Shown here: positions 1 through 64,000 of the stretch, piece by piece
How positions within the stretch are numbered: position 1 is the stretch's first letter
Layout of the letters: every line of letters begins with the position of its first letter
DNA from: Eledone cirrhosa
Lineage: Eukaryota
Assembly (NCBI GenBank): GCA_964016885.1
Contig: OZ024746.1
Location: forward strand, 17,236,001-17,300,000
DNA length: 64,000 bases
Reading direction: 5' to 3'
Made by a program: the position numbers and the translations under genes
The notes under the pieces: generated by a model
The model's database searches: none
Told to the model about the DNA's origin: nothing
What the model saw: the letters and a program-made list of their open reading frames with translations, nothing else

Positions 1-219
1 ATATCTTATAAATGGGCCTTGGTATCGCTGAGTAGTTAAGAAGTTAACTTCACAGTCATGTGGCCCTTGGTTCAATTGCACACTTGGAAAAGGTGAACAA
101 TGTCTTCTGAGTAAAATTAGTAGAGTCAAACTGTGTAGAAATAAGTAATACAATAAATTCTCCATAGAAGAAGTTGATAGCTTCTGTTACCTAAATGCCT
201 AATAGTTTCTGTTACCACT

Positions 220-660
220 CGCCGTGTTCCTTCTTCATCTCTGTGAAACTCAGCGATTTGAGGTCAGTTTTCACCCCCTTTGCACAAGTCTTTCTCAGTC
301 AACCTCTACTGTGGCTTCCTTCCACTAGGATTTCCTGGCACTTCACCCAGCGACCATCATCCATATGAATCACATGTCCATACTAACACAGTCTTCTGAT
401 TTCTCTTAAAACCAGTTTCTCCCCAAGTTCATCCAAGCTCTGCCTTTCTCCCAAATTCACATTGCACATCGAACAAGGCATCACTGCTTCATTTCTCTGC
501 AGCCTACATATATCCTCTGCAGTCACTGCCCATGTTTCAGAACCATGTAGCATAGTACTTCACACTCAGGCAACATTAGAGCCGACCTTTGATTCAAAGG
601 AAGAAAAATGTTAATGTCAACAGAGGTAGTAGCTCTCTAAACTTCTTCCATCCTATCAAT
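220..660 (-). mobile_element. Degenerate RTE-clade LINE 3' fragment
   Basis: Recognisably similar to the RTE copies at 56786-57310 and 62592-63158 (e.g. GCCCATGTTTCAGAACCATG = HGSETWA on minus); many stops and indels. Confidence 0.8.
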
Positions 661-684
661 TTTCTGCAAGCGTCACCTACTTTC

Positions 685-1030
685 TGCAAGCACAAAATTC
701 TCGGGAACTGGGCAACACCCTGCCATGATCAACACTGGTCTTCTCAGTCTGGACGAGCTCTAAGTGGTAGGTTCCTCAACTCCACAAGCCTCCATTTTTT
801 GTCGTGCCACCTGAATGCTAGTCACTTCGCCCACTACACCGAGCTAAACGTGATCATTAAGTGGGCCCTAGCTCATAATTATCCCCTCAGTTCTGGAGCC
901 GGCTGGATTATCGAGAATTGATGGGAAGAGACCATCTGGTCTTACCCTTTGTCCCATGACGCGGTAAATGTGAGGGTCACTGCTTCACCGAACAGAATAA
1001 AATCCTAAAATACCAGGAATTATCAAATTC
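685..1030 (+). mobile_element. CRE/RLE-type non-LTR retrotransposon fragment (restriction-like endonuclease region)
   Basis: Translates across a frameshift to HYTELNVIIKWAL...PSVLEPAGLSRIDGKRPSGLTLCP; homologous to 26846-27718. Confidence 0.7.
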
Positions 1031-2414
1031 TAATGAAATGTTTTTGCATTGTGTAATTACTAGAAACAAGTTGTAAGAACAGTATTAATTTTTCTTTAAA
1101 ATAAACATGGCTTCTAGCTCCAGCTTTCTGGAGTGAGCTTCTTCTGTCTACAGCGGAGAACCTACTGGAAGAAGTGTTTGAGGACTCTGTCCCTACGACC
1201 TTCTCAGGAAAGAGGAAGTAGAAAAGAAATGGGAAGAAAAAGAAGTAATCGGAGTACTTTCTGTGAAAGCTTATGTTAGCGTCTGACCTGCTAGAAACAG
1301 CAAGCAAATATCCATTCATTCCCTACTAACACAAAAAAAAAAATGAAGTTACAATTGGTAATGCCTTAGACAGAGTCTGAAATAAAAATATTTTATTTCA
1401 GCAGGACGAACTTTATTGTGTTCGAATACTGCTAAGTTAATTTTATAGCATTACTAGTTTTGTGCCCCGCCCTACGGTATTATTTGACCAGAACTTTCTT
1501 AATAATGAATATTTTAAAAATAAATTTTGCAAAGACAAATTGTTTTTTTTTAATGAAATATTATAGTTTATTACGACCACTTAGAAGATGGGAACATAAT
1601 ACCTTATGAATTATACTTTCATTCGTTAATACGCTAAAAGTAAACTCGAAAATATTTTCCTCACGCCTTTTAATTCCATGTGTAAATATTATAGATGTTA
1701 TAACGTCATTTTTACAACTATGAACTGCGAAAGGATTTTTTTAACTTTTCTTATTTCATCGACTTAATTGTTATCTACATCTTTAAAAACATATTTCTTT
1801 CAATCATTTTAAAATATGCATTAATAAAGAATAGTTTTGCTGTAGCGAAGCCAGATGAATAAATTCTGGCAATTTCGCACTAATTCGTTATACTATACCT
1901 TCTGTCTACAATAAAAAAAAAAATTGAACCCAATGTAAGACAAATATTACACTAACTAATTACATAGAATCAATCTAATTATTTATGACATTGTTTTGAA
2001 ATTAATTAATTTTGTAACCTTTAAAATAAAAATAAAATCACCATAACAGATTAACGATAGAACCAACGTGGTTACAGTTTAAACAACAATTTCCCGCCAG
2101 AGGACATATTTAAATACTTTATAATTGGGGGCATTTGACGGTGTAAAGTAACTTTTCTTAAATGAAAAATTAAAGAAATGTTCAAAATTATTATTTTTTT
2201 TTATTGTTGTTATTTTCTTAATTTTACCTATTATGAAATACGTAAACAAAAAATAAAAATATAATAAGAGAAAAAAAAATAGTAAAGTTTACGAAAAGAA
2301 ATAAGCTAGTATGACGAGCCGAAGGTTTTTTTTTTTTTGTTTTGAAGCTTTAAAATTCTATTTTAAATTATGCTGCGAAATTCACAGAATCTGTACTTAC
2401 TTTTCAGGTCTAAA

Positions 2415-2512
2415 CTTTCCACGGAAACTAATTTTCTATCAATTATAAAAACACACGCTGCTCAATTGTTAAAGGGAGGTAATTCACCAACTATGTGAGT
2501 TTCCATAGAAAC
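2415..2512 (+). promoter_or_regulatory. Two RFX X-box-like motifs upstream of EFCAB10
   Basis: GTTTCCATAGAAAC (2499-2512) and CTTTCCACGGAAAC (2415-2428), 27 and about 110 nt before the ATG; they match the imperfect palindromic X-box of ciliary genes. Confidence 0.65.
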
Positions 2513-2538
2513 ATCAAAATAGTGTTTATTGTTTAAAG

Positions 2539-2961
2539 ATGGAGAAAGCGGAATCGACCCGAGAAATGTTAGCAGAAGAGTATTTGAAAGAGCACAAAAT
2601 TCAATCACTGTTTAACAAACTGTTGGCTTCTTTGGTGTTCTTTTCACCTAGTGATCCCAGGTTATTCATGATCGATTACCTGACTGAGTTGAAAAACTGT
2701 CACGGTATACCTTTTTGTATTTTTGATGTGAATAACATTGAATCGCTGTTTAACATGATGGATCCGACCAAAACTGGTTTAATCTCCAAAAAACAGTATG
2801 TAGAAGCCATGAAAACTCTCCATATTAAAAATTATCCGGAATTTCCCTTTGACACTGATATGATATCCTTTCCTGCATTTAATCAAATCGTCAGCGGGGC
2901 TCTCCATGAGGAATGGGCTACTTACAAATCTATTGGTAAGTATTTTTCGGATAATATTTAA
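2539..2961 (+). CDS. EFCAB10: EF-hand calcium-binding domain-containing protein 10-like (N-terminal Dpy-30/RIIa-type docking motif plus EF-hand); single coding exon, 140 aa
   Basis: AEEYLKEHKIQSLFNKLLASLVFFSPSDPRLFMIDYL docking-type motif; EF-hand NIESLFNMMDPTKTGLISKKQYVEAMKTL; uninterrupted ATG..TAA; AATAAA at about 3093. Confidence 0.85.
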   Translation: MEKAESTREMLAEEYLKEHKIQSLFNKLLASLVFFSPSDPRLFMIDYLTELKNCHGIPFCIFDVNNIESLFNMMDPTKTGLISKKQYVEAMKTLHIKNYPEFPFDTDMISFPAFNQIVSGALHEEWATYKSIGKYFSDNI

Positions 2962-3199
2962 ACAAAGAACGGTGATGGATAATGGCAGAATTGTTGAAGC
3001 ATCGGATAAAATACCACTGCGGTATTATGGTTCTTTACATTGTGAGTTCAAATCCCACCGAGATCAGCTTTGCTTTTCATCCTTCCGTGGTCAATAAAAG
3101 AAAGTTGTCCTTTCCTTAAATTTGCTGGCATTGTTCCTAAATTAGAAATCAATATTTAAACACTACAAGAAATGCTGGTGTTGTCTTTTTAAAATATTT

Positions 3200-3500
3200 C
3201 TGGCAAGCTTAGACATTCACAACAAGTGATAGCAAGACTAAGGTGCTGGAACAGCCAAGCACCTCTACGAATAATTCCTTGATGCTCGAGAAGGCTTGGC
3301 TTTTCCAGTAGCTTAGAATCGATGTTACCATCAGGATCCTTTGTTGATAGCTGCCTCGTGGCAAACCAAAGAAATGACCCAAAGGCCAGCTGAAGGTAAC
3401 TTTGAAGGAGAGCAACATCATCTCTTCAAGAATCAAAAATATTTTTCACATTTTGGTGGTCTCACTATTAGAGATGGATTAAAGATATGGAGAAGAAATA
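3200..3500 (+). mobile_element. Highly decayed 3' fragment of a second RTE-like LINE
   Basis: Residual translation PRGKPKK*PKGQLKVTLKESNI resembles the RTE C-terminal RxxGRPKKRxKD motif. Confidence 0.4.
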
Positions 3501-3960
3501 TAGTCAGCACTAATTGGTGAGTAAAAAAGGTATGCTTGCTGAGTAATACCTGGCAATCATTTACATGAACCATCTTTCAACCATATCTGCACATCAAGAA
3601 TTTAGATATTCACTCATCAAAAGATTCACAGATGAAGGAGAAGATAGTTATCAGATTTGATAAACAACCCTAAGTAACACATTTATCGTTCATGAAAAAG
3701 AATGATAGGCTGTAACACATTTATCGTTCAGGAAAAAGAATGATAGGCTTGAAATCTTTTAGCGATTGCAGAAACTTTTTTAAGATCTGAATTTTAAAGA
3801 TTATTTTTCATAAAGTAAAATTTATTTTCTCAGACAAAATGCACATTCTATATCTAATCTAACATGCACATTTTGACAGAATTTATAGCTAAGACTTATT
3901 AAATGCTAAGGTCACTGTGTATGATTTCCTATATATCATCATACATATATATATATATAC

Positions 3961-6150
3961 AAATTTAGGAAAGCCCTTCAAGATGTGTATGACGAAAAAG
4001 AAGACGATTTAGAGTTGTATGACGTAGATGATAACTGGAATTTCTTACATGACAACTTACTGCAGGCTACTGAAGAAACTTGTGGCTGGAGCAGAGCTCC
4101 AACCAGACAATGAATGACCTGGTGGTGGAACAGCACGGTAGATAGGGCCATTAGAGACAAAAGACTAGCATGGAATGCTTGGAAAAATGGTGGGAGTAGA
4201 GAAGGATATACAACCACTAAGCGAGAAGCTAGACGTCGGGTGTATTTAGCACGCAGGGAGGCTGAGAGTAGGAGGTTTGCCAATGTTCTGCAACGGGAAG
4301 ATCAGAGATGTGCGGTGTTCCGCATTGCAAAGCAGTGTGCCAGTGCAAATCAGGATGTTGGAGATAAATGTGTCCAGAATGATGCCGGTGTACTTAGTGT
4401 CACGAATGATCAGAAAAAGGAAGCCTGGAAATGTCATTATGAGAGACTGATGAATGTGGAGAACGAATGGAAGAGAGAGAAATTACCTCCACTAGATCCG
4501 ACAGAGAGACCAGCTATTGAGATTGATGAATATAGGGTCCAAGAGGCGATTAAGGAAATGAAAAAATGGTATGGCCGCTAGACTGTCGGGGATAGTTGCT
4601 CAGATGCTGAAGGCATCAGGGTACATAGGCACTAAACTGGTTGCATGCATCATCAATCAGACTATATATGGCGGTGTCATACCCAAAGACTGGTGCAGCA
4701 GTATTCTCATAAATGGCTACAAAGGTAAAGGGAATGCTCTGGAGAGGAGCAATTATAGGGGATAAAACTGATGGATCAGGTCATGAAAGTGGCAAAAAGG
4801 ATATTAGTGCAACTAGTTAGAGAAAAGATCAAACTAGATAAGATGCAGTTTGGTTTTGTGCCTCTGAAAAGTACAACGGATGCCCTCTTCTTAGTGAGGC
4901 AACTACAAGAGAAGTTCTTAGAGAAGAATAAGCCATTATACTTATCTTTTGTTGACCTAGAGAAGGCTTTGATACGGTACCCTGATCTGTCATCTGGTGG
5001 TCCCTAAGGAAGCTAGGTGTTGAGGAATGGCTTGTGAGGACAGTGCAGGCTTTGTACAGAGGTGCTGTCAGTAAAGTGAGGGTAGGAATGGAGTTTAGTG
5101 AGGAATTCCAGATACAAGTAAGAGTACATCAGGGTTCAGTCCTCAGCCCGCTCTTGTTCATTATAGTCCTCCAAGCCATAACAGAGGAGTTTAAGACTGG
5201 CTGTCCATGGGAACTTCTCTATGCTGACGATCTGGTTCTTATAGCAGAATCAGTAGAGGAGCTGGAGAATAAATTCTGGCTATGGAAACAGCAGTTGGAA
5301 TCAAGAGGACTGAGAGTGAACCTAGCTAAGACAAAAGTGTTGATGAGTAGAAAAGAGGACAATACTCTGATTCCGTCAGGGAAATGGCCATATTTGATAT
5401 GCAGAAAAGGAACTGGCATAAATTCTATAAAAGGTACACAATGCAGATCTTGGGTACACAAGAGATGTAGTGGGATAGCAGGCAGTAGGGAGAAATACGT
5501 ATGCAGTAGATGTACAAGAAAAATTGACAGTAGAAGTCGCATTGATAGACACTTTTTTTCAAATGCAGGTGGGTGCTATAGAAGTGGTTGATAGCTTCCG
5601 ATACCTAGGTGATCAGATTAGCATGGGGGGGGGGGTTCCGAGGCCATAGTATCTAGAATAAGGACGGGTTGGAAGAAGTTTAGGGAGCTGCTTCCTCTGC
5701 TGACGTAGAAGGGTTTCTCCTTGCATACGAAAGGCCGGTTATATGATGCCTGTATGAGGTGTGCGATGCTGCATGGTAGTGAGACATGGGCAGCAACTGC
5801 AGAGGATATGCGACGGCTGGAAAGAAATGAGGCAAGCATGCTCCGTTGGATGTGCAATATCAATTAGCGTGAACGGCCGAGCATGGATGTGTTGAGAGAG
5901 AAACTGTGTCTGAGAAGGATAAATTGTTGTGTGCGGGAGAGGATGACCGATGGGTGAAGAAGTGCCAAGAAATGCCAGTTGAAGGAAGACCACGAAAAAC
6001 ATGGACGGAGGTGGTGAGAGCAGACCTCTGATCACTGAAGCTCACGATGGAGATGACGAAGGACCGTGACAAGTGGAGAGGTGCTGTGGTGAATAGGACC
6101 CGTCCCATCCTTGCAAGCAGAGAAAAGCGGACATAAAATGATGATGATGA
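3961..6150 (+). mobile_element. 5'-truncated RTE-clade LINE (frameshifted RT, Cys/His finger, (ATG)n tail)
   Basis: Fragmented ORFs with RT motifs NYRG, QFGF, FVDLEKA, HQGSVLSP, LLYADDL; C-terminal HGSETW...; ends in ATGATGATG. Confidence 0.95.
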
Positions 6151-6459
6151 TATATGTGTGTGTGTATGTGCACTAAAAACACATTAACATTGTGTAAAAT
6201 CATTATAAAAGTTCAAATTTTATACCTCATAATTCTGAAAATTTATATATAGATATATATTAAATCAAAAGTAGGATGATATCATACTACTTTTGATTTA
6301 ATAGATGCTCGGATTTACTACTTGGAATCTTTGAGCTTATTCCACAGGTGGTATGGCGCATGATTCTGATATTCTCAGACATGACATCCTTAATATAATT
6401 TTGGTACTATATAAATATATATTAAGATACAGTAGTTTATTAATAACAACTATTACAAA

Positions 6460-6960
6460 TCTATGTTATAAGAGCTCTGTCTGTCCGTCCGTCATGCTCA
6501 CTTTATATAGAGGGGGAGCGCCAAGCGAGAGATATGTACGTACATAGAGAAAAGGGATCGCCGTGTTTTTGAGGTGACAGAAAGTTAAGACGTCACCCTC
6601 ATCTATATAGAGGGAGGGGGAGCGCCAAGTGAGAGAACAGGGAACGCCGTGTGTTTTCGGGGTGACAGAAAGAGGTAGATAGACAGAAAGTTACGACGCC
6701 GCCCCAAATTATATAGCGAGAGGGGGAGCTCCAAGCGAAATAGATGTACATAAATAGAGAGATGTGTGTGACAGAAAGGGAGAAGACCTCCTCTATATTG
6801 TGAGAGGGGGACCAGCAAGTGCTCATAGACAAACTCACATGAAAACTGTTCAGCGAAGGATATAAACAGTGAATTAAAATGTTAATCTAACAAGTTGATG
6901 CTATTTTAAAATCTATATTGAAACAGTTAATTTAACTTACAAAGTTGGCTTAAAAACTAT
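6460..6960 (+). mobile_element. Possible non-autonomous Helitron-like element with internal purine-rich subrepeats
   Basis: Starts A|TCTATGTTATAAGAG...CTGTCTGTCCGTCC, like many Helitron 5' ends; internal GAGGGGGAGCGCCAAG repeats; no clear CTAG 3' end found. Confidence 0.3.
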
Positions 6961-9556
6961 TGATAATTACATAAATATGAAAAAGAAAGATAAAAATAAA
7001 ATTAAGTAATGAGAAAAAAGGGAAGGGGTAAAGAAGGGCAGATCTGGCTGTATGGGAAAGTAGAGGAAAGGACTATAAATGCCATAAATGAGAGAAAAGG
7101 GAGGGAAAAGGCAAGGAATCTTGGACCACAGAAGAAAGGGAGGAGGTAAACAAAACTATATATTTAAGATGGACTGAACTATTATCTAAGTTGGGTTACT
7201 GGATAACACTGTCACCATACCCATTTTTCGATGGTGTACTCTCAGAAAATGAAAATAGGATTTATAAATGAATATCTTGAAATTGGTTCCTTGAAGTTTT
7301 GACTTTACAAACTTTTCTTCTCAAAACAAAACAAAAAAAAAAAAGAAAAGGAATTTAAGATCAAATAAAAAAAGTTAAAGAAGCTGGTCAAAAAATTCCC
7401 TAGAAATTAAAATGCCTACCCAGAATGTGTAACCACCCTAGAGCACTAAAGCCTTTGTTAGTATTTTGTTTTTTAGTCAAGGCTGCTTTTTGTCAACTTT
7501 GCTTTTCATCCTTACGAGATAAATGGAATAAAGCATTTGTCAAATACTGGAATCTGTGGCCTTGTGCCTATGATAGAAACCAATAGTCTTAGACTGCATA
7601 TCATTATCTAAACATTCCCAACGACCAAATACTTTTGTTGGTTAGCTTTAAGACAACCCTGTTTGGATAGACTCATGATAAAATGCATTCCAGCCTTAAC
7701 CAACTATATTGCCTTTAAAATTGGTGCAATTTAATGCCGTCAATGATCCACTTAAACTGTTGCCAGTCAACAACTGCAGGAAAGATATGTACATGAGAGG
7801 AAGTCACAGAGCAAACGTCATGAGAAGAAAGGACTGGGTGTAACAGTTAGTGCAGGACCTGGTGGTGGGGATACAATTACAATATAAGTGATGAAAGGAA
7901 AAGAGGCGAGTGAATCGAGAATGCCTGATTGGAAATGGTACAAGAGTAACCAAGGGCAGAGGCTATTGTAGCAGATGTTAGTGTTGAAAACAAGTAAGCA
8001 GTGATGGAATTTTAGGAACCAAGGGCACGCAGTTTGGCGGGAATAGACGCTATAAGCTCCTTCCCTCAGAAACTAAAAACTGTATCTGCTCCCCGCTCAA
8101 CACTCACACCATTTGCACCACTGCAAGTAGGTTGTTAACTTATAGGAAGAAGAGTTCAGAGGACAAAACCGAACTTGAGAGACACAAGAGTTGATTGAAT
8201 GTGGGTCAAACAGCTCTATCAGCGTTTGTACGATCTGACAAGAAGCCATTGATAAAAACATAATACGAGACGGTGGAGCCCATAGGCAGGCAGTTTTAGC
8301 ATGAGATTTGCTTGCCAGACACGATCAATCAAAAGCTTTGCTGATGTCGAGAGCAACATTACTTTCACAAACTTTCTTGAAGAGGAAAGCCCACTCATGA
8401 GTAGCATAGTATATACAAGTCGTCAAGGGAAGGGGGAAGATTTAAGGTATCTTTTAAAGACTACATTGTCTAATGTGTCCTTCCATTCTTAAAAAAATAT
8501 AATAGGGTCTAGATTGAGAGACTTTGGCTGCTATTTTTAGCAGATCGAGCGACTGGGTAGAATCGTTCCAGTTAACTTGATATATTTTAATAATATCCAC
8601 AACGCGTGAATTTTAAATGTATTCCCCTTATACATCTTGTCGCAAATTATATATAACTAAACATTACGTTGTATGTCACGGAATATGGTGCTTGACTATC
8701 CTAGCATCTTAGCCTCGCTATTATTCGTGGTAATGGCGTGAGCGCCCTGTGTTACCTCAAAATCTTTTAGAAGGTAACAGACACTCCCTGTTGTAATTGT
8801 GCATGCACGTCTTCTCTCGCTTTTTTTCTTTTCTTTCTGACACTTATTTATTGATTTGTCTCTTGCAAATCATAACACTATTGTTTACTTTTCTTTCATT
8901 TATAAATCATTCATAATGGCTTATAATTTTGACACGTGGCCAGTAAACTTGACTAGTACTTTATTTTATCGACCTCTGAAGGATGAATGGTAGAGTTAAC
9001 CTCGTCGGGATTTGAACTCAGAACGTAAAGAGCCGGAATAAATACTGCAAAGCCGGAATAAATACTGTCTGACGCTCTAACGGCTAAAATACAACAACTA
9101 TGCCAGTGGAATTGAGGAAGACCAATTATTTGTATGTTTGAGATTTTAAACTGCAGACGCAGAGTTGTTACTGAATATTATATTATTAGCTGACGAGGAT
9201 AACTTTGCCTTTCATCCTTACGGGGTCGATAAAATAAAGTACCAGTAATGTACTGGGTATTTGCTGGCCTTGTGCCTAAAGTAGAAACAATTATATTATT
9301 AGCTGACTTGTAATTCAACTCAGGCCACGCGTGTCTGTTATACAGTTTTTGAACTGTTTTCAAACGGAAAAGCATCACAACCAAAATCGATATCAACAAT
9401 TACCCGAGCAGACGTGTGATGGGAGAGAAATATCGATGTGAGATCTCTAGTTACATGAGATAGAAATATCTCTAATTAAGATGTTTAAAGGACAGAAGAG
9501 CAACGTTAAATGTTTATTTATTTGTATCTAAAGAAAATTAATTAACGTTGTGCACC

Positions 9557-12500
9557 ATGTTGGGAAAGTTGGTAAGACATTCGTTTATATTTTTAATATA
9601 TTTGTACCTACATATGCAGTGCACCTGAGCACTATACACAATCATTTTAATTATTATCATTTATATGTGCTCCTTAACATGTTGCTGCACGTTATTTTCT
9701 ATTTATATATTGTTAAAAATACATCGTTTCGCTAACATTGTCATTGCAACGAACTTGAGATAGGAAGGGAGGAAAAAGTTAAAGGGGTTGTAATAAAATG
9801 GACTTCATTGCAGATCATGAAAATTACAAATAATATTTTTCTTGCTAATTATTTTGTTTATATTATATCGCAATATTTCCGAAAAATAACTCAAAGGAAA
9901 GTAAACATGGAAAATTGCGGCGCAGTTAAAAATGAACTTGGCTTTCTTGAATTACCGAAGCTCTTCTTTAACTATTTCGTGAGATAGACATACATCTCCA
10001 ATAATAAACTTAGATTAATAAGTTAACTAATTCTCTTGTTTTAATTAGTGCTAGTGTTGTTTGTTTTTCGTAATACACATACTTTTAAAACGAAAATATT
10101 TTTACATAAAGCGTTAAGTATATTTTTTTAACAAGAATAAAGATTTGATTACAAATAAAACATTCGAACAAAACATTCTATATTGCATTTAGATTATGTG
10201 AAACTAAACGCGAGAAATAGTTGCCAAAATAGCCGAATATGGGGGGGGGGGGATAGAAGAAGTTATAGTTGGCCCTTGGCCCCAATGTCCCCCCTAATAC
10301 AAGCTCTGCTGCACCTCGGGACAAGGAGGGTAAACTCTCCAAATACCGGTCACTCTCCGACAGGTCTAGTCCGCAGCAGTTGAGACTTCTGGTATCCTTG
10401 GCCCTAGGACCACCTCCCTACTCACCACCATTGGTATGGAGTTGGCTACCTGCAGATGTAGGCCTCGCGAGCTGGAATGGCTCTTCCAACGCATCTCCCT
10501 TACCATCTTCCGTGGAAACGCCTTCTATATTCTGTCCGCAGCGCATGGGTTCCTGATTGCTTATAATAGTGAGAGGTGGGGAGAGCGAGAACATCAACGC
10601 ACACACGCACTCGTTAAGACAATGATAGATGTTAAATACTTCCTATAACATCAATATATCTTATTACTATTATATATTTACTGTGAATTGGAAATCTAAT
10701 AAAATCATAGCTGATGATAAAAGTAAACACATTGGATGTATCGAAAATAATCAAAACAAAGCATTGAAGAAATATGAAGTTCATTTTAAAAAAATGAGAA
10801 ACTCAAATGCAAGAAATAGCTGTTAATAACAGCATAGAAGTCAGCTAAAAATATCCCTAAGATCAGAAAATAATGGCTAGTGGCCACTACAGAGAAATGG
10901 GAAGTTGTGAGGTCGGGTTGGTGAAAAGTATAGATGTGTATAGGCATGTCGGAGTGTTTGTTATGGAAAAGAGTAAAAGGAAAACAAGTGAAGACCAAAG
11001 TTGTCTTCTCTTTCTCATGCGAAACTATATGACCAGATGAGAGATGACGAGGTTGAGATACATCTGTGCTTTGGTCTTGTAACTTTAATCTACACTCATT
11101 TTGTATCTTTGGGGCATTTAATACAGATGATGTGCAAAGTTTGGAAAGAAATAAGGTGATGTGCAATGTTAGTGTGGATGAATGTTGAAGCACAGATGAG
11201 TTGAGGAAAAGACTGGGTACAAGAGAAATTGAATGTTGCATACAAGATAGGTAACTGCTGGTACAGACATGTAATGCGTATGGATGATGGCAGTTGGATT
11301 TACACATGGAAGAAGAAAACTAAAGGAAGACATGGGCAGAAGTGGTGGAAGCTGATCTTGAAATGGTGAACCTCACAAAAGAGATGATAAAGGGACATAA
11401 CAAATAGCATGGTGATTTAGTAAGGACCTAACCAAACCATGAAAGCTTGGGAAAAACATATGTGAAAAGATCAAAAGAGAAGGCATAGCCAATATATGAC
11501 ATGGAACTCCTATATTTGAGAACATTCCTAAAATTCTCATTATTTAAATGAAAATGCTTAAAATCTTTTTCATTATCAGATGTTCTGGTAGTTTTTTTTT
11601 TCCATATTCGGACCACTCTATTTATAAAAAAAAAAAAAAAAGTATGGTAATCTTGCCAAATACATTTGTAGTTGGAGTATGTGAAAAATAACTTGACTTT
11701 CTTGTTTGCAAGGGTGGATATTTCTTTAGAAATGCAAACATATTTATCAATAAAAAAAAAGTTAAGCACTGGTCTAACCATTCAATCATCAAGCACTTTA
11801 TAGAGTGTACTGGGTGCATTTTATGACACCAGCACTAGAAATGTTCTCATGACCATGACATGACAGAAGAGTTTCCTCTGTCCTGTATTGTTACCATTCA
11901 AACATCATCTTAATAGTCTTCAATGTATAATGTACATTCCTTGTCTTGTGTTTGTTTGTTTTTTACTTAAATTCATTCTTTTTGCATGTTATATTTTCCA
12001 GATTAGTTTTGCTGTTGGATTTTATGTGGGAGCCTATGCTGATCAATATTATTCTGTAAGTGTTCAAATTTTCTTTCGTTACACATGATTAAGCTTCTCA
12101 TTATTGCTTGTTTTTTAGTAGGCTTGTGATCAAAGACATCCCAACTGAGATCATCAAGTCTTGTTTTCTGACTGTGTATCTAGGACTACATTATTCAAAG
12201 TGTCCTTCCTTTTCTATGACAGAATAGTGTAGCTTGAAGATTTGGTTGCTATTTTTAGTAGGTCAAGCAACTACTAAGAGGCTTTCACCGTGTGTGTATG
12301 TTGTGTATTTATTAAAAGAACCCCTATCTTGCTCAGAACATTGACCTCCTGGAAACTGTTCAGAGACGTGCAACCAAGCGCATACCCTCCATCAGACACC
12401 TACCATACTCTGAACGCCTTGCTTCCCTGGGCATGGATTCATTGAAGCTCCGACGTCTGGCAATGGACTTGGTGAATACCCACAAAGTTTTTAACCATCT

Positions 12501-13766
12501 CGCCAATTGCAACCCTGAGCGCCTCTTTGATCTCCATGTGTCTAACACACGTGGACATGCCTACAAGATCAGAAAACAGCACAGCTCCCATGACTTTCGT
12601 AGACATTTTTTCACGCTCAGAGTTGCTGAAGCATGGAACAAACTGCCTGCGTCAATTGTTAACTGCCGAGACACTGCATCCTTTAAGACACTCATGCTTC
12701 CCGAAATACGCCAAAACTACACCTGATGTACCCCTTCCATACACATGCACACATGTGTGTATCATGACTCGTGCACTGTTCATTTTACTGATGTTTGTGC
12801 ATTGCCCTATGTACTGTACATGCACTTTTTTGATGAGTTGTGGTGCACCTGGGCACTGTACACAATATTTCATTATTGTTATTATTATTATATCATGACT
12901 CATACACTGTTCATTTTCCTGACATTTGTACATTATTCTATGTACTATACATGCACCTTTGATGAGTTGTAGTGCACCTGAGCACTGTACACAATAATTT
13001 TGTTCGTTATTATTATTATGTGTTGATGAAGGTTGTATATTCAATATTAAAATGGTCAAGTGTGTCTTGAGTGTAAATGCTCATGTGGCATTAATCAACT
13101 GAAAATACAAGACTAAACTCCTGGATGAGATGCTGTTCATTGTAATGTTAGCCTTCAGCTGCTGCTTGACTGAAGCAATGTGAAATGAAGTGCCTTGCTC
13201 AAGGATACAATATGCTGCCTGGTTCAAAGTTTAAAATGATGAATGATAAGGTGGACGAGTGAAAAGAGTGGATTAATACAATCAATATCTGGTTCTCACA
13301 TATATACTGTCTACCATTGCAAACAAGGCTGGTTGAAAATCTCAGCATCAGTTGTTTGTAATAACTGTATGGTCATGATGCTGTGAATTCGCTGGTTGAA
13401 GCCAGCTGAATGCATCCCTAGGGAACATGAACAGAAGTCAAAATGCTTCTAACCACAAAGCTATATGCCTTCACATAACTCTTAGTTACCATTATTTGTA
13501 ATGAAAGACACTACCTATGATTTTTAAATAATTTTGAAGATAATCAAAAACTAACTTTTTAAAATTATTAATCTGGTATCTGGAGTAAAACATAAACAAA
13601 AGTTCTTATATATATATATATATAAGAATGAAACTATTTCAATGTTGATACTTTCTTTTACATTTATTTATAGTTACCAAAAATTCCTGGACCAATGGAT
13701 TTGTATGACAAAATCAAAGTAGAATTAGACAAATACAAGAAAAGCAAGCCTGGACCTGGAAGTTAA
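9557..13766 (+). CDS. STMP1: Short transmembrane mitochondrial protein 1-like microprotein, 53 aa, 3 exons
   Basis: Exons 9557-9571 (GCACC-ATG, MLGKL|gtaag), 12002-12055 (ISFAVGFYVGAYADQYYS|gtaag) and 13674-13766 (LPKIPGPMDLYDKIKVELDKYKKSKPGPGS*); all phase 0; AATAAA 13920-13925. Resembles human STMP1/C7orf73 (F..G..VG.Y..Q.Y..P pattern, basic tail). Confidence 0.85.
10295..10560 (+). mobile_element. CRE/RLE-type LINE C-terminal fragment in STMP1 intron 1
   Basis: Frameshifted K.SKYRSL...AVETSG.LG...WLFQRISLTIFRGNA, the typical RLE C-terminus. Confidence 0.7.
11080..11460 (+). mobile_element. Degenerate RTE 3' fragment
   Basis: Similar to the RTE 3' region (GATGTGCAATGTTAGTGTG, GGAAGACATGGGCAGAAGTGGTG). 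Confidence 0.65.
12320..13020 (+). mobile_element. CR1-clade LINE 3' end with a duplicated 3' UTR/(ATT)n tail
   Basis: IDLLETVQRRATK...LRRLAMDL...TRGHAYK...FFTLRVAEAWNKLP; the 3' terminal ~125 bp occurs twice (12763-12890 and 12893-13020). Confidence 0.9.
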
Positions 13767-14704
13767 TTGGAATTCAGCTTAGTTCAGCACATTTTAAAGT
13801 AATCAATTAAAATGAAAAAAAAAAAAAAAACCAGTTCAATGAACTGGCCTATGTGTTGGCTCGGTTTCAATTTTAATCAGTTTGATTTTGTGGCGTTTCT
13901 ATAACTGTGATATTATATGAATAAATTAAAGATTGTCTTAATGCATATTTTTGTTCATTTTGTATATATTGAACTCTGCTGATGGTTTTCATTGTCGGTA
14001 ATGGCTACGTATTGCTTGTAAAACGAGTTTGATTTGTATGTATTATGCAACTCTGTTTTTGTCATGTACATAACTACCTTGGTTGAGAGCTTCGACACAT
14101 TTTTCAAACCATTTCGTTTTAACTGCCAATAGTGTGCTTTTTTCTAATGATGGAATTCTACTGCCTTCCTATTTAGAATGTCATGTGATGCTATCACAGT
14201 GTGAAACTGCTACCACTGACATAGTGGGGTTAAGTTTTGACTCTGCCGGTATCTCAGACAAATTCCCTAGCTAGTATAAGAACTGAACTCAACAAAATGT
14301 TTCACCTCATCGGACTTGGCTACGTGTTGATTGTAAAATTGATTTTGGAAATACCGGGCGGTTTCTATGTGTGATGTTTGCTAATGCATCAACTACACAG
14401 GACGCAGTGTTGAAACTACAGTTCAGAGCATTCTTGTTTTGACACTAATCCATTTATCCACTAAGTAACGTATTGTGTCCACTCTGATTTGCAGAATCGT
14501 ATTTACAACATATATTTTTTGTAAACTCACTGAGTAAGTGGATTGTGGTGAAGCTAAACGAAACCTAATTGTATAGCTCGTTATAATTAATGTATATATA
14601 TATATATATATATACAATTCAAAATGTAAGAAAACTAAGGATAGTATTATTGTTTATTTATATATTGCTACAGACATTTCAATGCAGATAGAATATCCTA
14701 TCCT

Positions 14705-15045
14705 ATGGAGGCACATGGCTTAGTGGTTAGAGCATTGGCCTTGCAATCCAAAGATTGTGATTTCAATTCTCAGACCAGGTGATGTGTTGTTTCCTTGAGC
14801 AAGACACTTTATTTCACATTGCTCCAGTTTGCTCAGCTGTAGAAATGAGATGATAGGGACTGGGGTCCATATCATTCCACTGCAAAGTGGGCGTGGAGGT
14901 GCCAAGACAAAAAAGCACCCAGCACTCACTGTAAATGAGGTTGGTGTTAGGAAGGGCATCCAGCTGTAGAAATCAAGCCAGAATCAGTTCCCGTCCCACC
15001 CTTGCAAACAGGGAAAAAGCGGACGTAAAATGAAATGATGATGAT
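14705..15045 (+). mobile_element. tRNA-derived SINE with RTE-derived 3' tail
   Basis: A-box TGGCTTAGTGG and B-box-like GATTTCAATTC; the tail CCCGTCCCACCCTTGCAA...GCGGACGTAAAATG matches the RTE 3' end at about 6098-6150; the 3' half is nearly identical to 46190-46350. Confidence 0.75.
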
Positions 15046-16808
15046 CCATTTGTGGAGAAAATTGGATATTACCAGTTATTTGCTCCATTATAGGTGCTCT
15101 ACTCAAACCATATCTCTTCAGGAAATCATCATCACCAGTTAACGTCCATTTTTCAAGCTAGCATGGGTTAGAGGAGTTATCCTGTAGTCAGTAATGACAG
15201 GTCAGGTGACCATGACTCGCTCATAAAGAACTGATTTTGGCTTGGTTTCTACAGCTGGATGTCATTCCTAACGTCAACCACATTTCCAGGAGAACAGTGT
15301 GGGAGTTTTCCCTAAGATTTTTTTCATGTGTTAACGAATATGACCTCCAACCCAGTCGGAAACGACTAGATTTGTAGAAAAAAGACCATCAGAGTTTTGT
15401 AGATCTACACACCTCTTGCATTTGGTGGGAAATAATTATATTTCCTCGATTTTTCTCTGGAGATCTTTTTTCCCAGATTTGGGTTAGGTTTAGGGTTAGT
15501 GTTATTATTAAGGTTAGTTTTAGGGTTAGGGTTTTCGTTTTCCGATATATATATATATCAATGTTAGAAAAAACAAACAAGGCATGATTAGAAAAACATT
15601 TTGTTATACATTCTAAAACGTGTTTCATCATCGAGTTACGTCACAGTGCCTGTAAGAGCTGTGTAAAGATATTAACTGCTCCAATCACACTTTTGCATTA
15701 CATAGTTACTCAATGAATCTTCAGAGAATAAATACAATATTTAGAATTTCCAGTGAAACTAGGATCGAAGAAAAGAGGAAGAATTGGTAAGTTAAACCTA
15801 TGGGCTTCCAGCAATTTTTGGTACTTTCTAAATAAGATATGCTGTAAAATAGTTGATCTATAGATCAAATGGGATCATATAAGTGATGGGATAGGCTATT
15901 GTGGTAAAAAATAAAGAGGTCGTAAATTCATTAATTTTAGTGGTATCAGCTTGACAGTTAGATAAGGATGATGCAAAAATGGTGGAATTAGCGTCACTCG
16001 TCTATGTAATAAAACTGGTTATTAGAAAGACATAAGAAATAGAGAAAAACGGGGGTAAAATAATAGGTTCTAATCATGGATTAGCAAGAATTATAAGTAT
16101 CCAGTGTGAGCTGGAGATGATCATCTGTTCAAAAATACTTATCAAGCCATTATGTCCCCACCCACCCTTGAGTCTTTCCCTATTTACAGTGCTTCTATTA
16201 TTGAAAAATTTAGTCTTCTCTGAATAAAACGAGATGCTCCCTTGATTTAATTCGTAATTCTTATGAAAATCATTTCGAAAAATGCCCTGTGTGTATATCC
16301 AGTAATTATAATTAAAAAAATAGAAATATAAAATTATACTGAAGCGAAAACCAAACTAAACAATGAGTGTGTTTTACTATTTTTTCTGGCAATATTAGGA
16401 CAACATGACCCTCCCCAAATGTAACAATATCTGTTTCAACGCTCGATTTCATATCAAAAACTTTGCAGAACAAATATATCGTCGTTAATAAAAAAAAAAA
16501 AATCTTTTCATATTAAAGTCATTTAGAGGGAGAGCATAAATCGACTCGGTACTTGACTGGCACAGGATAAAAGCCACAGTTGATCTCGATCTATTTGAAC
16601 TCAGAACGTAAAGCACCGTAACTAAATACTGCAAGGCAATTTTTGTTCGACGCTCTACTGATTATGATTAATTAATTTGCTCCACCTTGTCATAAAATAC
16701 TTGAAGGGAATATTTCCTGTTACACCGGTCAAAAATGTTTTCACGTTGACTTTCAAACTTGTGTTGATATTTTTAATCATTAATCTCTTACATTTATGCT
16801 AAACGAAA

Positions 16809-20684
<3,876 letters not shown>

Positions 20685-21370
20685 TTAATATATATATATA
20701 TATATATCTTCTTGTTTTCTTTTACTGGTTTCAGTCATTAGACAGTGGCCGTGCTGGGACACTGTTTTGGTGGTGTCTCTTCTATCACTACTACAATGGT
20801 CTCTTGCCCCCTTCACTCACTTGTCTCTCCTCTTCCCATCACCCACATTGTGTCCAACCCAGAGTCCTTCTTGTCTCTCCTCTCATCCCTCATTGGACAG
20901 AAAAGGGGAAGTCAGAACACTGGCAGGCAGTGGCCTAAAAGTCGTTCCACTTCATGTAAAAGTTGAGAGTATTTATATTAACAATTTCACTTAGTTCCAC
21001 ACTACCAGTGGGTTCAAGGCAACGTCTAAATCATTGATGCATTGGAGAAAAATAAAACAAGATGTAGAATAGAGTTTGAGGTCTATTGCTGTTGGTTCAG
21101 GCCATGTGGGTGGTATTGATAACTCAGCAGCAACATTGGGTCATTGGTGTGAGACTGTCATCATCATCATTTAACGTCCATTTTTCCATACTAGCATGGG
21201 TTAGACAAGTTGTCCCTTTATGAGACAAGTCAGATCAGCTGTTTCTAGCTTAGTTTCTATGAACTGATGCCCTTCCTAACACCAACCATATTTACAGTGC
21301 GGACTGGGTGCTTTTTTTGTCGTGTGTATTATATATACCTATTTCATTGAAATGTTATAGTTTGTCTTTG

Positions 21371-21410
<40 letters not shown>

Positions 21411-21499
21411 GAAGAAATAAATACATACAAATTTATCAATTATTTAATAAAGTAAATAATAATATAATAAATTTATTAGTTGGTGTGCTTTGGATATAT

Positions 21500-24400
21500 T
21501 TATGATAAACACATACTTTCAAAACTTGCTGAATTCTTTGATGATTGTCTATAAACCAAGATATCTTCCCGGCACTGGCTCAAGACTTCCAGTTCATGAG
21601 GACTGAGTGTACAGTAACTGACATTTATCCACTTTAAAGACTGTTTCTTCTTCAACAGTTCTTCCAAACTTTTACCACTGAGCATTGTACAATGTGCAAC
21701 ATTCACCCTCTGCAGCATAAGGGCTGAGTTGACCAGGTAATAGATCCCACTGTCTGTACAGCTGACCCTGGAAAACTCAAAAGTTTCCAGGTGTGTCAGG
21801 TTATCACAAACTACTTTTAGACCAACGTCTGTCACACGATAGCAGTAATTGATGCAAAGTTTCTTCAAGAATCGAAAAGCAGATATATCCTTCATGTCTA
21901 AATCATCCACCCGTGTTGTCATCGATAAATTCAATGTCTGAAGGTTTGGAATGTGGTTCTGTAGTCCACAGAACCAGTTGGGTGTCCACATACAACCCTT
22001 AACTGTTAAATGAACTAGGGAAGGCATTAGCTTGTTACCATCAATATGATGTACATTAACTGATTTTAAGTTCAAATTACTGAGATTTGGACAGCGGTTA
22101 CTCAAGTCTTCCAGGAATTTATTGGAGATCACCTTACAGTTCCATTTTATGGGGCTTCCTAGAAGAAAACAAAAATGTTATTGTCTAAGATGAAGAATTA
22201 TCATTATGAAAAAAAAAAAGATAATGGTTTAACCCTCTTCATATCAGCCCACTTAAAGCTGTCACTCTGCTGGTTTTAAAATGTTCATATTTAAATCTGA
22301 ATCTTCCATCATAATCTTATGAAATATTTGTTAAATTATGTTCCAAACATCAGCTTAATAATGAAAAAGTTATTTTAATAGATTCCCCAAAACTAATTAA
22401 AACACATAAGCAATGTATTTTATTAGAAATATAAGAAAAGGGTTAAGGGTCTACTAAATGTCATATAAGTGGAAGAACACCAGGGAAGAGGATGACCTGG
22501 GTAGAAGTGGCTAAAGCTGTTCTTCGGATGCTAAACCTCACAAAGGAATACAAGTGGTGAGATGCTGTTTGAGAAAGGACTAGTCCAACCCATGGAAAAG
22601 CAGACATAAAAATTATGATAAATTTAGCCTCCCAATAATAAGGACTTCTAATTTAGGCGCCAAGCCACCAATTTTGGAGGAAGGTAAAGTCGATTATTTT
22701 ATCAACTTCTGAAGGATGAAAGACTAAGTTGTATGTAAAACAGAAGTGCAACTTATCTACTGGTCAAAATATCTGGTACAATGTAGGTGTTATATGTAAA
22801 ATACAGGTGTGACTTACATACAGGTCATCACCATCATTATCATACAGGTAAATATGATATATTATACAAAAAACAGGACTTTATGAAATAAAACTGACAA
22901 ACTTACTAGAATTTTTCCGGTATCCCTGCACTTTAAGACACTGAAGTGAACTGTGGAAATGAGCTTTCATCAAGATTTTCATATCTTTCAGATCACAAGA
23001 ATAGTTTCGAACATCGACTGTTCGCCATAAAACTGGGTCATTCGATATTTTCTTCCATCTTCGACATACACTTCAATAAATGAACAGAAATATTTATGAT
23101 GAAATAAAAGACTGTAGTATTTTGATGGAATCTGTAGGTGTGGCTGTAAATATTAAGGCAACTCTACAGTGCAGGTATGACTAAATATTCAGGTAACTGT
23201 TACAATGCAGGTGTGACTGTAAATATTAAGGCAACTGTTATAATGCAGGTGTGACTGTAAATATTAAGGCAACTGTTACAGTGCAGGTGTGACTGTAAAT
23301 ATTAAGGCAACTGTTATAATGCAGGTGTGACTAAATATTAGGGCAACTGTTATAATGCAGGTGTGACTAAATATTAGGGCAACTGTTATAATGCAGGTGT
23401 GACTAAATATTAAGGTAACAAAATTGGGTGAAGAATGAGAAAGAGGTGAGGTTGAGTGGAGAAGAGGAAGAAAAACAATGAGAGATAATGTTACCTGGAA
23501 AATATTTATTAGTCCCTATATTTTGGATGTTCCATCCATTATCAATATAACAGGAGAATGTTGGAAAGAACTTTTCTATGCCTCTCGCTGATTCATGTAA
23601 TATTTATTTCAAGCCATTAAGTTAAGAGAGGCTAAAAATGGCAGCAATAGCAAGGTTTCAAGCCTTACCTAATGTTACTAAATGAACTGTGGCAATAATC
23701 AGTCCCCTCTTCTCCACTCAACCTCATCTTTCTCATTTCATACCTGATTTTGTTACCTTAATAGTTACAACTCCATTTGTCTTGTAGCAGCTTCCAAAAC
23801 ATAACCACTTTTATGTTGAAATGTTATATTATAGATATATGTACATTTGTAGTGCTGGTGTCATAATAAAAAGCATATAGTCCACCCTGTAGTGCTGGTG
23901 CTATGACAAAAAGCACCCAGTCCACCATATAAGATGATAGTGCTGGTACCATGACAAAAAGCATGAAGTACACCCTATAAGGTGGTAGTGTTGGTGGTAC
24001 AACAAAAAGCACTAAGTCCATCCTATCAGGTGGTAATACTGGTGCCACAACAAAAGGCACATAGTCCACTCAAAAAAGTGTTGGGTTTAGGAATTATTGA
24101 TGTTTTACAAAATCATATCTAATACTTAGTAGTGCTGATTCAACAATAAAATGCATCCAACCCTACCTTGTTAAATGGTAATGCTTGTGTCATGATGAAA
24201 AGCACCCAGTCCACCTTGTAAGGTAGCAGTGCTGGAGCCACGACAAAATATTCCCAATGGAACATTTTTCCAAGCCGAAAGAGTTATGTTATATCCCTGA
24301 TTCTGTAGGAGTATTTTATAGCAAAAGATTCACATATAAGGTCATTCTAATAGAAACATTGATATCAACAACCTACACCATCACTACTCTAATGATATAT

Positions 24401-25579
24401 GACTCATGGTCCCAGAGGACAGAATAGTGAAAACGCTCCCCCTGGTAGATAGCGAAGGGTGTGTGTTAAAATATAGACATTCCAATTCATGAAGGTTCTC
24501 TCTGGTGGGTGGCCAACTCTGCATAGATAGCAGTGAAGTGGTTCAGAGACCGAAAACACCAGAAGTCTACACTGCTACAGATTTGACAGGAAAGCAGTTC
24601 ACTTCATGGAGTTTATTCCTGCACGTGACCAACTCTGCCCCGATAACAGTGAGTAGGGCGGTGGTCCATGGATCCATAACCCCAGAAGTCTCCACCGCCG
24701 CTATAAGGTGAATGACAAACTTATAGGAAAGCAGTCGATACTTCCATAGATTGAGATCTTCAGCTTGGCAGGTAGCAAAACATGGGCCACGCACCGAAAA
24801 CACTTGAGTTATTAGTGGTTGCTACATGTGTCACATAGAGTGGAGGGTTCAGCACACAATACCCCAGGGTACTAGTGGTTACCACAGTGTTGCTACGTAT
24901 GTGGAAGACCCACCACCGTGATTGTTGTATTCTTTGCAAAATGCAGATCATACTCTTGAATTTAATATGTTTTGACCATTTAAAAATGACATTTACCATA
25001 CATTTAAATTTCAATATAACTGCACGTTACTTAGGCATTCCATGTGTGTGCGCGTGAATCAGTTCTAGAAAAACCTCCGGAGAGCTGGACAGCAGGTCAT
25101 CAAAGAAACCCTACTCAAGCAAGTGTTTCGGCCCTTAACTTATATATATATAACAAAAGGAATTGTGGTAAGGAACCAGATGGACCATAACGCACCAGAG
25201 TACTCAATACTTAGGGTAGCAGAGTGGGAAAGAGGAAAAAGTATGACCTCGACGGCAGAGCTCAAGCCGTTTCGACGGCTATTTCTTGAGCTCTGCCGTC
25301 GGGGCCATACGTTTTCCTATATATATATATATAGAGAGAGAGAGAGACTAACATGGTAGTTGTTAAGAGAACTTTTCTTCAATATATGACCAACCAATTT
25401 GACAGAGAGAAAATAAAAAACAGAGTCGTGTGGTAAATAAAATAAAAGCAAGCTGAGAAAAATATTAAAGTAGAAACTTACGCTGCACAAATACAAAGGG
25501 ATTTCACTGGGAGGTTCTGAAAAATGGTGAGAATTAATGAGTCTGGAAGATATCCAAAAAGACATACTTCCGATGCCAT
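21500..25579 (-). CDS. FBXL12: F-box/LRR-repeat protein 12-like, 306 aa, 3 coding exons
   Basis: Exons 25579-25482 (MASEVCLFGYLPDSLILTIFQNLPVKSLCICA), 23070-22907 (VCRRWKKISNDPVLWRTVDV...QGY) and 22158-21500 (CPNL, LRRs); 921 nt in frame. F-box LPDS...VC.RWK...LWR.VD as in FBXL12. Confidence 0.85.
23150..23417. repeat. Minisatellite, 37-39 bp unit, about 7 copies
   Basis: Repeated AATGCAGGTGTGACT(GT)AAATATTAAGGCAACTGTTAT. Confidence 0.9.
24520..24900 (-). mobile_element. Decayed CRE/RLE-type LINE C-terminal fragment
   Basis: AEDLNLWKYRLLSYKFVIHLIAAVETSGVMD, homologous to the AVETSG motif of 10295-10560. Confidence 0.6.
25152..25320. repeat. Foldback element (GAGTACTC family) in (TA)n
   Basis: CAGAGTACTCAATACTT...GAGTG leader plus hairpin CGACGGCAGAGCTCAAG / CTTGAGCTCTGCCGTCG; same architecture as 17480-17660. 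Confidence 0.8.
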
Positions 25580-26574
25580 ATCATTGGGAATGAAGCTATC
25601 ACTTGTAAATATATTGTAAATAGTATCTATCAGCTAGTAGCTACTATATATTAGTGTAGATAGATTGTGAATAGTATCTATCAGTTAGTAGCTATTATAT
25701 ATTAATATAAATAGTATCTATCAGTTAGTAGCTACTATATAATAATGTAAATATATAGTAAATACTATCAATTAATAATTCCTATATACTAGTATGTGTG
25801 TATATATATATATATATATCAGTTAATACCAGCTGGCAGCTAGTGTATATATTGGTATAAATATATAGTAGGTACTATCAGCAGGTAGCTAGTATATAAT
25901 AGCGTAAATAGAAGAGGTCTCTCCATTGTACACAACTCCACATGGTCTTACATATGTTGTTGTTTTCACTTATTCCATCAATTCAAACTACCTCCTCATT
26001 AAATTAACGTCTGTATAAACGACTGAGTATTATTGTTATTCGACACACACGCATACTCTTTAACGTAATTCTCAGGGAGATTCAGCACGACTCAATGTAT
26101 AACAAAGTCGGGTTTTTTTTCCAGAAATTTGTATAAACACCTTCACTTCTTCGTATTCGTGGTTTAAATCCCACCGAGGTCAACTTTGGCCTTTCATCCT
26201 TCTTTGGTTTCCGATGGAGTATATAATAACAATCAGATTCCAAGGGATCGATTCCTCTATCTCCCGGTGTTCCGGTTTTTCAATCAACTCAATTATCGAT
26301 TCGTTAAATCTATATGTAAATGGCTGGCTGTGTATTACACATATACGAGTATCCCTTAACGTAGTTCCCAACCAGAACCAGTGACACAATATATATATAT
26401 ATATATGTGTGTTGTGACAGGTACACAAACAGTCTATTTAACGGTCATCTTCCACTTGACAATGATAACAATGATCAAATCAGGAAGCGGTGTAAAATTC
26501 CGTACTTTTATTTTTAACTTAATTTTCACTTTTAACCATTTTCATTTAAACTTTTCAAACTAAACTCTCTTTCT

Positions 26575-26608
<34 letters not shown>

Positions 26609-26671
26609 CTTTCGTTTCTTAACAATCCTTGTCCTCTCTTTTGTCGTTTTAATTTTTATTAACTACTATCA

Positions 26672-26679
26672 ACTTCCGG
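26672..26679 (-). promoter_or_regulatory. ETS/GABP-type CCGGAAGT motif, candidate FBXL12 promoter
   Basis: Exact motif about 1.1 kb upstream of the ATG in non-repetitive sequence; function is inferred only. Confidence 0.3.
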
Positions 26680-26764
26680 TACTGTGAAATGTGGGAGAGG
26701 AGAGGTTGATGATAGCTGCCCATCTTACTGAAATATCAGGTATTGACTATATATATATATATTT

Positions 26765-27897
26765 ACATATCAGGATTAAACCAATATTAAACTAATTAGA
26801 CAATAATTCAACAGAGTACTCGACACTTGGAATAGTAGAGTGTGATTTCTTTTAGCTGTTAACATAATTTTATTCATATTTGCAAAATAACATTACAAAT
26901 TGTTCACAATTCTTTCAGAATAAAAATATAAACACATATAATAAATACAACTATTTCTAGGAACCTCACAAATATAATGCACCAAAATATACAATCAGAG
27001 CGCGAGAAAGAAAAGAAAAGAAGTGTGGGGGGGGGGGGGGTAAACGGAATGAGAAACGACCACCAAGTGCGACAATCGGCCGCACATCATAAGGGTCAAA
27101 GGCAATTTTTGAGGGAAGTTAACATGCTCGTAGTATTACCACGGGTGATGGCGTGGCTAAGGCGCTGAAACATCCAGGAAGCCTCACCTGACACCTCATT
27201 CAGGCGAGCCGACAACAATGACAAGGACCTCGCTGTCACCAGCCCGGCTCCACCAAACGACTCGAACGTCTCAGGCTCGAAAAAATAATTGTTTGATAGT
27301 TCCAGGTAGTTTCGGATTTTATTCTATTCGGCAACAGAAGCAGTGACTCTCACATTTACCACAGCATCCATGATGTTTGGGAAGCAAAAGAATCACTAAC
27401 TGTGACGTCCCAGATGAGCCATCTGCTTCTTACCCAGAGACAAAGAGTAAAGCCGTCTGGTCTCTTCCCATCACTTCTGGATAATCCAGCCAGCTCCAGA
27501 ACTGAGGGGATATTTACCTGAGCTTGGGCGCGCTTGATGGCTAGGTTTAGCTCGGTGTGGTGGGCGAAACAACCAGCATTCAGGTGGCCGGGTAAATCCT
27601 AGAGGCTTGTAGAGTCGAGGGACCCCCAACAGACATCGGCTCCCACTCCTGACTATTAAGACCACCAATGTTGGCCACAGGCAGAGCATCAGTTCAGTCC
27701 CCCAAGAACTTTGCACTTGTGTGACTATATTAGAAAGAGACTGGGCCCGTTTCTACTAGCCTGAGTCTGGAACTAGCTGTTGAAACAGCAAGAGCTCAGC
27801 CATTTGGGCCCAAACTCTTTCTAATATAGTGACACTCTACTATCCCTAGTATCGAGTACTCTGTTGAATTATGATCTAACTAGTTTAATCTTGATAT
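26765..27897. repeat. Foldback element (GAGTACTC family) split by a LINE insertion
   Basis: Left arm ATTCAACAGAGTACTCGACACTTGGAATAGTAGAGTGT (about 26806-26843) is the inverted copy of ACACTCTACTATCCCTAGTATCGAGTACTCTGTTGAAT (about 27832-27869); (TA)n on both sides. Confidence 0.8.
26846..27718 (-). mobile_element. CRE/RLE-type non-LTR retrotransposon 3' fragment with 6-bp TSD
   Basis: Minus translation HHTELNLAIKRAQAQVNIPSVLELAGLSRSDGKRPDGFTLCLWVRSRWLIWDVTVSDSF...FQRLSHAITRGN; GTGTGA duplicated at 26840-26845 and 27719-27724. Confidence 0.85.
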
Positions 27898-29162
27898 ATA
27901 TATATATATATATTATCAAAGCAATTGGGGGATTTGAAAATGTGGAAATCCCAAACGTAGAAGATATCTGTAACAAATAAATTGATTGCTATAATCAAGT
28001 GAAATATCCCTACAGACAAAACAGAGGCCAGCAATCATACATGCATATTATTATTGTTTTATGTATTATATAATATATATTCTTTTACTAGTTTCTGTTA
28101 GACTATGCCACTTCCTTAAACAATGTAGTAGATCATATCAACCCTGGCATTTTTCTTTTTTTCAAGCCTATTATTTTATTGATTTCTTTTTGTTGAAGTG
28201 CTAAGTTACTAAACGTTATGATGATGAAACACTCAGTAAGCATAGAGGTGTATAAAGATATTTTACGACGGGCTTCCATACAGTTTCTCTCTAGCAAATT
28301 TCACCTATAACCTGAGGTTATAGTAGAAGACACCTAGTTTAGTGTGCTGGGTGTTTTTTATCATGGCACCTGTACTACCACTTTATTGAGTTTACTTCAT
28401 CATGGCATCAGCATTACTACTTTACATAGTGTACTGGGTGCTTTATATTGTGACACAAGCACTACTACTGGGTGTATTTTTTCATAGCACCAGCACTTCC
28501 ACTTTACAGAGTGTACTGTGTGTATTTTATCATGGCACCAGCATTAGGGATGTTGTCAGTCCATAGCTTGACTGCAAAGCTGTCTCTAACCTATCTGGGC
28601 TGTACCTTGTTCAAAAGATAAGAAGGGTGGAATGTATGAAGTTAATGGTGTATGACAATAGGTGGGGCTGGGAAATAATGAGACCCACATTATAGAGCTA
28701 GGCTAGGGCATTATATATCCCGACAGTGACCTAGAAACCTGCAATCCTCATCATCGTTTAACGTCCATTTTCCACGTCAGCATGAGTAGGACACAATATT
28801 GAAGTAAAAAAAACAAACACAATATGAAGTAAACAGCAGATATTTATTTTCAGAAGCATAAATTATCATCAAACAATAAATTGATATCGGCAACAATATG
28901 AAAACCATAAAAATAATGATTGATAAACAATACGCATGGTAAGACATAACAGCACACACAGAGTAAGACATAACTATGTATGTATGTATGTATGTATGTA
29001 TGTGTATATATATATATATAAACACACACATATATATTGTGTGAGGGAGAGAGAAAGATGTTAATGTTGTGTTGTAGATTTATAGGTATAAAAATAACAT
29101 TTAGTGATGAGGTGACTTGATATGTCATGTAGGGTCCTGTGTGTATATATATATAGAGAGAG

Positions 29163-29501
29163 AGATAGATAAAGAAGAATCAAAGTGTTACAGCATAAGT
29201 ACAAACTTTATTGGCAGATTTCAATTGTTTTGATATCAATCAGCTCAAGGTAAAATTAAGATGATACAACCCAACTCTTTTTCGACATCTCTCGGATATG
29301 CAAGTTTATATGTGCAAGGACACATCTAAACTGTTTAGATGTGTCCTTGCACATATAAACTTGCATATCTGAGAGATGTCGAAAAAGAGTTGGGTTGTGT
29401 CATCTTAATTTTACCTTGAGCTGATTGATATCAAAACAATTGAAATCTGCCAATAAAGTTTGTACTTATGCTGTAACACTTTGATTCTTCTTTATCTATC
29501 T
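29163..29501. repeat. 339-bp near-perfect palindrome (169-bp arms, essentially no spacer)
   Basis: Symmetry centre at 29332 (AAAC-T-GTTT); only two mismatches found by eye; flanked by TA/GA/CA microsatellites. Confidence 0.95.
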
Positions 29502-29549
29502 ATATTCATATATATACATACACACATACACACACATAGTTATGACTTA

Positions 29550-29592
<43 letters not shown>

Positions 29593-32500
29593 CACACATA
29601 TATATACACATACACATAGTTATGACTTACTGTGTATATATATATATATACACACATATATATATATACACATACACATAGTTATGACTTACTGTGTGTA
29701 TATATATATATATACACACACACATATATATACATACATACACATACATATATGAGAGAGAAACAAATAGTCACATACACATATATTCATCCATAAACAC
29801 ATACTCTCAAATGAAGGAAAAAAGAGAGAGACAGACATTTGTAGAACACACATGAAGTCACGAGAGATTTCTAGTATACAACCACAGGTAGAAGGAAGAG
29901 GGAGGGAGTGACTTTATAGATATACAAACAGTAAAACATGCAAAATATGGGAGGACAATTGAAGTGAGTGATACAAAAGAACAGGTGTAGAAACAGGTAG
30001 GTATAATGGAAGTGTTTGGGTGCAGCAAGGGGCACGAGTCCAAGAAGATTATCATGAGTGTGATGTAGTAGAATTCAACAGCCATAGAGAAGAAGAAATG
30101 AGGAGTGGGTGGTAGCAATTAGAGGCAATATAATTTTGCTGAGATGATTTCAGTGGAACAACTGCTGGGATGATGGAACAGCCAGGATTATTGGGTTTGT
30201 GAATGTTAAACTGTGGCCCATCAGATTGGTATTTATTTTAGTTTCATTGGTGTGGTGTGACTGAAAGTTCAAGACTTCCCCATGGATAGGACGTCAGTCC
30301 ACTGTAAGGTTATTTCCCAGCTGCTGCAGTGTTGAGTGGACTGGACCAACATGAAATGAAATGTCTTGCTGATAAACATGTTGCATGGTCTAGGAACAGA
30401 ACACAACATAACACACAATCAGGAGCCCAAGGGATATATTGTAGAGTTGGACAGAGCAAGATATGAATAGCAGAGATAAGTAAAGGGTCACTGTGGTAGA
30501 GGTGGGCCAAGGAAGATTTGGGTAGAAGTGGTGAAAGCTGATCTCAGGATGCTGAACTTCAGAAAGATCATGGAAGGACCTTATTGAAGAGGAGTCATTC
30601 AACCCCTTCAAGCATAGAAAAGAAGTCATAAAAATAATGATTGTCTCTTATGTAAAACATTAGTGACTTCCTTTGTTTTATGAAACTTTCTGTGGACCAC
30701 CAAACCTTTGCAATGGACCATGTTGTGCTTTACTTTCCTAGATAGGCCAGAAGTAGAAATATATGATGTATGGGTGTGCATCTATGTTGGTTCTGTCTGT
30801 AGGAGGGAGAACTGGGAGGAGGGAAAACAGGAGATTTAGGGGCAAACATTGTAAAATAAGCAAAAATAATTAAACATGTGCAAAGAAAAACCCATGCATT
30901 AAAACACACAAATAAAAGAAAATGCATAAACAAGCATTTGAAAGTCATTTTTTCCTGCTAAAGCAGGGTTTGGTCATGCAGGCCTCATGTGTGGCTTCAT
31001 ACTCATCATGGAGTTATTTCTGAGGCCAATGTTTTATGGTCAACACCCTGGTGTCAACCTTTTTAGACACATAACATGCAATGATATGGTGTACCTATTC
31101 TAAACCAGATGCACACATATAAAAATAAAAAGGTAAATATTACAATAAACTTCATGCAGTAAAACAATGTTTGTCATATTAAAACGAAGGAATTTCTTTA
31201 AAGCAACATTAGATATAATCACATAAAATATACCATTTTTAGCATTCCAACATATCACATAGAATTTCTCATATCACATCAAGCATCACAGATGAATGGA
31301 AACAAACAGAATTGTATGTACATAATAATGAAGGGAAAAAAATCATTCACAACCTCATTAAAATTGTTTTATATATATATTGTATTGACATATAACTCCT
31401 GATGGAGTCATAGGTATGCCATAGTGACATATAGCATGTCATGAGCATTTAAAAAAAAGTTGACATCGACAGGATTTGAACTCAGAGAGCAGAGAGTTGG
31501 AACTGATACTGCGAAGTATTCTATCTGACGTTCTAATGACTGCCAATTTGTTGCATATTTTATACATATTACACAAGAGAAAATGTTTACCACAGAGAAT
31601 GGTGGACCAGAAAGTTTTGAAACATCAATAATAATTGTTTCTACATTTGGCACAAGGCCAGCAAATACCCAGTGCATTACTGGTACTTTATTTTATCGAC
31701 CCCGAAAGGATGAAAGGCAAAGTTAACCTCGACGGGATTTGAACTCAGACCGTAATGATGATAAAAAAACCATTGAAAACATTGAGAGAGAAAGAGACAG
31801 ACAGGGTGAGTGAGAAAAAAGAGACAGAGAAGGAGGGAAAGAGAGAGAGATACAGAAGATACAGACAGATAGGGTGAGGAAGAGAGAAAAATAAAATAAA
31901 AACAATTTAGAAATATATGAATTACAGTAAGTTATTCAATAGGATATGGAAATATTGTTTTTCATTTTTTGTTTTCTTTTATATAAATTTTCCCCACCCC
32001 CACTCCCAACTAATTACGGAATGGTTAAGTTTACAGTTTGTAGGCTGAAATATTTTGTTTCTGAAATAATTATTGGGAAGTGATGGATCTTCTGTCAGTT
32101 TTGACAATAAGCATATGGTTGTTTGACAAATTGGACATCCAACTCCGGATTTAACATATAAGTGGTTGAGTATTCCACAGACACAGACAGGTGTACCCTT
32201 AAACTGAATTAGTATGACAATATATGACAAGGCTGCATCTTTGAAATACAGTCCCTTTTGTAGTGTAGTGTAAGTGGTTGAGTATTCCACAGACATTTGT
32301 ACCCAATGTAGTGCACCTGAGCACTGTACACAATAATTTCATTATTATTATAATATAAATTTCAAGTCAAATCAGTGAGACTCAGTATGTGACAAGGCTG
32401 GGCCTTTGAATAAGATACAAAATCCATCTGACAGACTTCTAAACAGTTTCTGCCTACCCAATTTCACTCACAAGTCTATATAGTAAGAACATTTACCCAA

Positions 32501-35459
32501 GATGTTACATACTGAGATTGAACCTGAGGCCTTATGATTGCATAGCAAACTTCTTAACCACTCAACCATACCTACGTCCACAGAATGTGTATTTATATAT
32601 TTGGTTAATTCAGTAATGTTACTTGATAGAGTATGTAGCTTGGAGATGAGAGAGTTGCTCCAGCTGGAGCCACTACTTCTCTAAATCAAGAGATCACAGT
32701 TCTGATATTACAGGCATGCAGTTAGAATGTCTCAGGAAAGAATTGCTGGACAGATTTTATGGGCAAAACCAGGACAGATTTTATGTTTGCTGTATGACTC
32801 ACCTTTCATGTACCAACTCAACCACAAAGATGAAATGAGATAGGTAGACTGAAGTGACTTGTCCAAGATACTTTAATCTACCTGTCCCAGACCATCCATT
32901 GTCTTAACTATACTCAACCTCTACATAACATTTAACAATAGATATGTAAATGATACATAATAGAGATATGTAAATACACTCCTTTATGTTCTCTGACTCT
33001 TGCTAACTGCCTCATTTATTTATGTCTGGACCCAGCTAGTGCTACCATGTAACCAAGCACAACCTGCTTCATGGTCGAGTGGTTAGCAACTAAACTGGTT
33101 TTCCCCTCATCAGACCAGGGTCTAGTGAGGTGGGTTAGTGGAACCCCAGCAGCACACAGTATATAACTGGTTAAAAAGTTATAAATGCACTATCACAAGA
33201 AGGGAAAAGCACATGATGACGATGATGATTTTTTTTTTGGGGGGGGGGGATAAGAAGCAACTAAAGGGGTTGGTGTCAGGAAGGACATCTAGCTTTAAAA
33301 TATTGCCTCAACAAGTCCCATCCAACCCATGCTAGGATGGAGTAATGTATGTAAAAATGATGATGAAGAGATATCATTAATGATGGTAGTAAGCCAGAGT
33401 CAGAGAAAACAATGAAGTTTGACCTGCGACCCGGCAGGTTTTGGTGGTAGGTCCTCATTGAACAGAGCTGAACACCATCTTGCAGGTCTGATCGTCAACC
33501 CTTGTTAAATAGGACTATAGCATGCAGATCAGAGATGCCAAATGGTAGAGGTCAGTTAACGTATCTATATGTCATGGACTTTGCCCTACCATCAGGCAGC
33601 TCTGAGGATCTCATCATCTTTATCATGAGTAGTGATGCCCTGACACTTAAGACTTTACAAAAATATTAAGTCTTAGGACATATTATACCAATTATAAAGA
33701 TAGTAGAGGGTTTAAATGGATGAATGGGTCAGATGATTTTGTAAAAAGTCCTTAAAGGATGGTTTGCATCAGACATGTTTTCATGATAAAGAAAAGAAAA
33801 AAAATTAATGTTTAAAGTGGAGTAAAAACAATGGTTACAGGAGACTTAATATAAATTTACTGTAGATATATAACTACAATTTTTTAATTAGAAGACTCAC
33901 TGTGAAAAGAATGAAGTCTAAACACAACTATTCCTCTGTACACAGAAAATCATTTCAGAAATTACCTTTATGCATTTCTGAGATTTTGTCACTTCATCAG
34001 AAATTATCTACTACTATGATTCTGTATACAAAGAAACATTGTTATAGCAAAGCAGTCCTGCAGGATGTAGAATATAGCTGAAATTATCAGTCAAATTTGC
34101 ATGACATGCATACATTTCACAACCTAATTAATTCAATAAATATTTATGCTACAACACAGAAGATAGAAGATTTAAGGTAAATTTACTGTATCTTAATTAG
34201 AAGCCTTCACTGTGAAAATAACGAAGTATAATCACTTTTTACTATTCCTCTTTACACAGAAAAATATAAGAGAATATCTTACATAAAATTGACCTACTAT
34301 TTTCCAATATATGTTGTGTTATAGCATAAATATTTATTATCCAATACTTACAGGAATACTTTTAGCAGATGTTTCACGGAAATTATAGTGTTATGACATA
34401 AATTGTGTGTAAATTTAGGTGTAAATATTTATAATATATATACAATATATACAATAATATGTACATTTATCATTTTATCATTTTAGCAAACCATTAATGA
34501 TATGTCTTTTAAGGCTTTCAGCAAACTCAACATGTCAACAAACTATGAAGAGTTCTAGGTTCACACCAAACATGTCAGCTCCAATCACTGCTACAGTACA
34601 GTATATTACACTACTCTACTGTAATGTACTGTATTGTGTTTATGGTCAACGTAGCAAACTACTAATGGCTTAGTCCACTTAAATTTATATAAGTTTTGAT
34701 GATTTAGTGTTAAAGAATAGAAACTAATTATAAAATAAAAATATATCTTTTAAAATGAGGCTCCTTAGGGTATGTGGCCCTAAGCTATAGCTTATAGTTA
34801 AGTCCAGCACTGACAGTACCATGATAAAGAAAAGTTTCACTTGTTGAAAAGCAGCAATGCTACTTACTACATGTTTTAGCTTGCAGTGGTGTGGGGAAAC
34901 TGCTCCTTAGTCACAGACATAATAACCACCACTCTAACCTAACCTACCCATACAAGATGTAAGAGAGAGAGTCATTATTTTTACATCCCTTCAGCCAAGC
35001 TTGCATAAGTTGGATAAAGTCCAGAGATTATCTCAGTTTCATAAGGTATTAAGTGACAGAGTACAACACTCTCCCCAGCATTATCACAGGGATAACTCCC
35101 AGCTGACACTTCTGGTACACATTTTCATCTGAGTAAAACTAGAACAAAGTGAGATGAAGGGCTCGTCAGAGGACACAACACCACCCAATCTGGGGAGCAA
35201 ACCTATGTCCTTACACTGGTGAACTAAACACCTTAACCAGCGGGCCACATAACTTCACCATCCTCCAAGTAAATCATTAAAGGGTTTACCACCTTGACTA
35301 TAAAACAACACATAACACAGTATCGAGAGGGTATGAAACTACAACATCCTCACTGAAACGCTGACAATTTAAACCCAACATGAAGTTTATAGCACCTGGC
35401 TAGTTTCATTGATTGGCTTCTCAACAGTCAACCAGGTGTATTTTATGATTAATGGTATG

Positions 35460-35890
35460 AGAGGTTGGTAAGTCTGACAGGTGAGAGGTTGGTCAATCTG
35501 GCAGGTGAGAGAATGTTAGGTCTGGCAGGTGAGAGAATGGTAGGTCTGGCAGGTGAGAGAAGAGGTGGGGTGAGAGAATGTTAGGTCTGGCAGGTGAGAG
35601 AATGTTAGGTCTGGCAGGTGAGAGAATGTTAGGTCTGGCAGGTGAGAGAATGGTAGGTCTGGCAGGTGAGAGAATGGTAGTTCTGACAGGTGAGAGAGGA
35701 GGTAGGTCTGGCAGGTGAGAGAATGGTAGTTCTGACAGGTGAGAGAGGAGGTAGGTCTAGTGGGGTGAGAGAATGGTAGGTCTGGCAGGTGAGAGGTTGG
35801 TCCCCCATCTGGTGAGGGTGAGAGAATGGTAGTTCTGGCTGATGAGAGAGTAGGTCTAGTGGGTGAGAAGGGAGTAGTTCTGGCAGGTAA
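35460..35890. repeat. Minisatellite, about 24-bp unit
   Basis: Repeated GGTCTGGCAGGTGAGAGAATG(T/G)TA. Confidence 0.9.
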
Positions 35891-35979
35891 GAAGTGGTAC
35901 AAGAATTAGTGAAAGTCTTCAAAAAATAAATACTTTTTAGAGTTGTATAATACATATATTTGTCCATTTTGTACTTACA

Positions 35980-37863
35980 TACATTCACACACACACACAC
36001 ATACATACACACACATGCCCATATACAAACATCACATAGATACACATGCCACAAACACACATCACATATATACATACATTACAATCACACATTACATACA
36101 TGTGAAGATGCAGGCATATATACATATATACAATACATACACACACATAAATATGTATATACATACATTACATGCATATATTCATATTTACATACATGCA
36201 TACAAACCCTATACATACATGCAATGCATACATACACATGCATAACATACATACACACAAACATACATACACATATATATATTACATGTATCACATACAT
36301 ACACATACATGCATAAATATATACATGCAAACATACATTACATACATACACATGCATAACATACATACACACAAACATACATACACATATATATATTACA
36401 TGTATCACATACATACACATACATGCATAAATATATACATGCAAACATACATTACATACATACACATACACATGCATAACATACATACACACAAACATAC
36501 ATACACATATATATATTACATGTATCACATACATACACATACATGCATAAATATATACATGCAAACATACATTACATACATACACATACACATGCATAAC
36601 ATACATACACACAAACATACATACACATATATATATTACATGTATCACATACATACACATACATGCATAAATATATACATGCAAACATACATTACATACA
36701 TACACATACACATGCATAACATACATACACACAAACATACATACACATATATATATTACATGTATCACATACATACACATACATGCATAAATATATACAT
36801 GCAAACATACATTACATACATACACATACACATGCATAACATACATACACACAAACATACATACACATATATATATTACATGTATCACATACATACACAT
36901 ACATGCATAAATATATACATGCAAACATACATTACATACATACACATACACATGCATAACATACATACACACAAACATACATACACATATATATATTACA
37001 TGTATCACATACATACACATACATGCATAAATATATACATGCAAACATACATTACATACATACACATACACATGCATAACATACATACACACAAACATAC
37101 ATACACATATATATATTACATGTATACATACATGTATCACATACATACATTACATACATACACATACAGGCATAAATATATGCATGCAAAACATACATAC
37201 ATACACACATGTATGCACCTCATACACATTACATGCATTACATATATACATATAAACAATCATGTACACATACACACATATACATAGATACACATACATG
37301 CATTACATAGATACATACATACATACACATTCATTACATACATGCTTTACATACATACATGCATTACATACATACATGCTTTACATACATACATGCTTTA
37401 CATACATACATGCTTTACATACATACATGCTTTACATACATACATGCTTTACATACATACATGCTTTACATACATACATGCTTTACATACACACATGCTT
37501 TACATACATACATACATGCTTTACATATACATTACATACACACATACATGCATTACATACATACATACATACATACATGCATTACATAAATACATATACA
37601 TGGATTACATACATACATACATTACATACATATATACATACATACATACATTACATTACACACATACATGCTTTACATACATACATGCATTACATACATA
37701 CATATACATACATGCAAAAAAGCAGTACATACATTACACACATATACATGTGAACATAAATTATATACATATATATACACATAACATACACACAATACAT
37801 CATATTCATACATGCAAACATGCAAACATGCAGTATATACATATATATATGTGAATATGCATC

Positions 37864-37906
<43 letters not shown>

Positions 37907-38105
37907 TACACACACACAACATTTACACAAAAATTACATTCATAACACACACAACATATATACATACATTACATTCATAACACACACACATACGGACACA
38001 GAACATACATATGCATACACACACATTCATACATACACACAATACATATATATATACAACACACACACAATACATATATATACACAACATACATACATCG
38101 CACAT
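35980..38105. repeat. CA/TA-rich low-complexity block containing a perfect 120-bp tandem array (about 36235-37125) and a 16-bp array (about 37340-37520)
   Basis: Sequence lines repeat identically every 120 nt; CATGCTTTACATACAT units. Confidence 0.95.
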
Positions 38106-38757
38106 ACTTTTGTGAGAGAGATGAAGGAGACGAGGGTTGGTAGGGAGAGGTCATATATTTAGGGAGTGAAATTTGTCATAAAAACATTGGAATATACAAA
38201 TGATTCCTTTTTAGAATTTCCACAGAAGTCTGTAGAAACAAAAGTATGGACAATCTCCGAGGTTTTTCTTTGAAACAATACAAATGTGATGATGTATTGT
38301 TCCATGACATGGGAAATATCATCATCATCATTGTTATCATTATCATTTTTACCTCCATTTTATTAACGAGTGTCTATTAAGCCGACAATACCATCAGAGA
38401 CTATATAAACGTTATTAATAGTGATATGTTTAGAGTTGTATGTTAGTATAGTAGTGTGAAGGTGTGTGTGGCTTAGTGGTTAGGGTGTTCTGCTCACAAT
38501 CGTAAGGTTATGAGTTCGGTTATGAGTTCGATTTTGAGTGATACTGTTATGTCAATGTGACTTGAGTAAAACTAAAGTATGGAAGGTGGGGAGATGGCAG
38601 GACTGACGTGGATAAGGGAGGGAAAAAAGAAGGGGGATATTGGTAGGAAGAGGAGAACTTAAGTGTTGATATAATTCTCAGCCTTTAAAACAACCATCCC
38701 CTCCCCATATATAATACACACATCTATATATATACACACACAAACACACACATATAT

Positions 38758-38920
38758 ATAGTGAAAAGTTAGTGTCCGATAACTGAGCTCATGCCATTGA
38801 AATGGCATAAGCTCAGCCATCGGGCACCAACTATTTACAATACAAACACTCTACTTTCCTATCTATTGAGTACTTAGCCGAACATGGTCTTACTGGTCTA
38901 AACTGGTAACTCCTAATCTC
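38758..38920. repeat. Foldback element (GAGTACT family)
   Basis: Hairpin GTGTCCGATAACTGAGCTCATGCCAT / ATGGCATAAGCTCAGCCATCGGGCAC followed by CTCTACT...TATTGAGTACT. Confidence 0.75.
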
Positions 38921-40579
38921 TATATATGTGTGTGTGTGTGTACAAAGAATAATCTTCAATATACTTGCCTTTGAGGTTGGAAGTTTGTAATGTTTGTGAT
39001 ATGTAAGATAGAGAAGTCTTCAGAGACATACCTAAGGTTTCATTCAACCACCTTTATAATCTACTGTATTCATAAGCAGATGCATAGATATAGATAGATA
39101 GATAGAAAAACGGATAGACGTTGCTTCAGAATGGCCTCAGCTGAATAGTTGGAACAAGTAAAAGAGTAAAAGAGATAGATGAATAGAAAGATAGACAGAT
39201 AGATAGATAAATAAATAAATAGAAAAATAGATAGATGGATAGAAAAATGAATAGAAAGATATATAGATAAATAGATAGATAGATAGAGAATTATATATAT
39301 AAATACATACAAACAACCAAGACTAGAGTTTGAAAAAATATGTTAACATTTCATCTAATGAAAGACATGCCTATGATTTGGAAATCATGTTCAAAATAAT
39401 TGAATATTTATAGAGATTTAGTAATATAATTAAGTTTCTCGTTATTAAGTTGGTGTTTGGAACATAACTTAACAAAGGTTCACATACAATTATGATGAAA
39501 GCTTTTTAGATAAATATAAAAATTTAACAATAAACAATTTGGTATCATAGTATCAAGGGGGTGGTTTGGTATGAAAAGGGTTAAATTAAAGTCAATTTTC
39601 TACATTGAGGTGTAAAACAAAATTGGCATTGATGGAAGTGTTTCACAACCTCAACCTTAGAGGCTCATCAGTCTAGAGCTCATTCCAGGTTTCATGTGAC
39701 ATTAAGAGACTGGCCTACATGTTGCTGTTGTTTAGCCCCAGGTCAGTCCTAATCGAGTTGGCCTACAGGCAGTTGATGTTTAGCCCCAGGCCTACATCCT
39801 ACCAAATTAGAAATGATAGTATAATAGTAGAAGGGGGGATGTAAACTGCTGTTGTTAACAGGTCAAACTATCATGCAGAGAGGGAAGAAGGAGGAGAGAG
39901 AGAGAGAGGGAAGGGAGGCTTTCTCATCCACTCATTTAAAATAGGTTTTAAAGCATTACTTATAATAAAGGAATATAATTCAAATCTGAAAAATAATACA
40001 ATAAGCTAAATAGCCAAGTTAATAAATCATTTAAATATTTAAAATTCCAAATATATATATATATATATATACACCATATTTTTTTGTGTATAATACGACT
40101 TGAGTATAATATAACCCCTGTTTCTGAAGCTAAAAACATCCTTGTGTATGATATAACCCTGGATATAGCGTTGTATAAAGTAAGTCTTTTTTGTAACCTT
40201 ACACATGTTATCAATCTTGATCTCATACATATTTCACTACAATATACAATTTTCCATGATGTTAAAGAATGTAAAACAACCAAATGTTTAGCATTTTGTA
40301 AACAATTGTCATCAACACCTTTTTATATGTAATCTTTTCTTTTGAAATGGGTGTTTTTAAACTCAGTAAACATTTCTGAAAATGTGTCCGACGCCCCCCC
40401 CCCCCCCCCCCCCACTTGCATTTAATTTTAGATTAAAAATTGCTCGTATCATACACGAGAAAATACGATGTCTAAATATGCAACAAACAGAACATACAAA
40501 CCCATTAATGGCCCTAATTCCTTCAACAACCAAGAAAATATCAATAGGTTTGATAATCTTCAAAGGCCAAGTTAGCAAG

Positions 40580-41761
40580 TTATTTTTGGGGTCTTATCTG
40601 TCGTCCATCTCTTATAGATAGTGGTTTGTTTGTTGCATTAGAACTCAGAGCAGTCATTTTTACTGGGTTCTTTTTAGGTTCATTTTTCTTTGGTGGGACT
40701 GTCTTAACATTCTTCTCTCTTCTTTCTAAAGATATTTTTGGTTCATTTTGAATGTTTTTCCTTTGGTTTGGGTTATAAGGGGGTCTTACACTATTCTCTT
40801 TATCTGATATTATTTTCTTTTGAAGATATAATTTCTCTGGTTTATCTTTGTCCTTTTCTAAGGATAATTTTGCAGGTGCTTTGCTGACTCGAGTCTGGTT
40901 TGTGTTCCGAGGTTTCAACACAGCTTTAGATAATCTACTGATAAAGTTTCCAAAAGAAGATCTCCGATCAGATTTCTTTGGTTTGTTGTTATCTGGTGGA
41001 CTTAGCTGTAAAAGAACTGGCATGTCTTGAATTGTACTCACTTCTTTGGCAGTAAGGGTGTGATTCTGTGTTTCCAAATTGAGACTTTCAAGAGTCAATA
41101 AACTTTCTGTTCGTGCAAGAGGTGCTTTCACTATTACACCATTTTCAATCTCACATATTTCCTTATATCTATGCCACTGATCTTGTCCAGAGATGATACT
41201 GTCCGTCATATCACTCCGGCTTCTCATGTGGGTCTTCTTGAAAGGTTTTGAGGAATTTCCTGTATAAGTAGTTCGTCTTGCTCTGGTGAAAGGTGCTGGG
41301 TGGTCTTTAAATGGAAGAGTCTTGGCTGAAATGGAAGTATTAGAAAGAAAATCATGTAAATTTTAGAATATTATTTAAATTAAATAATGCAGATGAAATT
41401 CAAAGATAAAAATGAATTGAGAAGGTAACAATGATAACTTGTGACTATATTTCTGTAACTATGCTTTTGTGACTATATTTCTAATGTTAACTAATAAATT
41501 GTAACAGGGCAAATGTGAGTTCATGAAGTTGCAGTGAAGGCAACCCACCTAGGAGAAATGTGTCTCCAAACAAAAGATGCAGGGAAGGAACTGCCCCATC
41601 TAGGGGAGCACTTAAAAATGACAGTGCAAAGAAGGGCACTTTAATTCCTAATAAGAGAATCATACTGGTGCTTTTGAAAATAATCAAGAATTTGGAAGGA
41701 TTTACCAATATAACTTTCTCGTTATTCATGGCGAAAACCCACAAAAAAAGCTAAGGTAACC

Positions 41762-41797
<36 letters not shown>

Positions 41798-44693
41798 CTT
41801 TGTTGTCATTGTTATCCTCATCATTTATTACAAATTAATTATTAAAATATCAGTAAATAGTATTCCATACCAACGGGAACCTTGTTTTTTTGTGAAATCT
41901 TGAAATCCGTCAACGTTTCATCAAAATCATCGTCATCAACCGGTAACTGTATCTGACTGCCAGCAAAACTGATCCGACTGAAGTTTAGATGATGTTTTGA
42001 AGCATCACCTCGTGCTGGGGTACTGATTAACTGAGAAGGTTTGCCAGTAAATTTCTCAAAGTTACCGCCATGTACTTCTTGAAGAATTCGATCCATTGGA
42101 CCTTTCTTATTTTCAAATGCAGATGAACATGCATCTGAAAGACAGACCAGACAAACAAAACCAAATTTAGACAGAAATTCTTCGTATTATATTTTGAAAT
42201 TGGGAGGGGGAAGCTCTACTCCTCTCACCAAATCACTTTCATTCTTCCTCAACACATGACCAAGCTATCACATTCCATTTCTCTTCACAACATTCAACAC
42301 TGATTTTATTCCCATCATCCTCTTTAATTCATTGTCTGAATCTGATCCCCCATCTCCATTCAATAAACTCAAATAAAAAAAGGACAACACATACTGGCCT
42401 CTAATCCAAACTGAAGAGATAATTTCTTTTTAGTCAGATGACTTTTTATTTCCTTCTTACGATCTTCTGCCAAAGCCTGCTGCTTCTTTAAGAAATGATT
42501 GTCCTGAAAAGGTAGAATTGTCTCAATTATAATAAAGGAAAGTGGATGGCAGTGGTAGAAGTGGATGGCAGTGGTGGAAGTGGATGGCAGTGGTGGAAGT
42601 GGATGACAGCGGTGGAAGTGGATGGCAGTGGTGGAAGTGGATGGTAGTGGTGGAAGTGGATGGCAGTGGTGGAAGTGGATGGCAGTGATAGACTACCTAA
42701 CAATTCCACCCCACCCTGGACTGTTATTATATTTACTGACCCTGAAAAGATGAAATGCAAAGTTTACCATGGTAGGATTTGAACTCAAAGGTGTAGACAG
42801 CTGGACCCTCTAGTCCACCATCACTCTAACTAGGACAACTTACTGCAATACATGAAAACATCCAAATTTATGAGAACCAGAATAGTAGTAGTACTACTAC
42901 TACTGCTACTAATACCACCACCACCACCACTACTGCTGCTACTACTACTGTTACTAATGGTACTGCTACTAATACCACCACCACCACTACTACTACTACT
43001 GTTACTAATGGTACTGCTACTAATACCACCACCACCACTACTACTAATGGTTCTACTACTACTACAGCTGCTACTTAACAAAACCACGACCACCACTACT
43101 ACTGCTACATACTATTACCTCGACCACCACCACTACTACTGCTGCTACATACTATTACCTCGACCACCACCACCACTACTGCTGCTACATACTATTACTT
43201 CGACCACCACCACTACTACATACTATTACCTCGACCACCACCACTACTACTGCTACATACTATTACCTCGACCACCACCACCACTACTGCTGCTACATAC
43301 TATTACCTCGACCACCACCACCACTACTGCTGCTACATACTATTACCTCGACCACCACCACTACTACTGCTGCTACATACTATTACCTCGACCACCACCA
43401 CTACTACTACTACATACTATTACCTCGACCACCACCACTACTACTACTACATACTATTACCTCGACCACCACTACTATTACTTACTGTGCGACACTGCTT
43501 TACTGCTTCAAAGAATGTGTGGAGATCTTGAAGACACTTCTGAAGGTTAAAACTGTCAATGTTTTCACAGAAATAAGCAGCTACTTTCTGAATCAAGGAC
43601 CGTAAATGTCTCAGCCGACTATTGAGTTCACCAAACAATATTTTAACATCCTGTAAAATATTTTTTCATTTTAATTAGGAATTCAAAAGAAAATATGTTA
43701 AACTGTTTGTTATACAAAACCTATAAAATAATAATTGTTTCTACATTAGGCACAAGGTCAACATTTGAAGGGGAGGTAGGAAGCCTATTAAATCGACCCA
43801 GAGCATTACTGGTACTTTATTTTATTGACCCTGTAAAGACGAAAGGCAAATCTAATCTCAGTGAGATTTGAAATCAGAACATAAAATGCTGTTAAAAAAA
43901 ATAGTATAAATAGTTTCTACATTCATCAGAAGGGAAGCAATTGGGAAGGGGTGAATCAAAAGTGGGAGCTTAATTAAATTAACCCCAGTATTTAACTGGT
44001 ACTTTGTTTTATCTACCCCTAAAGGATGAAAGGGCAAAGTTGACGGCAGTGAGATTTGAACTCAGAACATAAAGGACTGTCACTAAATACTGCAAAGCAT
44101 TTAATCCAATTCTGACAATTCTGCCAAGTTTTCGCCCTTATTTTGGAATTAACCAAACATTAATTATCTTTTTAAATGTGAAGAAAATTGAAAAATTTAA
44201 TGTCAACAGTATGTTACTAAGTTGTGTCAAATGTTGTGCTATATTGCATCCTTTCTGCTAATTTGAGGACACAGACAAAGTTGACCTCAGCAGGATTTGA
44301 ACACAGAATGTAGAAAGTTGTAACAAAATACCACAAATCATTTTGTTCAATGCTCTACTCATTCTGCTAATCCACCACCTTTGATGGTTTCTAATTCAGG
44401 CACAAGGAACCAATAATCTGTAGAGAGGAGACAATCAATTACATCGACCCCAGAAAAATAAAAGACAAAGTTGACATCGGCAGGATTTAAACTCAGAATA
44501 TAAAAAGCAAGAACACATGAGCAGTGTATATTGATTGGTTTCAGTCATTAGACTGTGACCATGCTGGGGCACCACTTTAAATGGATTTAGTTGACCATAT
44601 TGGCACCAATACGTAGTTTATCAATTTCTTTTTGTTGAACCAATAAATTATGGGACATAAACACAAACGTAACTACAGACATTATATATACAT

Positions 44694-44728
<35 letters not shown>

Positions 44729-47700
44729 TATATATACTCCACACTGTAAACGTGGTTGGTGTTAGGAAGAGCATCCAGCCGTAGAAAACCTGCCAGACAG
44801 TCCTATACGAGCGAGACGACCAATCTTGCCTCAAGTGGGACAATCTAAACCTATGCTAGCGTGGAAGATAGACATTAAACAATGATGATGATGATGATAC
44901 ATACATATATACACACATGAAAAGGACCGTTATGTTTAGATGCTAGATATATTTAAATAATTATCTCAATTATTTTTTTAAAAAGAAAAAGATAGGTTTG
45001 CTATATCATCGTTTAACGTACATTTTTCCACACTACCATATATCATTATTTAATGTAAAAATGGCTTCTACACAATTAGAACTGTTTCATTCATATTATG
45101 AAATCATCAGGGCATTCCTGATGATTTCATATGAATGAAAGAGTTCTAATCGCTTAAATAAATATACTAATTTTCTCCTAATGCAGTTTATATATAATAT
45201 CGTCTTTTTTAATGTATCATGGATTACGTTACTGATTAAATAAGACAGTGTAACGCAGTCTTCGTTCAATTTTTATGTATTATATATTGTCAATTAGGAT
45301 TTTATTTGATGTATCATATTTACATGTATATATACCTGCGTATAATATCAATATACACACTACACATGCTAGCAGAAAACCACCCGAAAGGTGGTTTTTC
45401 TGCTAGTAATATTAATAAATGGAAAATATCTTTATAAAACCATATTTATTTTATTATACATATTTCAAGAGCACCAGTATTTTGGTATGTTATCGTCAGA
45501 TATAATACAATATTTGGTTTACAGATAATGACATATCAACATATGAACTTAATGTTGTGAGTTCAATGTAGATAGTGAATAAATGTTCAAAACTTGGGAT
45601 GAATATGCTAATGAGGATAACATTAAAACTGAAAAGGACCGTTATGTTTAGATGCTAGATATATTTAAATAATTATCTCAATTATTTTTTTAAAAAGAAA
45701 AAGATAAGTTTGCTATTAAAATTGAAGAAAAAATTGAAGAAAAAATTTAAAGAAAAAATATTTAAAGCTACATTCAGAATATTTATAGAAATATGCATAT
45801 ATACGTCCGAACATATTTACATGGGTATAGAAAGAATGAAATAATTATATTTATTTATTTAATTATATAATTTGGAAGTATTTATAATTAAATAAAAATA
45901 AATATTTATAACTTTGTTGAATAATCAACAAATTAAATAACTCATTGTTTATATATATATATATATATATAAACCACGTTTACAGTGTGAACACGGTAAA
46001 AACCTCCAGTCCACACTGTAAACGTGGTTGGTTTTAGGAAGGGCATCCAGCCGTAGAAAACCCGCCAGACAGTCCTATACGAGCAGGACAACCAATCTTG
46101 CCTCAAGTGGGAAAACTCCCGTCCAAACCCATGCAAGCGTGGAAGATGGACGTTAAACGATGATGATGATGATGAAGCACCCAGCCCACAGTAAAGTGGA
46201 CGTGTAGGCGCCACAGAAAAAAAGCACCCAGCACTCATTGTAAATGAGGTTGGTGTTAGGAAGGGCATCCAGCTGTAGAAATCAAGCCATCATCAGTTCC
46301 CGTCCCACCCTTGCAAGCAGGGAAAAGCGGACGTAAAATGATGATGATGAGATATATATATATATATATATATGGCATTTGTTTAGAATTGGTAAATCGT
46401 AATGCTGTGTCATAAGAGGCAACACAAAGGGTTGGTGTCAGGAAGGGTTTCTAGCTGTAAAACATTGCATCAAAACATCCCATCCAACCCATAAACAGTG
46501 TGGAAAAAACTGATGATGATGATGGTGATGATATTATACATTAGAACATCATAGGAGGAAAGGTAAAAATAATATTAGAACTTACCTTGATAAACATGCT
46601 GAATAAATTGTTCACTTCCTGGTCAGCGTGAGAGAGTTCTTTAAGAAACTGCTTCAAATCATTATTCAGTGCATTTATTTCACTCCGAGTATCGTCTAAA
46701 TTACATCTTAACGCCGGCAAAGTTAGAAAATATAACAGAAGAAATTTAGCAGAGACAGTTTCTTATTTGATGTTTTTATTACAGCTAACCCCTATGTAGG
46801 TTTAGCTGGCCTCCTACAAAGGTGTATCTCGTAGGAGGTTTCTTGGGAGTTTTAACCCTTTAATGTTCAAACCGGCCAAAATTCTCTACCTCTTTCTGTT
46901 GAAACTGGCTGTAACTGGTCGCTCAAACTGATGTTAAGGTATTGTTCTCAAAATAAATACTTTTAAAATCTCATAGATTCGATATTATGCGAGATAAAGC
47001 CTTTACCATGAAAATATAATAGTATATATAGAGTAATGTAAATGCTAAAGGGTTAATGATAGGGACCCCCAGTCATATTATGTTGTTGTTACAGCTCACA
47101 CTTATGTAGTTTTAGCAGGCCTCCTACAAGGTTGTATCTCATAGGTTTTGGTGGATGTTTTAAAGATACTGGACCCAGTCCTTATTTCATCAAAGTGTTA
47201 GTCCCATGAAAAAATGCACTCAGTCCACTCTGTAAAGTTGTAATGCTGGTGCCACAAAAAAATGTACCCAGTACACTTTGTAAGGTGGTTAGTCTTAGTT
47301 AAGGACATCCAGTCATGGAAACCATGCCAAATATGCAATGTGTGAGCAAGAGGAGGTCACTGAGACCAATCTGGTCTTGGACCTTGACAGCCTGTCAATC
47401 ATATAACATAAGATGCAAAATGATGATAATGATGATGCTGCTGACAATGATGATGATGATGGTGGTGATGATGTTGATGATGCACGTTGTGGATTAGAAA
47501 TAAAAAAACAAACAGATTGCTTACTTTGCAGCCTTCTCTAAAATATCTACATCTGCTGTAAACATAAGAATTTGGTCATCATTTTCTTCGGCTAATTCCA
47601 CCAAATGATGAAGTAAATTGAAATAACTGAACTCTGCAGCTTTTATTTTCAATACTTCAACCAAGCTAGATAACTTGAATCCATATGCACAACCATAAGA

Positions 47701-50700
47701 GCTACCCTGTAACATATACATATGTATATATATGTGTATGCAAAAGGCAAACAAATAAAGCAAACGACACAGTAGAATGAAGAAATATATTATTAGTTTT
47801 ACACACACACACACATATATATATATATACACAGACATACATATAATGGGTACTTTTCTCGAGTCACCAACATGACCACCTTAGGTGCTTTTATTTTTAT
47901 ATACATTTCCTTTTACACACACACATACATATAGGTGTATGAGCAAGACAAGGTCATCTGATCTGGCTTATCTCACAACAGAAAACTCATCTAACCCATG
48001 CTAGTGTGGAAAAATATATGCTAAATGGTGATGAGGATATGTGTGTGTATATATATACATATATATATAATAAATGGATTTAGTAAGCAGGTAAATCAAA
48101 ACCAGGGTAGAATGAAGAAAAAAATAAATACAAAATAAAATGAAAATAAAAACGATATATATATATATATATATATATATATCGTTTTTATTTTCATTTT
48201 ATTTTTTATTGTATATATATGTATATCAGTTATTACCTGGTTCAGGTAATTTCCAGCGCCCAAAATTAAATGAAGGAAATCTCTCAATCCTGAATCTTCC
48301 AAGACAATTTTACAGGCATCTACCATATTTCGAATACTGGTCCTCAGTTGGACAAATTTGACAAGGAACTCCGACTGAAGGTAATGTCCTTTCAGTAGAA
48401 GTTGGAAGTCTTTGACATCAGCCAGTTCTGCAAGGAACTGTTCAGTTGGGTGAAGATCTAATCTGTCTCCTTTATAAGAACGAAGGGATGCCACCTATAG
48501 GAAATAGAGGTTGAAATGATTTATTAATAATTATTATTATTATTTTTTGAAAAAGTTAGTTATTTTACTAAATCCCTCCAAATGAGAAATATGCTAACTA
48601 AAGAGTTAAGCTGTGTTACTAAATTCCTCCAAATTCTTCATTATTTTCAATGTACATTAATACACATGAGCTATGTATTTCATTAGAAATATGACAACAA
48701 AATGATCAACTCTTTAGCTACCCCTGGTTCTATGATACACAGCTGTCTATTTTATAGTGATTGTATTTATATAAAAAAACTTCCATAATAATTTTATGTA
48801 AGTACCTTTGTTAAGTTATATTCCAAACACCAGCTTAATAATGAATAAGTTAGTTATATTACGAAATCCTTCCAAATTCTTGAGTATTTTTTTAATTGAT
48901 TTGAAAATTAGTCAGTGTTTTTCGTCAGAAATATGGTAATGAAAGGGTTAATGACAGGCAGCGTCTTTCATATGGTAATGAAAGGGCTAAAATCATAGAC
49001 AGTGTCTTATTAGAAATATGGTAATGAAAGGAATAATGACATAGGCAGGGTCTTTCATTAGAAAGATGGTAATGAAAGGGTTAATGGTCTCTGTCTTCTG
49101 GGACATTTTTGTTCATCGCTGTCATTGACAGCATTTAGCTGTTTTAACAGTTGTTCTACCAATGAGTTTTCTCATTTTTATATGAATATTAATGACAGTC
49201 TTTCATTAGAAATATTGTAATAAAATGGCTAAAATCATAGGCAGTGTCTTTTATAAATGTGGCAGCAAAAATGTAAAGAAATAGAAGATTTTGTACGTAC
49301 CTCTTCTTTAGTTGGCAGGATTGTGATAAGACTAGAAAGTGTGGCCTGGGGTATACTAGCAACATTGTTTTGTTGTAATGCCCTCACCAAATCTTCAGCA
49401 TCATATTCACTTCGAGTGAGAAACAGGGTCACATTCATCAAAGTCTGCATTCCTATTAGCTGTAATGTTGATAAAAAACAAAACATTGAAACCTTTTTTA
49501 TATAAAACTGCCTGAAACCATCCTTGGTTCAATGATACAAAATTGCTTTTATTTTAAACTTTTCCTTTCCAATCCAGAGCCTTCTCACTCCTATTGGAGA
49601 AACTCCTCCCTGGTTGACTTCTACCACTTTCTGTTTGGTTTTGGTCATGTCAGGAGTGTAGCCATACTCACCATGCTTGGCAATTTGTGAGTTGGTGAGG
49701 CTATTTAATTCATATTTGGGGTGGATGGACTCTGAACAGTTCATTTGCCCTTTTGATAACTCTTGATTTTTTTGTGCTACTGGGGTTAAATTCTTATGAT
49801 TATCAAATCATTTTGAAAATAATGAAAAATTTGGTGGGATTTGGTAAAATAAATATTATATATCTGATATTTGGAACATAACTTAGAGGTTCTTACATAA
49901 AATTACGATGGAAAGTTTTTATATAAATATAACCACTTTAAAATAAACAGCTTTGTATTGTAGAAACAGAGGCGGTTTCAGGTGGTTTGAAACCAGAAAG
50001 AGAAAGTGTTTATATTTATATAAAACCTTCCATCACCATTTTATGTAAGAAACTTCAAGTTAAGCTAAAAACACCAACTTAATAATGTGCAAGTTAAGTA
50101 TTACTAAATCCCTCCAAATTATTGATTATTTTAGAAATTATTTGAAAATCTAAGGTAGTGTCTTTAATTAGAAATATTTTAAAGACTGGGTTAAGTATTC
50201 CCAACACTAGAGAGGTTGACATGTCTGTGACGAGACTGAAGAGTCCTCTCAACTCTTTTGGTGTGGGTTCTACAGCAGGATGGCCTTCCTAACGCCAACC
50301 ACTTTACAGATTGTACTGTATTTATATTGCAATTTATGAACAATTACCTCAATAGTTATAGACTTCCAGTGAAACAATCACTTGAATCTCTGCATTTTTA
50401 ATGACAAAAAGTGACAAGAGAGTGTCTGTCATTTGGTGCAGAACAAATAACACAAAGGACTTTGTTTTAAAAAAAAAAACTGGTTTTCTTCATTTTTCTC
50501 ATCAATGATTAAATATTTTGCCAATATCAGCCAAAGATATATATCATACACTTATATATATATATATAGTAGGTTTCCACACTTCTTAAACACACCTACG
50601 CCTGCTCCTTATAATGATAACAGCTTGATTCAATGAAATTACTTACATGTAATTTTTCAACAGGAACATTGGTATAAAACAATTCTTCTATTTTACTGAA

Positions 50701-51055
50701 ATTTGGTATAATTGGTAGAAAGTCATTGCTTGACCTCCAAATACAGTTATCAGACTTTTCTGCAACAACAACAAAAGATAAAAATAATACAGAAATTTTA
50801 AAAAATTTAAGTTAAATAAATTTGATGATATCAAAACTTTATGATAATGAGATAAAGTTAAATTCTATGAAGCTTGATGAAGGAATGTGAGGAGTGGCGA
50901 GATGCTGTGTTGAAAAGGACTCGTCCAACCCATGAGAATGTGGAAAAATGGATGTAAAAACAATGATGATGATTGTCATCATCAGGCCACTTGGTAGAGT
51001 CACAGTATGTATGTATGTAAGTATGAATGTATGTATACATGACTGAATGCATGTA

Positions 51056-51086
<31 letters not shown>

Positions 51087-54000
51087 GAATGTATGTATGG
51101 ATGCAACTCCTGAAGGGTGACATAGTGACATACAATGTATCTTGGACATTTTAAATCTGGCAGGACCCATCCCTCACCATGTCTGAATAGAAAGAGTGGT
51201 GGTAGTGGTAGTAGTAGTGATGGTAAGAGTGGTGGTAGTGGTAGTAGTAGTGATGGTAATAGTAGTAGTAGTGGTGCTAGTAGTAGTATAAAAAGTAAAG
51301 TAAAATAATTTAATACCGATATCTTCTGATGTTACTTTGGACCAATGTAACTTCTTGAGTCTTTTTGATGGTGAGAAACACATCCATAATAACAATTTAT
51401 TGTCATAGTCACTTTCATATAAATTTCTTTCTGTTCCAAATGGGTATTTAATTACTGGTACACCACCTCCTACTCCACCTTCTTGGTGGACAATGCTTCT
51501 TTCTTCACAAAGAGAGTTAATAAAGTTATCTTCCTTCAGGATATCAACATCTTTATACAGTTTCTTTGATGTTTTACAGTCAGTCCATTCAGGTTTCTCT
51601 CCTGATTGTATTCTAGGAATAATGTTTTCAATCATCTGCCATTTATCAGAACTAAAAGAAAGAAAAAAAACTATTTATTTTTTTTTACATAACAAACAAT
51701 AAAAAGAGTTACGGCCATTTTCTGAAGTTCTGGAGTTTATGAGATAAACCAGTTATTTCATGTCAAAATAACCTTCATAACAAAAAAACATTATATGGAA
51801 TGGACACAACAAATGAAATAGCCTAGTCAAGGCATTCCTATACTGCCCTGAGGAGGTTGGGGGGACAGCAACTGCCACTTATGGTTCCACAAGTTGCAAA
51901 TATTGCAGCAAAACAATGGCTTCTGACTTAGCCAATCTCAAGCCACTGGCCTCTGACATCCCCAACCCCTGACTTATAGGAGTGATAAATGTGAAAAGAG
52001 AAACAAGTTCATTAAATAAGACAGACTAAAAAAAGGTAGAAAGAATTTATTTTTACTTTTCCTTTTCATTATATTCCAGATGAAGTAAATCTTGGAGAAT
52101 GTGCAGAAATGAAATATATTTTGGTGTCCCCAGAGTCTGAAAATATATTTAAAATGGAATAAAACACCTGAGAGAAGTTTTAATTGCCTAAATATTTCAT
52201 GCAATAATTAATTTTAACAACAAAAATATAAATTCCTTGAGGATCCTTCAGTTGTGCCAAGGGTGTCATGATAAAAGGCACCCAGTATACTGTAAAGTAG
52301 TAGTGTTGGTGTCATGATGAAATCCAACCAGTACACACAGTAAGGTGATAGAATGGTGCCACAATAAATACACAATATACTCTGTGTAAAGTGATAAGGG
52401 TGGTTCAACAATAAAATGTACCCAGTATACTATGAAAGGTGGTAGAACTGGTGCCATGATAAATGTGGTTAGAAAAAGCCATCTCACTTACCGCTTTTCA
52501 CAGGCGCCGCTAAATTCCACTGCAGGTACTCCTCTTCCACGTGCGTCCGGCTGCTTAACACCAGGAGCTGCCCAAAACGCGTCCTCACCGTATGTTGGTC
52601 ACCACTAGAGAGAGGCCCTCTCCCTGGCCCTTCCGGTCGAGCATCCTTCCGGTCAAAGACCCCTTCCGGTCGAGCACTCAAAAACCCCTTCCGGTCGAGC
52701 ACTCCCCCCCCGCCCACCGCACCATACCCACACGCCCCCCTGATCTCAAGGATCAATTTCCCCCTCATCCCTCTGCATATGAAAGTCTGCCGTCCAGGTC
52801 GGTGGTCTACGACTTCGTTGCGATCTTCGTAGTATTGGGGCAGGGCTCTGGGTTTCCTCTTCCTCGGAGTCCGTCGATACAGTGATTCTTCTTACATCCA
52901 GGACATGACGTGGTACCCCGTCCACGGACACATTGTTCTTTGAATTTACGGCCGTCACCATTCCCCTTCCCCATTGAGATGTGCACCGTGCATCTGGGGG
53001 TTCAACCCAGACTTCTTCGCCCACCTGCACGAATGCACTCTCTCTCCCCACTGGCCGTTGTGGTGGCGTGCACGGGTGCCGCCACTCGTATTTGAATACT
53101 GCTCTGTGTGGCACCGATTCCTCGACCTGTCCAACCCGAGGGGACATATTGTACCAGAACACTGCCTCCATTGGTGAGATATGGCCCCGCTCCGCCATTG
53201 CCTTGATCGTCCGGTGGTGTCGCTCCACGATTCCATTCCCGCTCGGCCTGTGCGCCGCTCTGAAGAAACGGTCCACCTTCCATCCATCGAGCATCCCCCT
53301 CAGTACCTCCGAGCGGAACGCTGAGCTGTTGTCCATCAGCAGTTCATCCACAGGGCCCCGCTCCAAGAACACCTCTCTCAACGTCCGCACGATTTCCTCG
53401 GCCGTTCCAGTCTTCATCTCCCTCCATATCGCCACTCGACCTGGTCCACAGTCGACCATCGAGAGGTACGTTCCCTGCCGGTAGTGCGTCACATCCACCG
53501 CTAATCGCTTCCAGTCGCGATCCACCGGGAGGCTTCCCGTTTCGTGTACACCCGGGGCGGGATCAATGGACTGACATCGGACGCAGCCTCTAACCACCCC
53601 CCGAACACTGTGTCTGCTAACGTCCGAGTCGATTCTCCTGGCTAGGAACAGGCTCCTATCCACCCCCATGTGGTGCATGTCATGCAACCCCTTCAGGTCT
53701 AACTCGGTCAGCCGACACACGGCAGCTATCTCATCCTCTACCTCCTCCGGCGCTTCCATCCAGGCTTTCTTCACTCTAGTTAAGATGTCCGCCCTATTTT
53801 TCTCTGAAGGCACAAACACTACGCTCAGCTTCAGGTCGAACTCGGTGGCCAGCTCTCCTAATGTTCCCAGGCGGCGCTTTATCAGCATCTCCGCCGCGCC
53901 TCTCGTTCGCACTCTCTTCTCACTGGTGAGCACTGATCTTACCCATCACCACCATTGGTCAGTGGTTCATCTGTGAACGCCACCACCACCATTTATCTAA

Positions 54001-57000
54001 GCTTCTTCAGTCTTAATGGTCAGTGGTTTGTCTTTCATAGCTGCTGCAACACCACCACCACCACCACCACCGCCACCTTTGTAAACTGGCTCAGTCTACA
54101 GTCAACTGTTCATCTTTAGCAGCCACCCTAATACCATCCTTATCAACAACACCACCACCACCGCCATCAACACCACCACCAACACCATCATCAACACCTC
54201 CACCACCACTATTACCATCATCACCACCACCAACACCATCAACACCACCACCACCACCATCATCACCACCACTAATACCATCAACACTACCACAACAACC
54301 ACTACTACCAACACTATCACCACCACCACTAATACCATTAACACTACCACAACAACCACTACTACCAACACTATCACCACCACTACTACCAACACCACCA
54401 CCACCAACACCATCACCACCACCAACACCGCCAACACCACCACCACTACTACTACCCAGTATACTCTGAAAGGTGGTAGAACTGGTGCCATGATAAATAC
54501 ACCCAGTAGACTCTGTAAAGAGGTAGGGTTATTACTATGATAAAATGCACCCAATAGTGGTAGTGCTAGTGCTACAATAAATACACCTAGTATACTCTGT
54601 TAAGTGGTTAACTTTAAGAAGGGTGTCCAGCTATACAAACTATCCCAAAAATGGAACATATGAACAAGACATGGTTCTTTGATCTGTCTAATAACAGACA
54701 GTGACAACCTGTCCAAACCATGTCAGTGAGGAAAAACAGACATAAAACAGGGATGATAATCATCTATGAAGATATTAACTTGTAGATCTGAGAAAATTCC
54801 AGAACCTTTTCAATAATAGAATCCAATAATGCAGAAGGACTTTGGTAATCCATCTCAAACTTGGTTTGCATTTCTTCTTCATCTTTATGCTTCCGAGAAT
54901 AAAATGCCTGCAATGTAAATAAGAGCAATAAATACAAGCATGGAAAAACAGACATAAAATAATGATGATGAATATATATATAAACTGGGATTCCTTACAG
55001 TTTCTGTCTACCAATTTCACAGACAAAGCATTAGTTAACCTGAGGTTTCAGTATAAGCTGTTTGCCCAAGGTGCAAAAGAGTCAGTACAGGACTTAACTA
55101 TAAGCTAAATAAACTATAGCTTAGGGCCACACACCCTTAGGAGCCTCATTTAAAAAAATATATTTTAATTTTTCTTTAACATTAAACCATTAAAAAATTA
55201 TATATATTTAATTTTGCAATCATTAATAAATAATAATCATGTATAATTATTTAAAATCTTTTTAACCAAATTTCTAAAGTGAAGGGCCTCAAATTTCATA
55301 TAGCTTAGGACCTCAGCAGATAAAAGTCCAGCCCTGAGAACAGTAGGTTAGAACCCAAGACCATATGGTTGTGAAGAAAACTTCTTAACCACACAGCTAT
55401 ACCTGTACCAATACAGCACCAAACAATTTAGACAAAAGAAATAAAAAGGAGAGAAAAACAACAATATTTTACCTCAATTTGAATTTGTAGATCTTTATCA
55501 AATTCATCAGACTGTAGAGTGTTGAGAATATCTAAGAGCCCAAGACCTTAAAAAATAAAACATGAAATTCATCATCATCATAATTGGCATGGGTTGGGCA
55601 GGACTTTTCAAGACAATGTTTTACAGTTGGATATCCCTTCCTTACACCAACCCTTTTAGTAATTTCTTATGACACATAGGGATAGAGTGTACTAATTCTA
55701 AACCAGATAGACACATCATTATTGCTATATTACATCCATTCTTCTGTGCTGGTATGGGTCAGATGAATTCTCAGTCCTGTGAAACATGTCTTGTTAATAT
55801 GTTCCATATTTTAGCATAGTTTCTGTGACAAGATGCATTTTAATGTGGCACCAGCACTACCACTTTACAGAGTGCACTAAGGGCATTTTATAATGGTAAC
55901 TGCATTCCCCCTTTATATCGTGTACTGAGCTCATTTTATCGTGGTAACAGCCCTAGCCATCAGTAAGATTTGAATCTCTAGGCAAGATTTAAACTCAGAA
56001 CAAATACCACAAAGTATTTCCTCTGACGCTCTACCAATTCCATCAATGCACTGTCTTGAACTTGGTATTATATTTTATCAACCTTTGAAAGTATGAGGTA
56101 AAGCTGACATTGTCAGGATGAATTCAGAACACAGAGTCAGAAATACCACAAGCTATTGTATCTGATGTGACACTAACAACTTTGACATTTCTGAAGGCAC
56201 TAATTATTGTTCAGAAATTAAGACACTAATTATTACACCGAATCAACCCCAGCATGTGACTGGTACTTTATCCCCCCCCCCCCCCACACACACTTCAAAA
56301 ATAAAATACTGGATAAAGAGCAAAGTTCTTCAATAATGGCAATATTTTATGGAACTTACCAACAAACTCGTTTCGAATCTTGTTCCTTCCTTGCAGCCCT
56401 GTATTACCGTTAATTATACAGTTAATAACAGTGAGAATGGTACATTTGTAAGCTGCTGTCTCCGTCTGACTTATTTCACTTACTAGAATACTAAAACGGT
56501 GAGCTTGGTCAGTCTCTTTCTGAAATATTATAGGACAAAATATATGTAAATTTATGACTAAAAATATAGACAAATTTATGACTAAAAGTGTTAATTTGTG
56601 ACTAAAAACATGTTAATTTAGAGCAAAATATGCTAACTCATGTAAGTCATTAATTCTTCTCTATATTCTAAGTCTAACATTCATTTATGACTAAGACCTC
56701 AGACCAACATTTAAGTATAAGACCTCAATCTAACATTTATTGAAGTCTAAGACATTAGTCTAACATATTTATGTATAACACCTTAATCATCATCATCATT
56801 TTACGTCCACTTTTCCCTGCTTGCAAGGGTTGGATGGGTCCTATTCAGCACAGCATCTCTCCATTTGTCATCTCCTCGGTGAGTTTCAGCGATCTGAGGT
56901 CTGCTCTCACCACCTCCGCCCATGTTTTTTGTGGTCTACCTCTACTGCGTCTTCCTTCTACTGGGATTTCTTGGGACTTCTTTACCCAGCGATCATCCTC

Positions 57001-60000
57001 CATGCGCATCACATGTCCATACCATCTCAGCCTTCTCACCTGCACACCACAACTTATCCCTCTTATACACAGTTTCTTTTTCAACTCGTCTATGCTTGGT
57101 TGTTCACACACATTGACATTGCACATCCAACGGAGCATACTTGCTTCATTTCTCTCCAGCCGTCGGATATCTTCTGCAGTTGCTGCCCATGTCTCACTAC
57201 CATGCAGCATCGTGCATCTCACACAGGCATCATATAACCGTCCTTTCGTATGCAGGGAGAAACCCTTCTTTGTCAACAAAGAAAGCAGCTCCCTAACTTC
57301 TTCCAACCAGTCATTCTAGACACTATGGCCTTGGAACAGCCCCTCCCATGCTAATCTGATCACCTAGGTACCGGAAGCTATCAACCACTTCTATAGAACC
57401 CACCTCCATTGGAAAAATGTGTCTGTTACTGCGATTACTACTGCCAACTTTCCCTGTACATCTACTGCATACGTAGTTTTCCCTACCTGTTAGTTTGCCT
57501 GCTATCCCACTACATCTCTTGTGTACCCAAGATCTGCATTGCGTACATTTTATTGAATTTATGCCAGTTCCTTTCCTACATATCGAACATGGCCATTTCC
57601 CTGATGGAATCGGAGTATTGTCCTCTCTTCTACTTATCAACACTTTTGTCTTAGCTATGTTCACTCTCAGTCCTCTTGATTCCAACTGCTGCTTCCATAA
57701 CCAGAATTTATTCTCCAGCTCCTCTACTGATTCTGCTATAAGAGCCAGATCGTCAGCATAGAGAAGTTCCCATGGGCATCCAGTCTTAAACTCCTCTGTT
57801 ATGGCTCGGAGGACTCTAATGAACAAGAGCGGGCTGAGGACTGAACCCTGATGTACACCTACTTGTATCTGGAATTCCTCACTAAACTCCATACTACTCT
57901 CACTTTACTGACAGCACCCCTGTACATAGCTTGCACTCTGTCCTCACAAGCCATTCCTCTACACCTAGTTTCCTTAGGGACCACCAGATGACAGATCGGG
58001 GTACCCTATCAAAGGCCTTGTCTAGGTCAACAAAAGCTAAGTATAGTGGCTTATTCTTCTCTAAGAACTTCTCTTGTAGTTGCCTCACTAAGAAGAGGGC
58101 ATCTGTTGTACTTTTCCAAGGCACAAAACCAAACTGCATCTCATCTAATTTGACCCTTTCTCTAATTAGTTGTGCTAATATTCTCTCTGCCACTTTCATA
58201 ACCTGATCCATCAGCTTTATGTCCCTATAATTGCTCCTCTCTAGAGCATCCCCTTTACCTTTGTAGCAATTTATGAGAATACAGCTGCACCAGTCTTTGG
58301 ATATGACACCACCATATATAACTTGATTGATGATGCGTGCAACCAGTTTAATGCCTACTTCACCTGATGCCTTCAGCATCTCAGCAACTATCCCCGACGG
58401 TCCAGCAGCTTTACCATTCTTAATTTCTTTAATTGCCTCTTGTACCCTATATTCGTCAATCTCAATAGCTGGTCCCTCTGTTGGGTCTATTGGGGGTAAT
58501 TTCACTCTGTCCCATTCGTCCTCCACATTCATCAGTCTCTTATAGTGACATTTCCAGGCCTCCTTTTTTTGATCATTTGTGACACTAAGTACACCGGCAT
58601 CATTCCAGACACATTTATCTCCAACAACATCCTGATTTGCACTGACACACTGCCTTGCAATGCGGAACACCGCACGTCTCTGATCTTCCCGACGCAGAAC
58701 ATTGGGGAACCTCCTACTCTCAGCCTCCCTGCGTGCTAAGTACACCTGACGTGTAGCTTCTCTCTTAGCGGCTGTGTATCCTTCTCTACATCCCACCATT
58801 TTTCCAAGCCTTCCATGCCAGTCTTTTGTCTCTAATGGCCTTATCTACCGTGCTGTTCCACCACCAGGTCACTCTCTGTCTGGTTGAAGCTCTGCCCCAA
58901 CCACAAGTTTCTTCAGTAGCCTGCAGTAAGTTGTCACGTAAGAAATTCCAGTTATCATCTATGTCATACAACTCTAAATCGTCTTCTTTTTCATCATACA
59001 CATCTTGAAGGGCTTTGCTAAATTTATTTAACATATATATAAGACCTTAGCCTAACATTATATCTAAGACCTTAATCTAACATATATTTGTGTCTAAGAT
59101 ATTAGTCTAGCATATATTTAAGTCTAAAATCTTAGTCTAACATATATTTAACCCTTTAGCATTTACATTACTCTATATTTACAATTGTATTTTGTGGTAA
59201 AGGCTTTATCTTACATAATTATCTCACATAATATCGAATCTACAAAATTTTGATGTTATTTATTTTGAGAACAATACCTTAACACAAGTATGAGCAGCCA
59301 GTCATGGCCAGTTTGAACAGAAAGAGGTGAAAGAATTCTGGCCGGATATGGCTGGTTTAAATGCAAATGAGCTAAGTCTAAGACGTTAGTCTAACAGTAA
59401 TGTAAAAACTTGGTCTAAAACCTTCAACTCTGCAGCAGAAACAACAATGAAACATTACCTTGAAATGACCGAATGCTTCCAAGACACCGTAATAACTCTG
59501 TGGACTAAACATACACAGAACAGACAATACTTCAAACAATTCTTTCTTTGTCATAGTGTGGTTTGTGTTTAAAGCTACAACAAAGATAAACAAGAAATTT
59601 GAATTATCTTGAAATGATTTATCAGAAAATATATGAAAACAGATCTGTTAATTCAAATTTTTAAAGCATCTATAGTAATAGATAGATTGTGAATATTTGC
59701 AGTAGAGTAAATACTTTAATTGTTAAGCTGATAGAGTTAGTGCTGTTTTGTACTTTTAAAGAATGTTTAACTAATGTGGTTTCATGTGGTACAGTTACCA
59801 TGAATTTGGTACAGTTATAGTGTTGTTTTGTACTTTTTAAGAATGTTTTGCAAATGTGGTTTTTTATGATTTGTTAATTCAAGTGACTATAATATCTTTA
59901 ATAGTGGACAGATAGTGAAAACATGCAGTAATTTTTATTGTGATGTAGTCATAGTGTTGTTTTATAGTTTTCAAGAATGTTTAGCTAATGTGATTTCATG

Positions 60001-60410
60001 TGGTGCAGGACGTTAATTTTTAAATATAAACACTAACCTGAAGTCAGTTTCTTGAGACCATCTGGAAGTTCCAAGATATGCATCATACCAACATCGGTGC
60101 TTAGTACTGTGGTAATACAGTTCAGACAGTCAAACTGTAGGATTGCATCAGAGAAATTGGATGGTCCATGAAGAATCATACCACTGAGACTATCCAGAAG
60201 ACAAGTTAGACCCCCATATTCTAGAAAATCCAACAGCCATGAACTAGTGGCATGTTCAATATTTGATTTAAGGGTGTAAAGGGAATTCATAGATGGGGAA
60301 CAAGCCAGAGCAAGACATTCTTCCACAGATTTCTGAACATTGAATATAAACACATCAGGAATAGAGTCATCCATGGTCTTTTGGTAAATTATATCAAGGG
60401 GATAATCCAT
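40580..60410 (-). CDS. INF2: Inverted formin-2-like formin (DID/FH3 - FH2 - DAD/WH2-like - basic tail) lacking FH1; about 1118 aa, 16 coding exons
   Basis: Exons 60410-60038, 59574-59459, 56519-56360, 55546-55473, 54907-54806, 52136-52057, 51651-51317, 50759-50647, 49459-49301, 48494-48237, 47706-47525, 46706-46586, 43650-43486, 42503-42395, 42134-41871 and 41325-40580 (3357 nt, GT-AG, phases consistent). INF2-type DID (W..FLE.GL..LL, SDAILQ..C, IRNEFVGL.LLD.L); FH2 LKKLHW, GNYLN, GFKLSSL, LLHH. May be a paralog rather than the ortholog; the N-terminus may extend upstream (acceptor at 60435, frame open). Confidence 0.88.
42541..42688. repeat. 18-bp minisatellite
   Basis: AGTGGATGGCAGTGGTGG(A) x about 8. 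Confidence 0.9.
42880..43480. repeat. Intronic CCA/CTA trinucleotide-derived minisatellite
   Basis: ACATACTATTACCTCGACCACCACCACTACT units. Confidence 0.9.
45074..45150. repeat. Short foldback with two opposed CTGATGA...GAAA hammerhead-like cores
   Basis: Plus: CTGATGA-TTTCATATGAAT-GAAA (45118-45140); the inverted copy lies at about 45084-45110. Confidence 0.6.
46852..47056. mobile_element. piggyBac-type MITE (TTAA-CCCTTT...AAAGGG-TTAA)
   Basis: TTAA at both ends, CCCTTTA/TAAAGGG termini; related copy in the opposite orientation at about 59148-59375. Confidence 0.7.
52484..53946 (-). mobile_element. Gypsy/Ty3 LTR retrotransposon fragment: RNase H C-terminus, intact integrase, PPT and partial 3' LTR
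   Basis: 395-aa open ORF (53933-52746) with HHCC (HDMHH...CVRC) and D-D-E (LAVDVTH, MDNSSAF, GIVERHH); G-rich PPT then TG at 52732; markedly GC-rich. Confidence 0.93.
54048..54455. repeat. (ACC/ACT/AAC)n low-complexity repeat
   Basis: Direct reading. Confidence 0.9.
55082..55336. mobile_element. hAT-like MITE (partial second copy at about 34735-34812)
   Basis: Termini CAGTACAGGACTT...AAGTCCAGCCCTG; internal TATAGCTTAGGGCC shared with the 34.8-kb copy. Confidence 0.45.
56786..59025 (-). mobile_element. 5'-truncated RTE-clade LINE in a formin intron
   Basis: GKAAGPSG, NYRDIKL, FVDLDKAFDRV, GVHQGSVLSP, LLYADDL, RLRWYGHVMRM, RGRPQKTW; four frameshifted ORFs; (ATG)n tail. Confidence 0.95.
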
Positions 60411-60533
60411 GCTAGTGTAATATGGAAATGGTAACTGAAAGAAAAAGAAATAGGTAATTAAATAATGAATATTTATATATAAGAATTATTATATTTAGCC
60501 CTTTCTAATATCTTTAATTGTTTCATTACCATA

Positions 60534-60729
60534 CGAGGGTCGGCTGAAAAGTTCATGGGCCCACTGTGATGGTGTGATGCTAGAGATGTGAAATTTTGCA
60601 TGACATTCATTTCAACTCTTATTAATAACTGCATTGTTCCTTTCCAGGGACTACGTTGAAAAATAAACCTCATTTGGTCATTCCATGAGAGTATTTTGGT
60701 CAGCATATAAACTTTTCAGCCGGCCCTCA
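60534..60729. mobile_element. Mariner/Tc1-type MITE, about 196 bp, TA TSD
   Basis: TIRs CGAGGGTCGGCTGAAAAGTT / AACTTTTCAGCCGGCCCTCA, each flanked by TA. Confidence 0.85.
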
Positions 60730-61115
60730 TATTTCCAATGAAAGACAAAGCTTATAATTTTCAAATAATTTTGTAAATAATCATGAATTTTGAAAGAGGT
60801 AGTAATATAACTTTCTCATTATTAATCTGTTTCTAACATGACTTAATAAAAGTTCTTAGATAAATATAAATATTTTTGAAACATAGAACCGGGGTAAGTT
60901 CCAAGCAGCTTGATATCGAAAGGGTTAAAGCAACAAACACAAACACATAATCATACACACACACAGAGTAATGGTTGTAATATGGCATTTAAACAACACC
61001 CACACACACCAACATGACATTAAATGAAAATACACATAAATATAGTATCATGACATTTCCAAACCCCGTCTAACCCATGCAAGCATGGGAAAAAGATGTT
61101 AGACGGAGATGATGA

Positions 61116-61154
<39 letters not shown>

Positions 61155-61517
61155 CAGTTGAGTCAACAGTTTATTCAAACACCAACTATGCTGAAAAATT
61201 ATTATTATTGTTGTTATTTGAACTCAGACCATTATGGTCTGAGTTCAAATCCTGCCGAGGTTAACTTTGCCTTTCATCCTTACGGGGGGGGGGGGGGGGG
61301 GGTCGATCAAATAAAGTACCAGTAATGCACTGGGATAATTGTTGACTGTGTGCCAAAAGTAGAAACAATTATTATTGTTGTTATCATTATTACAAGTTCT
61401 CTGATCTCTTCCTGGGTAAAATGGTGTCTCTCTGTCTTGGACCTTTAGGAAGTAACCCAAACTAGCTTTGTCTGTTGCTATGATGTTCACCAGCTACATT
61501 TGCCTGAAGGGTGACCG

Positions 61518-62310
61518 TGCCACCTGCACTGCCCTTCTGCCTACAACATTCTCCCTGCCACCTACACTCCACTCCCCGCCACCTGCACTCCTCTCTCTGC
61601 CACCTACACTGCCCTCCCTGCCACCTACACTGCCCTCCCCACCACCTGCCCTCCTCTCTCTGCCACCTACACTGCCCTCCCTGCTACCTACACTGCCCTC
61701 CCCGCCACCTGCACTCCTCTCTCTGCCACCTACACTGCCCTCCCTGCCACCTACACTGCCCTCCCTGCTACCTACACTGCCCTCCCCGCCACCTGCACTC
61801 CTCTCTCTGCCACCTACACTGCCCTCCCTGCCACCTACACTGCCCTTCTATCTACAACATTCTCCCTGCCACCTGCACTGCCCCCCCTGCCACCTGCACT
61901 CCTCTCCCTGCCACCTACACTGCCCTCCTCTCCCTGCTACCTACACTGCCCTCCTCTCTCTGCTACCTACACTGCTCTCCTCGCCACCTGCACTCCTCTC
62001 CCTGCCACCTACACTGCCCTCCTCTCTCTGCTACCTACACTGCTCTCCCCGCCACCTGCCCTCCTCTCCCTGCCACCTACACTGCCCTCCTCTCTCTGCT
62101 ACCTACACTGCTCTCCCGGCCACCTGCACTCCTCTCCCTGCCACCTACACTGCCCTCCTCTCCCTGCCACCTACACTGCCCTCCTCTCTCTGCTACCTAC
62201 ACTGCTCTCCCTGCCACCTACACTGCCCTCCTCCCTCTGCCACCTACACTGCCCTCCCCGCCACCTGCACTCCTCTCTCTGCTACCTACACTGCCCTCCC
62301 TGCCACTTTC
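61518..62310. repeat. C-rich minisatellite (GCCACCTACACTGCCCTCC variants)
   Basis: 21-27 bp units read directly. Confidence 0.9.
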
Positions 62311-62591
62311 ACCCACTGTCTACCCTGCCGTCCCAGCTCTCAATTCTTGGCCCCTTCTCACCAGGATTCTTGCTGATGACACCTCATTCCTGGACCCCCT
62401 CTAGTGTAGGACCTGTCTGTGCTACTAGAAAATCTTCAGTGACGTCATTCATTATGAGAGCTACATGTTACTAGTTCCATGGTGTGCTGCCTTAAATGGA
62501 ACTAGTAAAAACAAGGGGTCCAGCCAATATTGGAGAAAACTGCTGTAAATCTCAACTTGTTGGACAATGCTGTATGTATGAATGTATATAT

Positions 62592-63158
62592 ATCATCATC
62601 ATCATCATTTTACGTCCGCTTTTCCCTGCTCGCAAGGGTGGGACGGGTCTTATTCAGCACAGCATCTCTCCACTCGTCACGGTCCTTCATCATCTCCACC
62701 GTGAGCTTCAGCGATCTGAGGTCTGTTCTCACCACCTCCGCCCATGTTTTTCATGGTCTACCTCTACCACGTCTTCCTTCAACTGGCATTTCCTTGCACT
62801 TCTTCACCCATCGGTCATCCTCCATGCGCATCACATGTCCATACCACCTCAGTCTCCTCTCCCGTACACTACATTCTATCCCCCTCAGACACAGTTTCTC
62901 TCTCAACACATTCATGCTGGGTCGTTCACGCACATTGACACTGCACATCCAGCGGAGCATACTTGCCTCATTTCTCTCCAGCCGTCACATATCCTCTGCA
63001 GTTGCTGCCCATGTCTCACTACCATGCAGCATCGCGCTCCTCACACAGGCATCATATAACCTCCCTTTCGTACGCAGGGAGAAACCCTCCTTAGTCAGCA
63101 GAGGAAGCAGCTCCCTAAACTTCTTCAAACCCGTCCTTATTCTAGATACTATGGCCTC
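62592..63158 (-). mobile_element. RTE LINE 3' fragment
   Basis: MLRWMC...RLRWYGHVMRMEDDRWVKKC...RGRP; (ATG)n tail. Confidence 0.93.
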
Positions 63159-63292
63159 GTGTGTGTGTGTATTGCTATGATGACATTAACTGTTGTCAGC
63201 AACTACAGTAGCTGTCATAGTTATGAAAGATGATATGATAACTGAGGGTGATAAGAACAAACCTAATTACTGAATATGAAGCAACAACTGCA

Positions 63293-64000
63293 GCACAATA
63301 CCAGCAATATCATCACCAACACTACTACCAATACCAGCAATATCATCACCAACACTACTACCAATACCAGCAATATCATCACCAACACTACTACCAATAG
63401 CAGCAATATCATCACCAACACTACTACCAATACCAGCAATATCATCACCAACACTACTACCAATACCAGCAATATCATCACCAACACTACTACCAATACC
63501 AGCAATATCATCACCAACACTACTACCAATAGCAGCAATATCATCACCAACACTACTACCAATACCAGCAATATCATCACCAACACTACTTCCAACAGCA
63601 GCAATATCATCACCAACACTACTACCAATACCAGCAATATCATCACCAACACTACTACCAATACCAGCAATATCATCACCAACACTACTACCAATACCAG
63701 CAATATCATCACCAACACTACTACCAATACCAGCAATATCATCACCAACACTACTACCAATACCAGCAATATCATCACCAACACTACTTCCAACAGCAGC
63801 AATATCATCACCAACACTACTACCAATACCAGCAATATCATCACCAACACTACTACCAATACCAGCAATATCATCACCAACACTACTACCAATACCAGCA
63901 ATATCATCACCAACACTACTACCAATAGCAGCAATATCATCACCAACACTACTTCCAACAGCAGCAATATCATCACCAACACTACTACCAATAGCAGCAA
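63293..64000. repeat. 33-bp tandem minisatellite, more than 20 copies, running off the window
   Basis: CAATACCAGCAATATCATCACCAACACTACTAC units. Confidence 0.95.

What the first reader, a model, noticed from the sequence alone, without database searches (positions are those of the whole stretch)
51317..51651. INF2-type formin with no FH1 polyproline domain
Seen: the end of the DID/dimerisation region (DKWQMIE) and the start of FH2 (PSKRLKKLHWSKV) lie in one exon, about 90 aa apart, with no proline run. No intron lies between them to hide an FH1 exon, and the preceding intron (51652-52056) has no minus-strand CCN tract. Known: FH1 recruits profilin-actin for fast elongation and is nearly universal in animal formins. 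Inference: this intact 16-exon gene encodes a profilin-independent formin that may act as a capper, bundler, microtubule binder or dimerising regulator of canonical INF2.
Basis: partly seen in the sequence, partly recalled or inferred. Interest (0 to 1): 0.75.

Follow-up and report, generated by a model that had tools for sequence, protein, structure and literature searches.

The report
Ancient mollusc formin lacking FH1
This intact, spliced octopod gene encodes a formin that lacks the proline-rich arm other formins use to lengthen actin filaments; it belongs to a branch shared across molluscs whose actin-gripping helix is also changed, so it likely caps or holds filaments rather than growing them.

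Summary
Observation confirmed. A 16-exon minus-strand gene (60374-40580, all GT-AG, 1106 aa, no stop) encodes an INF2-type formin. Exon 7 (51651-51317) runs from the dimerisation domain into the FH2 lasso with 5 prolines and no run. A contig of run X4 splices exon 6 straight to exon 7. In two canonical INF2 paralogs of the same genome, the matching exon (same phases) carries FH1 inside it, so FH1 was lost from within the exon.

The gene is not an octopus oddity. It belongs to a paralog clade found in cephalopods, bivalves, gastropods, a chiton and the annelid Owenia (SH-aLRT 98). None of 22 mollusc members has a polyproline tract, against 70 of 82 other INF formins. Dimerisation residues, DID and DAD are kept.

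Best reading: an autoinhibited, non-elongating formin dimer that caps or holds filaments (0.45, inferred, no assay). I found no description of the clade in 10 paper searches. New variant of a known kind.

The parts
60038..60374 (-). coding exon 1 (aa 1-113), DID/Drf_GBD start
   Evidence: X4 contigs lie on it
59459..59574 (-). exon 2 (aa 113-151), DID; holds V131, the INF2 A149 position at the centre of the predicted DAD pocket
56360..56519 (-). exon 3 (aa 152-205), DID
55473..55546 (-). exon 4 (aa 205-229)
54806..54907 (-). exon 5 (aa 230-263), DID end / dimerisation domain
52057..52136 (-). exon 6 (aa 264-290), dimerisation domain
   Evidence: spliced to exon 7
51317..51651 (-). exon 7 (aa 290-402): end of dimerisation domain, about 85-aa proline-poor linker where FH1 normally lies, start of FH2 lasso (W393 codon 51344-51342)
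50647..50759 (-). exon 8 (aa 402-439): second lasso Trp W409, short lasso-knob linker
49301..49459 (-). exon 9 (aa 440-492): remodelled knob helix; L451 (codon 49426-49424) at the INF2 I643 position
48237..48494 (-). exon 10 (aa 493-578): FH2 core and GNYLN post motif
47525..47706 (-). exon 11 (aa 579-639): post; K600 (codon 47643-47641) at the INF2 K792 position, retained
46586..46706 (-). exon 12 (aa 639-679), FH2
43486..43650 (-). exon 13 (aa 680-734), FH2 end
42395..42503 (-). exon 14 (aa 735-771), terminal helix after FH2
41871..42134 (-). exon 15 (aa 771-859): DAD-like motif M784-F796 (42096-42058), without the LRKT of INF2's WH2
   Evidence: (spliced to exon 16)
40580..41325 (-). exon 16 (aa 859-1106 and stop): clade-specific tail with RSRSD (41224-41210), a basic amphipathic helix R979-N999 (40966-40904) and KEN (40801-40793)

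Best explanation
The gene is an intact, spliced INF2 paralog that has lost FH1 and the WH2 motif and carries a remodelled knob helix; it likely works as an autoinhibited FH2 dimer that caps, anchors or cross-links actin filaments without elongating them. Shown: gene structure, one exon 6-7 splice, FH1 loss inside the homologous exon, clade membership, residue changes. Predicted: the DID-DAD contact. Inferred: that FH2 still dimerises (lasso Trp pair and post motif kept), that it still touches actin (an invariant Leu at a normally exposed site, basic post residue kept), and that without FH1 it slows rather than speeds barbed ends when actin is profilin-bound. The conserved tail motifs would supply targeting and phospho- or degradation control (inferred from conservation only).
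For: No tract of 6 P in 7 in 0 of 22 mollusc members with a full DID, against 70 of 82 other INF formins. Homologous exon 950 nt and 2042 nt with 7 and 9 tracts in paralogs C3 and C4, against 335 nt here, same phases. I643 site: Leu 24 of 24, against Ile 104, Val 4, Leu 0 of 108. 7 of 15 clade-shifted FH2 sites fall in residues 442-456, while 37 sites including W393, W409, G573, N574, N577 are shared. The knob helix is a main actin-binding element with the Ile exposed at its centre (PMC4660058, PMC2948019, passages). Linker 22-27 aa (n=23) against 29-49 (n=94). K792 site K or R in 24 of 24. LRKT absent from the 10 mollusc DAD regions printed and present as LRKT/LRKA/LKKT in 4 canonical ones. 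DID+DAD model score 0.80 against best control 0.02, runs agreeing in at least 80% of contacts, partner pLDDT at least 59; this mark was reached by 51 of 78 solved and 2 of 108 mismatched pairs, and the pass may be from memory of solved DID/DAD complexes. Without FH1, profilin slows FH2-bound ends (PMC5969902, passage). FH1-less Dictyostelium ForC bundles filaments (PMC4111664 and chytrid preprint, passages).
Against: No biochemistry or localisation. Ile to Leu is conservative and I found no test of it; it could be tolerated. FH2 is diverging faster than in canonical INF2 (Biomphalaria vs Argopecten 33% against 53%, DID 47% against 54%), which fits loss of actin binding equally well. Owenia has Val and His at the two key sites, so neither is fixed across the whole clade. 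The AlphaFold monomer is weak (mean pLDDT 58.5, pTM 0.35; lasso, linker and tail under 50). Capping, bundling and anchoring cannot be told apart from sequence. Expression rests on one low-depth run whose type is not on record.
Confidence: 0.45

Rival explanations
1. It is a pseudo-formin that no longer engages actin and works as a regulator: its DID binds the DADs of canonical INF2 or Dia formins in trans, or its FH2 forms inactive heterodimers with them.
For: DID is better conserved than FH2 between snail and scallop (47% vs 33%). DAD-pocket residues match canonical INF2. Three actin-handling modules (FH1, knob, WH2) changed together while dimer residues stayed. Human INF2 DID binds mDia1-3 DADs in trans (PMC11335204, passage). 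Three canonical INF2 paralogs exist in this genome.
Against: It keeps its own DAD, predicted to fill its own DID. The exposed knob site is invariant Leu and the post residue stays basic in 24 of 24. Within cephalopods FH2 (59%) is no less conserved than DID (56%). No trans complex was tested.
Confidence: 0.25
2. It is still a working, slow nucleator or elongator that uses free G-actin, or receives monomers by another route such as the conserved tail or a partner, with Leu standing in for Ile.
For: Full-length FH2 (Pfam 182 bits over 6-372 of 372) folding like INF2 (TM 0.84 to 9azq_H). Retained autoinhibition implies an activity worth restraining. FH2 alone tracks barbed ends in vitro (PMC5969902, passage).
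Against: K454, Q455 and F456 positions, 81-95% conserved in other INF formins, are replaced in the clade; WH2 LRKT is lost; linker short. No monomer-binding motif was recognised in the tail (blank).
Confidence: 0.2
3. Its main job is on microtubules (binding or stabilising through FH2 and the basic tail), as for FHDC1 and the non-actin functions of INF2.
For: INF2 binds and stabilises microtubules (PMC11335204, passage). The tail is long, basic and disordered with one conserved basic helix. Owenia's tail has 7 SxIP/SxLP-like motifs (EB-binding label recalled).
Against: No SxIP-like motif in the window protein or the four other octopod proteins. The tail profile scored 0 bits on the FHDC1 sequence P0032.
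Confidence: 0.08
4. The missing FH1 is an assembly or gene-model artefact, or the gene is a decaying pseudogene.
For: Polyproline exons are often lost from models; some other INF rows show such gaps. dN/dS was not computed.
Against: No N in the window. Direct exon 6-7 splice. Same FH1-less linker in O. bimaculoides, O. vulgaris, O. sinensis, Argonauta and a decapodiform protein on 3.5-kb contigs. Open frame at 75-79% identity to octopod orthologs.
Confidence: 0.02

Closest known systems
INF2 (human; INF subtype of metazoan formins)
   Same: DID-DD-FH2-DAD order; best PDB sequence and fold match; lasso Trp pair, GNYLN, K792 site, DID residues around R218; matching exon boundaries with own-genome INF2 paralogs.
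   Different: No FH1; I643 is Leu; knob KQF replaced; linker about 15 aa shorter; WH2 LRKT lost; only 16 residues before the DID where INF2 has 34 with its calmodulin helix; no CAAX; own conserved tail.
Crassostrea gigas LOC105346876 in Pruyne 2016 (PMC5047451)
   Same: It is the oyster ortholog: its FH2 rows in S1 Text match P0015, and S1 Table files it as INF.
   Different: The passages read do not name it or note FH1 loss, the Ile change or a subclade (0 hits for its identifier or 'isoleucine' in the main text). Tree figures were not seen.
Dictyostelium ForC
   Same: DID-type formin with no polyproline; reported to bundle filaments and lack canonical formin activity (passages and cited title).
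   Different: Amoebozoan, described as closest to FHOD1; an independent loss. Functional analogue only; not compared by sequence here.
Delphilin and FHOD formins (non- or weakly elongating animal formins)
   Same: Precedent for formins that nucleate, cap or bundle without speeding elongation (Delphilin: search listing and abstract start; FHOD1: passage).
   Different: They keep FH1 (recalled) and belong to other subtypes.
MWH / MWHF and opossum PHCF (Pruyne 2016)
   Same: Animal formin derivatives that lost modules: MWH keeps only DID-DD; opossum PHCF lacks FH1.
   Different: MWHF has Phe as second lasso aromatic and no DAD; this protein has Trp and a DAD. PHCF has PH domains and its FH1 loss is species-level, not clade-wide.

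Membership tests
Formins (FH2 proteins) | Full FH2 domain | tested here: met
   PF02181 6-372/372, 182 bits on ortholog P0003; window exon 10 over cut-off; fold matches INF2/mDia1/Daam1
Formins (FH2 proteins) | Lasso Trp pair and post GNxMN/GNYLN for ring dimer | tested here: met
   W393, W409, G573, N574, N577 shared with other INF formins; dimer itself not modelled
Formins (FH2 proteins) | Actin nucleation or processive elongation | not testable with these tools
   needs pyrene/TIRF assays
INF subtype | FH2 and DID group with INF2/FHDC1 against other subtypes | tested here: met
   INF split SH-aLRT 99.9, aBayes 1 on 35 taxa with only 3 non-INF rows; oyster ortholog filed as INF by Pruyne
INF subtype | N-terminal DID-DD without G domain | tested here: met
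   Drf_GBD 84-188 only and Drf_FH3; E 1e-47 to INF2 N-terminal structures
Canonical INF2 | Polyproline FH1 before FH2 | tested here: not met
   0 of 22 clade members; window max 2 P in 7
Canonical INF2 | Knob Ile (I643) | tested here: not met
   Leu in 24 of 24
Canonical INF2 | Post Lys (K792) | tested here: met
   K 19, R 5 of 24; window K600
Canonical INF2 | DAD that binds DID | tested here: inconclusive
   Motif conserved; model 0.80 vs control 0.02, but like complexes are solved
Canonical INF2 | WH2 LRKT within the DAD | tested here: not met
   absent in 10 of 10 mollusc members printed and in Owenia
Canonical INF2 | N-terminal calmodulin helix; C-terminal CAAX isoform | tested here: not met
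   residue 17 aligns to INF2 residue 35; protein ends RQIRPQK; alternative first or last exons not excluded
FHDC1/INF1 | FH1-FH2 at the N-terminus, no DID | tested here: not met
   has DID, lacks FH1
MWHF/FMNL | Phe as second lasso aromatic; MWHF lacks DAD | tested here: not met
   W409 and DAD present; criteria from PMC5047451
Pseudogene | Stops, frameshifts, broken splice sites, no transcript | tested here: not met

The most novel reading that the evidence does not exclude
Molluscs and at least one annelid have kept, since before their split, a dedicated pseudo-formin subfamily: an INF2 duplicate stripped of FH1, WH2 and the canonical knob, that acts as a built-in brake on canonical INF2 or Dia formins (trans DID-DAD capture or dead heterodimers), switched by its own conserved tail (RSRSD and RRSS phosphosites, KEN box), possibly in step with the cell cycle.
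Probability: 0.2. Interest if true: 0.75.

Novelty: new variant of a known kind. Interest (0 to 1): 0.5.

Why it matters
Animal formins are classed into nine subtypes, nearly all built around FH1-FH2 elongation. A paralog clade kept across four mollusc classes and an annelid, which lost FH1 and WH2 and rebuilt its knob while holding on to dimer and autoinhibition elements, is a natural experiment on what an FH2 does when it does not elongate. It gives ready constructs for testing capping, bundling or trans-inhibition, including the effect of Leu at the otherwise near-invariant Ile. It also means that about twenty database entries named 'inverted formin-2-like' probably do not work like INF2. 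It does not settle a major open question, and no function is shown yet.

Tried and rejected
Hidden FH1 exon: rejected. Pseudogene or processed copy: rejected; one locus in the genome. The second C6 FH2 locus at 18.5 Mb as a tandem INF2: not supported; it matched only two short stretches at 31-39% and reads like DAAM (label recalled). No RNA holder was listed on record; X4 is read as RNA only from its spliced, exon-confined contigs. The whole-gene lay was swamped by repeats: 87 joints were not shown, so only the exon 15-16 junction could be read. dN/dS was not computed: no ortholog DNA was held. ESM Atlas on tail 880-1040 gave no usable hit and Pfam none on exon 16; neither shows novelty. Priapulus P0107 (no tract, Leu/His) as a clade member: left open (SH-aLRT 71.6, no DAD match, tail score 0); it may be long-branch attraction or a parallel loss. 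IQ-TREE bootstrap did not finish; supports are SH-like or SH-aLRT on a fixed tree. The INF2 I643A/K792A biochemistry paper and the 2024 cryo-EM paper were not held, so per-residue actin contacts were not mapped. No FH2-actin or FH2 dimer model was run. Three look-ups of earlier scan findings were empty.

Full report
1. The observation. The window holds no N. Guided by two database orthologs, I built a 16-exon minus-strand model from 60374 to 40580: 15 GT-AG introns, 3321 nt, 1106 aa, one terminal stop. Exon 7 is exactly 51651-51317. It encodes the last dimerisation helix, a linker and the first lasso Trp, with 5 prolines and at most 2 in any 7 residues. Introns 5, 6 and 7 hold no PPP in any minus-strand frame. 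A contig of run X4 joins 52057 to 51651, skipping 405 bases with GT-AG ends, and X1, which covers the intron, shows no such joint. Another X4 contig runs from exon 15 into exon 16 at the predicted sites. X4's type is not on record, depth is 3-7 and it is a single run, so this shows a spliced transcript, not its level.

2. FH1 was lost from inside the exon. The genome has about ten FH2 loci. Three are INF2-like with polyproline FH1 and the knob Ile (C3:233.7 Mb, C4:224.69 Mb, C1135). In C3 and C4 the matching exon starts one base before the codons leading to the same helix Trp and ends in phase 1 nine codons after the lasso Trp (eight here). It is 950 nt with 7 tracts and 2042 nt with 9 tracts, against 335 nt with none here. 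The window gene is single-copy.

3. A conserved clade. Orthologs without FH1 were found in O. bimaculoides, O. vulgaris, O. sinensis and Argonauta (75-79% identical), a cuttlefish and an unnamed close relative on 3.5-kb contigs, then in bivalves, gastropods and a chiton. On 158 FH2 sequences (11 of 169 dropped as duplicates, plant or double-domain rows; 18 more lacked enough FH2) the 24 mollusc sequences group with the annelid Owenia P0051 at 0.996. DID alone gives 0.999 and DID+FH2 0.995 on 62 taxa; SH-aLRT is 98 on 35 taxa, molluscs alone 71. The 24 rows come from 23 sources and are related, so counts are not independent events. Priapulus P0107 attaches weakly (71.6). In Argopecten and Biomphalaria the FH1-less and a canonical copy are listed on contigs of equal length, and the oyster ortholog's locus number neighbours two other INF genes, which hints at a tandem origin (inference).

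4. What changed. Using a published rule, 6 prolines in 7 residues (chytrid preprint 10.1101/2020.06.12.142943, passage), 0 of 22 mollusc members with a full DID have a tract, against 70 of 82 other INF and 17 of 22 non-INF formins. The oyster keeps a 5-in-7 vestige; the chiton model has a doubtful repeat with 4 in 7. Aligned to human INF2, I643 falls on L451 and K792 on K600. The Ile site is Leu in 24 of 24, against Ile 104, Val 4 and Leu 0 of 108 other INF rows; the Lys site stays K or R in 24 of 24. Of 15 FH2 sites conserved in at least 80% of other INF rows but in at most 25% of the clade, 7 lie in residues 442-456, the knob helix; 37 sites, including both lasso Trp and the GN-N post motif, are shared. 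The knob helix binds actin's hydrophobic cleft with the Ile exposed at its centre (PMC4660058, PMC2948019, passages), and I643A blocks INF2 activity in cells (PMC11335204, passage). The lasso-knob linker is 22-27 aa (n=23) against 29-49 (n=94). The DAD core is kept but LRKT is gone. Between Biomphalaria and Argopecten, FH2 identity is 33% in this clade against 53% for canonical INF2, DID 47% against 54%; within cephalopods the two domains are alike (59% and 56%). The tail has clade-specific motifs: R[ST][RQH]SD in 24 of 24, a basic helix pattern in 21 of 24, KEN in 23 of 24 against 20 of 52 longer canonical tails (patterns were written after seeing the alignment; functional labels for these motifs are recalled). 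A tail profile scores 130-378 bits on mollusc members, 34 on Owenia and at most 5 on the other tree rows.

5. Structure. AlphaFold gives a confident DID, a fair FH2 core and a disordered 311-382 linker, but weak overall scores (mean pLDDT 58.5, pTM 0.35). Foldseek matches INF2, mDia1 and Daam1 (TM 0.84, 3.1 A to INF2 9azq_H). DID 14-248 with DAD 766-802 of the O. vulgaris ortholog scored 0.80 against a best control of 0.02, runs agreeing in at least 80% of contacts and partner pLDDT at least 59; the mark was reached by 51 of 78 solved and 2 of 108 mismatched pairs. Residue 131, the A149 position, sits at the centre. Like complexes are solved, so this shows likeness more than binding.

6. Mechanism. 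FH1 delivers profilin-actin and helps hold the formin on the end; without it profilin only slows FH2-bound ends (PMC5969902, passages). With FH1 and WH2 gone, the knob altered and the linker short, fast elongation and INF2-type severing are unlikely (inference; that INF2 I643A caps a subset of filaments and loses severing, and that short linkers go with slow gating, is recalled and was not retrievable). An invariant Leu at an exposed site, a basic post residue, dimer residues and retained autoinhibition suggest the ring still grips actin under regulation. I therefore favour a regulated capper, anchor or cross-linker (0.45) over an actin-blind regulator of other formins (0.25), a slow nucleator (0.2) or a microtubule-first role (0.08).

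7. What is known. Pruyne 2016 (PMC5047451; passages, S1 Table rows for four lophotrochozoans, S1 Text hits; figures not seen) lists the oyster ortholog as one of five oyster INF genes without comment. FH1-less formins are known singly: ForC, opossum PHCF. Ten full-text searches returned no paper describing an FH1-less mollusc INF clade; subscription journals and bioRxiv supplements were outside reach and could hold one. Other papers seen: PMC6126924 (passages on Bni1 I1431/K1601), bioRxiv 10.64898/2026.04.09.717539 (passages), PMC6004577 (listing only).

8. Verdict. Real feature, well supported as to anatomy and age; function inferred. New variant of a known kind; interest 0.5.

Noticed in passing
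window 52749-53945 (-), intron 5: A 399-aa open frame with a weak integrase-core match (PF00665, E 8e-5, under cut-off), an LTR-retrotransposon-like fragment; flanked by a 46-nt direct repeat 2034 bases apart.
   Followed up: partly
window 56848-59046 (-), intron 2; also 3925-5004 (+) and 62613-63185 (-): Broken non-LTR (LINE) reverse transcriptase copies (RVT_1); X4 holds many related contigs with other letters.
   Followed up: no
window 2536-2958 (+): Single-frame EFCAB10-like EF-hand gene (PF24548, E 2e-14).
   Followed up: partly
window 19142-19555 (+): Exon of an rRNA adenine dimethylase (PF00398; TFB1M-like by recall).
   Followed up: no
window 22884-23072 (-): Exon with an F-box-like motif (PF12937).
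   Followed up: no
window 60375-60434 (-): An in-frame upstream ATG could add 12 residues; an X4 contig covers to 60434 with about 69 further letters unplaced, suggesting a 5' untranslated exon upstream.
   Followed up: no
window 63270-63999: Tandem array of 33-nt units, open in at least one frame on each strand, running off the window end.
   Followed up: no
G000 C3:233.69-233.78 Mb, C4:224.63-224.70 Mb, C1135:28-38 kb: Three canonical INF2-type paralogs with FH1; C4 has an unusually long (about 680-aa) FH1 exon and a slightly divergent knob.
   Followed up: partly
P0107 (Priapulus caudatus) and P0076 (hagfish INF2 isoform X7): Two further INF formins without a polyproline tract outside the mollusc clade; P0107 also has Leu and His at the two key FH2 sites, His shared with Owenia.
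   Followed up: partly
P0051 (Owenia fusiformis) tail: Four repeated SSIP plus three further SxIP/SxLP-like motifs, absent from octopod orthologs.
   Followed up: no
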